Shown here: one piece after another, positions 1 through 64,000 of the stretch
Layout: every line of letters starts with the position of its first letter
How positions within the stretch are numbered: position 1 is the first letter of the stretch
Program-made: the position numbers and the translations under genes
Notes under the pieces: generated by a model
Database searches by the model: none
What the model was told of the DNA's origin: nothing
The model's input: the letters and a program-made list of their open reading frames with translations, nothing else
Assembly: GCA_047601445.1 (NCBI GenBank)
Contig: JASGJH010000001.1
Location: 3,200,001-3,264,000 of the forward strand
Origin: Myxococcales bacterium
GTDB lineage: Bacteria; Myxococcota_A; Polyangia; Polyangiales; DASUME01
Direction: 5' to 3'
DNA: 64,000 bases

Positions 1-340
1 GCGGGTCCAGGCGCGCATCTCCTCGGAGCTGCCTGGTGCGGGCGATGGGCTCGACCCACGCGATGGCAGCGACGTCGAGGTGAGTCTGGACGGTGAGGTG
101 CTGGGTACGGTGCGCGCGCGCGCCGACGACGGCCTCGGCGAGGTGGTGAGCGTGGAGCTCGAGGACGCGCGAGCCTTGCGTCGAATCTTCGTGGCCGGGC
201 GGCGACACACGCTGCGCTTTCGCGCTCTCCCCTCGGACTACGCGGGCGGCCTCTGCATCTACGGCAAGCCGACGGGCATCATGGCGTTGCCGGACGCAGC
301 CAAGCGAGAGCTGGACAGCGTGCGCATCACCCTGCGCTAG
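1..340 (+). CDS. C-terminal fragment of a hypothetical protein (runs off the window start)
   Basis: Frame open from position 2 to TAG at 338-340 with GC3-rich codons; no recognisable motif. Confidence 0.6.
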   Translation, partial: RVQARISSELPGAGDGLDPRDGSDVEVSLDGEVLGTVRARADDGLGEVVSVELEDARALRRIFVAGRRHTLRFRALPSDYAGGLCIYGKPTGIMALPDAAKRELDSVRITLR

Positions 341-351
341 GAGGGCCCCCC

Positions 352-3300
352 TCACACGCGGAACAGGAGCGCGCGGCAGGGCTCGCCGAACACGTCGCTC
401 AGCGCCTGGCAGTACAGCGCGAGCTGGCGCTCGTAGGCGCGCAGGTCCACCACCTCCACGTCGGTCTTGAAGTCCACCACCACCCATGAGCCGCGTCCTT
501 GCTCGTCACGCTCGCGGAAGGCCAGGTCGATCACGCCGTCGAGCAAGGTGCCGTCCGCGGCGCGCAAGGTCACCGGGAACTCACGATAGACCTCGGCGCG
601 AACATCGGCCGCCCGTACGCGCTCCCAGAGCGGATGCGCGAGCGCCAATCGCGTGTCGATTACGGCGCGCTCCATCTCCTCGGGGGTCGCGCCCAGGCCG
701 CGTCCCACGAAGGTGGCCAGGCCGCTCAACGCGTCCGCCGCGGTCCCTGAAGACCCGCGCTCGAGCAGCGCGTGAACGAGCGTGCCGAAGCGGGCCCCCG
801 AGGGACGCCCCACGCGCTGCGCGCCGCTATCGATCACCTCGAGCTCGGCCGCGAGCGCCACGGGCGCGCGCAGCTCATCGTGGGCGGCCTGGGTGATGCT
901 CTGAGCGAGCCAGCTCGGGCTTGCGGCCCGCGTGCGCAGCTCGTGACGGCCCACCACCCAACGCTCGTAGTTCAGCCTGCCCTGCTCGTCGCGACCGTGC
1001 TGCTCGTCGGCGGCCAGCAGCTCTTGTTGCGTGAGTCCCCCGACCGGCGGGCGCTTCAGCTCGAGGAAGTTGGGATCCCACCAAACCACCTTGTGTTGCC
1101 CGCTCTGCGGCTGGTGTAGACCCGGTGCCACGGACTGCTCGGGATCGTGTGGAGCATCCATCGGCCAAGAGACCACCGAGTCGCCCCCGAACTGCGGCGT
1201 GCCCGCGGCCTGCCCGAGCGGACGCCGGAACGCCTCGCGCGCCGGGTAGAGCGCGGGCGCCAGCGGGTCCAGCCAGCCCTCGATCACGGCGTCGCCGCAG
1301 GTGGGCACGACCAAAATTTCCTTGGCGCGCGTGGCGGCCACGTAGGCCACGCGAATGACCTCGCTCTCGTCCTGGTCGCGCACGTGCTCGCGTTGCTCGA
1401 TCAGCTCGCGCGGTTCCACATCGCAAAGCGACTGCGCCCATAACCGACGCTCGCCATCGATGTGCCGGGAAGCTCGCTGCACCCGGCGCGGCGCGTTCGG
1501 ATCGCAAAGCACGACCACCGGGAACTCGAGGCCCTTGGCGGTGTGCACGGTCATGATGCGGACGCCGTCGCTGCCCTCTTCGATCACAGGCGCCTCCGGG
1601 GCCTCGGCGAGCTCCGCCTGACGATCGAGCCACTCGACGAAGCCGCGGAAGGACGTGACGCCGCCGCGCCGTTCGTGGGAACGCGCGAAGTCGAGCACCC
1701 GCAGCACGTTGCCGAGGGCCTGCTCACCGGTGGGCCAGATGGCGATGCCCGCGTGGGCGCGCAGGGACTCGAGGAGGCTCGCGATGGTGCTCGCGATAGG
1801 ACGCCGATTGCGGCTCTTGTGGAGCGCAGCGAGCAGCTCGAGTACCTCGGCTACCTCGCGCTCTGCGGGCTCGAGGGCGTCCCGCTCCACGGGGCCCAGC
1901 GGGTGCAGGTGCCGCACTTTGCGCTTGAACGAGAGCAGGCTCTCGTCGCTCAACGCCACGAAGGGTCCGCGCAAGCTCGCGTACACATGCAGAGCATCGT
2001 CGGGCCACTCGATGGCCGTGAGCACAGCGCGCAGCGCGATGATCTCCTCGCGCGCGTGAAACGAGCGGCCGCCGGAGAGCACGTGCGGGATGCGCCGTGC
2101 CTCCAAAGCCCGCACGTACTCACGGGTGACGTCATCCTCGAAAGAGCGGAAGCGCTTGAACAGCAGGCACACGTGACGCGCCTCGACGGGCACGTCGCGC
2201 CCCGCCTCGTGCACGCGATAGCCGCTGTGGCGCACCAGCCAGTCCACCCAGGCCGCCACGGCGTCCGGCAACGACGCGTCGATGGCCCCCTTGGTGATGC
2301 GCCCGTAGGGACTATAGGGCTCCGGAACGGGCAGGGCGATCACTTCGGGTTGCCTCTCGCGCGCGCTGCGGAAAGGCGCGAGCGGCACGTAGTCCGCCTG
2401 GCCGCTTTCGCGGTTGCCGGTCATCAAGGCGGCGAAGGCCCCGTTGACGCACTGCTGAATGCCGGGCACCGATCGGAAGCTCGTGGAGAGCTGCACGAGC
2501 TCTGCGCCTTGCTGCACCAGGTGTTGCTTGACCCGTTCGTAGAGCAGCACGTCGGCGCGTCGAAAGCGATAGATGCTCTGCTTGGGATCGCCGACCAGGA
2601 ACAGCTTGCCGGGCACGCTGTGCGCCTGCCACGGATCGTTCGTCGCGGCGTCGTCGGCGGCCAACAGCAGCAAGATCTCGGCCTGCACGGGATCGGTGTC
2701 CTGAAACTCGTCCACGAACAGGTGGGTGACGCGGGCCTGCAGCGTGGCGCGCACGGTGTGGACTTCGGCGATCAGGCGGCGCGTGAATAGCAATAGATCG
2801 AAGAAGTCGAGCGCGCCGAGGCGGGCCTTCTCGCGCTGGTAGGCGTCCACGGCGGGCAAGAGCTCGCGCGACAAGCATGCGGCCAGATCGGCGCCAGCGT
2901 CCTCCGCGAAGCGCTCGAGCTTGGCGCGCGCCGCATCGCGCAACGAGAGCACCTCCGCGCGCGAGCGCTCCCCCGCGAAGACCTCGCCGCGCCCCGGTTT
3001 GCCGCGGAGTTCACTCTTGTAGCTGCGGTCCTGGGCGAGCTGTCGCAGGAATTCTTCCAGGGCGTCCAGCGACAGGCCGCGCGCGTTGCCCAGCTTGTTG
3101 CCCAGGCCGCGCAGCGCGACCGCCAGCGGATCCCCGCGCCCTGCCCCCTTGGCCAGCGCGGAGAGCCCGCGCAGCTCCTCGAGACACGCCGCGATGGCCT
3201 GCTCCCGCTCGAACGGATCCCGGCGGTAGCTGGTGGTGAAGTCGCGCGTCTCCACCAGGTTGGCCACCGCCTGGAACAGGGTCTCGCGCACCGCCTTGCC

Positions 3301-3864
3301 CTTGTCGCTCACCTGCTTTCGCGCGAGCACGCGACGAACACCTTCGGGCGGCGACTCCACGACGGCTTCGAACCAGGTCGCGAAGGAGCGCTCGAGCAAG
3401 GCGCGCGAACGTCCCGCGTCCAGCACTTCGAACGCTGGATCCACGCCTGCCTCGACGGGATGGGCCCGCAACAGGTCGCTGCACAGCCCATGGATGGTGC
3501 CGATGCGCGCTGCCTCGAGCTCCGACAGGGCCACGCGGAGGCGCGTCACTTCCTCCCCCGTGCGCGCGGCGTGCAAGAGCGCGCGATCGAGCTCGGTGCG
3601 GATGCGCAGCTTCATCTCACCGGCGGCCTTTTCCGTGAAGGTCACCGCCACGATGGATGAGAGCTTGCCGAGTCCACTCGCCACGATGGCCACGATGCGC
3701 TGCACGAGCTCGGTGGTCTTGCCAGTGCCGGCCGCAGCCTCCACGATGAGGGTGCGCTCGAGGCCGTGTCGGATCGCGAGCCGTGCCTCGCCATCGATCA
3801 GGCGTTCCACGTCCTGCTCGCGGTGAGCTGTCGCCGCGTGATTCTCAGGGAGACCTGAGCTCAC
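352..3864 (-). CDS. addA: AddA/RecB-like UvrD helicase-nuclease
   Basis: Walker A EAAAGTGKT, VTFTEKAAGEMK, DEFQDT, VGDPKQSIYRFR, MTVHTAKGLEF, YVAATRAK and C-terminal GVIDL...VVDFKT nuclease. GTG start overlaps the addB stop (GTGA at 3861-3864). Confidence 0.9.
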   Translation of the reverse strand: MSSGLPENHAATAHREQDVERLIDGEARLAIRHGLERTLIVEAAAGTGKTTELVQRIVAIVASGLGKLSSIVAVTFTEKAAGEMKLRIRTELDRALLHAARTGEEVTRLRVALSELEAARIGTIHGLCSDLLRAHPVEAGVDPAFEVLDAGRSRALLERSFATWFEAVVESPPEGVRRVLARKQVSDKGKAVRETLFQAVANLVETRDFTTSYRRDPFEREQAIAACLEELRGLSALAKGAGRGDPLAVALRGLGNKLGNARGLSLDALEEFLRQLAQDRSYKSELRGKPGRGEVFAGERSRAEVLSLRDAARAKLERFAEDAGADLAACLSRELLPAVDAYQREKARLGALDFFDLLLFTRRLIAEVHTVRATLQARVTHLFVDEFQDTDPVQAEILLLLAADDAATNDPWQAHSVPGKLFLVGDPKQSIYRFRRADVLLYERVKQHLVQQGAELVQLSTSFRSVPGIQQCVNGAFAALMTGNRESGQADYVPLAPFRSARERQPEVIALPVPEPYSPYGRITKGAIDASLPDAVAAWVDWLVRHSGYRVHEAGRDVPVEARHVCLLFKRFRSFEDDVTREYVRALEARRIPHVLSGGRSFHAREEIIALRAVLTAIEWPDDALHVYASLRGPFVALSDESLLSFKRKVRHLHPLGPVERDALEPAEREVAEVLELLAALHKSRNRRPIASTIASLLESLRAHAGIAIWPTGEQALGNVLRVLDFARSHERRGGVTSFRGFVEWLDRQAELAEAPEAPVIEEGSDGVRIMTVHTAKGLEFPVVVLCDPNAPRRVQRASRHIDGERRLWAQSLCDVEPRELIEQREHVRDQDESEVIRVAYVAATRAKEILVVPTCGDAVIEGWLDPLAPALYPAREAFRRPLGQAAGTPQFGGDSVVSWPMDAPHDPEQSVAPGLHQPQSGQHKVVWWDPNFLELKRPPVGGLTQQELLAADEQHGRDEQGRLNYERWVVGRHELRTRAASPSWLAQSITQAAHDELRAPVALAAELEVIDSGAQRVGRPSGARFGTLVHALLERGSSGTAADALSGLATFVGRGLGATPEEMERAVIDTRLALAHPLWERVRAADVRAEVYREFPVTLRAADGTLLDGVIDLAFRERDEQGRGSWVVVDFKTDVEVVDLRAYERQLALYCQALSDVFGEPCRALLFRV

Positions 3865-6800
3865 GGCATCCCCCGGACGCGGTGGAGCGGACTCAAGCGC
3901 AGCCCGTCCTGAGCCTTCACGCGTGCGACCCGCTCGGCCTCGTAGGGCCCACACACCACGCGGTAGGCACAGTGGTCGCACTCGGAGCTGCCCGCTCGAT
4001 GCTGCGGTGCCGCGGGCAAGAAGCCTTGCGCCACCATTCCGTCGATGGCGTTCACCAACTCCTGAGCGCGCTTGCGGTTGCCGTCATTGAGCGGCACGTC
4101 GTGGCTCTGGAAGCCCGCCTTGCTGGTGCAGAAATAGAGCCGGCCTGCGTCGACCTTGCTGCTCGGGAAGAGCTGCTCGAGTGCGAGCGCATAGAGCAGG
4201 GGTTGGAGCACACGTCCCCCGTCCGTGACGGCGAGGGCATTTTCCTGGGCTTTGCCGGTCTTGTGATCGGTGGCGCGCACGAGCGTGGGCGCGGCCGAGT
4301 CGGAGCCCGCGCTGCGCTCCACGAGATTGATGGCGCCGCGCAGCTTGAGCCCGACGGGCAAGAGCACGGGCTCGACCCGGCTGTGGGGGTCGCGCTCGAG
4401 TGAGGAGCGCAAGCCGAACCCGAGTTCGAAGCGCCAGGGGATCCAGCGTGCTTCATCCAGCATCCGCGCGAGCCACTCCTCGAGGTCCGCGCGCAGTGCC
4501 ACCAGCGAAGCGTCGAACACGCGTTCGACGGCGGGAGCGTAGGTCTCCTTGAGGGAAGCGACCTGGGCCACGAACACTTGTTCGAGCAAAGCCCGGGCGC
4601 GCGTGAGCCCCTCACGCGTGAGGGGCAGCAGCTGCTCGGCCGCGAGCCCGCTGAGGACATCGTGCTGAACCGCGTGAAAGAGTACGCCGCGCTGGCGCGC
4701 ATCGAGTTCGTCGAGCTCTGGCACTTGCTCCCGCTCGGCCACGCCCATCACCGAATGCAGGAAGAAGCGATAGGGGCAACTCGCGAACTGAGCCAGGGCC
4801 GAGGCCGAATACGGGCGCGCCGCGAGCCGCTCGCTAGCCATCAGGCGCGCGGCGCTCTCCTGGGAGAGCACGAGGCCATCGGCCTGCGTGAAGCGAGGAG
4901 TTTCCCAGCGGCGGGCCCGAAAGCGCAGGGCGCGCGCCAAGTTCGGGTTGGCGAGCAAAGAGTAGCGCGCACCGCCCTTGCGAGCGCCGGCCCGCGCACG
5001 CCACAGGTCGAGCACGGCCAGGTCGTACTCCGCGTCATCGATGGCCTGCTCGGGGGACGCCGGCGCGGGCCAGCCCATGCGCGCCGCCGCGCCCGGGTCG
5101 GCGCGGCGATTGAGCTCGTCGAACGCAGGCAACGCTCCGTCCACGGCATGCAGCACCTCGAGGCCGTAAAAGGAAGGCACCCGCGGACGCCCATGCTCCA
5201 CGTCGAAGCGCGGAAACGACAGCACCACCTGGCCACGCGCCGCGCCCACGGCGAGCCGCAAGAGCACGCGCTCGCGGGCCGCACGCTCTTCCGTGAGCAT
5301 CAGGTGCGGCCCGAGCGCGCGTCGCTTCGCATCCGGGAGAATGGGATCTTCGTGTAGCCGCGGCGGAAACACCTTCTCGGCCAGCCCCAGCACGAACACC
5401 TGCTCGAAACTGCGCCCGGCCGCGTCCTCCACGTCGCCCACGAACACCTTGCCCGCGCCATGCCCGCCGCTGCGCACGATGGCGGTGCCGAGGCGTCGGG
5501 AGAGCAGCCGCTCCACGTCGAGTAGCTCGACGGGTCCCACCGAAGCGAGCGGCGCGAGCTCGAGCAGCGCTTCGCGCACGCTCTCCGGGCGCTGCAGGCT
5601 ACGGCGCGCCAGGTCGTCCAGGGCCGCCAGCCACTCGCCCCAACTAGCCCGCTGCGGTAGGCCCGTCAGGCGATCGAGCAGCGGGAGGGCGAACTCGAGC
5701 AAGGCCGCGAGCTGGCCACGCTGCAAGGTGAGGGACGCGTGTCGAGGCCCCTCCGGCTCCGTGCCCACGAGCTCGAGATCCAGCTCGCACAACAAGGAGC
5801 GCAGCCGGCGCTCCCAGCGCGCGCGACCGCCGATCACCGTCGCATCCACGAGCAAGCGCTCCCAGCGCCGCGGACTGCGCGGCGTGCGCTCGCTATCGTC
5901 GTCGACGGCGGCGCCGGTGCGCGTGTCGTCGGGCTGCTCGTCGACCGCAGCCGGAGCCACGCCGAGCGAGAGATACTCCGCGAAGGCACGCGCCGAGAGC
6001 CCCTCGCGCGCGCAGGCGAGCAGCGCCAAGAAAGCCCGTCCTTCGGGCACCGGGCGCCGCACGCCATCGGCGAAGTGCGCCGGGATCTGCGCGCGCCGCA
6101 GCGCTTCCTCGACCGGGTCACGATAGGCGTCGGCTGCGCGCAGGAAGATCGCCATGCGATCGAAGGCTACGCCGCGCTCCGCCGCCGCCAAGATCTCGCG
6201 CGCCACCTCCACGGCCTCGCGGTTCTCGCCTGCGCCCGACATCAACTTCACGCGACCGCGCTCGGCCGCGGGACCACTCCCCGACAGGCTGGGCGCGAAG
6301 AGCTGACGCTTGAGTTGGGCCAGATCGTGGTCCTCGAGCGGGAACCGGCGCTCGGTCAGCGCGTCCTCTCCCAGCGAAAGTCGCCAGAAATGTTCGCTGT
6401 GTTCGTCGCCTCGCGCCACGCTCACGCGCGCCTGCAGACGCGCCCGACAAAGTGCGGCAGCGAACTCACTCTCGCGCGCGTGCACCAGTGGCACGTCGAG
6501 CACCACCAACGCGCAACGCGCGAGCGCGCGCCGTGGATCCGCCCCCAGCGCCTCACTCGCCAGCGCGAACAAGCGCGGGCGGTCGCACAGCTGCTCACGC
6601 TCGAGGGCCTCCTCGTAGCGCTGCAGAAACAGCGCTAATTCGCGGTCATGGGGAGCAAGCAGGGCTGTCGTGACCCCCGCCATGCGCAGCTCGATCAGGG
6701 CCTCGCTCAGCGCCCGCACGAAGCCAGGGCGCTGCCCGATCTCGCCGAAGCGCCCGAGCTCGCCGGTGCCCGAGAGCTCGAACACCACGCGCGCGCACAG

Positions 6801-7076
6801 CGCCTCTACTCCCACGCCGCGCAACAACGCGAGGCCCGCGCGCGCCAGGCTCGGCAGAGCAAACTCGAGCGCCGCGCTCTCGAGCGTGTGCTTGGCCCAG
6901 CCCGCGCGCGCCTGGCCCGGGCCGAGCACACGCTGCACGAGGGCGAGCCCCGAGAGGGGACTCGGCGCGAGAATCAGCGCGGGTTCTTGGGCAGGCAGGT
7001 CGCGCAGAAACGCCTCCGCGGCCGCGAGACGCTGCTCGCCGCACGGCGACTCGAACAAGCCTACGCTGCGCTTCAC
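3861..7076 (-). CDS. addB: AddB-like protein with C-terminal PD-(D/E)xK nuclease domain and Fe-S staple cysteines
   Basis: YSASALAQFASCPYRFFL, DHKTG, LQPLLYALA, CDHCAYRVVC; paired with addA; GTG start overlaps the upstream stop (7073-7076). Confidence 0.85.
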   Translation of the reverse strand: MKRSVGLFESPCGEQRLAAAEAFLRDLPAQEPALILAPSPLSGLALVQRVLGPGQARAGWAKHTLESAALEFALPSLARAGLALLRGVGVEALCARVVFELSGTGELGRFGEIGQRPGFVRALSEALIELRMAGVTTALLAPHDRELALFLQRYEEALEREQLCDRPRLFALASEALGADPRRALARCALVVLDVPLVHARESEFAAALCRARLQARVSVARGDEHSEHFWRLSLGEDALTERRFPLEDHDLAQLKRQLFAPSLSGSGPAAERGRVKLMSGAGENREAVEVAREILAAAERGVAFDRMAIFLRAADAYRDPVEEALRRAQIPAHFADGVRRPVPEGRAFLALLACAREGLSARAFAEYLSLGVAPAAVDEQPDDTRTGAAVDDDSERTPRSPRRWERLLVDATVIGGRARWERRLRSLLCELDLELVGTEPEGPRHASLTLQRGQLAALLEFALPLLDRLTGLPQRASWGEWLAALDDLARRSLQRPESVREALLELAPLASVGPVELLDVERLLSRRLGTAIVRSGGHGAGKVFVGDVEDAAGRSFEQVFVLGLAEKVFPPRLHEDPILPDAKRRALGPHLMLTEERAARERVLLRLAVGAARGQVVLSFPRFDVEHGRPRVPSFYGLEVLHAVDGALPAFDELNRRADPGAAARMGWPAPASPEQAIDDAEYDLAVLDLWRARAGARKGGARYSLLANPNLARALRFRARRWETPRFTQADGLVLSQESAARLMASERLAARPYSASALAQFASCPYRFFLHSVMGVAEREQVPELDELDARQRGVLFHAVQHDVLSGLAAEQLLPLTREGLTRARALLEQVFVAQVASLKETYAPAVERVFDASLVALRADLEEWLARMLDEARWIPWRFELGFGLRSSLERDPHSRVEPVLLPVGLKLRGAINLVERSAGSDSAAPTLVRATDHKTGKAQENALAVTDGGRVLQPLLYALALEQLFPSSKVDAGRLYFCTSKAGFQSHDVPLNDGNRKRAQELVNAIDGMVAQGFLPAAPQHRAGSSECDHCAYRVVCGPYEAERVARVKAQDGLRLSPLHRVRGMP

Positions 7077-7795
7077 CACCACCAAACCGCCACCACTCCG
7101 ATCACCGCCCAGCCACCCATGGACAGCAAGAGGCCCGACAAGGCGCGCGCCGTCTGGCCGCGCGCGCTCAAGGCACCGTAGAGCGCGAGCCCGCTCCAAA
7201 ACAAGCCCACAGGCAGCAAAAGTGGCCCCAGCACCGGGATCGCCAACGGGCTCAAGCCGTAGGCCGTGGCGCGCACCAGCACGTCGTAGCGCACGGCGAT
7301 CTGCAGCATCCGACACAGCGCCCACAGCCAGCCTGCGTAGACGGCTACGCCCAGTGAAAGCAGCGTGGAGAACACCAACGATGCCGGTACGAGCGAGACC
7401 GCCGTACCCAGCAGTCCCGTGCTGTGTAGCCCGAGACGCGGGGCGTCAGCCCAGGTGAGCAACGGGACTGCGCCCGCGATGGACAGCGGCAAGAGTCCGC
7501 ATACACCGCACAAGAACACGAATTGCAACGCATGCACCAGGTGACCCGCACCGCCGAGGCGGCGCCCCAGCGAAAACGGCCCAGCAAGGCCGGCGCGCAG
7601 GGTGTTCCAGAACGCGCGCGAGATCCCGAGCTCCCCGCGCTCCTCCCAGTCGACGGTGGCACGCACCACACAGCGATTGCACATCGCCACGGGCTCGAGC
7701 GGCGTACACAACCGGCACACGAAGTCCCCGCAGCGCACGCAGCTCGCTTCGGCCTCGGCGTCTCGATGCGTCGCGCAGCGCGCTAGTTGAGACAT
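7073..7795 (-). CDS. B-box-like zinc finger plus YIP1-like membrane protein
   Basis: CATH..CVRC..CRLC..CNRC followed by WEERGELG..AFW and several hydrophobic helices. Confidence 0.7.
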   Translation of the reverse strand: MSQLARCATHRDAEAEASCVRCGDFVCRLCTPLEPVAMCNRCVVRATVDWEERGELGISRAFWNTLRAGLAGPFSLGRRLGGAGHLVHALQFVFLCGVCGLLPLSIAGAVPLLTWADAPRLGLHSTGLLGTAVSLVPASLVFSTLLSLGVAVYAGWLWALCRMLQIAVRYDVLVRATAYGLSPLAIPVLGPLLLPVGLFWSGLALYGALSARGQTARALSGLLLSMGGWAVIGVVAVWWW

Positions 7796-7865
7796 GTGGA
7801 GGCCCCCATTTCGAGCGCCGTCGGCGAGCCCTCACCGCCCCGAGCGTTGCGCCGACGTGACGCCT

Positions 7866-9068
7866 TCACTCGAGCACGTAGAACGCGCGACCGTAGGTCT
7901 CGAGCAAGGACAGCGCCCTGTCCATCTCTTCGCGCGTGTGCCCGCGCGTGACGTTGAGGCGCAGGCGCTCGTCGCCGCGCTTCACCGCCGGGTACACCAG
8001 CGGCACCATCATCACGCCGTTCTCGAGCAGCGCCACGTGCATGAAGAGCGCCTTGGCCTCGTCGCCGCAGTTGGGGGGCATGATGTGCGTGTTGCTGCGG
8101 CCCAGGTTGAACCCGAGCTCGGTCAAGCTCTTGCGCATGTAGGCCGACTTCTCGTGGAGCTCCGCCACCAAAGCGGGCCCTTCCGCCTCGAGCATCGTCA
8201 GGATGGTCGACACCGCGGCCACCACCGGTACCGGCAGCGTGGCGCTGAACATGAAGGAGCGCGCCGAGTTCTTGATGTGCTCGATCACGTCGGTCGAGCC
8301 CAAGAGCAGCCCGCCGATGCCGCCGAAGACCTTGGAGAACGCCGTCATCAGCAGCGGCACGCGACCTTCGAGCCCGAAGTGCTCGAGCGTTCCGCGCCCG
8401 TTGTGGCCCAAGGTGCCCGAGCCGTGCGCATCGTCCACCAGGAGCACGGCGTTGTAGCGCTCGCAAACCTCGACGATCTCCGGCAGGGTCCCCATGTCGC
8501 CGTCGAGCGAGTACACGCCTTCCACCAGCACCAGGACGTTCTTGCGCTCCTTGGTCTTGAGCACGCGCTCGAGGGACTTGGCGGAATTGTGATTGAAGAA
8601 GCGCACCTCGGGAGCGCGCTTGGGGGTGCCCGCCGCCAGGAACGTGCCGTCCAAAATGCAGGCATGGCTCAGGTTGTCGAGCGCCAGCGTGGTGTCGCTG
8701 TCCGACAGGGCCATGATGGCCCCCACCATGGCCTGATAGCCGGTGGTGAACATGAGCGCGGCCGGGTAGCCGAAGAACTTGGCCAGGCGCTCCTCGAGCT
8801 CCACGTGGGCCGTGGTGGTGGCTTGCGGGCGCGAGCTCGAGAGTCCCATCGCGTACTTCTCGACAGCGGCCGCGGCGGCCTCCTTGACCTTGGGGTGCGT
8901 GGTCAGCCCGAGATAGTCGTTGGAGCTGAACTGCACGATGGGCTTGCCCGCGATGGACGTGCGTAGACCGCCGTTCTCGAACTCCCGAAAGAGCGGGTAG
9001 ACCTGCTTCTCCTTGGCCTCACGGATACGGGCCAGCTCTGCGTGCGCCTTCTCGTCGATCCAGTTCAT
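7866..9068 (-). CDS. PLP-dependent alpha-oxoamine synthase (SPT/BioF/KBL family)
   Basis: FSSNDYLGL, SHACILDG, VEGVYSLDGD, VDDAHG, AFSK (PLP lysine), RLRLNVT. Confidence 0.9.
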   Translation of the reverse strand: MNWIDEKAHAELARIREAKEKQVYPLFREFENGGLRTSIAGKPIVQFSSNDYLGLTTHPKVKEAAAAAVEKYAMGLSSSRPQATTTAHVELEERLAKFFGYPAALMFTTGYQAMVGAIMALSDSDTTLALDNLSHACILDGTFLAAGTPKRAPEVRFFNHNSAKSLERVLKTKERKNVLVLVEGVYSLDGDMGTLPEIVEVCERYNAVLLVDDAHGSGTLGHNGRGTLEHFGLEGRVPLLMTAFSKVFGGIGGLLLGSTDVIEHIKNSARSFMFSATLPVPVVAAVSTILTMLEAEGPALVAELHEKSAYMRKSLTELGFNLGRSNTHIMPPNCGDEAKALFMHVALLENGVMMVPLVYPAVKRGDERLRLNVTRGHTREEMDRALSLLETYGRAFYVLE

Positions 9069-10270
9069 GCCTGGTCTCTCTTCCTCAAGATCACCGCCGA
9101 AACGTTGCCGTAGTACCCAAGCGCAGTGATCAACACGTGGCGCACTTCGCGAGGGGCGTCACCGCGCAACAGAGGCTTCGGCTCAATGCCCGACAAAAAC
9201 CCGACCGCGGCCGCCATGCTTAGTGCCGCGGCCGCGCCAAACGTTTCGCCCCAAATGCCCTTTGTGGCCACGGTGGCCACATCCGAGCCGAACACGCGCG
9301 CCAAGCCCTCTTCTTCGGCCAGGTCCACGCGACTGACCCCGCTCGCGGCGCAGGCCACCAAATCCACCTGCTCGGGCTCGATCCCGGCATCGGCCAGGGC
9401 TGCGCGCACCGCGCGCTCCACCGTGACGTCCGAAGCATGCACCAGCTGCGCCTCCGAGAACGGCGGATCGAAGGCCGTTCCGAAGCCCACGATCTCCGCC
9501 CATACCTTGGCCCCGCGCGCCGCGGCGCTCTCGAGGCTCTCGCACACGAGCAACGCCGCCCCCTCGCCCAGGTGCGTGCCACGGCTCGTCACGTCGCCTG
9601 GTTCGGAAGGGCGGTCCCCTTCGCTGATCACGCCGAGCTTCTCGAAGGCGAGGTAGAGCGGCTCGCTCACCACCTCGGCGCCCCCCACCATTAGCGCATC
9701 GGCGCGCCCGCAGGCGATGTGGGTCTCTGCCGTGAGCACCGCGTTGGCGCCGCCGCAGTTGCCGTCGACGATAGTCACGTTGGGCCCTTCGAGCCCCTCC
9801 CAGATGCTCACGTAGCCCGCGGCACTGTTGATCACCGTGTTGGGAAAGCGCGACGGGTTCAGGTAGCGGGGATGCTCGAGCTCGGCCACGCGATTGATCT
9901 CGGTGATGCTGTCGAGGGAGCCGTAGGCCGTGGCCGCGCAGATGCCGAGCCGCTCGGGCCCCACACTCGCGAACGCCCCCTCACGCTTCAGTCCAGCGTC
10001 TTCCAGCGCGTGCTTGGCCGCCACCACCAACAGGCGCGTCATGCGGTCGAAGTTGCGCAGCCCCTTGTCACCCAGATACTGCGCCGCGTCGAAGTCGCTC
10101 ACCTCGGCCACGATGGCACGTGCGAAGCGCGCGTCCGTGAGCACACTGCGCGGCCCCGCGAACGCGCGCTTCTTGGCCGCGACCGGATCCGCCAGCGCCG
10201 CGAAGAAGGCCTCCCGCCCCACCCCCACCGGACTGACCACCGAGAGTCCCGTAATCGCCAGTGGATGCAT
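9065..10270 (-). CDS. Catalytically inactive ketosynthase (chain-length-factor-like)
   Basis: Thiolase/KS fold motifs (ITGLSVVSPVGVG, GEGAALLVCE); the Cys/His/His positions read GNCGG, ACAASG and KGIWGE. Confidence 0.8.
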   Translation of the reverse strand: MHPLAITGLSVVSPVGVGREAFFAALADPVAAKKRAFAGPRSVLTDARFARAIVAEVSDFDAAQYLGDKGLRNFDRMTRLLVVAAKHALEDAGLKREGAFASVGPERLGICAATAYGSLDSITEINRVAELEHPRYLNPSRFPNTVINSAAGYVSIWEGLEGPNVTIVDGNCGGANAVLTAETHIACGRADALMVGGAEVVSEPLYLAFEKLGVISEGDRPSEPGDVTSRGTHLGEGAALLVCESLESAAARGAKVWAEIVGFGTAFDPPFSEAQLVHASDVTVERAVRAALADAGIEPEQVDLVACAASGVSRVDLAEEEGLARVFGSDVATVATKGIWGETFGAAAALSMAAAVGFLSGIEPKPLLRGDAPREVRHVLITALGYYGNVSAVILRKRDQA

Positions 10271-11523
10271 CAAGTGCTCCCGGCACCGCGCCGCGCGACG
10301 GGCACCGGCAGAATCCCTGGCTTCGCGAACGTGACGACCGCGTCATATCCCCCGAAGGCCAGCGCATTGTTGAGCACGATGTCGGCCTTGCCGGCACGCG
10401 CCTGATTGCGCACCACCTCCACGTCGCACTCGGGGTCGGCTTCTTCGTGATGGATGGTGGGCGGGTAGATGCCGGTCAAAATGGTCTCCACGCAGGACAC
10501 CGCCTCGAGCGCGCTGGCCGCACCCATGCAGTGCCCCACCATGCTCTTGATGCTCGAGATCGGCACCCGGCGTCCCTCGAACACTTCCTTGATCACCACG
10601 CTCTCCACTTGATCGTTGGCGGGTGTGCCCGTCCCATGGGCGTTCACGAAGTCCACTTGCCCGTGCGTGAGTCCGCTGGCCGCGATGGCCTCGCGCATGG
10701 CCCGGATGCTGCCCTTGCCCTCGGGATGCGGGCGCGTGATGTGATACGCGTCGCAGGCCAGTCCGTAGCCGCCGACTTCCGCGAGCAGGTTCGCGCCGCG
10801 ACGCCTGGCGTGCTCCTCCGATTCCAGCACCAGCACGGCCGCGCCCTCGCCGATCAGCAACCCCTTGCGGTTCTTGTCGAACGGCTGACAGTACTCGGGA
10901 GCGATGGCTCCGAGCCGCACGAAGCCCGCGAACTGCACCTTGTCGAGGATCTCGCTGGCGCCCGTGATCACCACGTCGGCGCGCCCTGCCCGAATCTGAT
11001 CGAGGGCGAAGCCGATGGCGTAGTTGCCTGCCGCGCAGGCGGCCGGCAGGGTCTGGACCAGGCCGCGTGCACCCACCGCGCGCGCCACGTGTACCGGCAA
11101 CAGCGTGGTCCCGTAGCGAGCCAACTTGCTGGTGGCCACGGCCTCTTCGCCGCGGTGCAGCCAGGCGCTCTCGAGCTCGGAGATCACGTCGACCTCGCCC
11201 ATGGTGGTGCCGAGCACCACGCTGGCACGCTCGCTGGCGAGGTTGGCCTGCGCGAGCCCCGCGTCTTCGACGGCCATGCGCGCTGCCGCGATGGCGAATG
11301 CCGAACAGCGACCGGCACGACGCGCCTCGGCCGCGCTCAGATGATCGCGTGGACGAAAGTCGGGCACCTCGCAGGCTCGATCTCGACCGAGGTCCTTGGG
11401 GTCGAACAGGGAGACCGTGCGCGCCCCGGAACGACCTTCCAAGAGCGCTTGCCAGAAGGCTTTTCGACCAAGCCCCAGGGAGCTAACCACCCCCATGCCG
11501 GTCACGTACACGCGGCGTGACAT
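10270..11523 (-). CDS. Beta-ketoacyl-ACP synthase II-type ketosynthase (active)
   Basis: AACAAG, NAHGTGT and KSMVGH triad intact; start MSRRVYVTGMG. Confidence 0.9.
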   Translation of the reverse strand: MSRRVYVTGMGVVSSLGLGRKAFWQALLEGRSGARTVSLFDPKDLGRDRACEVPDFRPRDHLSAAEARRAGRCSAFAIAAARMAVEDAGLAQANLASERASVVLGTTMGEVDVISELESAWLHRGEEAVATSKLARYGTTLLPVHVARAVGARGLVQTLPAACAAGNYAIGFALDQIRAGRADVVITGASEILDKVQFAGFVRLGAIAPEYCQPFDKNRKGLLIGEGAAVLVLESEEHARRRGANLLAEVGGYGLACDAYHITRPHPEGKGSIRAMREAIAASGLTHGQVDFVNAHGTGTPANDQVESVVIKEVFEGRRVPISSIKSMVGHCMGAASALEAVSCVETILTGIYPPTIHHEEADPECDVEVVRNQARAGKADIVLNNALAFGGYDAVVTFAKPGILPVPVARRGAGST

Positions 11524-11659
11524 TGGGCTTGGCGGTTTACCCCAGGGCTCCCCCAAGCGCCAGCATGACGCAGACGCAAGAGTGAATCGGAAGCGAGACA
11601 GCGGAGGGCGTCCACAGACCATGCGGCGGGCGCCGACGCATGCTAAGCGGTGGGCCCCT

Positions 11660-13351
11660 ATGGTCGATGTTCCCCGCACCTTCGTCGAGGCTCTGGAACG
11701 GCTGCCAGCCGGGGAACAAAGAGGATTCCGCTTCGTCACCTCGACTGGGGACGAGCTCTTCTTATCCTATGACAGCCTGCGCCGCGAGGCGACGCGACGG
11801 GCGGGCCTGCTGGCCGAGGCCGGCGTGGCCAAGGGCGATCGCGTGGCCCTGGTCATCCCGGAGGGGCACGACTTCGTGCTCAGCTTCTTGGCCGCAGTCA
11901 TCGCCGGCGCGGTCCCGGTCCCGATCTTTCCGCGCGCGACTTTCAAGGCCAGCTCGGACTACGTCGACTCGGTAGCGCACATCACGGAGGCCAGCGGCGC
12001 ACGCATCCTGCTGTCGGGCGCCGCCAACGCCGAGCTGGTTCAACCAGCTAAGCAGCGCGTGCCCGGGTTGGCCGAAATCGCCGTCACCGAAGCGCTGTTC
12101 ACACCGGAACGCGCCAGCGCGAGCTTCGCTCCGCCAAAAATCGACTCGGCGGATCTGTGCTTTTTGCAGTTCACCTCGGGGAGCACGGCTCGTCCCAAGG
12201 GAGTGATGGTCAGCCATGGCAACCTGATCGCCAATGTCACCTCCTTCCTCGGCCCCCACGGGCTAGCCCGCCGCGACGACGACGTGGGCGTCAGCTGGCT
12301 CCCGCTCTTTCACGATATGGGCCTGATCGGCTTCGTGTTGGGCCCCCTGGTGGTCGACATTCCGGTGGTGCTCCTGCCCACGGCCACCTTCGCACGCGGC
12401 CCGCGCATCTGGCTCGAGACCATCCACAAGCACCGCGGCACCATCACCTACGCGCCCAACTTCGCCTACAGCCTGGCTCTCAAGCGGCTCAAGCCCAAGG
12501 ACGTCGAGTCCCTCGATCTATCGTGTCTGCGCATCGCGGGCTGCGGCGCGGAACCCATCCACGCCGAGACCTTGCGCAGCTTCGCCCGGGCGCTCGCACC
12601 CGCCGGCTTCAAACCCGAGGCGCTCTTGCCCAGCTACGGCATGGCGGAGTCCACCCTCGCGATCAGCTTTCATCCGCGGGGTACGCCCATGGAGGTCGAT
12701 CGCGTCGATTCGACGGCACTGCGAAAAGGGCACGCCAGCCCAGCCCCGGAAGCTGCCGCCGACGACAGCCTGGAGGTCGTCAGCTGTGGTGTCCCCTTCC
12801 CCGATCACGAGCTGCGCATCGTCGACGAGCAAGGCCAGGTCCTGCCCGAGCGGCAGGTCGGCCAGGTGCTCGCGCGGGGACCGAGCGTGTGTCTCGGCTA
12901 CTTCGAGAATCCCGAAGCGACCTCCGCCAGCTTCCCGAACGACGGCTTCCTGCACACGGGCGATCTCGGTTACCTGGCGGACGGAAAGCTGCACATCTGC
13001 GGACGCCTGAAGGACCTCATCATCATCCGTGGCGCCAACTTCCATCCACAGGACCTCGAGTGGGCGGTCTCCGAGATCGAGGGCGTCCGGCGGGGGAACG
13101 TGGTCGCTTTCAGCACCCCTATTTCGGGGGAAGAGCGCCTGGTGCTCGCAGTGGAGTGCGCCTCATTCGAGGCGTCCCAAGTCCGAGCCCGGGTGGCCGC
13201 CAGGGTAAACGAAGCTTTTGGCCTGACGCCCCATCACGTGGCAACTGTAACTGTAGGAAGCTTGCCAAAGACTTCGAGTGGGAAGCTACAGAGAGCGAAG
13301 ACTCGCGATTTGTACATTGGCCAACAGTTGGACGAGCACGCCGAGTCATGA
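11660..13351 (+). CDS. Fatty acyl-AMP ligase (FAAL)
   Basis: FLQFTSGSTARPKGV, SWLPLFHDMGLIG, PNFAY, YGMAESTL followed by the FAAL insertion, TGDLGY, GRLKDLII, PKTSSGKLQR. Confidence 0.9.
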   Translation: MVDVPRTFVEALERLPAGEQRGFRFVTSTGDELFLSYDSLRREATRRAGLLAEAGVAKGDRVALVIPEGHDFVLSFLAAVIAGAVPVPIFPRATFKASSDYVDSVAHITEASGARILLSGAANAELVQPAKQRVPGLAEIAVTEALFTPERASASFAPPKIDSADLCFLQFTSGSTARPKGVMVSHGNLIANVTSFLGPHGLARRDDDVGVSWLPLFHDMGLIGFVLGPLVVDIPVVLLPTATFARGPRIWLETIHKHRGTITYAPNFAYSLALKRLKPKDVESLDLSCLRIAGCGAEPIHAETLRSFARALAPAGFKPEALLPSYGMAESTLAISFHPRGTPMEVDRVDSTALRKGHASPAPEAAADDSLEVVSCGVPFPDHELRIVDEQGQVLPERQVGQVLARGPSVCLGYFENPEATSASFPNDGFLHTGDLGYLADGKLHICGRLKDLIIIRGANFHPQDLEWAVSEIEGVRRGNVVAFSTPISGEERLVLAVECASFEASQVRARVAARVNEAFGLTPHHVATVTVGSLPKTSSGKLQRAKTRDLYIGQQLDEHAES

Positions 13352-13493
13352 AATAGGCAGCTTGTCTGAATTTGTAGAAGGATTGGACGCGTCGATAGCT
13401 GGCCCGTAGAGTTCGCGCGATTAAAGCGTCGAGCCCTCAGTGTTCCAAAACGGAACGTGGCTTCGGAACGTGTCCTGGAGAAGCAATCTGTCT

Positions 13494-13745
13494 ATGAAGC
13501 GCCCTCAACTGATCAAGCTCTTCCGCGACTTGGCGAGTGAGATCGCTGAGAAGGACCTGAGCTTCGTGCAGGAGGAAAGCGCCATCGCTGACCTCGGCAT
13601 TGACTCCCTCGCCATGCTGGAACTGGTGGGCACGATGGAGCGCGAACTGCGTATCCGGGTACCCGACGAGCAGCTGGTGGGACTCGAAACGGTGCGTCAG
13701 CTTCTCGAGCTGGTGGAGCGGCGTCTGCCGCAGAGCGCAGCCTGA
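13494..13745 (+). CDS. Acyl carrier protein 1
   Basis: 83 aa acidic protein with DLGIDSLAMLEL (phosphopantetheine Ser). Confidence 0.9.
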   Translation: MKRPQLIKLFRDLASEIAEKDLSFVQEESAIADLGIDSLAMLELVGTMERELRIRVPDEQLVGLETVRQLLELVERRLPQSAA

Positions 13746-13784
13746 GTTCGGGACTACCGCTGAGCCAAGCGAGACTGGAAACGC

Positions 13785-14012
13785 ATGATGGAACTTAAAG
13801 AGAAGCTGCGCGCGATCGTGGCGGAAGTCAGTGAGATCGACCTGATCCCCGACGAGACGCCCTTCGCCGATCTCGGGATCGACTCGATGATGGCGCTGGA
13901 GATCGTGGCCGAGGTCGAGCGCACCTACAAGGTCAGCGTGCCCGAGGATGAACTCAAGGGTCTGACCAACTTCCAGTCGGTCTACAACCTGTTCGCCGCC
14001 AAGCTCAGCTGA
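13785..14012 (+). CDS. Acyl carrier protein 2
   Basis: 75 aa with DLGIDSMMALEI. Confidence 0.9.
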   Translation: MMELKEKLRAIVAEVSEIDLIPDETPFADLGIDSMMALEIVAEVERTYKVSVPEDELKGLTNFQSVYNLFAAKLS

Positions 14013-14267
14013 GAGGACTCGGGGGCTGCACCTGGTATCGACTCGATACCGGCCGCGGTCGCGCTCTTGAGACCTAGGCTGCGGTTCGGAAGGGGACGGC
14101 TTTACCGGTGCCGCTGACAGGCACCGCAGAGGCACGTCCCCTTTGGCCTTTTCGGTGCCCAGCGCGGCCTTCGCAGGGGCCTGTACGGGGGGCGGTCAGC
14201 GCGGTCTCCACGGTGGGTCATTTTGGTTATCGACTTCCGGGTAGATTTTCATAGACTCGCCCGTCGA

Positions 14268-14867
14268 ATGGGTCGCCCCAAGGCCAGCAGCATCGATGAA
14301 GCCACCCGCGAGCGCCTGCTCGGGGCCGCCGCGCGAGCCTTCGGCTCGTCGGGCTTCAATGGTGCGCGACTCGAAGACATCGCGGCCGACGCGGGCATCC
14401 GACGTTCTTCCCTGCTCTATCACTTCGACAGCAAGCAGACGCTCTACACGGCGGTGCTCGAGCACGCATTCGGGGAGCTGGAGCGGCGCATGGAGATCAC
14501 CATGGCCTCGGCGGACAGCTTCGAGGCGCGCCATCAGAGCTTGGTGGAGGGGATGATCGCCTTCGAGCACGAGCACCAACCGCTCCTGCAGGTGCTGATG
14601 CGCAGCCTGCTCGATCACGACGAGTCGAGCGCCGCCCTGTTGGAGCGCTCCTTCGTGCCACTGGTGGATCGCATCGAGCATTTCATGCGCGTGGGCGCGG
14701 GCGACGCCCTACCCGCGAACTTCCCAGTGCGCGCCGCCATCCTGCAGCAGATCGTGGGCCACCTGGTGCGCTCCGCGATGGGCGCGGCGGGCGAGATGCT
14801 GTGGCGCGGCGAAGCGCATTCCTGGACCCTGGCGCAGGCACTCCTGCGCGGAGCAACGAGACCGTGA
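14268..14867 (+). CDS. TetR/AcrR family regulator
   Basis: N-terminal HTH RLEDIAADAGIRRSSLLYHFDSK. Confidence 0.9.
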   Translation: MGRPKASSIDEATRERLLGAAARAFGSSGFNGARLEDIAADAGIRRSSLLYHFDSKQTLYTAVLEHAFGELERRMEITMASADSFEARHQSLVEGMIAFEHEHQPLLQVLMRSLLDHDESSAALLERSFVPLVDRIEHFMRVGAGDALPANFPVRAAILQQIVGHLVRSAMGAAGEMLWRGEAHSWTLAQALLRGATRP

Positions 14868-14984
14868 CCACGCGTCCCAACGGTCGAAGAGCGCCCTCGG
14901 GCGCGCGAGCGGAGATTGGAGGCATGCGTGCCTGAAGCAGCAGTGACGAAACTCGAGAGCAAGCAGAAGAAGTCGGAGCGTTCC

Positions 14985-15515
14985 ATGGACCTTCCCTCGC
15001 CCACCTACGCCGCCCAGCGCGCCTACGTGGCCATCATGTTCGAGACCATCGGGCGTCTGCTCGAGGCGGCATCGCAGAGCGATGCGGAGATCGCGCGCGA
15101 GCTCGAGGGCTATCGGGACGGCTTCTCGATCGGCTTCTCGGTGCTCGGTGATCCCAAGCTGAAGATGCGGGTCGGCGTGCGCAATGGCCGCTTCGTGCGG
15201 CTGCCGAGCAGCATCCATCCCGAGCTCGAGATCGTGTTCAAGCACATCACGTTCGCGTTCTACGTGCTCAGCTTCAAGGAGAGCACCTCGCGCGCCTATG
15301 CCAACGAGCGCATGCTGACCCACGGCGATACGGCCCATGCCCTGCGCTTCGTGCGCTGCATGAACCGTATGCAAGCCGTGGCGCTGCCGCGCTTCGTGGC
15401 GAACCGGGCGCTCAAGGGCTTCCCGGACATCACCGCGCCCGAAAAGCGCAAACTCGTGACCGACCTCTACGTGAAACTTTTGAGCGGATTCGTGACCCGG
15501 AGCAAATTGCCATGA
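14985..15515 (+). CDS. Hypothetical protein, possibly SCP2-like fold
   Basis: Stop overlaps the ADH start (ATGA); ELEIVFK...RMLTHGD pattern is reminiscent of SCP2; start uncertain. Confidence 0.6.
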   Translation: MDLPSPTYAAQRAYVAIMFETIGRLLEAASQSDAEIARELEGYRDGFSIGFSVLGDPKLKMRVGVRNGRFVRLPSSIHPELEIVFKHITFAFYVLSFKESTSRAYANERMLTHGDTAHALRFVRCMNRMQAVALPRFVANRALKGFPDITAPEKRKLVTDLYVKLLSGFVTRSKLP

Positions 15516-16696
15516 GCGGTTCTTATTTCGAGTTCTTCTGTCCCGTGAAGATCGTGGCGGGTTTCGCCGCGCTCGAGCACATCGCCTACGAGCTCGGCGC
15601 GCGCAGCGCCAGCAAGCCGCTCATCATCACGGATAAGGGCGTGCGCAGCGTGGGTCTCGTGGAGGTCGTGCAAAACGCCCTCAAGAGCGCCGGCGTGTCG
15701 GCGCCACTGGTGTTCGACGACGTGCCCCAGGACAGCGCGACCAACACCGTGACGGCGATTGCCAAGCTGTACCGCAGCGAGGGCTGCGACTCGATCATCG
15801 CCATCGGCGGCGGCTCCGTGATCGACACGGCCAAGGCAGCGAACATTCTGGCCTCCGAGGGTGGTCAGGATCTCACGGCCTACGCGGGCACGAACGTGGT
15901 GAAGCGTCGCCTGCGTCCGCTGTTCGTGCTGCCCACCACGAGCGGCACGGGCTCCGAGGTCACCGCGGTGTCGGTGGTGAAGGACTCGAACTCGGGCATG
16001 AAGTTGCCGTTCGTGTCGCCCTATCTGTTGCCCGACGTGGCCGTGCTCGACCCGCGCATGACCATCGGCTTGCCGCCGTTCTTCACGGCCGCCACGGCCA
16101 TGGACGCGATGACCCACGCCGCCGAGGCCTTCACCTGCCTGGGCAAGAATCCGCTCAGCGACAGCTACGCCAAGGCCGCGATCCAGAAGGTCGCCAGCAA
16201 CGTGGTGGCAGTGCTCGACGAGCCGTCCAACAAGGAGCGCCGACTCGAGCTGGCACTGGCGGCCACCATGGCGGGCATCGCGTTCTCGAACAGCATGGTC
16301 GGCATGGTGCACGCACTCGGCCACACCATCGGCGCGGTAACCCACGTGCCCCATGGCGTATGCATGAGCATCCTCTTGCCGTACGCGCTCGAGTACAACC
16401 TCGACGCGCGCCGACAGGTCATCGGCGAACTCCTGTTGCCGCTCGCTGGCCCGGACGTCTACGCCAAGACCCTGGAGCGCGACCGTCCGCAGGCAGCCAT
16501 CACGGCGATCCGCAGCTTGCGCGAGGCGCTGTGGCAGAAGGCCAAGCTGCCGCGCTCGTTGAGCGAGACAGGCAAGATCACGCGGGACCAGTTGCCGGAG
16601 ATCGCACGCCTCTCGCTGGACGATGGCCCCATGATCATGAACCCGGTCGAGGTCAGCTATCAGGATGCCTTGCGCGTTCTCGAGCGTGCGTTCTGA
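15512..16696 (+). CDS. Iron-containing alcohol dehydrogenase
   Basis: GGGSVIDTAK, PTTSGTGSE, DAMTHAAE, HALGH, VPHG. Confidence 0.92.
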   Translation: MSGSYFEFFCPVKIVAGFAALEHIAYELGARSASKPLIITDKGVRSVGLVEVVQNALKSAGVSAPLVFDDVPQDSATNTVTAIAKLYRSEGCDSIIAIGGGSVIDTAKAANILASEGGQDLTAYAGTNVVKRRLRPLFVLPTTSGTGSEVTAVSVVKDSNSGMKLPFVSPYLLPDVAVLDPRMTIGLPPFFTAATAMDAMTHAAEAFTCLGKNPLSDSYAKAAIQKVASNVVAVLDEPSNKERRLELALAATMAGIAFSNSMVGMVHALGHTIGAVTHVPHGVCMSILLPYALEYNLDARRQVIGELLLPLAGPDVYAKTLERDRPQAAITAIRSLREALWQKAKLPRSLSETGKITRDQLPEIARLSLDDGPMIMNPVEVSYQDALRVLERAF

Positions 16697-16727
16697 AGAC
16701 GGTGGCGGTCCAGGGACCGCCGCTGCT

Positions 16728-16880
16728 CCCGTGTTCGTATTCGTCTCGTAAGGCGTAGTCGTGCGCGTGCGGCTACGCGTGCGCGTGTCAGCGCGGAGCG
16801 GCGAGGCTTGTGTGCCGTCGCCGTCAAAGTTCACGTTAGGTTCACGTCGACGTCGACGACCACCTCAACGTGAACACGGG
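16728..16880. repeat. Low-complexity palindromic intergenic element (CGT/ACG hexamer-periodic)
   Basis: cccgtgttc (16728) is complementary to gaacacggg (16872); gttcacgtt and aacgtgaac also pair; lies between convergent genes. Confidence 0.55.
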
Positions 16881-16886
16881 ATCGCC

Positions 16887-18260
16887 CTACGGATCCGCGA
16901 GTACCTTGGTGGCGGCTACTTCGCCGCTGCGGATGGCATCGGGGATGCCGACGCCCCGGTAGGCGTTGCCGGCCAAGGCGAAGCCCGCGTGCTTGGCGGT
17001 CAGCGCTTCGATGCGCGCCACGCGCGCCAGGTGGCCGAGCTTGTACTGGGGCATGGCCCGCTCGTAGCGGACCACCCGCGCCCACTTGGGCTCGGCCCGA
17101 ACGCCCATCAGGACGGCCAGCTCCCGCCTGGCGAGTTCGATCAGCTCGGCATCTCGCCAAAGGGCACGCTCCTGCCCCTTGTAACCACCCACGAACACGC
17201 GGATGAGCGCCTTGTCGGCCGGCGCCCGCCCCTCGTACTTCACACTGGCCCAGGTGGAGGCCAAGATTTGGCAGGACTCGCGCGCGGGTACCACGAAGCC
17301 GAACGCATCCATGGCATGGGGCACTTCGCTGCGCTCCCATAGACAGGTCACGGTGGCCGCCGACGCATACTCGATGTCGGAGAGCTCCGCCGCGAGCTTG
17401 GCGTCGAACGCTTGCACGCAGCGCGCCGCCCGGTGCGCGGGCAAGGCGAGCACCACGCGCTCGAATTCTCGCTCGGCGCCGCCAACGGTGACGCGAAAGC
17501 CCGCCGCGTCCCTGGCCACCGCGCTGACCGGCTGCTCCGTGTGGATGACGCCTGAGAGCTCCTTGGCGAGCGCGTCGATGAGCTCCTGCATTCCACCGCG
17601 AAAGGCCACGAACATGCCGTAGCGGGCCCCGGAAGACTGCTCGCTCGCCTGCTTCGCGCGCTGCCTCAATCCCAAGATTACCGAGCGGTGATCGCGCTCG
17701 AGCTCGAGGAAACGCGGCATGGTGGCGCTGAGCGAGAGCGAAGCGGGGTCGGCCCCGTAGATGCCACCCACCAGAGGCTGCGCCAGCTGGTCGAGGGCTT
17801 CGCGGCCAAAGCGTCGCGAGACGAAGCCCTCCAGGCTTTCGTCTTCGCGCGCGCGTCCTCGCGGCAACACCAGGTCCAGGCCCATGCGCAGCTTGCCGGG
17901 CCACGAGAGCAGCGGTGAACGCGCCATGGCGGCCAGATCGGTGGGAGCCATCAACGAGAAGCCCTCGGGCACCCGCTCCAGGACGCCCTCGTGCACGATG
18001 TAAGCGCCCCGCGGAGAGGTCCGCGTTCGGATCAAGCTCGGCTCGAGCCCGAGTTCACGCGCAAGGGCCACGCCCCAGGGCTTCTCCGTGAGGATCGAGT
18101 CGGCGCCGGTCTCCACCACACACTCGTCGATGCGCTGACTGCCGAGCAGGCCGCCGATCCGAGCGGAGGCTTCGAACAACTGCACCTGTGCACCGGCCCG
18201 CTGCAGCCGGAAAGCCGCGCTGAGTCCGCTGATGCCACCGCCGATGACGCACACTCTCAT
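16887..18260 (-). CDS. hemY: Protoporphyrinogen/coproporphyrinogen oxidase, HemY type
   Basis: GGGISGL FAD motif, ETGADS, GGIYGAD, AMPQY, GVGIPDAI; lies in the hem cluster. Confidence 0.92.
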   Translation of the reverse strand: MRVCVIGGGISGLSAAFRLQRAGAQVQLFEASARIGGLLGSQRIDECVVETGADSILTEKPWGVALARELGLEPSLIRTRTSPRGAYIVHEGVLERVPEGFSLMAPTDLAAMARSPLLSWPGKLRMGLDLVLPRGRAREDESLEGFVSRRFGREALDQLAQPLVGGIYGADPASLSLSATMPRFLELERDHRSVILGLRQRAKQASEQSSGARYGMFVAFRGGMQELIDALAKELSGVIHTEQPVSAVARDAAGFRVTVGGAEREFERVVLALPAHRAARCVQAFDAKLAAELSDIEYASAATVTCLWERSEVPHAMDAFGFVVPARESCQILASTWASVKYEGRAPADKALIRVFVGGYKGQERALWRDAELIELARRELAVLMGVRAEPKWARVVRYERAMPQYKLGHLARVARIEALTAKHAGFALAGNAYRGVGIPDAIRSGEVAATKVLADP

Positions 18261-19228
18261 GGCACTTCGCGTTGCTCGCTGTGGACGGCCGCTATCACGC
18301 TGTCGGCGAGAGCGCGAATGAACGCCGGATGAGTGCCGAGCGTACTCGCGCGCACGAAGCCGAGGCCGAGACTCTCAGCATGTCTGCGAGCCTCGATGTC
18401 GAGGTCGTAGAGCACCTCCACGTGGTCGCACAGAAAACCGATGGGCAGCGCGACCACGTCTTCGACGCCACGTTGCTTGGCGGCAGTCAAGGCATCGAGC
18501 ACGTCGGGCTCGAGCCACGGCTCGCGCGGGTTGCCGCTGCGACTCTGGTACACGAGTGAGGATCGGCCGCAGAGATCGAACCGAGCCGCCACGCGGCGCG
18601 TGGTTTCGTCGAGCTGAGACACATAGGGCGAACCGCTCGCCATGGCCTGGGGAATGCTGTGCGCCGTGAATAACACCTCGGCCCGCGCGCGGCGCGCACT
18701 GGGCAGCGTGGCGAGTGCCTGCTCCAGGTGTTCAACATGGGCTTCCACGACGGCGTCCGACAAGCCGAAGCCGCGCACCAGACGCAGCACGGGCGCGTCT
18801 GCTCCAAGCTCCGCGCGCGCCTTTTCGACGGCAGCCACGTAGCGGGCCAGGGAGGCCTCGGTTTCCTGCGCGGCCATGATCAACCCGAACACCTCACGAT
18901 GGCCACCTGCGCGAAAGGCCTCCAGGCTGTCCTTCAGCCAGGGAGACCAGTGACGCATCCCCACGCGAACCTCGAGCGGATGTCCGCGCGCAGCGAGCTC
19001 TCGGCTCAACAGCTCGGCCTGGCGCTCGGTATGCGCGGTGATGGGCGAGCTGCCGCCGAGCAACTCGTAGTGGTGCACCACCGACTCGAAGCGCTCCTCC
19101 GGCACTGGACGCCCCTCGAGCACGTTCCGCAAGAAGGGTCGGACGTCCTCGATCTTGTGAGGGCCACCGAAGGCGATCACGAGGAGCCCGCGCACCGTCG
19201 AGGCGGACGTCGCGCTCGTGCTAGTCAT
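18257..19228 (-). CDS. hemH: Ferrochelatase
   Basis: AFGGP, FTAHSIP, YQSR, WLEPD, GFLCDHVEVLYDLD. Confidence 0.93.
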   Translation of the reverse strand: MTSTSATSASTVRGLLVIAFGGPHKIEDVRPFLRNVLEGRPVPEERFESVVHHYELLGGSSPITAHTERQAELLSRELAARGHPLEVRVGMRHWSPWLKDSLEAFRAGGHREVFGLIMAAQETEASLARYVAAVEKARAELGADAPVLRLVRGFGLSDAVVEAHVEHLEQALATLPSARRARAEVLFTAHSIPQAMASGSPYVSQLDETTRRVAARFDLCGRSSLVYQSRSGNPREPWLEPDVLDALTAAKQRGVEDVVALPIGFLCDHVEVLYDLDIEARRHAESLGLGFVRASTLGTHPAFIRALADSVIAAVHSEQREVP

Positions 19229-20245
19229 CGCTGGCTGGCCTCGTGCACGTGATCAACCAGCGCCCGCACCTGATCGACCGACGCTTCCGGGAAGATGCCA
19301 TGTCCGAGATTGAAGATGTGGCCCGGGCGCCCCGCCGCCGACTCGAGCACCGCGCTGGCCCGACGCTTCAGCTCCTCGCGCGGCGCCACCAAGGCATAGG
19401 GATCCAGATTGCCTTGCACCGCCTTCGCACCGAGCTTCTGCCAAGTGGGACCGAGTTCGACGCGCCAATCGAAGCCGATCACGTCACCACCCGCCTCGAG
19501 CTGATGCGATAGGAGGGTGGCCGTGCCGGTGCCGAAGTGGATGTGCGGCACGCTGCGATCGAGGCCAGCGAAGAGGCGCTTCATGTGGGGCTTCACGTAA
19601 CGCACGTAGTCCGCTGGCGAGAGGGCGCCGATCCAGCTGTCGAACACCTGAAGCGCCTGGGCACCGCTGGCGACCTGCGCATTGAGGTAGTCGATGGTGG
19701 CGCTGGTGAGCTTGTGCATCAGCGCATTCCAGGCTCCCTCGTCGTTGTACATGAGCGCCTTGGTGTGCCGGTACTCCTTGCTGCCGCCGCCTTCGATGGC
19801 GTAGGACGCCAGCGTGAATGGGGCGCCTGCGAAGCCGATTAGAGGCACGTTGGCCGGCAGGCCCGCGCGCACCAGGCGCACCGTCTGCATCACGTAGCCG
19901 AGCGACTGCGCCGCGTGGATCTCCTCGGACACGCGCTCGATGTCAGCCGCGGTGCGCACCGGCTTCTCGATGTGCGGCCCGTCCCCCTTGAACTCGAAGC
20001 CGATGCCGAGGGGCTCCAAGAATCAGGAGGATATCGGCGAACAGAATGGCCGCATCGACCCCCAGCTGACTCACGGGCAAGAGCGTCACTTCCGCCGCCA
20101 GGTCGGAGCGCTGACACAGCTCCACGAAGCTGACCTTGCTGCGGATGGCCCGGTACTCGGGTTGATAGCGGCCGGCTTGGCGCATCAACCAGATCGGCGT
20201 GTACGACGTTGACTCACCGCGGCAGGCTTGGAGGAAGGCACTCAT
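19225..20245 (-). CDS. hemE: Uroporphyrinogen decarboxylase with one +1 frameshift at about 20020-20024 (probably an assembly error)
   Basis: [11 protein letters not shown]...[10 protein letters not shown] in one frame, [10 protein letters not shown]...FNLGHGI in another; removing one base gives a 339 aa ORF. Confidence 0.9.
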
Positions 20246-20284
20246 CGGCGCCCATCTTACTGCGCGCCGGGGGGGCGTCTACTG

Positions 20285-21139
20285 TCAGGGCATTTGGCGC
20301 TTGGCATCGACGATCCCGCGGGCGAGCCGCGCGGCCTCGAGCACCAGATGCCCCATCTTGCCGTGGGCAGGCTCGAAGTCGGGCTGCAACTCCAGGTTTC
20401 GCACCCCTTCGGTGCAACTCGGCCCCACCGACCCCAGCGCACAGCGCCGCAGCGCGAGACGCAACTCGCTCTCGCAGCCCATGCGCTCGGCCACCTCGAG
20501 CAGGCTCCCCGCCTGCGGGGCCGAGGTGAACAACACAACCTCGACCGTCCCCGCACAGATGGCCTGGATGACCCGCTCGAGCGGCCCGAGGTCATCCGGC
20601 AACTGCCAGCGGTAAACGGGCACCTGCATCACCTGCACACCACGCTCCGTGAGAGCCCGTGTGAGCTGCTCGTGCGGGACGCCGTACTGCTGGAGCGCCA
20701 GGCGCTTGCCGGACAGCGAGGTGTGAGCTTCGAGCACGCTCAGCAGGGTCTGCCAGGTGTGGGGCTCGGGCGCTGCCACCTGCGGCGTGACGCCGATCTC
20801 ACGCAGAGCCCGCACCGCCTTGGGCCCACGGGCGGCCACCAAAATGCCGCGCAGGCGCTCGGCGAACTCGTCCACGCCCATGCGCGCGGCTACCAGCTGA
20901 ACCAGCTTGCGATTGCCGACCCCGGTCAGCACCAGCAACCCATCCAGGCTGCCCGCTCGCAGCGCGTCGATAAACGTCTGCACCTCCGGCCCGAGGTCGA
21001 GCGGCGCTTCCACGAGGCTCGGTCCCACCAGGGGTTCAGCGCCCTGCTTGCGCACCAGGTTGGCGAACTCCTCCGAAAAGCGCGTCTCGAAGATCGCCAC
21101 GCGCATGCCCTTGAGTCCCTCGGATTCCGGCCGGTTCAT
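20285..21139 (-). CDS. hemD: Uroporphyrinogen-III synthase
   Basis: LTGVG, ARGPKA, VPVYRW, FTSAPQ, SVGPSC; hem operon context. Confidence 0.85.
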   Translation of the reverse strand: MNRPESEGLKGMRVAIFETRFSEEFANLVRKQGAEPLVGPSLVEAPLDLGPEVQTFIDALRAGSLDGLLVLTGVGNRKLVQLVAARMGVDEFAERLRGILVAARGPKAVRALREIGVTPQVAAPEPHTWQTLLSVLEAHTSLSGKRLALQQYGVPHEQLTRALTERGVQVMQVPVYRWQLPDDLGPLERVIQAICAGTVEVVLFTSAPQAGSLLEVAERMGCESELRLALRRCALGSVGPSCTEGVRNLELQPDFEPAHGKMGHLVLEAARLARGIVDAKRQMP

Positions 21140-21178
21140 GCGGCAAGCCTGACCACTCCGGGCGCGCTTGGCCAGCGG

Positions 21179-22585
21179 TCACATGGCGATCGGTGGGTCG
21201 AACGGCTCGTTCAAGAGCTGGGCGCGCACCGCCGACATCAAGAAGATGGAGCCCGCCGCGACCACCAGCCCGCGCTTGCCTGCCAGACGTCGAGCGCGGC
21301 CCAGGGCCCGCAACGGATCCTGGACGGCAAGGCCCCCCCAGCGGGCCGAGAGCTCCCGGGCAGGCAGCGCGCGCTGCGTGCCTGGGGTCGCGAACACCAC
21401 CTTGTCCACCTGCGGCAAGAGCAGCTCCAGCATCGCCTGGTGGTCCTTGTCTGCGAGCACCCCGAACAAGAGCACGACGCGCGCGTAGCGCTCGCGCAGG
21501 GACCGCAAGTGATCGGCCAGCGCACGCGCCGCATCCGGGTTGTGCGCGGCGTCCAACAGCACGCTCGGGGCGCCCGCGATCAGCTCGAGCCGACCTGGCC
21601 AACGCACCGCGCGCAAGCCCCGCCGCAGCGCAGCTTCCGGCAGCGCAAACCCGCGCCGACGCAGCACGTCGAGCGCCGCGAGCGCGCAGGCCAGATTGTC
21701 GGCCTGATAGTCGCCCGCCAGCGGCAGTGCGACGGATTCGAGCTCGTTGTCGCCGACCCGTACCGCATATCCGCGCGGCCCGCGCTGGGCCTCGAAGTCG
21801 CGCCCGATCTGGAAGAGCGGTGCTCCCTTGCTCCTGGCGCGAGCTCGGATCACGCGCAGGGCCGCGGGGTCGCGCACCGCGCTCACCAGCGGCACCTTGG
21901 CCTTGATGATACCCGCCTTCTCGCCCGCGATCTTCGCGATGGAGGAGCCGAGCCTGTCCGCATGGTCCATGGCGATGCACGTGATCACGCTGACCTCGGG
22001 CGTCACCACGTTGGTGGCGTCGAGGCGTCCGCCCAGCCCCACCTCGAGCACCACGACGTCGCAGCGCTGATCTCGAAACAGCTCGAACGCGATCAGCGTG
22101 CAGACCTCGAAAAAGGTCAGCGGCGGCGTGTCCGGGTGCTCCAGCCAGGGCGCGAGTGCGCTCACGCGCCGCGCGAGCTCGCGCTCCGAGATGGGGCGCC
22201 CACCGACGCGAAAGCGCTCCACCATGCGATGCAGATGGGGCGACGTGTAGAGACCCACCTTGAGCCCGCTGGCGCGCAAGGTGGCCGCGAGCATGGCCGC
22301 CACGCTGCCCTTACCGTTGGTACCCGCCACCAACAGCGATCGAAAGGCGCGCTCGGGATGCCCGCGTTGCGCGAGCGCGCGCTCCATGCGCTCGAGCCCG
22401 AGCTGCACCCCGCGGGGAGCCAGGGCGTAGAGATAGCGGGTCGCTTCCGTGTAGTCGAAGGCGCGGCCAGGCAGTGCTGGCACGGGCAGCACTCGGGATT
22501 GCGCTCCTCGCGTACCCTTCCGAGCGCGCCCTTCCCGCGAACGCTCTCGAGTCCGCTCGACGCGCGAACGCCCCCGAGGGCGCAC
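21179..22585 (-). CDS. folC: Folylpolyglutamate synthase/dihydrofolate synthase (start uncertain)
   Basis: VAGTNGKGS, YTSPHL, EVGLGGRLDATNV, WPGRLE, DAAHNP; follows accD. Confidence 0.93.
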   Translation of the reverse strand: MRPRGRSRVERTRERSREGRARKGTRGAQSRVLPVPALPGRAFDYTEATRYLYALAPRGVQLGLERMERALAQRGHPERAFRSLLVAGTNGKGSVAAMLAATLRASGLKVGLYTSPHLHRMVERFRVGGRPISERELARRVSALAPWLEHPDTPPLTFFEVCTLIAFELFRDQRCDVVVLEVGLGGRLDATNVVTPEVSVITCIAMDHADRLGSSIAKIAGEKAGIIKAKVPLVSAVRDPAALRVIRARARSKGAPLFQIGRDFEAQRGPRGYAVRVGDNELESVALPLAGDYQADNLACALAALDVLRRRGFALPEAALRRGLRAVRWPGRLELIAGAPSVLLDAAHNPDAARALADHLRSLRERYARVVLLFGVLADKDHQAMLELLLPQVDKVVFATPGTQRALPARELSARWGGLAVQDPLRALGRARRLAGKRGLVVAAGSIFLMSAVRAQLLNEPFDPPIAM

Positions 22586-22587
22586 GG

Positions 22588-23427
22588 TCAGTCCAGCAGG
22601 TGAGCGAGCAGCCGAGCCACGTTGGCTCGCATCTGCTTTCGCTCACTGATCAGGTCGATCATGCCGTGCTCGACCAGGAACTCCGAACGCTGGAAGCCCT
22701 CGGGCAACTTCTGACGGATGGTGTTCTCGATCACGCGCGGACCGGCGAAGCCGATCAAGGCGCGCGGCTCGGCGATGTTCACGTCCCCCAGCAGCGCGAA
22801 GCTGGCGGCCACACCGCCCGTGGTGGGGTTGAGGCAGATGCTGAAGAACGGCATCCGCACGTCGCGCAGACGGCCGAGCGCCGATACCGTCTTGCCCATC
22901 TGCATGAGGGACATCACGCCCTCCTGCATGCGCGCACCGCCCGACGCCGAGAGCAGAATCACCGGCTGCTTGAGGTCCACGCCGCGCTCGAACATGCGCG
23001 TGATCTTCTCGCCGACCACCGAGCCCATTGAGCCGCCCATATAACGGAACATGAACGTGCCGAGCTGCACGTTGCGGCCTTCGATTTGCCCCTGACCGCT
23101 CAGGAACGCGTCCTTGAGGCCCGTGGTCTTTTGCGCCCCGCGGATGCGGTCGGCGTAGCGCTTGGAGTCGTTGAAGCCGAGGAAGTCCTTGGCCGCCAAA
23201 GAGGGGTCGCGCTCGTCGAAGGAGCCCGGGTCGCACAGGAGCTCCATCCAGGCTTCGCCACTGAGCGGGTAATGGTGGTTGCACTGGGGACACACCTCGA
23301 GATTCGCGGTGAAATCCTCGGCGGTGCCCTGCACGCCGCACTCGGTGCAGCGTCGAAAGACGCCGGCGCCTAGGGTGCGCTTCTCGGAGGCGTCCTGATC
23401 CGGACGGTTTTTGCTGAACCAACCCAT
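22588..23427 (-). CDS. accD: Acetyl-CoA carboxylase carboxyltransferase beta subunit
   Basis: CxxC...CPQC zinc finger, MGGSMGSVVGEK, SGGARMQEG, GFAGPRVIE. Confidence 0.95.
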   Translation of the reverse strand: MGWFSKNRPDQDASEKRTLGAGVFRRCTECGVQGTAEDFTANLEVCPQCNHHYPLSGEAWMELLCDPGSFDERDPSLAAKDFLGFNDSKRYADRIRGAQKTTGLKDAFLSGQGQIEGRNVQLGTFMFRYMGGSMGSVVGEKITRMFERGVDLKQPVILLSASGGARMQEGVMSLMQMGKTVSALGRLRDVRMPFFSICLNPTTGGVAASFALLGDVNIAEPRALIGFAGPRVIENTIRQKLPEGFQRSEFLVEHGMIDLISERKQMRANVARLLAHLLD

Positions 23428-23443
23428 CGCTAAACCGCGCTCT

Positions 23444-24214
23444 CTAGCACCCGGCCACGATCACCGCTAGGTGTCGCCCGGCCCGGCTTCCGTCGCGCCG
23501 AAAAGAGAAAAAGTGCTGCGCGTCCGCATATGTGCAGCCACCCACAGTTTCTACGTGCGCCGCCGTGAGTCCTGCTTGCTCGAGCTGCGCGCGAACTGCG
23601 AGCCCCAGGTCCGCGTGGGGCCGGGGTTCGCGCGGAATGACCACCCGGACGCCTGCGGGCACCGCCCGAGCGAGGGCCTCGGCGACCTCGGGCCCGACTT
23701 CGAAGGCCTCGGGTCCAATGTGGGGACCTACCGCGGCTAACAAGCGCTCGGCCTTCCCCCCGCCGTGGGTCAGAAGCTTCCGCACCGCCTCCTGGACGAT
23801 GCCGGCCACCACGCCGCGCCATCCCGCGTGGATTGCCAAGACCGCCCCCGTCTCGGGGTCGCCCACCAAAATCGGCACGCAATCGGCTATCCGAATGCCG
23901 ATCGCCTGACCTGGCACCGAAGCCAGCAAGGCATCCGCTTCGCGTGCCCGGAACTGCTGCGGCGGCACGCCGGCCTCGGCGACGGCCACCTCCGAGCCGT
24001 GCACCTGACTGACCTCGAAGAGCGCTTCGGCCTGGTAATCGAGCTCGGCCGCCAGGCGCCGGTGGTTCTCGGCCACCGCCTGTGGGTCGTCCCCCACGTT
24101 GCGCGCGAGGTTCAGGTCGGAGAAGGGCGCCGCGCTGACGCCCCCCCGTCGGAGCGTGAACCCGTGACGAAAACCAGCCTCGCCGAGGAGCTTCGCGCGC
24201 AGACAGAGGGACAC
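23444..24214 (-). CDS. pgeF: PgeF/YfiH peptidoglycan-editing factor (purine nucleoside phosphorylase-like)
   Basis: FTLRRGGVS, QVHG, ADCVPIL, HAGWRG, FFSFRR. Confidence 0.9.
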   Translation of the reverse strand: MSLCLRAKLLGEAGFRHGFTLRRGGVSAAPFSDLNLARNVGDDPQAVAENHRRLAAELDYQAEALFEVSQVHGSEVAVAEAGVPPQQFRAREADALLASVPGQAIGIRIADCVPILVGDPETGAVLAIHAGWRGVVAGIVQEAVRKLLTHGGGKAERLLAAVGPHIGPEAFEVGPEVAEALARAVPAGVRVVIPREPRPHADLGLAVRAQLEQAGLTAAHVETVGGCTYADAQHFFSFRRDGSRAGRHLAVIVAGC

Positions 24215-24258
24215 CCGTGCTTGTCTAACACGAAGACGCGCGATACGTACGGCGCGAC

Positions 24259-24684
24259 ATGGCACTTCAGTTCCCCTCGGCCCCCTGGGCCAACGCCTAC
24301 AAGGACGCGATCAACCAGAACGCGCTCTACAAGAAGTCGGCTGCCAACTGGGATCAGGGGGCGATCGCACTGGTCTGCCAGGCTGCCCCCGAATTCGGCG
24401 TGCCCACGGCCGTGGGCATCGTGCTGGATCTCATCCACGGTGAATGCCGCGGCGTCGTGTACACCGAAGAGCGCAGCGTCATCGACGCCACGCCCTTCGT
24501 GATCGAAGCCAGCTACGCGCAGTGGAAGGCCGTGATGCGCGGCGAGACCGATCCGATCCGCGCCATGCTGCAGGGCCAGCTGAAGCTCTCCAAGGGTCAC
24601 TTGCCCACCATCATCAAGGACGTCGAAGGCTCCAAGCAGCTGGTCTTGAGCGCCTCCAAGATCGACACCGAGTTCCTCGGATGA
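24259..24684 (+). CDS. SCP2 sterol/lipid-binding domain protein
   Basis: FPSAPWA...W...DPIRAMLQGQLKL pattern typical of SCP2 proteins. Confidence 0.75.
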   Translation: MALQFPSAPWANAYKDAINQNALYKKSAANWDQGAIALVCQAAPEFGVPTAVGIVLDLIHGECRGVVYTEERSVIDATPFVIEASYAQWKAVMRGETDPIRAMLQGQLKLSKGHLPTIIKDVEGSKQLVLSASKIDTEFLG

Positions 24685-25121
24685 GCGGCGGCGAGCCAGC
24701 CATCGAGCTCTTTCCGGGCGCCGAGGAGCTGGCGTTCGCCACCATCATGGTGGACCTCATTCGCACGAACCTGGCCGATCGCCCGCCCAAGCGCCGGGAC
24801 TTCGAGGCCATGCGTGGTCGCGTAGCGCTGGTGGCCGAAGACATCGGATTGTCCATCACGCTGCGCTTCCAGCGAGGTCGCTTGAGCGTGCACCCAGGCC
24901 TGTTCGGCATCCCCAATCTGGTAGTACGCGGCCCGAGCAGCGCACTCATCGATTTGTCGCGCTTGCCACCGCACCCGCGGCTCAAGTTCCTGCCGGACCT
25001 GGGCTCCGACGTGGCGCGCGCTCTCGGCACGGCGCTGCGCGAGCGCAGCCTGCGGATCTACGGGCTCCTCGGCCACGCTGGCCTGGGCTTGCGTTTTGCT
25101 CGCGTGCTCTCCATCTATTGA
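24681..25121 (+). CDS. SCP2-like hypothetical protein
   Basis: ATGA-coupled to the previous gene; ITLRFQRGRLSV..PNLVVRG..LRIYG beta-rich pattern. Confidence 0.6.
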   Translation: MSGGEPAIELFPGAEELAFATIMVDLIRTNLADRPPKRRDFEAMRGRVALVAEDIGLSITLRFQRGRLSVHPGLFGIPNLVVRGPSSALIDLSRLPPHPRLKFLPDLGSDVARALGTALRERSLRIYGLLGHAGLGLRFARVLSIY

Positions 25122-25123
25122 GG

Positions 25124-25433
25124 ATGGAACTCGACTATCGGCACAGTTTCGCGCCCGACGAGGCCCGGGAGCGCGTACGCGCGCTGACGGACTATCTGTC
25201 GAACAAGCACGGCATGAAGGTCCAATGGACCGGTCCCGACACCGCCAAGGTGCAGGGCAAGTACACGGTCGTGAGCATCGAGGCGGAATCTCAAGCTCGA
25301 GAGCGGCCGCGTATGCGTTCAGGGCAAGGACCCTGGCTTCATGTGGCGCTTGCCAGCCAAGAAGTACATCGAGGGCAAGCTCGTGCAGTACCTGGACTCG
25401 AGCAAGCCGCTGGACATCCTCCCACGCACCTGA
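25124..25433 (+). CDS. Polyhydroxyalkanoic-acid-system (PHA_gran_rgn-like) protein with one +1 frameshift at about 25286-25290
   Basis: MELDYRHSFAPDEARERVRAL... continues after one-base repair as DLKLESGRVCVQGKDPGFMWRLPAKKYIEGKLVQYL; 102 aa. Confidence 0.65.
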
Positions 25434-25520
25434 GGAATCACGGGCCCGTCATCCCCGTGCCCGTGCCCGCCTTCTTCTTCTTCTTTCGAGCAGGGGGCCG
25501 TTGGCGCTCTGCGCCTCCGC

Positions 25521-25557
25521 AAAGCAAAAGGGCGACCGCTAACGCGGCCGCCCTTTT
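25521..25557. terminator. Bidirectional intrinsic terminator after tRNA-Leu
   Basis: aaaagggcg accgc taac gcggc cgcccttt t hairpin with A/T tracts on both sides. Confidence 0.7.
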
Positions 25558-25641
25558 GGTGCAGAAGAGAGGACTCGAACCTCCACGGGTTGCCCCACCA
25601 GATCCTTAGTCTGGCGCGTATGCCAATTCCGCCACTTCTGC
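25557..25641 (-). tRNA. tRNA-Leu, anticodon AAG as sequenced
   Basis: GCAGAAG/CTTCTGC acceptor, A73, CCA, long variable arm, anticodon stem CCAGA/TCTGG with loop CT-AAG-GA. Confidence 0.9.
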
Positions 25642-25679
25642 CTGCGTGTCCGGGTGTCCCCGGCTGAACAGTGGCCGCA

Positions 25680-25707
25680 ATCCTAGTGTGGAGCCCCCCG
25701 CTGTCAA
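25680..25707 (-). promoter_or_regulatory. Sigma70-type promoter of tRNA-Leu
   Basis: TTGACA-16 nt-TAGGAT on the minus strand. Confidence 0.7.
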
Positions 25708-25855
25708 GCCCGGGAGTCGTTTCAGTACGCGTCCTTGCCTCGCGACAGGTTCTTGACCTAGGCCCCCGAAAGATGCGCTGATTTTGGGTGTGCGTCGGCG
25801 GGGCCGGATCGGCCGTCCCAGACGCGGGCTGAGCCAGCCACATAGGGAGGGTGCC

Positions 25856-26215
25856 ATGTTCAAGGATGTGTTGCGCGACGTCGTGGAGCGCACCGATGGG
25901 GGGATCGCCGGCCTCCTGATGGGGTTCGACGGGATCCCGGTCGAAAACTACGTGAAGGGCGACCTCTCCGTGGATGTGGAGACTGTGGGCATGGAGTACA
26001 GCGTGATCCTCACGCAGATCATCAAGGCCGCGAAGATGCTGGAGGCCGGCGAGGCCCGCGAGGTCGCCATCCAGGCTGAGAAGGTCACCACGGTGATCCG
26101 CCTGCTCAACAAGGACTACTTCGTGGCCCTCACCATGGCCCCCCAGGGTAACTTCGGAAAGGGCCGCTTCCTGTTGCGCACCCTGACCCCCAAGCTGCTC
26201 GACGATCTGCTCTGA
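25856..26215 (+). CDS. mglC: Roadblock/LC7 protein, MglC-like
   Basis: Roadblock pattern (LMGFDGIPV...GNFGKGRFLLR); context upstream of accB-accC-TPR matches my recollection of the Myxococcus mglC locus. Confidence 0.7.
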   Translation: MFKDVLRDVVERTDGGIAGLLMGFDGIPVENYVKGDLSVDVETVGMEYSVILTQIIKAAKMLEAGEAREVAIQAEKVTTVIRLLNKDYFVALTMAPQGNFGKGRFLLRTLTPKLLDDLL

Positions 26216-26218
26216 GCC

Positions 26219-26680
26219 ATGACCCTCGCCAACGCCGCCGATCTCTCCGTTCTCGTCCTGCACGGCCCCAACCTCAACCTGTTGGGCACGCGTGAGCCCG
26301 AGGTCTACGGCTATCGCACGCTTGCCGACATCGATCGCGAGCTCACGGAGCTGGCCAAGAGCCTGGGCGTCACGCTCGAGTCCCTGCAATCGAACCATGA
26401 AGGCGTCTTGATCGACCGCATCCATGGTTCGCGCGGCAAGCACCAGGGCATCGTCATCAACCCGGGCGGGCTAACCCACACCTCGGTGGCCTTGCGCGAT
26501 GCCCTGCTCGGGGTGGGTCTCCCCGCGATCGAGGTCCATCTCAGCAACATCCACCGGCGCGAGGCCTTCCGACACACGTCGCTCACGGCCGCCGCCTGCG
26601 TGGGGTGCATCCTCGGGTTCGGCCCGAACAGCTATGCGCTCGGACTGCGCGCCCTGGTCGACCACCTGCGCTCCCAGTAG
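26219..26680 (+). CDS. aroQ: Type II 3-dehydroquinate dehydratase
   Basis: [39 protein letters not shown]. Confidence 0.95.
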
Positions 26681-26828
26681 CCGCCGCTCCGGGGGCCCGA
26701 GAGCCAGCGCTCGAGCGTTGGTTTTCCGGGGCGACCCCGAATCGGGATGCTACCTTGACGGCCGCGCGCCCCCGGGGTGCGCCCGCTGGCACGAGCCGGC
26801 GTATTTCGACCGAGGCGACCGAGGCTCC

Positions 26829-27305
<477 letters not shown>

Positions 27306-27313
27306 GAAGCCCG

Positions 27314-28642
27314 ATGTTCAAGAAGATCCTCATCGCCAATCGCGGGGAGATCGCCCTGCGCATCATCCGTGGCTGTCGCGAGCTCGGCATCCCCACCGTG
27401 GCGGTGCACAGCACCGCCGACTCCGAGGCGCTACACGTGCGCTTCGCCGACGAAGCCGTGTGCATCGGCCCGCCGCCCGCCAAGGAAAGCTACCTGCACG
27501 TGCCCGCCATCATCGCCGCCGCCGAGATCAGCGGCGCGGATGCGGTACACCCCGGCTACGGCTTTCTCTCCGAGAACGCCGAGTTCGCCGACATTTGCAA
27601 GCAGTGCGGGTTGACCTTCATCGGACCCACCCCCGACAACATGCAGAACTGGGGCGACAAGGTGACCGCGCGCAAGAACGCGGTGCGCCTGGGCTTGCCG
27701 CTGTTGCCCGGGTCGGGCGTCTTGAAGGACGTCGATGATGCGGTGGAGCAGGCCAAGCGCGTCGGCTTCCCCGTGATGCTCAAGGCCTCGGGTGGCGGCG
27801 GCGGACGCGGCATGCAGATCCTGCGCAACGAGGCCGACGTGCGCGGCGGCTTCGCCCGCGCCCAGGCCGAGGCCATCGCGGGCTTCAAGAACGGTGACCT
27901 CTACCTCGAGCGCTACATCGAGGAGCCACGCCACATCGAGTTCCAGGTGATGTGCGACGGCAAGGGCATGGCCATGGTGCTCGGCGAGCGTGAGTGCTCG
28001 ATCCAGCGCCGCCACCAGAAGCTGCTCGAGGAGGCTCCCTCCATCGCCGTCAGCGAGCAGCTGCGCAACGACATGGCGTCGACGATTTCACGGGCCATGC
28101 GCGACAGCAACTACGTCTCCCTCGGCACGCTCGAGTTCCTGATGGACGAAAAGGGCGAGCTCTACTTCATGGAGATGAACACGCGCATCCAGGTGGAACA
28201 CCCGGTGACCGAGATGGTCACGGGCGTGGACCTGGTGGCCGAGCAAATCCGCATCGCGGCGGGCGAGTCCCCGTCGTTCCCGGACAAGAGCGTCCAGCCC
28301 CGGGGCCACGCCATCGAGTGTCGCATCAATGCCGAGGACCCCGAGACGTTCGTGCCCTGGCCCGGCCTGATTACCCAATACCACTCGCCTGGCGGCGCCG
28401 GGGTGCGGGTCGACGACGGGGTCTATGGCGGCTACCGGGTGCCCGGCAACTACGACTCCCTGATCGCCAAGATCATCACCCACGGGCGCACCCGGCACGA
28501 AGCCATCGCCCGCATGCGGCGCGCCCTGTCCGAGACCATCATCTCCGGGATCCGCACCACCATTCCGGTCCACCAGCGGATTTTGGCCTCCGAGGACTAC
28601 GTTCGGGGCCAAGTCTCCACCCGTTTCCTCGAGCGTCTCTGA
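27314..28642 (+). CDS. accC: Biotin carboxylase
   Basis: [42 protein letters not shown]. Confidence 0.96.
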
Positions 28643-28895
28643 GCTAGCCGGGGGCCGGACCGCCCGCCCGCGGCTAGCTCCGTTTCTCGGCGCGCTGCCC
28701 CTCGAGTGCGCCGGAGCCGGGGGCGGGACGCGAGGCGATGGCGCCGGAACGGTGCTCAACCCTACGACTCCGCACGCTTTTCAGCCGAGTCGCAAGGCTT
28801 GACCCGGCGTCGATCGACGACCTACACTGGGGGCCTGGGAGCACGGTCCGTGTGTTCGGACGGGGGCACAAGGCGAGGCTGCCAGCAAAGGTCCT

Positions 28896-31800
28896 GTGGC
28901 GGTTAATCGCACAAAAGTTCTGGAAGCCGCGCAAAAGTTCCTTTCCAAGAACCAGTACGACAAGGCGATCGCCGAGTACCAGAAGCTGGTCGCGGAGGAC
29001 CCGCGCGACGTTCGCACGTTGCTCAAGATCGGTGATCTCCACACGCGCCGGAACAAGCCCAAGGACGCCATCGATGTCTACCTGCAGGTCGCGGAGCTCT
29101 ACGCGAAGCAGGGCTTCTTTCTGAAGGCCGTCGCCGTCTACAAGCAGATCCTCAAGCTCGAGCCCGCACACCTCGAATCGTCCCAGCGGCTCGCGAAGAT
29201 GTACGAAGAGCTCGGGCTCACCAACGACGCGCTCACCACCTACGAGCAAGTCGCAGACGCCTATTCGCGCGAAGGAGCCATCCCCAAGGCGCTCGAGACC
29301 ATGGAGCGCATGGTGGAGCTCGACGGCGGCAACGTGGCCGTGCGTATCAAGTACGCCGAGGCCCTCTCGCGCGCCGATCGACCGCGCGACGCCGCGCTGG
29401 CGTTCGCCGCCGGTGCCCGCTTGCTGAAGGAGCAGGGGCGCATGGACGACTATCTCCGGGTGGTGGAGCGCCAGCTCTATCACGACCCGGAGAACGTGCA
29501 GATCGCCCGTGAGCTGTCGAGCTTGTACCTGGAGCGCTCCGATCCCAAGCGCGCGCTGGCCAAGCTGCAGATCTGCTTCAAGGCCGATCCGCGCGACGTG
29601 GCCACCCTGGAGATGTTGGCCGAAGCATTCCGGCAGTTGGGCCAGGTGCCCAAGACGGTCAGCGTGTTCAAGGAGATCGCGCGCCTGCACGGCGAACTCG
29701 GGGCCCACGAGGCGAAGCGGCGCACCCTGGAGCGCGCCCTGGAGCTCGACCCGAGCGACGCGGAGGCAAAGCAGGCGCTGGCGGGCATGGGTTCGCTGGG
29801 TATGCCGGCCGCTGCGGCCAAGCCTGCCAAGCCTGCCAAGCCGGTCGCGCCCGTGGTCGAGGCCGAGGACGACGACGAGGTGGAGCTCGACCTGGACGCC
29901 AGCGAAGAGTCGGCGCAGGAGCTCGATGACTTCGTCGAAGATGAAGACGACGACGACGTCCTCCTGATCGACGAAGAGAGCTCCGCCGCGGTATCGGCGC
30001 CGGGCCACGAGTCACCCGAGCACCTGCTCGAACGTGCCGACGAGCTCGAGGCCGCCGGCAAGTACGACGAGGCCGAGCGGACCATCCAGAAGATCCTGCA
30101 GCAGCGCCCCGATCACGAAGATGCTCATGAGCGCCTGAAAGATCTCTATCTCGCCACCGATCGCCGAGACGACGCGGTGCGCGAGCTGCTTTGGCTCTCC
30201 GACGTGCTCACCGAGACGCAGCCCGAGCGCGCCGTGCAGCACGCGCGCACGGCCTACGACTTGGCGCCCGACTCGGACACCACGCGCAATCGCCTGCGCG
30301 CACTGGGAGTCAACGTGGAGCTCGAGTCCGATGGGCTCGGCTTCAGTCCCCCCTCCGAGCCCGCCACCAACGCCGACGAAGACGTGATGTTCTTCGACGA
30401 GCCCGGCACCTCCGACGTGACCTCCAGCGTCACCTCCTCGGACGACCTGCGCGATGCGGCCGACGACGAGCTGGATGCCATCTTGCCGCCCGTCAGCATG
30501 TCGCCTCCGGCGGCTGCCGAAGTGGTGCGCCCGGCCGCGCGCATGGGCAGCGCGCCGCCTTCGCGCTTCGATGGCAACGCGCCCGCGGCCGATGTGCTCG
30601 AGATTGAATTGCGCCCAGAGGACTTCGATCGTGCGCCGCCGGTGCGCGTCGGTCCGATGGACGACGGGTTGTGGGCCTTGCTCGATCACCCGCTTACTCC
30701 GGACGAGTTCCGCCCCGGTCCTTCCCAGTGGCCCGAGCCGACCACGGTGGCTTCCGCGAACGAGATCGATCCGCTCGACGCGCCAATTTCCCCGGACGAG
30801 TTCGACGCTCCGCCCCCCGCACGCGAACGCCTGTCGGTTCGCCCTCGCCTCGACGCAGACGACCTGCTCGATCGCCCGCTGGACAACGACGACTTCGGCC
30901 TCAGCGATTCACGCTTCGAGCGCTCGGGCACGCTCGGAGTCGACGATTCGAGCGCCGGTCTGCGCACCAACCCGCCGCCCTCCTCGTCGGAGGCCGTGTC
31001 GTTCAACTCGTTCGAGGAGCTCGGCAGTAGCGAGATCACCGTCCCACCGCCCTCCGAAGAGGTGCCTGCCGGACCCTCGCGCGAAGCTCTGCTGGACGAC
31101 GCCGACCTCGACTCTGGCCACATCGCCGCTGCGCCTGACGCCACCGTGCCCGGCGCGCCCATCCCGGATCTGCTCTGGAAGAGCAGCGGGGAGCTCGACA
31201 CCGAAACCGACGACCACGGTGGTGGCACCACGCGCGATGAGCTGCCCACCGCCCCGCCCCCGCCGTCCGACTCCGAGCCGCCCTTCGAGTCGCTGCCGCC
31301 CCCGGCCGCCGTGCCGACCCCGATTCCCGCCGCGGCAGTCGCAGCTCCCGCGCCGCCAGCCGTGCCTGCGCCGCCGCCCGTCGCAGCCGTACCGGCGCCG
31401 GTTCCGCCCGCTCCCGTGGCCGCGCCTACTGCCGAAGCTCCGTTCGTGCCCGCCCGTGCGCCCGTTTCCGAGCCTGCGTTCGTGGCGGCCCGCCCCCCCT
31501 CGCCTGCACCGGCTCCCGCGTCCCCGTTCGTAGCGGCTCGTCCGCCCGCGCCGGCTCCGGCGGCCGAAGCCATCGCTCCGGAAATCGAAGAGGTACTCGA
31601 CGAAGCCGACTTCTTCGCCTCCCAGGGCATGATGGACGAGGCGCTCGAGGCGGTTCAGGAGGCCATCCTCATCTACCCGAACAGTCAGGCGCTACGCGCA
31701 CGGCTGCTCGAGTACGAGGCCAAGGCCGACGCACAGGAAATTGCCGAAGAACAGGCCGAGCAGGCCGAGCAGGCCGACGACAGCTTCGACATCGCCGAGC

Positions 31801-32303
31801 AGCTGGCCAGCGAGCTCGCGGAGGTAGAGCCCACCACCAGCGTCGACGAGATGGTGGACGTCGAGTCGGTGTTCGCGCAGTTCAAGAAGGGCGTGGCAGC
31901 TCAAATCGCACCCGACGACTCTGACACGCACTTCGATCTCGGCATCGCCTACAAGGAAATGGGGCTCATCGACGACGCCATCCAGGAGTTCGACCTGGCG
32001 TCCAAAAACCCCAAGCGGGCCTGCACCTCACTCACCATGATCGGCACGTGTTACCTGGAGCGCGGGGACGCGCAGCAGGCCGTGACCTACTTCGAGCGTG
32101 CCCTGAACAGTCCCACCATCTCGCCGCTCGAGGCCATGGCCTTGAACTACGAGATCGGGAACGCCCAGGAGCTGCTCGGACGCCTCGATGCCGCCCTGCT
32201 CTCCTTCGAGCGCGTGGCTGGCCACGACCGCACCTTCCGCGGCGTCTCGGCGCGCATGGACGCCCTCAAGAAGCGCGGCGTCAGCGCCGCGGCCGCGCGC
32301 TGA
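28896..32303 (+). CDS. Large TPR protein, SgmX-like, with acidic/Pro-rich central linker
   Basis: N-terminal TPR array (YDKAIAEYQK, GFFLKAVAVYKQIL) and C-terminal TPRs (THFDLGIAYKEMGL); follows accC. Confidence 0.75.
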   Translation: MAVNRTKVLEAAQKFLSKNQYDKAIAEYQKLVAEDPRDVRTLLKIGDLHTRRNKPKDAIDVYLQVAELYAKQGFFLKAVAVYKQILKLEPAHLESSQRLAKMYEELGLTNDALTTYEQVADAYSREGAIPKALETMERMVELDGGNVAVRIKYAEALSRADRPRDAALAFAAGARLLKEQGRMDDYLRVVERQLYHDPENVQIARELSSLYLERSDPKRALAKLQICFKADPRDVATLEMLAEAFRQLGQVPKTVSVFKEIARLHGELGAHEAKRRTLERALELDPSDAEAKQALAGMGSLGMPAAAAKPAKPAKPVAPVVEAEDDDEVELDLDASEESAQELDDFVEDEDDDDVLLIDEESSAAVSAPGHESPEHLLERADELEAAGKYDEAERTIQKILQQRPDHEDAHERLKDLYLATDRRDDAVRELLWLSDVLTETQPERAVQHARTAYDLAPDSDTTRNRLRALGVNVELESDGLGFSPPSEPATNADEDVMFFDEPGTSDVTSSVTSSDDLRDAADDELDAILPPVSMSPPAAAEVVRPAARMGSAPPSRFDGNAPAADVLEIELRPEDFDRAPPVRVGPMDDGLWALLDHPLTPDEFRPGPSQWPEPTTVASANEIDPLDAPISPDEFDAPPPARERLSVRPRLDADDLLDRPLDNDDFGLSDSRFERSGTLGVDDSSAGLRTNPPPSSSEAVSFNSFEELGSSEITVPPPSEEVPAGPSREALLDDADLDSGHIAAAPDATVPGAPIPDLLWKSSGELDTETDDHGGGTTRDELPTAPPPPSDSEPPFESLPPPAAVPTPIPAAAVAAPAPPAVPAPPPVAAVPAPVPPAPVAAPTAEAPFVPARAPVSEPAFVAARPPSPAPAPASPFVAARPPAPAPAAEAIAPEIEEVLDEADFFASQGMMDEALEAVQEAILIYPNSQALRARLLEYEAKADAQEIAEEQAEQAEQADDSFDIAEQLASELAEVEPTTSVDEMVDVESVFAQFKKGVAAQIAPDDSDTHFDLGIAYKEMGLIDDAIQEFDLASKNPKRACTSLTMIGTCYLERGDAQQAVTYFERALNSPTISPLEAMALNYEIGNAQELLGRLDAALLSFERVAGHDRTFRGVSARMDALKKRGVSAAAAR

Positions 32304-32325
32304 CGCGCACCGGAATTGGGGCCCC

Positions 32326-32925
32326 CTAGAGGCCGAAGATCTTGATGTCGGTCTCGTAGCGCAGCGCCAAGTCGGCGAAGCATTCCCTGAATTCGTTGCC
32401 GGTGACGCAGCGCAGCTGGGCGCACTCCTCGGTGTCGTCGGCGTACTGCTGGGAGACCTCGAGCAGGGTCTTCTGGCAGGTGACCGTCAGGGCGTTGGGA
32501 TCGAGACTTCGGTCACAGGCGAACAGAAGATTGCTCAGGTCCCCGCAGTACTCTTCCTGGTCTGGTGTCAGCTTGTGGCTGGCCAACTCGCGGTGGACGC
32601 AGGCGTCGAGGTTGCAGTCTGCACCCAAGCAGACGTCTTCTCCCCGGTTGTCCAGCTCGGTAGCCCATTCGTCACAGGCGAGGCTGCCGTCGGTGACGCA
32701 CTTGGCCTTGAGCTGATAGTAGAGGTCCGAGCGGAACTCTTGCTGGCTACAGCGCTGGTCGCAATCAGCCACGTCGGTGTCGCGGAGGCACATGTCACGC
32801 CGCTCGCAGACGTTGCGACACTCCTTCACCCGAACGGTCTCCTCGTCTCCGCTGTCGCAGCCGGCGAGGGCGAACAGCAGCAGTCCCAGGCCCAGGTCGA
32901 CGGTTTGGCGCATTCTGAAAGTCAT
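32326..32925 (-). CDS. Cys-rich lipoprotein
   Basis: Lipobox LLLFALAGC; many paired cysteines. Confidence 0.7.
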   Translation of the reverse strand: MTFRMRQTVDLGLGLLLFALAGCDSGDEETVRVKECRNVCERRDMCLRDTDVADCDQRCSQQEFRSDLYYQLKAKCVTDGSLACDEWATELDNRGEDVCLGADCNLDACVHRELASHKLTPDQEEYCGDLSNLLFACDRSLDPNALTVTCQKTLLEVSQQYADDTEECAQLRCVTGNEFRECFADLALRYETDIKIFGL

Positions 32926-33056
32926 CTACTCCACCCAATCTGCCCCACGCTCGAACCGGCGCTCGGCAAGCGTGGCCAGCCTAACGCCGTATCACCCAGC
33001 CCCAAGAACAGACAAAATTCCGGCATGAAAGTCCGGGATCGGACCTGGCCAGGGAT

Positions 33057-33084
33057 TTGACGGCGGGCCCCCCCGCGCTACGCT
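33057..33084 (+). promoter_or_regulatory. Sigma70-type promoter of tRNA-Gly
   Basis: TTGACG-16 nt-TACGCT. Confidence 0.6.
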
Positions 33085-33108
33085 GACGATTCGTCGCAAG
33101 GCGAGGTT

Positions 33109-33184
<76 letters not shown>

Positions 33185-33200
33185 GAGTCCGAACAAAGAT

Positions 33201-33237
33201 GAAGCGCCCGGATGAGAACCTTCTCACCGGGCGTTTC
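33201..33237 (+). terminator. Probable terminator hairpin after tRNA-Gly
   Basis: gaagcgcccgg..tgagaa/ttctca..ccgggcgtttc. Confidence 0.6.
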
Positions 33238-33754
33238 TGCATTCGGGCATCAGACCTCACGACCACGGCTCGTGCGCGTCATGCGTCGCTGCGACCTGCA
33301 CGACGTGACTTGGCTAGCCCGCGACACGCGCAAATCGGCGCAAACGAATCTTCGTTACGCAGATGCGTGGCGAAGCGACACAACGACCCGTCGAACGTCG
33401 CATTTCGCCACGCTCATTGTCCTCAACTCGCATAGCGCATGACAGCTAATGCGGAGTCTGCTCCGCTGTTACAGACGTTCGTGCATCCACGTTCGAGTCA
33501 ACGTTACGACGTTGTGCAGCTCCAAACACAGCACGCATCGAGACGCGTCGACACCTTGAAAAACGTTCTAGCACGCTGCTTTTTCGCGCATTTGGGGAGC
33601 TTGAAAGCTTTCCAAACCAAACTCGTCGTTGTATGAGCGAACACTAGGAACGGCTGTTCGCGTTACTGCACGGCAACGTTCTCCTGCGCATGTCCGACTA
33701 ACTTTCGCGCAACGCACCACGTCACACCGCGCTCGCGCGTTCGAGAGGAAGCCC

Positions 33755-34285
33755 ATGGCCGCGAAGAAGAAGACCACCAAACCTTATGGCAACAAGACGA
33801 AGTTCGTCATGGGTCTGCCGCGAGAGCTGTCTGCGAAGCAAGTCGTAGAGAAGGCCAAGCAGCAGGGCATCACGATCACCGAAGCGCACGTCTACAAGAT
33901 TCGCTCCACGGCCAAGAGCAAGCCCGCTGCCAAGCCCGCGAAGGGCGGTCGCTCTTCCGGCAAGGCCGCCGCGAGCGTTGGCTCCGACGGACTCTCCAAG
34001 CGCGAGTTCGTGCTCAGCTTCGGACCCGAGACGCCCGCATCCGAGATCCTCAAGAAGGCCAAGGAAGCAGGACTCGGTCTTTCCAAGGCCTACCTCTACA
34101 CGATTCGCAGCTCGAGCGGCGCGACGCAAAAGCGCGGCGCCAGCGCGGGCCGTGCTGCAGGTGCGCGTCGCGGCTCCGTGTCGTCGCTCGAGAGCCAGTT
34201 CATCGATGCCGCCATCGACATGGGCCTGGCCAAGGCCGGCGAGCTCCTGGAGCGCCTGCGCGCTCGCCTCAAGGAAGGCCTCTGA
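33755..34285 (+). CDS. Small basic protein with two tandem ~40 aa repeats; candidate nucleoid-associated protein
   Basis: RBS gagagga; repeats NKTKFV..AKQQGITITEAHVYKIRS and SKREFV..AKEAGLGLSKAYLYTIRS; K/A/R-rich linkers. Confidence 0.75.
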   Translation: MAAKKKTTKPYGNKTKFVMGLPRELSAKQVVEKAKQQGITITEAHVYKIRSTAKSKPAAKPAKGGRSSGKAAASVGSDGLSKREFVLSFGPETPASEILKKAKEAGLGLSKAYLYTIRSSSGATQKRGASAGRAAGARRGSVSSLESQFIDAAIDMGLAKAGELLERLRARLKEGL

Positions 34286-34292
34286 AGAAGCC

Positions 34293-35789
34293 TCAGCTGG
34301 CCAGGTAGCGTCGCTCGACGTGCCGCTTGAATGCGGCAGTCCCGAGCTCCTGGCCGCTCGCTCCTTCGATGAGCTCCGCCGTCTCGAGCGTGCTCGCCTT
34401 GCTCCACACGCGCTCGCCCAAAAATTGGTTGAGCGGTCCCATCTCGCCGCGCGCGATGTCGGACTCCAATGTGGGCAGCGCGAGCGTCGCAGCTTCGAAC
34501 AACTGCGCCGCGATGAGCGCGCCAAGCGTGTAACTCGGGAAGTAGCCAAAGGCCCCGGAGGGCCAGTGCACATCCTGCATGCAGCCGTCGCGGTAGTTCC
34601 CGCGCGTGGAGAGGCCCAAGCTGCGCTGCATGCTCTCGTCCCACACGCCCGGAATGTCGCGCGGCTCGAGCTGCCCCTCGATCAATGCGCGCTCGAGCCG
34701 ATAGCGCAGGATCACGTGTAGCGGATAGGTAACCTCGTCGGCGTCCACGCGGATGAAGCCGGGCTTCACGCGGATGTAGAGCCGGAACAGACTCTCGGGC
34801 TCGAAGGCCTGTGGGGTCTTGCGCGCGGCCTCTCCGAAGATGCGCGCGAGAATGGGACCGGCAAAGCGTAGGAAGGGAAGCCCGCGGCAGATCTGCATCT
34901 CCTGGAACAGGCTCTGACTCTCGTGCACGCCCATGCTGCGGGCCTGACCCACGGGCAACCCATCGAGCTCACGCGGCAGGCCCTGTTCGTACTTGGCGTG
35001 TCCGGTCTCGTGCAGCACGCCCATCAGGGATTCGGTAAAGTCTTCCTCGTTGTAGCGGGTGGTGATTCGAACGTCGCTCGGCACGCCTCCGCAGAACGGA
35101 TGATGACTGGTGTCCAGGCGTCCGTGCTGAAAGTCGAAGCCCAGCGCGGCCATCAGCTCGAGCCCGGCGGCCCGCTGGCGCTCGATTGGGAAGGGCCCCT
35201 CGGCGCGCGGAGTGGACTGGCCGGCCTGGCGCTCAACGATCTCGCGGATGCGCTCGGGCAGCCAACTCGATAGGTCCTCGAACAATCCGTCGATGACCTC
35301 GCTGCGCATGCCCGGCTCGAAGGCGTCCATCAGGGCGTCGTAGGGAGACAGCCCGAGCTTCTGGGCGAGGATGCTGGCCTCCTCGCGCTTGAGACGCACC
35401 ACTTCGCTCAAGAGAGGAAGGTGGCCCTCCCAATCCTGATTCTTGCGTTGGCTACGCCAGGCTTGCTCGCAGCGCAGTTGGGCTCGGCTCTGGGCTTCGA
35501 CCAGCTCCGAAGGCAGCGCGGTCGCCCGCGTGTGGGCGCGACGCACCTCGCGCAGGTTGGCGCGCCCGAGGGCGTCGAGTGTCTCGCGCTCCGCCGCCGC
35601 CAGCCAGGTCGCGATCCGGGGGTCACTGGCGCCTTGATGGATGAGCCCCTCCAGGCTGGCCATGGCGTCCGCCCGTGCATCACCCGCCCCGGGGGGCATC
35701 ATCACGGCTTCGTCCCAGCCCACGATGCGAGACACGTGAACGAGCTGATTTAGCTTGCGATAGTGTGAGGTTAGGTCGTGGTAGGTCAC
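34293..35789 (-). CDS. Carboxypeptidase M32 (Taq type)
   Basis: HPFC, DVRITTR, HETGH, HESQS, IRVDADEVTY, DVHW, GYFPSY. Confidence 0.95.
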   Translation of the reverse strand: MTYHDLTSHYRKLNQLVHVSRIVGWDEAVMMPPGAGDARADAMASLEGLIHQGASDPRIATWLAAAERETLDALGRANLREVRRAHTRATALPSELVEAQSRAQLRCEQAWRSQRKNQDWEGHLPLLSEVVRLKREEASILAQKLGLSPYDALMDAFEPGMRSEVIDGLFEDLSSWLPERIREIVERQAGQSTPRAEGPFPIERQRAAGLELMAALGFDFQHGRLDTSHHPFCGGVPSDVRITTRYNEEDFTESLMGVLHETGHAKYEQGLPRELDGLPVGQARSMGVHESQSLFQEMQICRGLPFLRFAGPILARIFGEAARKTPQAFEPESLFRLYIRVKPGFIRVDADEVTYPLHVILRYRLERALIEGQLEPRDIPGVWDESMQRSLGLSTRGNYRDGCMQDVHWPSGAFGYFPSYTLGALIAAQLFEAATLALPTLESDIARGEMGPLNQFLGERVWSKASTLETAELIEGASGQELGTAAFKRHVERRYLAS

Positions 35790-35974
35790 GGACGGGGCCC
35801 CTTTCAGGCGATTTCAGGCGATGTGCGGTGGGCGGTCTGGGCACGCAATGGATGGAGATCCACAGAAAAGCCCATGATAACCTAGCCGGCGGCAGGCCAA
35901 ATCCCGCGCCCATGCGTCGAATATGGGAATCCGCCCCGCCCTACCTCAACCCTCGCCCGGTCCGTACCCCGCCG

Positions 35975-36658
35975 ATGCCTCCGAATTTCTTCCCTCCTCC
36001 GTTGACTGCGGCCGAACGGCGCGCACGCGACGCCGACGTGCTGGTGGCAGCCGCACGTGAGGGAGACCCGCAGGCTTTCGACGCGCTGGTGCGCCGCTTC
36101 CGCCCTCGCATCTACGCGCTGGCCTTGCACCTGAGCGGTAGCGCCAGCGACGCCGACGACATCACGCAGGACGTGTTCGTCAACGCTTACCGTCACATCA
36201 GGCACTTCGAGGGACGCAGTCACTTCTTCACCTGGCTCTATCGCATCGCGATGAACCGCGCGCTCAACGCCGAGCGCCAACGCGGCAAGCGCGCCAACGT
36301 TCCGTTCGACGACGTGCGCGTCGAGGTCGCCATGCGCGTGGACGCCCCGAGCGATCCGCGCCTCGCGCTCGAGCTGCGCGAGACCTACGCTGCCCTGCTG
36401 CGTGGGCTGGACGAGCTCTCGCCCGGGCTCAAGAGTGCCGTCGTCCTGGTTTCGCTGCAGGGCTTCTCCCACGAAGAAGCTGCGGTGGTGCTCGGTACCA
36501 CGGAGAACGCGCTCGCGGTACGCATGCACGAGGCGCGCAAGCAGCTGCGAGCCGCGCTCGAGGCGGGCCAGCGTCGTCGCGCCACGGGCAAGGCCGCCGA
36601 GCGGCGCGAGGGCGGGTTCAACCTCGAACTCGCCCTCACGCTGGCTGGCATCATCTAA
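35975..36658 (+). CDS. ECF sigma-70 factor
   Basis: DADDITQDVF, FFTWLYRIAMN, region 4 GFSHEEAAVVLG; start uncertain. Confidence 0.9.
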   Translation: MPPNFFPPPLTAAERRARDADVLVAAAREGDPQAFDALVRRFRPRIYALALHLSGSASDADDITQDVFVNAYRHIRHFEGRSHFFTWLYRIAMNRALNAERQRGKRANVPFDDVRVEVAMRVDAPSDPRLALELRETYAALLRGLDELSPGLKSAVVLVSLQGFSHEEAAVVLGTTENALAVRMHEARKQLRAALEAGQRRRATGKAAERREGGFNLELALTLAGII

Positions 36659-36694
36659 CGCTGGCCCTCGCGACGCACCGAGCTTGCGCGGGTA

Positions 36695-38029
36695 TCACTT
36701 TCCGAGTTGTCGCTCGAGGAACTCGATTTGCCGCGCCCGCGAAGCACCGGGCGGCGCGTACTTCTCGGCCTTGCGGTAGAGCGTGAGCGCCTGCGCGGTC
36801 TGGCCAAGGCGCGAAATCTCCCCCGCCCAACGCCGATAAAAATCGAAGCGCACGGGCGTCAGCGTCAGCGCACACCACAACGAAGCGCAGGCCACCACGG
36901 CCGAGAGCGCCCAGCGCTCTGGGGCGCCTGCCTCTGAACGCACATGGCGCCCCGCGAGCACGGCTACGAGCCAGAGTGACGTGGCGCCACAGGCCACGAT
37001 GGCACCCGGCAGATCGAGCCCGACCCCGCACGCCAGCATGAGCCCGCTCAAGGCCACCGCGTACAGCCACCAGGGCGCAGCCGGCCCGTTCTCATCGACC
37101 AATAGACGGCCGAGCGGTAACAGCGCGCGCGCGAGTCGGCGCGTCGGCCACGCCAACCACGCGCTCGGCGCGAGCAACACGCAGCTCACCCAGAGCATGT
37201 AGTAGCTGAACCAACCGATCTCGAAGACCCCGGTCAGCTCGGTCCCGAGGTGGAATGCCACGGCCGCCGCGAGGCCCACGCCACAGATCCATGCACGCGG
37301 CCCGCGCACACCCGCTTGGTCGCGCCCGGGTGAGACCGCGTAGGCCAGCGCCACCACGAGCTGCAACACGAGCAGAGACAGGGAGAACCAGGCCAGGATC
37401 CGCTGGGCAGGCATCTCGAGCAGCGAGCTCGCCCAATCCCTCAGCTGGGCCACGGGGTTCTGGGCGCCCTCCTTGCCGGCCGGGATGAGCCTCGCCAACA
37501 CGGCGCCGCTGCGCCACTCGGGCGAGCTCTTGGAGACCGCGGTGAAGCTGTAGACGATGGCACAGCTGAACGCGGTGAGCGTGAGCCCGACCGCTCGCAC
37601 CGGGGCTGGCTGATCCTCGACCAGTTCGTGGCTCGCCGGCTCCGGGACGAAGGCGGCCCAGAGCAGCAGCCAGGAGAGCAGGTAATGATGCTGGTAGCTG
37701 TCGTGGAGGCTGATCGCCCAGGAGAACGTGTAGAGCCCGGCCAGCAAGAGGCGCGCCGGGCGCGAAGCCCGCACGAACGTCAGGATCAGCGAAAGCAAGC
37801 CGGCGCAGATGAGTAGCCCCACGTAGAGTGCCGGCGAAGGCACTCCGACCAGGGCGTCGAGCCAGGAAAAGTGCGCGACGTTGAAGTCGCCGGCGCCGTA
37901 GCGACCGCCGTGCTCGAGCATCACGAGCCAGGCATCGAAGGCCAAGAGCAGATAGAGCCCACGCCGCAGCAGGAACGCTCGCGCAGGGTGATAGAGCGCA
38001 ACGAAAGGAGCTTCGAGCCGGAACGACAT
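36695..38029 (-). CDS. HTTM / vitamin K-dependent gamma-carboxylase-like membrane protein
   Basis: YQHHYL, IVYSFTAVSKSSPEWRSG, FHL...IGWFSY motifs; multiple TM helices. Confidence 0.75.
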   Translation of the reverse strand: MSFRLEAPFVALYHPARAFLLRRGLYLLLAFDAWLVMLEHGGRYGAGDFNVAHFSWLDALVGVPSPALYVGLLICAGLLSLILTFVRASRPARLLLAGLYTFSWAISLHDSYQHHYLLSWLLLWAAFVPEPASHELVEDQPAPVRAVGLTLTAFSCAIVYSFTAVSKSSPEWRSGAVLARLIPAGKEGAQNPVAQLRDWASSLLEMPAQRILAWFSLSLLVLQLVVALAYAVSPGRDQAGVRGPRAWICGVGLAAAVAFHLGTELTGVFEIGWFSYYMLWVSCVLLAPSAWLAWPTRRLARALLPLGRLLVDENGPAAPWWLYAVALSGLMLACGVGLDLPGAIVACGATSLWLVAVLAGRHVRSEAGAPERWALSAVVACASLWCALTLTPVRFDFYRRWAGEISRLGQTAQALTLYRKAEKYAPPGASRARQIEFLERQLGK

Positions 38030-38031
38030 GG

Positions 38032-38445
38032 CTACGGAATCTCCTGCTGGCGCAAGACTTGGCTGGCGCAGGCGTACTCGTAGACCTCGCGCTCGTAGAT
38101 GCGCGAGTCGTCGACGCCTTCACAGCGTCGCTCGAGCGTGACCTGCGACACGCTTGGGCTGCAGCGGCTGCTCAGGAAGCGCTCGATGACGCGCTCGCGG
38201 CCGCGCTCGATGGCGTGGACCCAGCTTCCATGGAGAGCGCCGCGCAGCGGAACGCTGCGGTTGCGCAGCTGCTCACCATGCTCGCGGGCACTCACCGAAC
38301 AGTGCTTGAGGCGCACACCCGAGAACATGCGCCAGGCAAAGCGCTCGTCATCCAGGTTGGCGCTGCGCAGGTAATAGCTAGCGGGGATCGCGATCTGCAG
38401 CGCGACCACCAACCACCACCACGCATAACGACGGTCGGCCGCCAC
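38032..38445 (-). CDS. Hypothetical membrane-anchored protein (HTTM partner-like)
   Basis: N-terminal TM, DERFAWRMFS motif, four Cys; ends 2 nt before the HTTM start. Confidence 0.7.
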   Translation of the reverse strand: MAADRRYAWWWLVVALQIAIPASYYLRSANLDDERFAWRMFSGVRLKHCSVSAREHGEQLRNRSVPLRGALHGSWVHAIERGRERVIERFLSSRCSPSVSQVTLERRCEGVDDSRIYEREVYEYACASQVLRQQEIP

Positions 38446-38522
38446 TGGCTACACCGCGGCCGGATCGTCGCACTCGAAGGGGCGAACGGAGGGCTCGCGC
38501 CAACCGTCCGCCCTGCGCCAGC

Positions 38523-39620
38523 TCACTTCTTCTTGCCAGGCTTGGCGGACTTCTTGGCAGCCGCGGGAGCCACAGACTTCTTGGCAGCCGCGGGAGCCAC
38601 GGACTTCTTGGCAGCTGCGGGAGCCAGCGACTTCTTGGCAGCCGCGGGAGCCGGCATGGACTTCTTGCCGGTGGGCGCCTTCTTGGCCGGAGCCGGAGCT
38701 GTCTTCTTGGAAGGTGCGGGGACTGGGGCCTTCTTGGCCGGAGCAGCAGCCTTGGGCGCTGCCTTCTTGGCGGGGGCAGGCGCGGCAGCCTTGGCCTTGG
38801 GCGCCGGTGCACCAGCTTTGCCCTTGGGCGCCGGTGCAGCTTTGCCCTTGGGCGCCGGTGCAGCTTTGCCCTTGGGCGCCGGTGCAGCAGCCTTGGCAGC
38901 GGGTGCAGCCTTGCCCTTGGGCGCCGGTGCAGCCTTGGCCTTGGCAGCGGGTGCAGCCTTGGCAGCGGGTGCAGCCTTGGCAGCGGGTGCAGCCTTGGCA
39001 GCGGGTACAGCCTTGGCAGCGGGTGCAGCAGCCTTGGCCTTCGCGGGCTTCTCGACCTTCGCGGGCTTCTCGGCCTTCTTTGGCTCAGGAGCCTTCGGCA
39101 GCTCAACGACCTTCTCGGCCTTGGCCTTCTTGCCCTTGGCAGCCTTGGGCTCCGCCGGCGCAACCGCCTCGACAGCCTTGGGCGCCTTCTCCTTCTTCTT
39201 GGGAGTTCCCTTCAACGTGGAGGGAACGGGACCTTCGACGGGCGTCACGGCTGGACCGGAGGCGGCTGCCGCGTAGTCCTGCGCGGGCGGCTCTTCCTCG
39301 TCATCCGCGGAGAATTTCGCCTCGAACTCGTCTTCTTCGACGATGCCACCACCGCCGCCTTCGCCATCGGCGGACTCGATGAAGGTACCCGGGTCGTCGT
39401 CCTCTTCGTCGTCGCCCCAGTAACCGCGCTCGTCGAGGGGCTCGTCGTCCTCGTCGCCGTAGTCGTCGGAATCGCCCTCTTCTTCGCCTTCCATGTCGTC
39501 CATGCGGCGTCTCGGGGGGGGGCCCTGCTCGTCCGAATACGCGCCATGCAGCTCTGAGCCTTCAGACATCGCACCAAACTCTGTCTCGCCGAACTCTGAC
39601 TCGCCGAGCTTCGAACTCAT
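38523..39620 (-). CDS. Bipolar low-complexity protein: D/E-rich N-terminus plus histone H1-like K/A/P-repeat C-terminus
   Basis: Acidic tracts EGEEEGDSDDYGDEDDE, then repeats AAKAAP, APKGKAAP, APAAAKKS; RBS ggagg before ATG at 39620. Confidence 0.8.
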   Translation of the reverse strand: MSSKLGESEFGETEFGAMSEGSELHGAYSDEQGPPPRRRMDDMEGEEEGDSDDYGDEDDEPLDERGYWGDDEEDDDPGTFIESADGEGGGGGIVEEDEFEAKFSADDEEEPPAQDYAAAASGPAVTPVEGPVPSTLKGTPKKKEKAPKAVEAVAPAEPKAAKGKKAKAEKVVELPKAPEPKKAEKPAKVEKPAKAKAAAPAAKAVPAAKAAPAAKAAPAAKAAPAAKAKAAPAPKGKAAPAAKAAAPAPKGKAAPAPKGKAAPAPKGKAGAPAPKAKAAAPAPAKKAAPKAAAPAKKAPVPAPSKKTAPAPAKKAPTGKKSMPAPAAAKKSLAPAAAKKSVAPAAAKKSVAPAAAKKSAKPGKKK

Positions 39621-39926
39621 GGCTTCCTCCGTACGCAGTGCTTCGGTCACACCCCTCCTCCTTGCGATCAAACGTCGGCGGACTGTGTGCTCACATGGGA
39701 TACGAGCACAAACGAGGCATGGCTGAAAGTCTCTTGCGTTGCTCCTTAGCGATTTTCAGACACTGCGCCACACTGCTTCGCTCAGTTTTCGTCACGTGGC
39801 ATGCCCGCATGCATTCGCTTCGGCAGGTGGACCGCGCGCTCGAATTCGTGAGTTTTCCCGGAATCCGCGGGCGGATCACCCTCTGGTCCGCGCGCGGTTC
39901 CCCGCACGAGAGACGATCTGACAGCC

Positions 39927-40469
39927 ATGTACGTAGCCCCGTTCGACATGCCCCTGCAGGAGATCCGGAGTGAGCTCGATCGCCTGCGAACGCCCCTTCG
40001 GATCGCCGTCCAACGCTCGAAAAATCCGTTCAACGTGGGGGCCATCATCCGGGTGGCCCACTCGTTCCTGGTGCGCGAGATCGTGCTGATCGGCGAGGAG
40101 CCCTACTACGAGCGGGCCTCGATGGGCATGGAGAAGTACGAGAACATCACGCTCGTCCCCGACGAACAGACCTTCCTGGAACAGGCGCGAGCGCAAGCCT
40201 GGCGTCTGGTCGCCATCGAAAAGGACCACCCGAAGGTCCAGGGCCTGTGGGACTACAGCTTTCCCACCGAGGATTGCGTGCTGGTGTTCGGCAGCGAGAA
40301 CCACGGGCTGACCCCCGAGATCCTCGCCGCCTCGGAGGCCGTGGTGGCGATCCCGATGTTCGGGATCAACCACAGCTACCCGGTCTCGGTGGCCGCCGGC
40401 ATCACGATGGCGGAGTGGTCACGGAGGTACTGGTCCGGGTCGCGACTGATCACGGGTGGGAGGCCGTGA
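39927..40469 (+). CDS. TrmH/SpoU family RNA methyltransferase
   Basis: NPFNVGAIIR, VFGSENHGL, IPMFGINHSYPVSVAAGI. Confidence 0.9.
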   Translation: MYVAPFDMPLQEIRSELDRLRTPLRIAVQRSKNPFNVGAIIRVAHSFLVREIVLIGEEPYYERASMGMEKYENITLVPDEQTFLEQARAQAWRLVAIEKDHPKVQGLWDYSFPTEDCVLVFGSENHGLTPEILAASEAVVAIPMFGINHSYPVSVAAGITMAEWSRRYWSGSRLITGGRP

Positions 40470-40491
40470 GCGTCAAAGGCTCATTCCTTCC

Positions 40492-40519
40492 TTGCCAAAC
40501 ATGGCGCCACCACTACACT
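40492..40519 (+). promoter_or_regulatory. Sigma70-type promoter of tRNA-His
   Basis: TTGCCA-16 nt-TACACT. Confidence 0.65.
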
Positions 40520-40533
40520 CCGCCCTCACTTTT

Positions 40534-40609
40534 GGTGGGTGTAGCTCAGTGGCAGAGCACTGGATTGTGGCTCCGGGTGTCGCGGGTTCAATTCCCGTCA
40601 TCCACCCCA
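40534..40609 (+). tRNA. tRNA-His (GTG)
   Basis: G-1, GTGGGTG/CATCCAC acceptor, C73, CCA, loop TT-GTG-GC. Confidence 0.95.
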
Positions 40610-40640
40610 AATGTGACGGTAGCGGCAGCGCTATCGTCGG

Positions 40641-40668
40641 TTGACAGCAAAAGAATCTGGAGTAAAAG
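40641..40668 (+). promoter_or_regulatory. Possible second promoter upstream of tRNA-Arg
   Basis: TTGACA-16 nt-TAAAAG (imperfect -10). Confidence 0.4.
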
Positions 40669-40742
40669 CCGGCCGCTCGGCTCTCTGTGACAGCTCGATG
40701 AAAATCGGGTGTTGGCACAGCCTGCTAGCTCGGTCGCGGTAA

Positions 40743-40816
40743 GCGCCCGTAGCTCAGCTGGATAGAGCATCGGACTTCGAATCCGAGGGTCGTAGGTTCG
40801 AATCCTGCCGGGCGCG
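40743..40816 (+). tRNA. tRNA-Arg (TCG), CCA not encoded
   Basis: GCGCCCG/CGGGCGC acceptor, D-loop with A20 (CTGGATAG), stem TCGGA/TCCGA, loop CT-TCG-AA. Confidence 0.92.
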
Positions 40817-40837
40817 CTGGTTGTAACTCTGGTTCAC

Positions 40838-40910
<73 letters not shown>

Positions 40911-40920
40911 CTAAGCTCGA

Positions 40921-40958
40921 GAGAGGCTCCGCCTGCAGGCGGGGCCTCTTTCGTTTTT
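40921..40958 (+). terminator. Intrinsic terminator of the tRNA cluster
   Basis: gagaggctccgcc tgca ggcggggcctctt followed by tcgttttt. Confidence 0.8.
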
Positions 40959-41129
40959 GGCTCTCCTCACGCCGCGTGCATCGCGTCCGAGTGGACATCG
41001 ATCACGATCGCGGCGCGGACAAGCAAGAAACCAAGCGTCGCGGCGACCGGTGTCGCGCAAACGACGACGCCCACGGCGAGCGTGGGCGTCCTGAAGGGCA
41101 CGACGGGCCTCGCGCCGGTCCTGCCTGCC

Positions 41130-42719
41130 CTACTCCGCAGGCTCAGGGAGCGGTCCGTGCCCGTGCTCGAGCTCCGCGGGCTTGGGCTCCACCACCGCGA
41201 ACTTGGCACAGCACAGCAGCACAGCCGCGACACAGAGGTAGCTCACCGCCACCACCGGAGTCTGCGCGACCCCGATCGCCTCGCCGTGCATGAAGCCGAA
41301 GAACGTGAGCGCCGCTCCAGCCAGCGCGAAGGCAGCTGCGCGCATGAACTGGCGATCGATCACGAACACGCCGATGGCCCCGAGCACCAAGCCACCGAGG
41401 ATGGCGCCACCGCCCATGATGGAGAGCCCTTCGTAGAGCACCCCGACCTGCCCGAGCTTGTCGAGGCCGAGCGCGTGAGCACTGGTCCCGGCCGCGCCCA
41501 GGGAGTTGTCGATCTGGAGCTTGCCCCAAGCAGCCAGATGCGGCGTCAGAGCGAGCACGATGGCGGGCGCGTGGCTCTTGGGCGTCTCCTGGAAAGCCTG
41601 GGCCCCGATCAACATGCCGATGTAGAGCAGGATGGGCGAGATCGCGACCACGGGGACGAGCGAGACCATCAGCGAGATGATCCCGAACCACGAGAGCACG
41701 ATGACCATCAAGCCGGTGGCTGCCGAGTAGCCGATGCGGCCGCCCATGGCCTTCCAACCGGGATGACCGATGTACACGGCGTTGATGAAGGGATTGCCCA
41801 TCAGGCAGCCGATCAAGCTCACGACGCCGTCAGCCGTGAGCACCCGCGTGGTGGCGAAGCTATCGCCGGCGACCGCGGCGCTCTCCACGTTGTCCATGGC
41901 TTCCACCAAGTCGTAGATGCCGAAGGGGATGGCCGTGACGAGGATCACGCCCAGGAACTCGAAGCCATCGAACAGGTACCCCACCGCGGGGACCGGCACC
42001 GAGAAGCCGAAGTTGGCGACCGAGTTGGCCAAGTTCTGCAGCGTCATGCCGCCGTAGTTGAGCCCGAGGAAGGTGGAGCCCCAGGCGATCAAGGTGCCCA
42101 CCGCGATGGCCACCAGGCCCGCAGGGACGCCCTTGAAGTAGCGCACGCCCCCGAACCAGCTGGCCATGATGATGATGAAGCAGGTGATGCCGATGACCGG
42201 CGTCATGAACATCTCCATCGCCGGGCGCATGGAGATGAAGGCCACCGACACGCCGGCCAAGGTGCCGAGCAGCGCAGCGCGAGGTGTGATCTTGCGGATG
42301 ATCGGGGCGATGAAGCCGCCGACCATGAGCACGAAGCTCTGGATGAACACCCAGGTGAGGCCCGCCGACCACCCCTTGAGCGGATCGCCGGTCTTGGCCG
42401 CGATGGGCAGCATGATCACGAACACGACCACGAACATGTGCGGCACGCTGATGCCGGAGGGCAGCGCGCAGACGTCCTTGCGCCCGGTGCTCTGGGCCAG
42501 CTTGTAGGCGAGCCACGCGTAGTAGAGCGTGCTCAAGAACATCATCAGGCCGGCCGCCGGCAGGATGCGGCCGAACACGACCTCGTCCGGCATCTTCAGC
42601 ACGAACCGCAAGAGTCCCGTCAACACCAGCAGGTTGACCAGGATGTTGGTGCCAAACCCGAAGAACGCGTTCCAGTCTCCGGGGGTCCATAAAGCCGGCT
42701 TCTGTGTGGTCTCGGTCAT
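41130..42719 (-). CDS. NCS2/AzgA-like permease
   Basis: GDWNAFFG, ALPSGISVPH, NVESAAVAGD, AVYIGHPGWKAMGGRIGYS; many TM helices; downstream of a cysteine hydrolase. Confidence 0.8.
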   Translation of the reverse strand: MTETTQKPALWTPGDWNAFFGFGTNILVNLLVLTGLLRFVLKMPDEVVFGRILPAAGLMMFLSTLYYAWLAYKLAQSTGRKDVCALPSGISVPHMFVVVFVIMLPIAAKTGDPLKGWSAGLTWVFIQSFVLMVGGFIAPIIRKITPRAALLGTLAGVSVAFISMRPAMEMFMTPVIGITCFIIIMASWFGGVRYFKGVPAGLVAIAVGTLIAWGSTFLGLNYGGMTLQNLANSVANFGFSVPVPAVGYLFDGFEFLGVILVTAIPFGIYDLVEAMDNVESAAVAGDSFATTRVLTADGVVSLIGCLMGNPFINAVYIGHPGWKAMGGRIGYSAATGLMVIVLSWFGIISLMVSLVPVVAISPILLYIGMLIGAQAFQETPKSHAPAIVLALTPHLAAWGKLQIDNSLGAAGTSAHALGLDKLGQVGVLYEGLSIMGGGAILGGLVLGAIGVFVIDRQFMRAAAFALAGAALTFFGFMHGEAIGVAQTPVVAVSYLCVAAVLLCCAKFAVVEPKPAELEHGHGPLPEPAE

Positions 42720-42834
42720 CGCTTCGCTCCCTCCTCCGCCAAACGTGCTCGCGGGTGCTTCACCCACTTCAATCCGACGCTCGCGGGCGCCACGCCCGCT
42801 TCGACTTTCGCTCGAGCAAGAGACTGCTCGACCC

Positions 42835-43503
42835 TCACAGCAGCGCTGCTAGGATTCGCGCCGAGTCGGAGACCCAGCCGAAGATGCCTCCCTGGGCCTT
42901 GATCATGCGCAGCCCCATCTCGTGGAACTCGGGGAAATAGGAGCCGCAGCAGTCGCCGGGGACGATGCAGCGGTAGCCGCGATCGTTGGCCTCGCGCACG
43001 GTGGTGTGGACGCAAACCTCAGTGGTCACGCCGCACACGATCAGGCTCTCGATGCCCTTGTGCTGCAGCATTGCGCCCAAGTCCGTGGCGTAGAACGCGC
43101 CCTTCCCGGGCTTGTCCACGACGGGCTCGTCAGGCAGCGGATAGAGCTCGGGCACGATGTCGTGGCCAGGCTCGCCGCGGATCAAGATGCGTCCCATGGG
43201 GCCCTGTGCGCCGATGCGCATGCTGGGGGCGCCGCGCTCGACCTTGGCGCGCGGTGCGTCACTGAGGTCGGGCCGATGGCCCTCGCGGGTGTGGATGACC
43301 AGCATTCCGAGCTGGCGTGCGCCTGCCAGGAGACGCTTGAGCGGCTCGACCGGCTTCTGCAGCAGCGACACGTCGTTGCCCAGGGATTCACCGAAGCCGC
43401 CCGGCTCCAGGAAGTCCCGCTGCATATCGATGACGATCAGCGCCGTGCGTGTGGGGTCGATGCTGATGGGTTCGGGTTCGGCGTGGACGGTCGCTAGCGG
43501 CAT
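42835..43503 (-). CDS. Isochorismatase-family cysteine hydrolase, triuret hydrolase (TrtA)-like
   Basis: D-K-C triad (IDMQRDF, DKPGKG, TTEVCV); GGFG..LGND, SYFPEFH and AQGGIFGW resemble TrtA more than BiuH (from recollection). Confidence 0.75.
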   Translation of the reverse strand: MPLATVHAEPEPISIDPTRTALIVIDMQRDFLEPGGFGESLGNDVSLLQKPVEPLKRLLAGARQLGMLVIHTREGHRPDLSDAPRAKVERGAPSMRIGAQGPMGRILIRGEPGHDIVPELYPLPDEPVVDKPGKGAFYATDLGAMLQHKGIESLIVCGVTTEVCVHTTVREANDRGYRCIVPGDCCGSYFPEFHEMGLRMIKAQGGIFGWVSDSARILAALL

Positions 43504-43710
43504 GGTCCTCTCGCACCTTTCACCTTGCGATTACCGAGGAGCCGTTTCCGCGCCGTGTTGGGGCCGTGCAGATCCGGTAAATTGGAGCCTCGTTCGAGGC
43601 TATGGTTGGGTACGAGCTCGAGCCGCTGGCGGGCCGCGAGTAACGGCACTGTTTCGCGATTTGTTCTCGCCGATTGACGGTCCCCAGTTTGGGCACGAAA
43701 CTTGGCGCCC

Positions 43711-44328
43711 ATGGCCGCCCCAGAACCCCCGCCCACTCTCTCACGCCGTCGGCTGCTCAAGAGCGGGTTGTGGGGCGGGGCACTGATCGCGCTGTCGGGG
43801 GTCGGGCTATCCCTTCAGAAGACGCGACGGCCGGCCAAGACACCCGAGCATCTCTCGGTGCTCAGCCGCGACGAGTACGCCGTGCTGGTCGCCATCGCCG
43901 ATACCCTGTGTCCACGTCGCAGCGCGACCATCCCGTCGGCCTCGGAGCTCGGGATCCCGGAACAAGTCGACGCCATGTTCGCCACCGCGGACGCCGATCA
44001 GCGCGAAGGCTTCAAGCTGGCCTTGCGGGTGGTGGAGAGTCCGGTCGGTGGAGCCCTCTTCGGGGAGCGCGTGGTGCCCTTCAGCCAGCTAGATGAAGCG
44101 GGTCGCGGACGTGCGCTGCGCGCGTTGCGGGACTCACGCCTGGGCGTCCGGCGCACCATCTACACCGGCATCAGCTCGCTGATCATGGCGCACTACTGGG
44201 GCAACCCGCGCAGCTGGGCACGCATCGGCTACGCGGATCCGAACGTGCAGGGACTCCGCGACATGTACCGCGACAACTTGGTGGACCTCTCGAGTCTGCG
44301 CGGCCCCACACCGGGCAAAGGAAGCTGA
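43711..44328 (+). CDS. Gluconate 2-dehydrogenase subunit 3-like protein with Tat signal
   Basis: LSRRRLLK twin-arginine signal; PSASELG, FSQLD, W..IGY. Confidence 0.8.
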   Translation: MAAPEPPPTLSRRRLLKSGLWGGALIALSGVGLSLQKTRRPAKTPEHLSVLSRDEYAVLVAIADTLCPRRSATIPSASELGIPEQVDAMFATADADQREGFKLALRVVESPVGGALFGERVVPFSQLDEAGRGRALRALRDSRLGVRRTIYTGISSLIMAHYWGNPRSWARIGYADPNVQGLRDMYRDNLVDLSSLRGPTPGKGS

Positions 44329-44329
44329 G

Positions 44330-45874
44330 ATGGCTGTCTTCATCGGATCCGACCTGCACGCTGATCAGGAACTCGAGTGCGACGTGTGCGTGGTGGGCTC
44401 GGGCGCGGGCGGTGCCCACGTGGCGCAGCGCCTGGCCACCAAGGGCAAGCGCGTGGTGGTGCTCGAGGAGGGCGGCTTCCACACCAGCGACAAGTTCGAC
44501 ATGACCGAGCGCAACATGGTGCCTCGGCTGTACCAGGAGGCCGGCGGACGCGGCACGGCGGACCGCAGCATTCAGGTCGTGCAAGGGCGCGCCGTGGGCG
44601 GCACCACAGTGATCAACTGGACCACCTGCTTTCGCACGCCGAAGCGCGTGATGGAGGTCTGGCAGGAACACCACGGTGTGGAAGGCCTCACCTACGAGAG
44701 CCTGGTGCCGCACTGGGAGATCGTGGAGAAGCGGCTCAACGTCGTGAAGATGACGCTCGAGCAGGTGAACAAGAACAACATGGTCACGTGGAACGGCGCG
44801 CACAAGCTTGGCTGGCACGTCGACCTGCTCCAGCGCAACGTGAAGCACTGTGGCCACACTGGCTACTGCGGCATGGGCTGCCCCATCGACGCCAAGCAGA
44901 GCATGCTGGTGACGATGATCCCGGAGGCCGTGCGCGCCGGCGCCGACGTGTATGCCAACGCGTGGGTCGAGCGCATCGAGCGCGATGGGCGTAAGTGCAC
45001 CAAGGTGATCGCACGGCTGCGCGTGCCCGAGACCGATCAACCGAGCGGCGTCACACTGACGGTCAAAGCCAAGGTCGTGGTGCTCGCGGGCGGCGGCATC
45101 AACACCCCCGCTCTGCTGCTGCGCTCCAAGGTCGACGCCAACGGTCGCACGGGGATGCGCACCTTCCTGCATCCGGCGGTCGGTGCGGTGGGTGTGCACC
45201 AGGAACGCATCGATCCCTTCGTGGGCTCGCCGCAGTACGTGCACTCGGAGCAGTTCGTGGAGCGCGGAGCCGACAAGATCGGCATGCTGATCGAGGGCGC
45301 TCCGATCTTCCCGATGAGCTTCGGAAGCTTCGTGCCGAGCTTCGGTGACGAGAAGCAGGCGTTGATGGAGCTGATGCCGCACCTGTCGCTGACCGGCGTG
45401 ATGCTGCACGACGGCTTCGACCATCCGGACCGCAACGAGGGCGGCCACGTCACGCTGACCCCGACCGGCAAGCCACGCCTCGACTATCGCTGGACTTCTC
45501 GGCTGGAAGAGGGCTTCAAGGCGGCCTCCGACGCGGCCATGCGCATTCAGCTCGCGGGCGGCGCCAAGCAGGTCATCTCACCTCACCCGCGCTACGCCCG
45601 CAGCGAGGAGGAGATCACCCGGGTGCTGGCGGACGCTCCGTTCGGAGCTTGCACCTTGCCCGTGTTCTCGGCGCACGTGATGGGTGGCTGCGCCATGGGC
45701 ACCAACGAGCGCTGGAGCGTGGTGGACTCGCGCACCCTGCGTCATCACGGCTTCGACAACCTGTTCGTGATCGACGGCTCGGTCTACCCGACCTCGCTCA
45801 CCGTGAACCCGCAGCTCTCCATCTACGGACTCGCCTCCTGGGCGAGCCAGTTCGTCTTGCAGGCGGTCGCATGA
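44330..45874 (+). CDS. GMC family oxidoreductase
   Basis: VVGSGAGG, GGTTVIN, CGHTGYCGMGCP, AHVMGGC, DGSVYPTS..VNPQLSI. Confidence 0.92.
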   Translation: MAVFIGSDLHADQELECDVCVVGSGAGGAHVAQRLATKGKRVVVLEEGGFHTSDKFDMTERNMVPRLYQEAGGRGTADRSIQVVQGRAVGGTTVINWTTCFRTPKRVMEVWQEHHGVEGLTYESLVPHWEIVEKRLNVVKMTLEQVNKNNMVTWNGAHKLGWHVDLLQRNVKHCGHTGYCGMGCPIDAKQSMLVTMIPEAVRAGADVYANAWVERIERDGRKCTKVIARLRVPETDQPSGVTLTVKAKVVVLAGGGINTPALLLRSKVDANGRTGMRTFLHPAVGAVGVHQERIDPFVGSPQYVHSEQFVERGADKIGMLIEGAPIFPMSFGSFVPSFGDEKQALMELMPHLSLTGVMLHDGFDHPDRNEGGHVTLTPTGKPRLDYRWTSRLEEGFKAASDAAMRIQLAGGAKQVISPHPRYARSEEEITRVLADAPFGACTLPVFSAHVMGGCAMGTNERWSVVDSRTLRHHGFDNLFVIDGSVYPTSLTVNPQLSIYGLASWASQFVLQAVA

Positions 45875-46257
45875 AACTCAGGGCGTATTCTTTGGCGTGC
45901 GTGCTGCTCGCCCTCGCGGGCTGCGGACGCGAACGCGGTGCCGATCAATGGCCGATGTCGCGCGCCGAGCTCGAAGGCAAGGCCCCGGGCTCCAGCGCCA
46001 ACGCCGCGGAGGCCACCTACCGCCAGTACTGCATCGGCTGCCACGGCGCCGACGGACGCGGCAATGGTGGAACCACGGGTGCGGACTTCACCGGGCCCAA
46101 CAGTCCCCTGCGCTCACGTTCGGACGCGGAGCTCGCGAGCTCCGTGCGAGACGGCAAGCGCGGCGCCGCAGCCACGATGCCCGCCCACTCCCCGGTCCTC
46201 AGCGACGCCCAGATTGCGGCGGTGATCGGCTACCTGCGAGGGCGGTTCAAGGATTGA
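45871..46257 (+). CDS. Monoheme c-type cytochrome lipoprotein
   Basis: Lipobox LALAGC, CIGCH, distal MPA; ATGA overlap with the GMC gene. Confidence 0.88.
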   Translation: MKLRAYSLACVLLALAGCGRERGADQWPMSRAELEGKAPGSSANAAEATYRQYCIGCHGADGRGNGGTTGADFTGPNSPLRSRSDAELASSVRDGKRGAAATMPAHSPVLSDAQIAAVIGYLRGRFKD

Positions 46258-46290
46258 GGGCGACTCGTCCGGTTCGGCTGGTTGGGGGAT

Positions 46291-46451
46291 CGAGGACGAG
46301 GACGAACACGAGGACGCGTACGCACGGGACTACGCGGACGGTGATGAGGACCTAGACGTGCACGGGCGGGGCGGCGGACTCGCCACAAGCGCCCTCGTAG
46401 CCGTGTTCTTCCTCGTAGTCGTGTTCGTCGTCGTGCGCGTGCGCGTCCTCG
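46291..46451. repeat. Low-complexity palindromic intergenic element (ACG/CGT hexamer-periodic)
   Basis: gacgaacacga (46301) is complementary to tcgtgttcgtc (46419); cgaggacgcg and cgcgtcctcg also pair; between convergent genes. Confidence 0.55.
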
Positions 46452-46518
46452 CACACACGCCTTCACCCGCAGAAGCCGTCCTTGGGGCGGCTCCCTCAAC
46501 TCCTGCCGGCCGCTGGAC

Positions 46519-46728
46519 TCAGCTGGCCTGGAGGATGGGCAGACGCGTCGCGCGGGACCCCTCGGCGCGCTCGTCGGCGCCCAGGATGTTGGCGATCTCG
46601 GGGCGGCAGCCGCCGCAGCCCGTGCCGGCTCCGCAGGCTCGGCCTACTTCGGAAACGCTGCACGCTCCGGCCTGGGCGCACTGGCGGATCTCTCGGTCGG
46701 ACACGTAATGGCAGTGGCAGACAATCAT
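46519..46728 (-). CDS. bfd: Bacterioferritin-associated ferredoxin (2Fe-2S)
   Basis: MIVCHC...GAGTGCGGC. Confidence 0.85.
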   Translation of the reverse strand: MIVCHCHYVSDREIRQCAQAGACSVSEVGRACGAGTGCGGCRPEIANILGADERAEGSRATRLPILQAS

Positions 46729-46767
46729 TGGTACGGCTCTCTGATACCGAGTCTGGATCAGGGCTTT

Positions 46768-46782
46768 TGAAAATCAATATCA
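46768..46782. promoter_or_regulatory. Fur box upstream of bfd
   Basis: TGATATT-G-ATTTTCA matches the 7-1-7 consensus TGATAAT-N-ATTATCA at 12/14; 40 nt upstream of the start. Confidence 0.7.
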
Positions 46783-46956
46783 AGGTTGCGAGACAGGCCG
46801 AGCCCCTCCCCGGAGCCCTCATGGTTCCGCGGGGTTAGCGAATCGGAAAAAAACGCGTGCCTCGCACGAAAAACGCGTTTTCAGGAGCGGAGCGGGGGCT
46901 GGACCACAAGCGCGGGGAGAAGGTGCGCTAGGCGGCCGCCACGGAACGACCGGAGC

Positions 46957-47337
46957 TCAGGGGCTCGCGTTGACTATCAATTTCACTTCGCCCGAGGGTG
47001 GGATCATCACGCTCTTGGGTTTGGGGGCGGGCTTGTCGGCCTGACTGACCTCGACGCTGTACATGCCCCCGGGCACACCCTTGATCTCGCAGTGGCCCTT
47101 GGAGGTGGTGCAGCGGAACTTGGCATCGCCCTTCTTGAGCTCGACCGTGCCCTCCGCGCTGGCGCCGTCGGCGGTCTTGAGATCGACGATCACGGTGGCT
47201 TCGGCGAGGGCGCTACTCGCCAGCCCACACCAGACGACCAAGCCCACCAGCGCGGCACGCAGGCGGCGGCCGTGGGACTCGGCTGTCGAAGCGGGCGGTT
47301 CCGCCCGCGAGCAAAACGAGGTTTTCGGGGCGAGTGA
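46957..47337 (-). CDS. Secreted prealbumin/carboxypeptidase-regulatory-like small protein (start uncertain)
   Basis: Signal-like LVGLVVWCGLASSALA followed by a beta-rich domain with GVPGGMYSVEV. Confidence 0.6.
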   Translation of the reverse strand, partial: SLAPKTSFCSRAEPPASTAESHGRRLRAALVGLVVWCGLASSALAEATVIVDLKTADGASAEGTVELKKGDAKFRCTTSKGHCEIKGVPGGMYSVEVSQADKPAPKPKSVMIPPSGEVKLIVNASP

Positions 47338-47484
47338 CACGTCGGTACTCCGGAGCGCGCGGTGAGCGCGGGCAAGTGGTGAGCAAAACCTGGACGACTC
47401 GATGCCTGGATGATTCATGGTCCGCGGCGCGGGCACAAGCGTCTCGGTGATGCGCAGCACAGGAACCCGGGGGCCCGCGCCGAA

Positions 47485-48654
47485 CTAGTCAGCGCGACAC
47501 AAGAACACCTTGAGATAGTCCCCTTCCGGGAAGGCCAGGAGGCGCGGGTGATCGAAGGGTGCCGCTGACTGCTCGAGTACGCTGAGGATGCGCTTTGCGC
47601 GCCTGGCTCCTTCACGCAGGCTATCCAGGAAGTCGCTCGCCCTCACATGGCTCGAACACGAGGCCGCCAGGTAGAGGCCGCCCTCCCGCACCAGGCGCAG
47701 ACAGCCTGCGTGCAAGCTGGCGTAGGTTTCGAGCGCCGTTTCGAGCTTGCCCTGACTCGGAGCGAAGTTCGGGGGATCGGCGATCACCAGGTCGAAGGCC
47801 TCACCGCGCTCGACGGCGGCCGACACGAATGCCTCCACGTCTTCCGCCACCGGGGTGTGCGTGCTCGCGTCGAGGCCGTTGGCCGTGTAGGTGCGCGCCG
47901 CGAGCTCGATGGCCGGCTTGGCCAAGTCCACCGTGGTGACATGCGAGGCGCCGCCGAGGCCCGCCGCCACCGAGAAGCCGCCCGTGTAACCGTAGAGGTT
48001 CACCACCCGAAGGCCGCGAGAAAGACCCCGCACCCGCGCGCGGGACTCGCGGTGATCGAGAAAGAGCCCGGTCTTTTGGCCCTCCCACGGGTTCACGATC
48101 AAGCGCATGCCGCGTTCGAGCACCTCGAGTTCCCGCGGCAGCTCGTCGCCGAAGAACATCTGGGCCTCGAGCCCTTGCTTGCGCGAACTGCGCAGGAGCG
48201 CGCCGCGAATGCCGAGCGCGGCGAGCGGCTCGCGCAGGGCCTCGGCCAGCGCGTCTCGGTGGGCCCAGATGCCCTCCCCGTCCAGCTTGACCACCGCGTA
48301 CGAACCGTAGCGATCGCACACGACCCCGGGCAGGCGGTCGCCTTCACCGTGGATCAAGCGATAGGCCGTGGTGTCCGCGGGGAGCGCCTGCGCGCGCAGC
48401 GAGAGGGCCTGCTCCACGCGTGCGCGAAACAGCTCACTCCCGACCCGCTCGGCGTTGCGGGTGGTGAAGATGCGGACGGCGATGGGGCCGCTGTCCACGA
48501 TTCCGCGTCCGAGCAGGCGCCCACGTTTGTCGAAGATGTCCACGAGCTCCCCTGGCGGAGCCTCGAAGGGCGAGAGGGCGTCGCGATAGAGCCACGGATG
48601 GCCTGCGAGGATGGTTCGCTCGAGTGGACGAATGAGTCGGACGGCGCGCGGCAC
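47485..48654 (-). CDS. rlmI: RlmI-like class I SAM-dependent rRNA methyltransferase
   Basis: GHPWLY (PUA), GEGDRLPG, GQKTGLFLDHR, YTGGFS, DPPNF, SCS, EGDYLK. Confidence 0.85.
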   Translation of the reverse strand: MPRAVRLIRPLERTILAGHPWLYRDALSPFEAPPGELVDIFDKRGRLLGRGIVDSGPIAVRIFTTRNAERVGSELFRARVEQALSLRAQALPADTTAYRLIHGEGDRLPGVVCDRYGSYAVVKLDGEGIWAHRDALAEALREPLAALGIRGALLRSSRKQGLEAQMFFGDELPRELEVLERGMRLIVNPWEGQKTGLFLDHRESRARVRGLSRGLRVVNLYGYTGGFSVAAGLGGASHVTTVDLAKPAIELAARTYTANGLDASTHTPVAEDVEAFVSAAVERGEAFDLVIADPPNFAPSQGKLETALETYASLHAGCLRLVREGGLYLAASCSSHVRASDFLDSLREGARRAKRILSVLEQSAAPFDHPRLLAFPEGDYLKVFLCRAD

Positions 48655-48710
48655 GGGACGCTACCGTAGCGGAAAACCGCAGCTGGGCTCGCAAGGGGCT
48701 CGAATCAACC

Positions 48711-48793
48711 CGTGAGCGCAGCGAACCTCGCAGTGGGGTGGGACCCGGCGCAGTGAGCGAAAGCGAACCTCGCGGTGGGGAGGGCCCCCCGCG
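48711..48793. repeat. REP-like element, two tandem copies
   Basis: cgtgagcgcagcgaacctcgcagtggggtgggacccggcgcag followed by gtgagcgaaagcgaacctcgcggtggggagggccccccgcg; third copy at 60958. Confidence 0.8.
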
Positions 48794-48802
48794 AAACAAG
48801 AA

Positions 48803-49441
48803 CTAGCTCGCGAGGGCGGGCATCTGTACCTGCTCGAGTACCTGGGCGCCGCGTTCGGTGCACAGGCCGCGCACCACCGTGCGGATCACGGAGTCGCAGA
48901 GCTCTGCCGCGGTGGCGTCGTGGGTGGGCGCGCCGAGCAGCAGCACCGCCGTGGTGCCGTGTACGGTGGTCCACAAAGTCTGCTGGGCGAGCTGTGGGTC
49001 CTGGGCGCGCAACAACCCCTGTTCGATGCCGTCTACCAGCGGTGAGAGGGTGGCCTCGAAGAGGCGATTGACCATCGCCGTCTCGGCAGGGCTGCGCAGC
49101 GTGCCCGCGTCGGTGCGCGGGAGGAACATGGTGCGGAAGATCTTGGCGTTGCCGCGAGCGTGGTGGACGTAGGCCCAGCACACCGAGCACACACGGGTAA
49201 TGGGATCGCCATCGCGATGCTGGGCGAAGATTTGCGAGAGAGCCTCGAACTCGTTCTCGAGTACGGCCTGTAGGAGATCACCCTTGTTGTCGACATAGGC
49301 GTAGAGTGCCGCCGCGGTGACGTCCAAACGTGAGGCTAGCCTGCGCAGCGATAGGCCGCTCGGGCCTTCACTCGACAGCAGTGCGCGCGCTGCATGTACG
49401 ACCGCGGCACGGGAAAGACTCTCTCGCATGGCGAAGGGCAT
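48803..49441 (-). CDS. TetR family regulator (WHG-type C-terminus)
   Basis: LSLRRLASRLDVTAAALYAY HTH; LWTTVHG. Confidence 0.88.
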   Translation of the reverse strand: MPFAMRESLSRAAVVHAARALLSSEGPSGLSLRRLASRLDVTAAALYAYVDNKGDLLQAVLENEFEALSQIFAQHRDGDPITRVCSVCWAYVHHARGNAKIFRTMFLPRTDAGTLRSPAETAMVNRLFEATLSPLVDGIEQGLLRAQDPQLAQQTLWTTVHGTTAVLLLGAPTHDATAAELCDSVIRTVVRGLCTERGAQVLEQVQMPALAS

Positions 49442-49558
49442 CCTTCCGTGATCGCGCTTGCAAGAGCAAGCAAAAGCTTGTGCGCACATGCATTGTGGAC
49501 AGCACGGGTCTCATTCGTACATCCACGCGGTGAAAAAGCTCGGTTATCGTGAATTGGT

Positions 49559-50212
49559 TTGGACCACCGAGAACGCACCGAAGCTCCCCACGAGCCCCAC
49601 CTGAGTCCCGCGTCGAGCGCCGCGGAACGACCCTCATCGGGCGGGTACGCCTACCACGATCAGTCACGCGTCGACACGCTGCACGGCCCGGGCGCGCGTC
49701 GCGCACGTCGCCCACGAGCTCAGCAGAGCGGCGATGATGTTGCCCACGACACCGACGATGAGGCGCTGCACAGCGGCGTCCGCAGCACGCAGGACCATGA
49801 TCAGCCCGCGCCCGAGCAGGCCGCGGCAGTCGAGAAACCAGGATTTCCCTCGAGCGAGATCGAGCGCTTGGTCGCGCTTGGAGCGTGGGACCGACTCATC
49901 GAACAAATACCGCCCGACGGCACGCGTGCGCCCCTGCTCGTGCTGCTGCGAAGTATCGCGGCGCGAGAGGGCACGGCACGTGGTGCACGCGCGGACGCGA
50001 AGCTCACCTCCGACGCCATCGCGGCGCTAGCGGAGGTCCTCGGCGTCCCAGCCTCGAGTCCCATCGCGTTGATGCTCGGCAAGCGCCTGCTGCGACGCAA
50101 CCCTTGGAGCGGCACGACACAGCCGAGTCAAAAGCTCTCGTTCACGCTGATGGTGTTCGGTGTGGCAGCGGGGGCCGGCATCGGATGGTTGGTGACCCGC
50201 CTCATGCTCTGA
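49559..50212 (+). CDS. Hypothetical protein with C-terminal TM anchor (start uncertain)
   Basis: Open frame with GC3 bias; C-terminal hydrophobic helix. Confidence 0.55.
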   Translation: MDHRERTEAPHEPHLSPASSAAERPSSGGYAYHDQSRVDTLHGPGARRARRPRAQQSGDDVAHDTDDEALHSGVRSTQDHDQPAPEQAAAVEKPGFPSSEIERLVALGAWDRLIEQIPPDGTRAPLLVLLRSIAAREGTARGARADAKLTSDAIAALAEVLGVPASSPIALMLGKRLLRRNPWSGTTQPSQKLSFTLMVFGVAAGAGIGWLVTRLML

Positions 50213-50602
50213 CGCCTCCGGGTCAGCGAGTGCGGGAGTCCCCACGTCGTCGCGCTCCCGTTCCAACACCGTGATCGAATGCACATCGATTCGGGCTCCC
50301 GAAGCGCGCAGCTCCGGCTAGGCCTACATGGGTCGTGGGCCGACGAACATCGGTCGCTCCGACGTGCGCACCACGTGCAAGGTCCGGTCGGCGTTACCAT
50401 TTCAGTCAAGGGACAGGGACCGAGCTGGCCACGCGGACCCGCTCGCGCGCACACCACGAGTGGGGCTTTTTTGCACTTGGGGCCCGGGCCGCGAGCGAGT
50501 GGCGCCCAAACGGGGGCAGCGTGAAAATCGGCATTCCCAGCGCTCACTCCGCCACGTAAATTGCTCCGTGATGATGGGGACCCGCGGACGGCACACGTGC
50601 GC

Positions 50603-51685
50603 ATGACGTCAATTCGTCGATTTGGTCGTGGATCTAGCTTCGGCTTTTGGTTTTCGAGGGCCGCTTGCCTCGCGTTGCTGATCTTGCCGTGGTTCGGCCC
50701 GATCGCGACCGGCCAGTCTCAAGACGCAGCCGGAGGCTCGGGGTCCAAGGCGCAGGCGCCCGCCGGTTCCCAGGCGGGCAATCCCAGTACCGGTCCTCAA
50801 GCTGGCGATGCCCACGCCCAGGAAGCCCTGGCGGCCATGGCGGTCGAGGGCAAGCCCAAGCGCGAGTTCGCGTTGTTCCGCACCGCGGCGCTCGACCCGA
50901 AACTGCAAGAGCTCGGCGCAGCGCTGGACCCAGTGGTGCTGTCGGAGCTCAACGCCATCGGCGGCATCGAGGTGGCAGCCCGCCCGGCTCTGGACTTGCC
51001 CGCGATGCAGCTGGCCATCGATTGCGTGGGTGAGATCGCCGAGTGCATGGCGGCGGTGGCGCGCGAGGCCGGCGTCGAAGCGCTTGTGGCTCCGGTGTTG
51101 CGCAGCAATGGCGACCTGGTACTCGTCACGTTGCTGTACTTCGATACGCGCGAGAACCAGATCAAGGGAGTGACGCGTCAGCTCGGTGGGCGCAGCGTGG
51201 CGCAGGCGATGTTGGACGCAGCGCCCGAGATGGTGCGGGAAGCCTTTGGTCTGCCGCCCGAGAGCGTCGAGTCCAGGCCCGCCACGGACAAGCCAGCACC
51301 GCTGCCACCTGCCGACGAGCCCTCTCCTGCGCGTCGCATCGTGCCTTGGGTGTTGTTGGGGGTCAGCGTCGCCACGGGCGCCGTAGGTATCGGCATGGGC
51401 GTGGCCTCGAACAAAGCCGAGGACCGCTACGGCAAGGGCTCGGTGAACACCGAACAGCAAATCGACGCCACGGTGAAGCACAAGGACGACGCCGAGGACA
51501 AGGCCCTGATCGCCAACGTGTGCTTCGGTATCGCGGGCGCGGCCGCCGTAGCGAGCTTCGCGACCTGGCTCGTCTTTCGCGAGCCTGCCAAGCAGAGCGA
51601 GCCGAGCGGCGGGAAGGTCGCCCTGGTGCCACAGTTCTCACGCTCGCAAGTGGGCCTGAGCCTGCAAGGAATGTTCGGACGATGA
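50603..51685 (+). CDS. Hypothetical exported/membrane protein of myxobacterial type
   Basis: Signal-like N-terminus, C..EIAEC motif, two C-terminal TM segments, terminal VGLSLQGMF. Confidence 0.7.
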   Translation: MTSIRRFGRGSSFGFWFSRAACLALLILPWFGPIATGQSQDAAGGSGSKAQAPAGSQAGNPSTGPQAGDAHAQEALAAMAVEGKPKREFALFRTAALDPKLQELGAALDPVVLSELNAIGGIEVAARPALDLPAMQLAIDCVGEIAECMAAVAREAGVEALVAPVLRSNGDLVLVTLLYFDTRENQIKGVTRQLGGRSVAQAMLDAAPEMVREAFGLPPESVESRPATDKPAPLPPADEPSPARRIVPWVLLGVSVATGAVGIGMGVASNKAEDRYGKGSVNTEQQIDATVKHKDDAEDKALIANVCFGIAGAAAVASFATWLVFREPAKQSEPSGGKVALVPQFSRSQVGLSLQGMFGR

Positions 51686-53064
51686 AGAGCCGCCTGTTCG
51701 CGCCCGGACTGGGGTTGACCGCGCTGTGGATCGCACTGAGCGGCTGCACGGTGGACTCCAAGACCAACAAGCTCTACCGCGGTGGCAAGTGCCCTGCCGG
51801 ACAGCACAACTACAAGGGCTTCTGCCTACCGGATGAAACTGGGTCGATGGACGGTGGCATGGGCGACCCGTGCGATCACGAAGGGGATCAGAAGCTCTGC
51901 TACGACGGCGACCTCGCGACCTCCCGGCAGCTGCCCTGCATGTCGGGCATAAGCACGTGCACGCACGGCTTCTGGTCGACTTGTGTGGGCCAGGTGCTGC
52001 CCAAACCCAAGGAAGAGTGCAACGGCGCCGACGACGACTGCGACTCCCAAATCGACGAGGAGGTCGGCGGTTCCGAATGCGACTCGGGCGTGCCCGGCGA
52101 GTGCGCGACGGGCATCCAGTACTGTAGCGGCGGCAAGGCGCACTGCCGTGCGCTCGCGGACAAGCAGCCCGAGATGTGCAACGCCAACCCCGAGCTGGTG
52201 CAAGACCTCGACTGCGATGGGCTGGCGGGAGATCAAGATCCCGACTTGCAGGCGCCCTGCTACGAGAGCAACGACCTGGGCTGCACCAAGCAGGCCGACG
52301 GCTCGTTCTCGTGCCGGGGCATCTGCCAGCCCGGCGTGAAGGGCTGTAGCGGCGTGTGCATGAACGCGGTCTACGCGGGCGAGGAAGAGCGCACGCCCCG
52401 GGTCGACGGCGGCCTGGCCGAGATCAAGAACGAAGACTGTGACGATCAGTTCGACGAAGGCTTTCCTTGCGATGACGGGCAGTACGCCTGCAGCACCATC
52501 CCGGCGGCCAATCAGGGGAAGGGCATCTGCAAGCCGGGTCGCCGCACCTGCAGTGGAGGCGTGCTGAGCGCCTGCGAGGACGAGATCAAGCCCGAGCCCG
52601 AGACCTGCGCCAACCTCGGTTTCGACAACGACTGCAACGGCAAGCTCGATGACATCCCGCTGCGCGGCCAGCTCTGCGGCTCTTCCGGAGCGCTCGGCGA
52701 GTGTGGTGAGGAGGCGGTCTGGGATTGCGAGGGCACAGAGCTGAAATGCAAGGCCGCCGCGGAGATGGCCGAGATCTGCGGCGATGAGAAGGACAACGAC
52801 TGCGACGGCGAGACCGACACCAGGTGCGGGAGCGCGAGCAACAAATGTTGTGGCCCGGCCTGTGTCAACACCAAGCAAAGCAACCTTCACTGCGGTGATT
52901 GCAACCACAAGTGCGAAGGGGCCACCTCGTGCTGCGATAGCAACTGCGTCGACATGACCACCGACCCCTTGAACTGCGGCGTGTGCGGCAAGAGGTGCAC
53001 GGTGCTCAACCTCGGGATCCTGATCATGACCACCTGCATGAACAGCGTCTGCCAGGGACTTTGA
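51682..53064 (+). CDS. Cys-rich lipoprotein with MopE-like (ECNGxDDDCDxxxDE) and STIG1-like repeats
   Basis: Lipobox IALSGC; EECNGADDDCDSQIDE, EICGDEKDNDCDGETD, DPLNCGVCGKRC. Confidence 0.85.
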   Translation: MKSRLFAPGLGLTALWIALSGCTVDSKTNKLYRGGKCPAGQHNYKGFCLPDETGSMDGGMGDPCDHEGDQKLCYDGDLATSRQLPCMSGISTCTHGFWSTCVGQVLPKPKEECNGADDDCDSQIDEEVGGSECDSGVPGECATGIQYCSGGKAHCRALADKQPEMCNANPELVQDLDCDGLAGDQDPDLQAPCYESNDLGCTKQADGSFSCRGICQPGVKGCSGVCMNAVYAGEEERTPRVDGGLAEIKNEDCDDQFDEGFPCDDGQYACSTIPAANQGKGICKPGRRTCSGGVLSACEDEIKPEPETCANLGFDNDCNGKLDDIPLRGQLCGSSGALGECGEEAVWDCEGTELKCKAAAEMAEICGDEKDNDCDGETDTRCGSASNKCCGPACVNTKQSNLHCGDCNHKCEGATSCCDSNCVDMTTDPLNCGVCGKRCTVLNLGILIMTTCMNSVCQGL

Positions 53065-53206
53065 GAGGCGCGAGCCGCGACGCCGTGGGCCACGCTGCGC
53101 GCCGAGCCGGTTGGCTTCGCTCACATGGCCGAAAGCCAGGCCTTGCCGACACTTCCCACATTGCCCCACCGTATTTTCTAATGATAGGGTGATCGCAGAC
53201 TGTTCG

Positions 53207-54865
53207 ATGACTGCGACTGCCCAGATACGCGATCCCCTCGTCGGCAGCCGGATCGATGGTCGCTACCTGATCCGCGGCGTGTTGGGACGCGGGGGCATGG
53301 GTGTGGTCTACGACGGGCTGCATGAGCAGCTCGGCCGCCCGGTGGCGATCAAGGTGCTCGGCGCGGGCCTGGTGACCGAGCCCTCCTCCATCGAGCGCTT
53401 CCTGCGTGAAGCGCGCACGGCCAGCAGCCTCACCCACGGCAACATCGTCGACGTCACCGACCTGGGCGAGCTCCCCGACGGGCGGCCCTATCTCGTGATG
53501 CCCAAGATGAACGGGCAGGACCTGCTCTCGATGCTGCGCGAGAAGGGACCGCAGAGCCCCACGCGTGTGGTGGAGCTCCTGCGCGGCGCCGCATCTGCGC
53601 TCGACGTGATCCACGCCAAGGGGCTGGTGCACCGCGACGTGAAGCCCGAGAACCTGATGCACGTGGTGCACGATGATGGCTCCGAGTCCGTGCGCTTGCT
53701 GGACTTCGGCATCGTGGCGTTGACCAAGCAGGATCAGCGGCTGACGGCGGAAGGTGTGGTGTTCGGCACGCCGGTCTATCTGGCGCCGGAGATCATGGAC
53801 TGTGACGAGCCCGACGCGCGCGCCGACGTGTACTCGCTGGCGGTGGTTGCCTTCGAGCTGCTGACGGGCCGCGCGCCCTTCGAGGCCAATACCTCCATCC
53901 GCATCATGCAGATGAAGACCAGCCTCGACGCGCCCACGATGGAAGCCATCTGCGGCCTGCAGTTCGGCAAGCAGATCGAAGAGGTCGTGGGGCGCGGACT
54001 GCAGCGAGATCCCAAGAAGCGCTTCGCGAGCGCCGGCGAATTCGTGCGCGCGCTCGACGGAGCTACCCGCGGGGCCAGTGATCCCGCGCTGGGGATCGAC
54101 CTCGACCAGCGCGGCAAGGCCCTCTCCTCACGCATCGGCGCGTTGCCCACGCTGGATGGGCCCGCTGTCTTCAGACCCGACGCGAAGACCTATCGCGCGA
54201 CCCTCGCGGAGCGCTTGGCACGACGCCGCGGGCTCCTGATCGCGGCCTGCGTGGGGCCCCTGGTGGGAGCCGCTTTGGCCTGGGGTTTCCCGGACAGCGA
54301 CGGCGAGGTGCCACACGGCCGCGCCAGCGCGGCGCATCAGGTACCTCAGCTGCCGGAGCCCGTTCTACCCGCACCGAGCCATGCGCCCGAGCCTGCCCAG
54401 CCTGCCGATCCCGTACCCATCGTGCGCGTGATGGACATTGCCGAGCTCGAGCGCGAACAGGGCCTCACGAAAGTACCGACTCGCGCGCCGCGCAAAGCAG
54501 CTCCGCGCAGCGACAAGCCTGCCAACACCAACGCAAGCCCAGGCGCCAGTGTGCCTGCCGTGAGCGCGCCCAGCGCTCCGCCGGTAGCCAACCCTTCGAA
54601 CGGAGCCGCAGGTGCCGACCTCGTGAAGGCCGCCGCGCAGGCGCTGGTGATGGGACAGCTCGACCTCGCCGACAAGCTCTACACCGACGCCACCCGCAAG
54701 GAGCCCAACAACGCCGCCGCCTGGCGCGGACTCGGACTCACGAGCGAGCGCCTGGGACGGCGCGAAGTGGCCATCAGTGCGTTCCAGCGATCCCTGCAGA
54801 TCGCGCCCACGGGCGCTCAGGCGGACTCGATCCGGGCGCGCTTGAGCAAGCTCACCGGGAGCTAG
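53207..54865 (+). CDS. Membrane Ser/Thr protein kinase with C-terminal TPR
   Basis: GRGGMGVV, VAIK, HRDVKPEN, DFG, GTPVYLAPE, TM, Pro-rich linker, AAAWRGLG TPR. Confidence 0.93.
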   Translation: MTATAQIRDPLVGSRIDGRYLIRGVLGRGGMGVVYDGLHEQLGRPVAIKVLGAGLVTEPSSIERFLREARTASSLTHGNIVDVTDLGELPDGRPYLVMPKMNGQDLLSMLREKGPQSPTRVVELLRGAASALDVIHAKGLVHRDVKPENLMHVVHDDGSESVRLLDFGIVALTKQDQRLTAEGVVFGTPVYLAPEIMDCDEPDARADVYSLAVVAFELLTGRAPFEANTSIRIMQMKTSLDAPTMEAICGLQFGKQIEEVVGRGLQRDPKKRFASAGEFVRALDGATRGASDPALGIDLDQRGKALSSRIGALPTLDGPAVFRPDAKTYRATLAERLARRRGLLIAACVGPLVGAALAWGFPDSDGEVPHGRASAAHQVPQLPEPVLPAPSHAPEPAQPADPVPIVRVMDIAELEREQGLTKVPTRAPRKAAPRSDKPANTNASPGASVPAVSAPSAPPVANPSNGAAGADLVKAAAQALVMGQLDLADKLYTDATRKEPNNAAAWRGLGLTSERLGRREVAISAFQRSLQIAPTGAQADSIRARLSKLTGS

Positions 54866-54889
54866 TGCTGCCGCAGTAACGTGAAGTGA

Positions 54890-55744
54890 CTACGTAGTAC
54901 GAGTCCGGGCGAACACGCTGAGAGCGACGCCGCCCAGGATCACGAGACCGCTCACCACCAGGCGCGCGGATACCGACTCTCCCAAGAGCAGCACGCCGAA
55001 CCAGGCAGCGATCAAGGGGACCATGAGCTGCAGCAGCGCCGCCCCACTCGCGCTCAGGCTGCGTAGCGCGGCGTACCACAAGCTGTAACCGAGACCCGAG
55101 GCGAGAGCCCCGGATGCGAGCGCGCATAGGAGTCCCATAGGCTGCGCCCGCGGTTGGGAGACGCTCGAGGCGATGCCCCATAACAGGGCCGAGGGCAGCA
55201 CGGACACCGCAAAGGTGGTGGCCGTGGAACGCAACGGATCGCGCGCCAACCTGCGCCCCCGCAGCGAGTACAGGCCCCACGCCAGCCCGGCCAAGACCAT
55301 CCACATGGCACCCGCGGGATCGGGCGCGGATACGCCGGGCCAGCTGAGTCCGAGGAGCCCCGCGACCGACAGCCCCCAACCGAGCCAGCCCAGCGGCGAC
55401 AGACGTTCCCCGGCCAGGAGGCTCCCCATGAGCATGGTGACCTGGACGGCGCCGAACAACAGCAGCGCCCCCGAGCCTGTGTTCAGCCGCAGATAGGCAT
55501 AGGAAAACGGGGCCGCATAGGCGAACAGCGCGGCCACCGAGCGCAGATCCACGGGCAACCACGGCGCGCCGTCACGGAGCTGGGCCAGGAAGGCCAACAC
55601 TACAGCGCCACTCAGCATGCGAACCAGCGTGAAGCTGGCCGGATCGATCAGGTCACCACGCAGGGCCACGCGACAGAGCACGGAGTTGGCAGCGAACGCG
55701 ACCAATGCGAGTGCCGTGTAGAGCCGATGCGAAGAAGCGGGCAT
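54890..55744 (-). CDS. DMT/EamA family transporter
   Basis: AFAANSVLCR, two EamA-like halves, LLGESVS. Confidence 0.88.
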   Translation of the reverse strand: MPASSHRLYTALALVAFAANSVLCRVALRGDLIDPASFTLVRMLSGAVVLAFLAQLRDGAPWLPVDLRSVAALFAYAAPFSYAYLRLNTGSGALLLFGAVQVTMLMGSLLAGERLSPLGWLGWGLSVAGLLGLSWPGVSAPDPAGAMWMVLAGLAWGLYSLRGRRLARDPLRSTATTFAVSVLPSALLWGIASSVSQPRAQPMGLLCALASGALASGLGYSLWYAALRSLSASGAALLQLMVPLIAAWFGVLLLGESVSARLVVSGLVILGGVALSVFARTRTT

Positions 55745-55773
55745 GCCAGGGTGGCCCTGAGTATGCTGCATCG

Positions 55774-58047
55774 ATGGCGGATCTTCCCCAACGGGACTTC
55801 GAACCTTACATCGCCGAAACGGCCCAGCTGAGGGAGCTCAGCGTCCGCGGCATCTTGGCCGGCACCGTGCTCGGCATGATCTTCGGAGCGTCCTCGCTGT
55901 ACCTGGTGCTCAAGGTCGGGCTCACGGTGAGCGCCTCGATTCCAGTGGCCGTCATCTCCATCACGCTGTTTCGCCTGGCTCACAAGCTCGGCATCCAGGA
56001 CGCCACTATCCTCGAGAACAACATCGTGCAGACCGCGGGCAGCGCGGGCGAGTCCATCGCGTTCGGCGTCGGCGTGACCATGCCGGCGATCATGATCCTG
56101 GGCTTCGACCTGGCCGTGACGCGGGTGATGTTGGTGAGCGTGCTCGGAGGCTTGCTGGGCATCTTGATGATGATCCCGTTGCGGCGCGCGTTGATCGTGG
56201 CGCAGCACGACGTGCTCAAGTACCCCGAGGGCACGGCTTGCGCCGAGGTGCTCAAGGCGAGCGCGTCCGACGAATCCAAGGCAGCGGCATCTCCGTCGGC
56301 CAAGGCCGAAATCGAGGCGGCGCGGGCCAAGGGCCTGAGCGCGGGCGCCAACGCCACCACCATCTTCACCGGCTTCGGCATCGGGCTCGTCTACAAGACT
56401 GCGATGAACGCCTTCAAGCTGTGGAAGGACACGCCCGAGAAGGTGTTCGGCCCGCCGCTCAAGGCGGGTTCGGTGGCGGCCGACATCTCGCCGGAGCTGC
56501 TCGGCGTGGGCTACATCATCGGACCCCGCATCGCTTCGGTGATGTGCGCGGGCGGTGTGCTCGCCTATCTCGTGCTGATTCCGTTGATCAAGTTCTTCGG
56601 GGACGCCATTCCCGAGGCGCTGGCACCAGGCACGTTGCCGATTCGCGAGATGGGTCCCGGGCAGATCCGCCAGGCCTACGTGCTCTACATCGGCGCGGGG
56701 GCGGTCACCGCGGGCGGGCTCGTCAGCCTGATCCGCTCGCTACCCACCATCTGGCAAGGCCTGAAAGAGGGCCTCAAGGACGTGCGCTCCCAGGGCCCCA
56801 GCCAGAACGGCCAGCTGCGCACGGAGCACGACTTGCCCGCCAAGTTCCTGGCCGCAGGCGGCGTGCTGTTGCTGCTCGCCATCACGCTCGCGCCACAGCT
56901 CCATATGAACCTGCTAGGCGCCGTGTTGATCGCGCTGTTCGGCTTCTTGTTCGTGACTGTCTCCTCGCGCCTCACCGGTGAAATCGGCTCCTCGTCGAAC
57001 CCCATCTCGGGCATGACGGTGGCCACGCTGCTGCTCACCTGCCTGGTGTTCGTGGTGCTCGGCTGGACCGGCCCGAGCTACTACGTGACCGCGCTGTCGG
57101 TGGGAGCCATCGTGTGCATCGCCGCATCCAACGGCGGCACCACATCGCAGGATTTGAAGACGGGCTATCTCATCGGAGCGACCCCGCGTTCCCAGCAGAT
57201 CGCCATCTTGATCGGCGCCCTGGCATCGGCCCTGCTCTTGGGTCCCATCTTGCTCAAGCTCAATGAGGTGGGCACCGTCTACGTGCCCGTCTCCCAGCTC
57301 GCCCCCAAGGGCCTCAGCGCGCCCATGGAGGCCGTGAGCGACGACACCGAATCACTGCAAGGTCCCCAGGCCGCCCAGGACAGCATGAGCTACCGCGTGT
57401 GGCACAAGACCGACGCGCACGAGGCTCCGGCCGGCAAGTACCTCGTGGACGCGAGCGGGCGCGCCGTATGGTTGGTCGACCCGGGCATCAACGGCGCCTT
57501 CGACACGCGCCCCGACGGCAGCAAGGTGAAGAAGTTCGACGCGCCCAAGGCCACCCTGATGAGTTACATCATCAAGGGCATCCTGGACCGCCAGCTGCCC
57601 TGGGGACTCGTGCTGTTCGGCGTGATGATCGCGCTGGTGCTCGAGATGAGCGGCATCGGTTCACTGGCCTTCGCGGTGGGCGTATACCTGCCGATCTCCG
57701 CCACCACGCCCATCCTGGTGGGCGGCGCGGTGCGCTGGCTGGTGGATCGGCAGCGGCGTCAGGAGCTGCACGGCAAGAACCTGTCGGAGGAAGAGCTGGT
57801 GGCCGAGGGCGACAAGAGCGCGGGCGTATTGATGGCCTCGGGCTACATCGCAGGTGGCGCCATCGCGGGCATCGTGATCGCGTTCGTGGCGGGCGTGCTC
57901 GACCGCGTCGACCATGCGCTCACCAGCTGGGCCACGGAGCACAACCCCTTCTTCGCGGGCCCTCACGCGGACGTGCTCGCGTTGTTGCCCTTCGTGGCGG
58001 TGACCCTGCTCCTGTACCTCACCGCGCGCGAACGTATCCTGCGGTGA
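55774..58047 (+). CDS. OPT family oligopeptide transporter
   Basis: LKVGLTVSASIP, ENNIVQT, YPEGTACA, SPELLGVGYIIG, SSNPISGM, QDLKTG, APKATLM. Confidence 0.93.
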   Translation: MADLPQRDFEPYIAETAQLRELSVRGILAGTVLGMIFGASSLYLVLKVGLTVSASIPVAVISITLFRLAHKLGIQDATILENNIVQTAGSAGESIAFGVGVTMPAIMILGFDLAVTRVMLVSVLGGLLGILMMIPLRRALIVAQHDVLKYPEGTACAEVLKASASDESKAAASPSAKAEIEAARAKGLSAGANATTIFTGFGIGLVYKTAMNAFKLWKDTPEKVFGPPLKAGSVAADISPELLGVGYIIGPRIASVMCAGGVLAYLVLIPLIKFFGDAIPEALAPGTLPIREMGPGQIRQAYVLYIGAGAVTAGGLVSLIRSLPTIWQGLKEGLKDVRSQGPSQNGQLRTEHDLPAKFLAAGGVLLLLAITLAPQLHMNLLGAVLIALFGFLFVTVSSRLTGEIGSSSNPISGMTVATLLLTCLVFVVLGWTGPSYYVTALSVGAIVCIAASNGGTTSQDLKTGYLIGATPRSQQIAILIGALASALLLGPILLKLNEVGTVYVPVSQLAPKGLSAPMEAVSDDTESLQGPQAAQDSMSYRVWHKTDAHEAPAGKYLVDASGRAVWLVDPGINGAFDTRPDGSKVKKFDAPKATLMSYIIKGILDRQLPWGLVLFGVMIALVLEMSGIGSLAFAVGVYLPISATTPILVGGAVRWLVDRQRRQELHGKNLSEEELVAEGDKSAGVLMASGYIAGGAIAGIVIAFVAGVLDRVDHALTSWATEHNPFFAGPHADVLALLPFVAVTLLLYLTARERILR

Positions 58048-58092
58048 TCCCAGCCGGAGCGAACTTGCCGCGCACTTTGGGCACGCTGGAAC

Positions 58093-59053
58093 TCACGCGA
58101 AGGTGAACAGCGCGGCCAACGTCGAGCCCCGCAGGCGTTCCTTGATGTTCACGAGTTCGGTGTCGGCGTAGGGCTCGCGCGGCGAATGGCCCCACACCGG
58201 TCCGGGCCAGGCCGGATCCCCGAGTCGGCGCGCCACGTGATGGAGATGGTACTGCCGGACCACGTTGCCGAGCGCCGCCACGTTGATCTTGTCGGCGCCG
58301 AACTCGCTCCTCAGGGCGCGTGAGAATCGCGCTGCTCTCGTCGGAGAGCTGGCGGCGATCCGCGTTGGACAGCTCGTCGAGCTCGGTGATACCTGCTCGC
58401 TTGGGCACCAGGATCAGCCACGGGTAGCGGCGCTCGTTCATCAGCAGCAAGAGTCCGAGCTCCGACTCGGCCAAGAGAACCGTGTCCCCGGCCAGCCTGG
58501 GATCGAGATCGAAGGTCGCCCCGTTCAAGAGCTCCGCCAGCAGCTCGCGCCCGGCCGGCCAGGTGCCGAGGCACGAGTCGGCGTTGATGTGGCCGAGCAG
58601 TCCCAGGTCCACGAAGCGGCTGCCCCAGGCACGGGCCAGAGCCTCGGCTCGGTCGATAGAAACGTAAGGGTCATTGCGACTGGCCACCACGAGCGACGGA
58701 AACCCCAGGCTCCCGCGGGGCAGGGGAGCAAAGCTCGCGAGGTCGGGAAACCCCGGTACCAGCGAGTCGACGTCGGCGGGGGCCACCAGCAGGGCGCCGA
58801 GCACGGAAGCGCGCGGCGCAGACTGTCCCCAATGCGCGACCAGTGCCGCACCGAGGCTATGGGCGACCAGCACGGCCGGCTCGGACGAGGCTGAAACGGC
58901 CTGTTCCAGGCTCGCCATCCAGGCCGAAAGGTCCGGTTTTTCCCAGTCAGATTGCTGCACTCGCCGGCAGCGTGCGTCGAGGCGCTCCCAGGCGCTCTGC
59001 CAGTGCTCGGGCCCGGAGCCCGACAAGCCGGGGACGATCAAGAGGCGCGTCAT
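58093..59053 (-). CDS. YdeN/RBBP9 alpha/beta hydrolase fused to a HIT domain, with one +1 frameshift at about 58324-58328
   Basis: VPGLSGSGPEHWQ, AHSLG, SRNDPY, GHIN, then LDPRLAGD..RYPWLILVP; after repair KINVAALGNVVRQYHLHHVAR..DPAWPGPVWG; 319 aa. Confidence 0.8.
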
Positions 59054-59254
59054 GGAGCCAGTCTTGGCACGGTCTGGAGAGCGGGACGAGCACGGCGGCA
59101 GTCCGAAACCCCGGGTCGCCAGGCTCGAACACGGTAGGAAACGCCCGGAACCCGCGCGCCCCGGCAGCGCGCGAAAAAGAGCTCGGGGGTGCGCCGGCAG
59201 CGCTACCCGTATTTGAGGGTGTTAGGATACGTTGCCGAAGGGGGCGCTGAGCGC

Positions 59255-60940
59255 ATGGCGGAGGTCTCGCTCGAGGAGAAAGTACAGCGGCTGGAGCTCG
59301 TGCAGCGAGTGGGGGTCGCACTCTCCGCCGAACGCAACCGAGACCGCCTGCTCGAGACCATCCTCGGCGAGGCCCAGAAGCTCTGCAACGCGGACGGCGG
59401 CACGCTCTACCTGAGGACCGAGGACGATCACCTGCGCTTCACCATCCTGCGCAGCGAATCACTCGGCACGAACTTGGGCGGCACCACGGGCAAGCCCATC
59501 AACTTTCCCACCATCCCCATGTTCGACGCCGACACCAAGCGGCCGAACATGCGCAACGTGGCGACCTATTGTGCGGTCACTAAACGCACCATCAACATCC
59601 CCGACGCCTATCACGCGAGCGGCTTCGACTTCTCCGGCACGCAAGCCTTCGACAAGCGGAACAACTATCGCAGCAAGTCCTTCCTGACGATTCCGATGGT
59701 GAACCAGGAAGACAACGTGATCGGGGTGCTCCAGCTGATCAACGCGCGCGACCGCGAGAGCTCCGAGATCATGGCCTTCCGTGAGGAAGACGTGGCGGTG
59801 GTGAACGCGCTCGCCTCCCAGGCGGCCGTGGCGCTCGACAACCAGCAGTTGCTCGAGCAACAGCGCGAACTCCTCGAGAGCTTCATCCAGGCCATCGCGT
59901 CGGCCATCGACGCCAAGAGTCATCACACGGGCGCGCACTGCGAGCGCGTACCGGTGCTGACACTGATGATCGCCCAAGCCGTGGTGGAGACTGGCGAGGG
60001 ACCGCTGGCCGACTTCTCGCTGAGCGAGGACGAGCTCTACGAGCTGAAGATCGCGGCCTGGATGCACGACTGCGGCAAGGTCACCACGCCGGTGCACGTG
60101 ATCGACAAGGCCCGCAAGCTCGAGACCATCGTCGACCGCATGCAGATGGTGCGTACGCGCTTCGAGGTGCTCAAGCGCGACGCCGAGATTGCACACCTCA
60201 AGCGACTCGCCAACGGGGCTGACCGGTCGGAGTCCACGGCAGAGTTCGAGGGGCTCCACGCGCAACTGGAGGCCGAGCTTCAGTTCCTGGAGAAGGCCAA
60301 CGTGGGCAGCGAGTTCTTGCCCCCCGAGGCCCAGGCCCGCATCGCGGAGCTCGCCCAGCGCAGCTACGACGAAGGCGGCAAACCGCGCTCCCTGCTGAGC
60401 GAGAACGAGGTCGAAAACCTGAGCATCTCGCGCGGCACGCTCACTCAAGCGGAGCGCGTGATCATCAACCGCCACATGGTGGAGACCATCAAGATGCTCG
60501 AGGCCCTGCCCTTCCCGCGCAACCTGCGGCGGGTGCCGGAGTACGCCGGCGGCCACCACGAGAAGATGGACGGCCAGGGCTATCCCAAGGGCATCTACGC
60601 GGGTGACATGAGTGTGCCTGCGCGCATCATGGCCATCGCGGACGTGTTCGAGGCACTCACGGCCCAGGATCGCCCGTACAAGCAACCCATGAAGCTGAGT
60701 GAGGCCATGCGCATCATGAGCTTCATGAAGCGCGACAACCACCTGGACCCGGACTTGTTCGACGTGTTCGTGCGGTCCGGAGTGTATCGGCGCTACGGTG
60801 AGCGTTACCTTCCCCCGGAGCTGCTGGATGCGGTGGACGAGGCGAGTTTGCTCGCGCTCAAGCCCAAACCCTTCGAGCTGCCCCCGGCCGAAGAACGCCA
60901 ACAGCGCTGGCAAGGTTTCATCGCGCCCTACAACGACTGA
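59255..60940 (+). CDS. GAF plus HD-GYP cyclic dinucleotide phosphodiesterase
   Basis: GAF (YRSKSFLTIPM..GVLQLIN), HCERV, MHDCGK, HHEKMDGQGYP, ADVFEALT..RPYK. Confidence 0.92.
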   Translation: MAEVSLEEKVQRLELVQRVGVALSAERNRDRLLETILGEAQKLCNADGGTLYLRTEDDHLRFTILRSESLGTNLGGTTGKPINFPTIPMFDADTKRPNMRNVATYCAVTKRTINIPDAYHASGFDFSGTQAFDKRNNYRSKSFLTIPMVNQEDNVIGVLQLINARDRESSEIMAFREEDVAVVNALASQAAVALDNQQLLEQQRELLESFIQAIASAIDAKSHHTGAHCERVPVLTLMIAQAVVETGEGPLADFSLSEDELYELKIAAWMHDCGKVTTPVHVIDKARKLETIVDRMQMVRTRFEVLKRDAEIAHLKRLANGADRSESTAEFEGLHAQLEAELQFLEKANVGSEFLPPEAQARIAELAQRSYDEGGKPRSLLSENEVENLSISRGTLTQAERVIINRHMVETIKMLEALPFPRNLRRVPEYAGGHHEKMDGQGYPKGIYAGDMSVPARIMAIADVFEALTAQDRPYKQPMKLSEAMRIMSFMKRDNHLDPDLFDVFVRSGVYRRYGERYLPPELLDAVDEASLLALKPKPFELPPAEERQQRWQGFIAPYND

Positions 60941-60957
60941 AACGACACGCTGAGCTG

Positions 60958-61000
60958 CGTGAGCGCAGCGAACCTCGCGGTGGGGTGGGACCCGGCGCAG
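60958..61000. repeat. REP-like element, third copy
   Basis: 42/43 nt identical to 48711-48753. Confidence 0.8.
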
Positions 61001-61056
61001 CTTTGCTGCGACGGGCGGGGAGGTCGCGTGACCTCCCCGTCTGCTACCGTTGGCGG

Positions 61057-61920
61057 ATGACCAAACACGTCGTCTCCATTCCGAGCACGCCGTTCTCGAG
61101 TGCCTCCGGGTCTTTCGAGGTGCACCAGGTGCCTGCAGCTCAGGACAACTTGGTGTGGCTCTTCGTGTGCAAGCGGACCGGCGCAGTGGCCGCCGTGGAT
61201 GGTCCGGACGCGGAGAACGCACTGGCCTACTGCCAAGCGAACGGGCTCAAGCTGACGCACGTGCTCAACACGCACACGCACGGCGATCACATCGGCATCA
61301 ATCGCGACCTCGCCCAGCGCGGCCTGCTCGACGCGCTCGAGGTGATCGGGCCCGCCAAGGTGAGCGCGCAGGTGCCGGGAATCACGCAGGCTGTCGACGA
61401 AGGCGATGAAATCCAGGTGGGAGCCTGCCGCGCGCGCGTCTTGCTCACGGAGGGGCACATCGAGGGCCACATCTGCTTCTTGTTCGAGGACGTACTGTTC
61501 GCGGGCGACACGTTGTTCACGGGCGGCTGCGGGCGGGTCTTTACCGGCGATTTCGGGGCCATGTTCCGCGGGCTATCGAAGCTGCGCGCGCTGCCCGGTG
61601 AGACCCGCGTCTGCTGCGCTCACGAGTACACCCAGGACAACCTGGCCTTCGCCTCGACCCTGGAGCCCGATAACCGCGCGCTCCAGGAGCGCGTAGCCCA
61701 GGTGAATGCGGTGAGATCCCAGGGGCGCTCCGCGGTGCCAGGCAGGCTGGCTGAGGAACGCGCCACCAACCCCATGCTGCGGTGGGACTCTCCGGAGCTG
61801 CAGCGCGAGGTCGAAAGGCAGAGCCCGGGTGTGGACCTCTCGAGCCCACAGGCCATCTTCACGGCCACGCGCAAGCTCAAGGATTCGGGCGCCTACAAGC
61901 GCGCGGTCCAGGCGCCCTAG
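61057..61920 (+). CDS. gloB: Hydroxyacylglutathione hydrolase (glyoxalase II)
   Basis: DNLVW, THTHGDHIG, GDTLFTGGCGR, CAHEYT, ERATNP. Confidence 0.9.
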   Translation: MTKHVVSIPSTPFSSASGSFEVHQVPAAQDNLVWLFVCKRTGAVAAVDGPDAENALAYCQANGLKLTHVLNTHTHGDHIGINRDLAQRGLLDALEVIGPAKVSAQVPGITQAVDEGDEIQVGACRARVLLTEGHIEGHICFLFEDVLFAGDTLFTGGCGRVFTGDFGAMFRGLSKLRALPGETRVCCAHEYTQDNLAFASTLEPDNRALQERVAQVNAVRSQGRSAVPGRLAEERATNPMLRWDSPELQREVERQSPGVDLSSPQAIFTATRKLKDSGAYKRAVQAP

Positions 61921-61921
61921 T

Positions 61922-63466
61922 TCAGAGCTGGTTCAACGCCCACAGGCTCAGCGGCACCACGGGGGAGGCCGTGGGCTTGCCGTGCTGCCAGTCTCCCCCC
62001 TCGCAACCGCTGCCCCCGAGATCGATGTGCGTGAACGGCAGCGGAGCGCGCGCGCTGTCGTTGTGCTGGCTTAGACCCGAGGCCACGCTCAAGAAGGCGG
62101 CGGGGAACTGATGTCCGCGCGCAGTGGCGCTCGACGGCAGGTTGTTGCACGAGAGCACGTCGTCGGCGGCGCTGCGAGGCTTGATGAAGTCGAAGTCCTC
62201 GCGCCGCAGCCGTGAGATCTCGAAGGGATCGCCCCACTGCTCGCCGAGCGCGTCGACCTGCGACGCCACCCCACGCTGCCGAGCGGGGGCGTTCTCGATG
62301 AGGATGGAATAGGGTCCCACCGCGCGCGCTGCGTGCCCGGTGAGCGTGGCCACCGAGAGCAAGTGCGGATCGATGGCGTCCAGCGCCTGCACGCGCAGGT
62401 GGGAGAGCAAGTCGGCCAGCACCAGCCGCCCTTCCGCGTCCGTGTTGCCGATGCGCACGCGCACCCCCGCATGACTGGTGATGATCTCATCGGACACGAA
62501 GGCGTCTGCACCGATGCTGTTGCGCACCACGCCGAGAGCGCCGATCACGCGGACGTTGGCGGGCTTGAGCTCGGCCAAGGCGCGCATCAGTCCGGCCACC
62601 GCGGCGGCCCCGCCCTTGTCGCGACTCATGCCGGCCATGTGGCCACCGACCTTGAGATCGGCGCCGCCGGTGTCGTAGGTCAGGCCCTTGCCAGCGAGCA
62701 GCAGCGTGCGCTCGATGGGCCCCTGACCACGGTATTCCAGGTGGATCACGCGGGGACGGTGGCGCTCGACCGTCAGCGAGGCGCGGGCCACGGCCATCAA
62801 CAGCGGGTACTGGTAGCTGAGGGTGTCGAGATCGTCGATCACGCGCAGGCTCACCTCGGTGTCCATGAACGCGTCCACACAGCTGGCAGCGAAGGCCTCG
62901 GGGCGCATGCGCTCGGGTTCGGTGCCCGCCAGATCGCGCGCCAGGCGGCGCCCCTTCTCGAGCGCCGACACCAGGCGGCACTGCTCCTCGCTGCCACCGA
63001 GCACGCCAATCAGCTCCACCGGCTCGAGCTCGCCTTCCAGCTTCGACTCGCGCGCCTCGAGCGGGACCCAGAGCCCCGCGAGCGCGCCCAGCAATGCAGC
63101 CTCGAGCGCACGCGGAAAGCCCGTGTGCTTGGCGACCCACAAGAGCGGCGCGCGTGCGCCCGCGTCCCGTGCTCGCTCGAGCCCGGCACGTGCGGCCTCG
63201 GCGAACCGACGCACGTCATCGTATTCGCGCGTAAGCGGCCCAGTGGGCGCAACGATGAGTCGCCCGCCAGCCAGCCCATCCGCCGGCACCAACACGACGT
63301 CCCGCCCGACGCGGGCGTCGAGCGCCCGCGCACGCACGATGGCGTGATCGAGGGGCGGAACCCCTGTCGCTGCGTCGGTCACGACGGCGACCAGCGCGTC
63401 GAAGCGGGCGTCCGTGAGCGAGGAAGGGGTCGTGTCGGGCACTGCGATCAGCACGGGCGTGGCCAT
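61922..63466 (-). CDS. M17 leucyl aminopeptidase family
   Basis: GKGLTYDTGG, MSRDKGG, NTDAEGRLVLAD, ATLTG. Confidence 0.92.
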   Translation of the reverse strand: MATPVLIAVPDTTPSSLTDARFDALVAVVTDAATGVPPLDHAIVRARALDARVGRDVVLVPADGLAGGRLIVAPTGPLTREYDDVRRFAEAARAGLERARDAGARAPLLWVAKHTGFPRALEAALLGALAGLWVPLEARESKLEGELEPVELIGVLGGSEEQCRLVSALEKGRRLARDLAGTEPERMRPEAFAASCVDAFMDTEVSLRVIDDLDTLSYQYPLLMAVARASLTVERHRPRVIHLEYRGQGPIERTLLLAGKGLTYDTGGADLKVGGHMAGMSRDKGGAAAVAGLMRALAELKPANVRVIGALGVVRNSIGADAFVSDEIITSHAGVRVRIGNTDAEGRLVLADLLSHLRVQALDAIDPHLLSVATLTGHAARAVGPYSILIENAPARQRGVASQVDALGEQWGDPFEISRLRREDFDFIKPRSAADDVLSCNNLPSSATARGHQFPAAFLSVASGLSQHNDSARAPLPFTHIDLGGSGCEGGDWQHGKPTASPVVPLSLWALNQL

Positions 63467-63566
63467 GGAACTCTCCGCGTGTTCCGGCGGCCCGGGCTTC
63501 CCCGGGGAACCGGCTCGGGCACGATGCAGTGCTCAACCAGGCGCGTCAACAGGCTAAACTGTCGGA

Positions 63567-64000
63567 ATGGTAGAGCGCGTTCGCTCGCAGCGGGTCCTTT
63601 TGCGCGATTGTGACAAGTTCGTGATCGCGCCCGCCGAGCTCTCGATTCGCGAGGGCTGCATCGTGGGCATCGAACGCCTTGAGCCCGAGCCCGCAGCGGC
63701 ATCCCCGCGCGAATCCTTGCTCGACCTGGGCGAGCGCTTGCTCACGCCGGCCTTCGTGAACGCGCATACGCACCTCGCGCTGGCCTTCCTGCGCGGGGTG
63801 GATGGCTCACGCTTTCAACGCAATCTGGTGGAGGATCTCTACTTCCACTTCGAGACCCGCCTCAGCCCGGGCGACGTGCGCGCCTTCGCACGCATGGGTG
63901 CCTACGAGTCCCTGCTGTCCGGCGTGGGGACGGTTTGGGACCACTACTACGGCGACCTCGCGCTGGCCGAGGCGCTGGTGGACACCGGCCTGTGCGGCGT
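63567..64000 (+). CDS. Metal-dependent amidohydrolase (MtaD/deaminase-like), truncated by the window end
   Basis: My translation: MVERVRSQR...DLGERLLTPAFVNAHTHL...ESLLSGVGTVWDHY. Confidence 0.85.
   Translation, partial: MVERVRSQRVLLRDCDKFVIAPAELSIREGCIVGIERLEPEPAAASPRESLLDLGERLLTPAFVNAHTHLALAFLRGVDGSRFQRNLVEDLYFHFETRLSPGDVRAFARMGAYESLLSGVGTVWDHYYGDLALAEALVDTGLCG

Follow-up and report, generated by a model that had tools for sequence, protein, structure and literature searches.

A near-core Polyangiales locus predicted to lengthen and release the long-chain base of membrane ceramides

What is made by a locus in which a fatty acyl-AMP ligase and two acyl carrier proteins stand back to back with an active KS, a dead KS and an oxoamine synthase? 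Six such genes lie in the 64,000-nucleotide stretch of Myxococcales bacterium DNA analysed here (order Polyangiales; contig JASGJH010000001.1, positions 3,200,001 to 3,264,000), which we call the window and within which all positions are counted:

7866..9068, minus strand: AOS, a PLP-dependent alpha-oxoamine synthase from a clade specific to Polyangiales (400 aa; PF00155)
9065..10270, minus strand: dead KS, chain-length-factor-like (CLF), with Asn171/Ala308/Glu342 in place of Cys/His/His (401 aa)
10270..11523, minus strand: active KS with Cys163-His296-His331, distinct from the housekeeping FabF (417 aa)
11524..11659, no strand: divergent intergenic region, 136 bp, from the sequence
11660..13351, plus strand: FAAL, an AasR-like fatty acyl-AMP ligase, from NCBIfam and PDB matches (563 aa)
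13494..13745, plus strand: ACP1, acyl carrier protein (PF00550)
13785..14012, plus strand: ACP2, dedicated acyl carrier protein (PF00550)

The preliminary description of this DNA had read these genes as a candidate amino-lipid or sphingoid pathway, and its account of the parts was accurate. All six open reading frames are at these positions, none of them interrupted, and the divergent gap is exactly 11524-11659. The active and the dead KS were rightly told apart, the triad being kept in one and replaced in its partner, and so were the two ACPs, which both carry the D-S motif and share only 37-39% identity. No KR or DH gene was found within the cluster, as had been noted, and no ER gene either; in the loci of 33 relatives, too, no KR or DH is conserved alongside the cluster. 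On the minus strand, the stop and start codons of KS, dead KS and AOS overlap at both junctions, by 1 nt at the first (TGATG) and by 4 nt at the second (ATGA), and judged from these junctions the three genes would form a translationally coupled operon. A search of the 136-bp divergent region found no sigma-70 consensus site.

To place the locus in its order we surveyed 201 genomes, 152 of them of good quality. An orthologue of AOS is present in 158 (123/152 of good quality) and a conventional Spt-like gene in 28, all of good quality (28/152). No genome carries both, and one or the other is found in 151 of the 152 good-quality genomes; this mutual exclusion may reflect no more than one or two replacements within a group of related genomes. 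The gene for AOS is single-copy and order-wide, and it is retained in a genome of 1.8 Mb (G095), where the only oxoamine synthases found, as in G041 and G130, are AOS and a BioF beside bioD. The order AOS-CLF-KS with a divergent ACP2 recurs in 22 of the 33 relatives' loci, which is not chance. The locus is a near-core membrane-lipid housekeeping locus of Polyangiales and not a rare natural-product cluster. The notion of a stand-alone secondary pathway is thereby abandoned, and the earlier concern that the genes might not be co-conserved falls away, co-conservation being seen both across the relatives' loci and across the order genomes.

The same genomes are rich in ceramide genes. A ceramide-synthase (bCerS) homologue occurs in 191 of the 201 (147/152 of good quality), and the window genome has two, 35-37% identical to E. 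coli YghO, together with a CerR candidate (C1:9052393), which four CerR-type queries all find as their best match. A bCerS homologue lies directly or within ~1.2 kb downstream of the Spt-like gene in G100, G105, G125, G190, G275, G447, G449 and G451, and locus L226 has the gene run Spt-bCerS-epimerase. The conventional Spt-like gene, which AOS excludes, is tied to ceramide synthesis through this neighbour. Of 80 mapped cluster loci (a few genomes being counted twice), a single one has AOS next to bCerS: L186 of genome G302, where the two are divergent neighbours. LpxC was above the cut-off in none of the 201 genomes. Since the distribution of AOS is complementary to that of Spt, bCerS is near-universal, BioF is a separate gene and genus g16 keeps AOS (8/8) and CLF (8/8) with neither bioD (0/8) nor bioB (0/5) found, AOS likely fills the role of Spt (serine palmitoyltransferase).

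By score, AOS lies below every NCBIfam cut-off tried, those of the Spt families included. Its top score, by a small margin, is for bioF (TIGR00858, 321 against a cut-off of 426); it misses SPT-CFB NF047600 (314/640), NF047599 (268/500) and NF047603 (210/670), and both Kbl families (287/460 and 237/493). The bCerS-adjacent Spt-like genes of Polyangiales are likewise under the Spt cut-off (450/640). Its best PDB match is the Sphingobacterium SPT 3A2B (236 bits), and it is 33% identical to E. coli Spt. The catalytic residues of fold-type I PLP enzymes (Asn50, His135, Asp212, His215, Lys246, Arg370) are kept in AOS and in 15/15 aligned orthologues. Ser79 and F-S-A are shared with the serine SPT 3A2B; a Val at the place of Ser79, before the conserved Arg, is what we take to be the Kbl signature. 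One loop is remodelled, reading S-S-R-x-Q-A-T where G-S-R-x-x-N-G-T is expected, and, given this change and the missed Spt cut-offs, serine is put forward as no more than the likely amino acid.

In our AOS trees, where E. coli Spt is the sole named Spt, the best tree splits AOS and the Spt-like enzymes from BioF and Kbl with support of 98.2/98, and another gives the AOS-Spt grouping at 95 SH-aLRT. A Kbl-clade gene beside tdh falls on a separate branch from AOS. A grouping with BioF or Kbl, which the preliminary description had named as the outcome that would speak against it, does not appear in the best tree, but the AU test rejects neither AOS+BioF (p 0.076) nor AOS+Kbl (p 0.12). The sphingoid-lipid reading is supported by the co-conserved genes, the separate BioF and the placement of AOS in the best tree.

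The KS scores 399.5 bits against a fabF cut-off of 493.75, which two other genes of the genome exceed. Its best PDB matches are 9S5H chain B (412 bits), the ishigamide KS 6KXD (328) and FabF (297), and its triad is invariant in 13/13 aligned orthologues. The best PDB match of the dead KS is 9S5H chain C (176 bits, the next being 154); a profile search shows its family to be broad, so that the nearest solved structure is not the nearest relative. It retains the Phe-x-x-Thr-Val tunnel residues found in the anammox dead KS (F142, T145, V146), and 149 synonymous against 69 non-synonymous codon differences from a same-genus relative indicate purifying selection. A CLF match is present in 136 of the 201 order genomes and in 0 of 199 genomes outside the order. 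None was found among the 28 genomes with a conventional Spt, which implies that CLF was lost together with AOS. An active KS adjacent to a triad-less paralogue, both conserved, is the type II KS/CLF arrangement, and we infer that the two form a heterodimer. The monomer model has a pLDDT of 87 and is confident except at residues 117-147, the dimer-interface motif.

On the other arm, the top NCBIfam match of FAAL is the PRK09192 fatty acyl-AMP ligase (519/600). Its best PDB match, 3PBK, is a full-length match to the E. coli spt-locus ligase, and that ligase used as query finds FAAL as its best match in the window genome. ACP1 is present in 15 of the 33 relatives' loci, and likely serves as a starter/acceptor carrier, one that some lineages have lost. 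A strict pairing of FAAL with ACP1, as formerly proposed, disagrees with the patterns of gene loss, because the two do not segregate jointly (FAAL without ACP1 in four loci, ACP1 without FAAL in five). ACP2 is present in 32 of the 33 loci and in 10 is the sole AOS-adjacent partner left. Its best PDB matches are 7QV0_D, 9S5I_E and 7AUF, 7QV0 being the amxFabZ-amxACP complex, and it is likely the carrier serving both KS/CLF and AOS.

We consider it probable that this locus makes the long-chain base of Polyangiales membrane ceramides through FAAL loading, KS/CLF lengthening and AOS condensation. FAAL would load a fatty acid onto a private carrier, and the chain would be lengthened on ACP2 by KS and the dead KS together, presumably with malonyl-ACP2 as extender and with FabG, FabZ and an enoyl reductase of the host completing each cycle in trans. 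An acyl-ACP desaturase, a thioesterase or a methyltransferase resembling cyclopropane synthases accompanies the locus in certain lineages and would modify the chain before it leaves the carrier. AOS would then join the chain to an amino acid, likely serine, and the resulting 3-keto base would be N-acylated by the YghO/bCerS homologue and then reduced by the CerR homologue, to give ceramides that may take the place of lipid A.

The feeding of AOS by chain extension is a prediction. Genus g4 keeps ACP2 and AOS (27/27) with CLF in 0/27 and no cluster-type FAAL, which implies that AOS does not need extension and that KS/CLF, to which an extension role was first given, is dispensable in this genus. 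AOS has been relocated in family f65 and in some members of f78, and FAAL, the ACPs, a thioesterase, KS and CLF remain together (in f65 as FAAL-ACP1-ACP2-thioesterase-KS-CLF), which allows these genes a role apart from AOS. Together with the 4HBT thioesterase that follows ACP2 in many loci and the lack of elongation by the anammox pair in vitro, these patterns would fit a division of labour in which AOS and ACP2 carry out the Spt step and KS/CLF works with FAAL, ACP1 and the thioesterase on a different chain, such as the ceramide's N-acyl chain or a special fatty acid that stays free, or else moves acyl groups from carrier to carrier with no lengthening. We judge this unlikely, given the apparent translational coupling of KS, CLF and AOS here, their single run in 22/33 loci, the loss of CLF with AOS and the invariant KS triad.

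Alternatively, KS/CLF might work iteratively as a highly reducing type II synthase that takes a short starter and assembles the greater part of the chain on ACP2; some double bonds might be left in place (an enoyl or polyene chain), and the base would then be unsaturated from the start. The nearest solved KSs (anammox and ishigamide polyene), the preference of the anammox pair for C8 and its ability to initiate from malonyl-ACP, the retained tunnel residues and the absence of FAAL from five loci that hold KS/CLF and both ACPs all lean this way. We nevertheless find it rather improbable, as the cluster has no dedicated KR or DH, unlike polyene and anammox clusters, and its FAAL resembles long-chain ligases.

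Another myxobacterial family, f16, offers a parallel. In 5 loci a single run holds FAAL-ACP-KS(-AT), two SDRs, an ACP, an Spt-like AOS and a FabA/Z-like dehydratase; these genomes have bCerS (5/5), lack bioD (0/5) and yielded no further oxoamine synthase. This suggests that the type I module of f16 and the type II module of Polyangiales are convergent. The reductases and dehydratase of f16 bear against a further reading, in which an unreduced beta-ketoacyl-ACP2 passes directly to AOS, as in RedL or PigJ-PigH, to give an amino-diketone that either closes into an alkyl-pyrroline ring or persists as a base with additional oxygen. The parts list (ligase, ACP, KS, ACP, oxoamine synthase) and the lack of KR and DH agree with it, but AOS is a single-copy, order-wide gene, kept in the 1.8-Mb genome, that swaps with Spt and persists in g4 without KS/CLF, and no RedK-like reductase is conserved nearby; we give it very little credence. 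That the cluster makes pimeloyl-ACP and AOS is the BioF of biotin synthesis, or a Kbl, is barely credible: the small bioF margin, the AU test, the database labels of AOS relatives (8-amino-7-oxononanoate synthase or glycine C-acetyltransferase) and a bioB ~5 kb from the cluster in g4 speak for it, but a separate bioF lies beside bioD in the window genome and in 17/18 checked loci, g16 keeps the cluster where neither bioD nor bioB was found, and AOS excludes Spt, not BioF.

Returning to a lengthened ceramide base, a search of published papers found no description of such a locus, and chain lengthening ahead of Spt is a predicted step not yet described for bacterial ceramides. A broader proposal can be offered only tentatively: Polyangiales, lacking canonical lipid A, may custom-build the base of their outer-membrane ceramides on a private carrier, a ladderane-type KS/CLF/ACP setting its length, desaturases and methyltransferases tailoring it on the carrier and a new Spt clade releasing it. 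Pre-extension would then have arisen at least twice (the f16 type I FAAL-ACP-KS-AT with reductases being the other case), and the anammox triad would have a housekeeping counterpart in culturable bacteria. If the locus has its predicted role, the missing first ceramide step would be named for about four-fifths of the genomes in a large order from soil, sludge and the sea in which no canonical LpxC was found, and Spt searches based on cut-offs would be overlooking an entire clade that currently goes under the names BioF and Kbl. Bacterial sphingolipid synthesis would gain a chain-building step upstream of Spt, and the KS/CLF/ACP triad, for which the only other structures come from anammox bacteria that are closed to genetics, would have a second, growable setting.

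The closest known system is AasR-AcpR-Spt with bCerS and CerR, as presented for Caulobacter crescentus and E. coli B in the portions available of PMC9386255 and PMC11087976. Both systems link a dedicated ligase, a dedicated ACP and a PLP oxoamine synthase, the closest solved relative of FAAL is the E. coli spt-locus ligase, and the genome has bCerS- and CerR-like genes. The window operons differ in having a second ACP and the KS/dead-KS pair, in an AOS that forms a separate clade under all Spt cut-offs, and in the location of bCerS and CerR outside the locus.

For chain building, the nearest counterpart is the proposed anammox ladderane cluster I, since KS, dead KS and ACP2 find amxFabF2, amxFabFmut and amxACP, respectively, as best match in the PDB, an active KS again adjoins a triad-less partner, and the dead-subunit tunnel residues are common to both. 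In the accessible text of bioRxiv 10.64898/2026.05.19.726425, amxFabF2/amxFabFmut work only as a heterodimer, which in vitro gave decarboxylation and acetoacetyl-ACP, no elongation, and preferred C8 to C16; PDB 9S5H/9S5I are assigned to this paper through agreeing residue numbers, since no code was seen in that text. The amxFabZ, phytoene-dehydrogenase-like and B12 radical SAM genes of the anammox cluster are absent from the window locus and not conserved in the 33 relatives' loci, the opposite-charge helix-loop-helix asymmetry of the anammox pair is missing in the window KS/dead KS, and the coupling of KS/CLF here is to FAAL and an oxoamine synthase, with no ladderane product implied. Ishigamide Iga11/Iga12 and the aryl-polyene KS/CLF likewise combine a KS, a dead KS and their own ACP (6KXD being the second-best KS match), but unlike those highly reducing type II PKS the window locus is near-core, single-copy and without a dedicated KR/DH. 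An aryl-polyene-type cluster of the window genome sits elsewhere (L079).

In prodiginine synthesis, RedL is described, in the part of PMC11188435 available, as proceeding by adenylation, carrier loading, KS extension on a second carrier and oxoamine-synthase release, and the window parts list fits that series as well as PigI/PigG/PigJ/PigH; the window proteins differ in being free-standing, without AT or RedK, with a distribution that tracks ceramide genes and a dispensable KS part. Cysteate fatty acyltransferase (CFAT/CapB/SulA) of sulfonolipid synthesis belongs, according to the available text of PMC13692747, to an Spt-related clade in which the amino acid can switch. AOS resembles it as a predicted long-chain-base maker of such a clade, but scores lower against CFAT (208 bits) than against SPT (236 bits).

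The locus consists of six genes, three on each strand, whose identities and coordinates agree to the base with those of the preliminary description.

Genes of the locus (window coordinates)
11523-10270, minus strand, KS with the triad Cys163/His296/His331
10270-9065, minus strand, dead KS (CLF-like) with Asn, Ala and Glu at the triad positions
9068-7866, minus strand, alpha-oxoamine synthase (AOS)
11660-13351, plus strand, FAAL
13494-13745, plus strand, ACP1
13785-14012, plus strand, ACP2

The KS, dead KS and AOS genes overlap stop to start on the minus strand. The KS triad shows no variation in an alignment of 13 orthologues, and the dead KS is under purifying selection despite its Asn, Ala and Glu. 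The cluster is without KR or DH, as had been noted from the sequence, and without ER; we also found no conserved KR or DH adjoining it in the loci of 33 relatives. The host genome has two proper FabF genes outside the locus and a FabZ above cut-off. A search of the locus for a sigma-70 promoter or a terminator gave nothing of note.

The surroundings in the window are less constant. One gene follows AOS by 70 bp in the same direction:
7073-7795, minus strand, 240-aa membrane protein with a Cys/His-rich N-terminus
This protein has no Pfam or NCBIfam match, and like the neighbouring TetR and iron alcohol dehydrogenase genes it was not found in the 33 relatives' loci. The flanks are ordinary, with an AddA/AddB-like helicase-nuclease pair at 352-7325 (minus strand) and, at 14223-24265, genes for TetR, a 199-aa protein and the iron alcohol dehydrogenase, haem genes (protoporphyrinogen oxidase-like, ferrochelatase, HemE, HemD), a Mur-ligase-family gene, AccD and a laccase-domain gene. 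Two fetched loci of the same genome (L074:3716-8282 and L075:5345-11110) carry acyl-CoA dehydrogenase, adenylate-forming ligase, small carrier protein and KS genes and are unrelated to the locus.

In a phylum-wide sample, an AOS orthologue with 65-74% identity is present in 37 of 48 other genomes of the same order and in none of 252 outside it, and the dead-KS profile matched none of 199 genomes outside the order; the relatives bearing names are Polyangiales and Sandaracinaceae records. A survey of 201 genomes of the order found AOS in 158 and the dead KS in 136. One of the 201, the unpublished G383, adds one to counts that include AOS, the dead KS and the bCerS homologue, and nothing else depends on it. 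Some misses in these counts (G312, G317, G408) arise because the cluster copies are broken by frameshifts. These copies (L237, L238, L240, L242 and L243) have many frameshifts across several genes, probably from assembly error.

The co-conservation asked for in the preliminary description is borne out in the 33 loci compared, which come from the 37 orthologue-bearing genomes: KS, CLF and AOS occur together in 22, ACP2 in 32, and all six genes in 10. A complete genome of 1.8 Mb (G095) retains the full set. FAAL is present in 14 loci and ACP1 in 15, and in 10 loci ACP2 stands back to back with AOS while the other locus genes are missing. ACP2 is the constant partner of AOS and of KS/CLF alike. 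ACP1 and FAAL are gained and lost independently of each other, so the strict FAAL-ACP1 pairing proposed earlier is rejected on the loss patterns. The genes for an epimerase, a hexapeptide transferase and MaoC that lie near the cluster are mostly confined to one genus (g4). A housekeeping lipid locus has this kind of gene distribution.

The accessory genes interspersed with the ACPs encode an acyl-ACP desaturase (L050, L244, and L146/L203 of one genome), a cyclopropane-synthase-like methyltransferase (L036, L244) and a 4HBT thioesterase, all of them acyl-chain-acting enzymes. The fullest form of the cluster (L244:12794-17510, genome G308) has FAAL, the methyltransferase, ACP1, the desaturase, ACP2 and the thioesterase in a single run. 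Seven loci of family f2 (L037, L040, L045, L048, L049, L051, L204) have a third, distinct ACP gene, convergent with and downstream of AOS.

We consider it quite probable that AOS has a role equivalent to that of Spt. A conventional Spt-like gene, of a different clade, occurs in 28 of the 201 genomes and never together with AOS (158 genomes), and the two account for 151 of the 152 good-quality genomes (123 and 28, respectively); this exclusion goes back to one or two events in related lineages. In at least 8 genomes the conventional gene lies upstream of a YghO/bCerS homologue, and the long open reading frames that precede the conventional genes contain no ACP or other Pfam domain. None of the six oxoamine-synthase-like matches in the host genome is another Spt candidate; two are BioF-like, one of these adjoining bioD. 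The second (L071:6760-8067, 433 bits, just above cut-off) lies away from the bio genes, beside a polyketide-cyclase/START-like gene. In three other carriers, AOS and a bioD-linked BioF are the only oxoamine synthases found, and further paralogues are present in two genomes of genus g16. AOS itself falls below every family cut-off, its best solved relative being, by a narrow margin, the Sphingobacterium serine SPT (3A2B). Ser79 and the F-S-A stretch are as in serine SPT, and the loop after Arg80 is remodelled. Serine is likely the amino acid used.

Grouping of AOS with BioF or Kbl, raised earlier as an alternative, is disfavoured by the best tree, which places AOS with the Spt-like enzymes against BioF and Kbl (support 98.2/98), but an AU test rejects neither alternative, so phylogeny alone is not decisive. 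Both analyses used 36 of 58 rows, leaving out L073, a paralogue on a long branch, together with 21 further rows; the full set was given a quick tree only. A Kbl role is rejected because AOS passes no family cut-off and sides with the Spt-like enzymes in the best tree, with the same reservation from the AU test. A role in biotin synthesis is rejected because a separate bioF adjoins bioD in 17 of 18 loci, and because genus g16 retains AOS and CLF without bioD or bioB.

Genes for the later steps of ceramide synthesis are present outside the locus. YghO, which sits in the spt locus of E. coli B, we take to be a ceramide synthase; in bacterial ceramide synthesis bCerS reportedly performs the N-acylation and CerR the reduction. 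A YghO/bCerS homologue was found in 191 of the 201 genomes, and in G302 it lies next to the AOS orthologue in divergent orientation. The host genome has a CerR candidate and two such homologues:
G000:C1:1020985-1022106, YghO/bCerS homologue 1 (L181/L182 pair)
G000:C1:1464558-1465691, YghO/bCerS homologue 2 (L181/L182 pair)
Neither these nor E. coli YghO has a Pfam or NCBIfam match. No LpxC passed the cut-off in the 201 genomes; in 33, mostly of families f2 and f68, a full-length LpxC-like gene gives a weaker match (84-127 bits). Sorangium is said to be without LPS and to use sphingolipids instead. Caulobacter without lipid A is sustained by sphingolipids, according to the available part of PMC9393093.

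The closest solved relative of FAAL is 3PBK, which aligns from end to end with the ligase of the E. coli spt locus, and that ligase as query returns the cluster FAAL as top match in the host genome. The closest PDB sequences to KS, dead KS and ACP2 are 9S5H_B, 9S5H_C and 7QV0_D/9S5I_E, respectively. The accessible text of PMC10139942 describes 7QV0 as an anammox FabZ-ACP complex, and by residue numbers 9S5H fits the Brocadia heterodimer of a preprint (bioRxiv 10.64898/2026.05.19.726425). In the portion of that preprint available, the pair is active only when together, decarboxylates malonyl-ACP and forms acetoacetyl-ACP, crosslinks best with C8, and shows no elongation in vitro. The locus dead KS retains the tunnel residues of the dead Brocadia subunit, whereas the opposite-charge interface of that pair is absent, both locus helix-loop-helix motifs being net negative or near neutral. 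A fold search with the dead-KS model (structures to April 2026) gave generic FabF folds only, 9S5H not being among the matches listed. The dead KS belongs to a broad family that includes numerous KS-CLF fusions from other phyla, so the anammox likeness is one of nearest-solved kinship and not of ladderane-cluster membership. Among its members (proteins P0148-P0270) are many fusions of ~800 aa, with Paenibacillus and Moorella as named sources, and free-standing proteins of Poribacteria.

Comparable arrangements occur in other families. In f16, of another order, three genomes (L229, L235, L236) have a separate Spt-like clade beside ACP and bCerS, with a CerR-like gene in two. Five others (L228:7580-15096, L231-L234; full domain scan for L228 and L234) have in one run FAAL-ACP-KS(-AT), a FabG-like SDR, a second SDR, ACP, a synthase of this same Spt-like clade and a FabA/Z-like dehydratase; bCerS is present, and no bioD or other oxoamine synthase was found in the five. 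This run is a full extend-and-reduce module from type I parts, feeding an Spt-like enzyme, and seems to realise the pre-extension idea in type I form. In G026 (L230:6733-16043), a KS/dead-KS pair of another kind and a 2-oxoacid-dehydrogenase-acyltransferase-like gene are divergent from OPT transporter, Spt-like, bCerS and CerR-like genes; a ceramidase-like gene adjoins. Given the f16 and G026 cases, the Polyangiales KS/CLF is read most economically as serving pre-extension. In f36 (L064:7185-12362, L065, L209), an Spt-like gene is flanked by a 2-oxoacid-dehydrogenase-acyltransferase-like gene and an SDR, the group following a fused LptF-LptG gene, and no bCerS is found within these loci; N-acylation and reduction may be achieved here in a different way.

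Under pre-extension, FAAL would load a fatty acid onto ACP1 (or ACP2), the acyl group would pass to Cys163 of KS and be condensed with malonyl-ACP2 inside the KS/CLF tunnel, and host enzymes would reduce the extended chain. AOS would then condense it decarboxylatively with serine, bCerS would N-acylate the product and CerR would reduce it. Judging from the genes, we lean modestly towards this scheme as a whole. It is weakened because genus g4 manages without KS/CLF and without a cluster FAAL, because AOS is relocated away from the other locus genes in family f65, and because no reductases are linked to the locus. Our search, with subscription journals mostly outside it, found no description of the locus. 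A wider Spt-like clade is reported from metagenomes in the part of PMC11334938 available, and in that of PMC9386255 AasR charges a private ACP for Spt. Compared by genes alone, the locus follows a logic like that of AasR-AcpR-Spt, to which it adds a new synthase clade, a KS/CLF pair and a second ACP.
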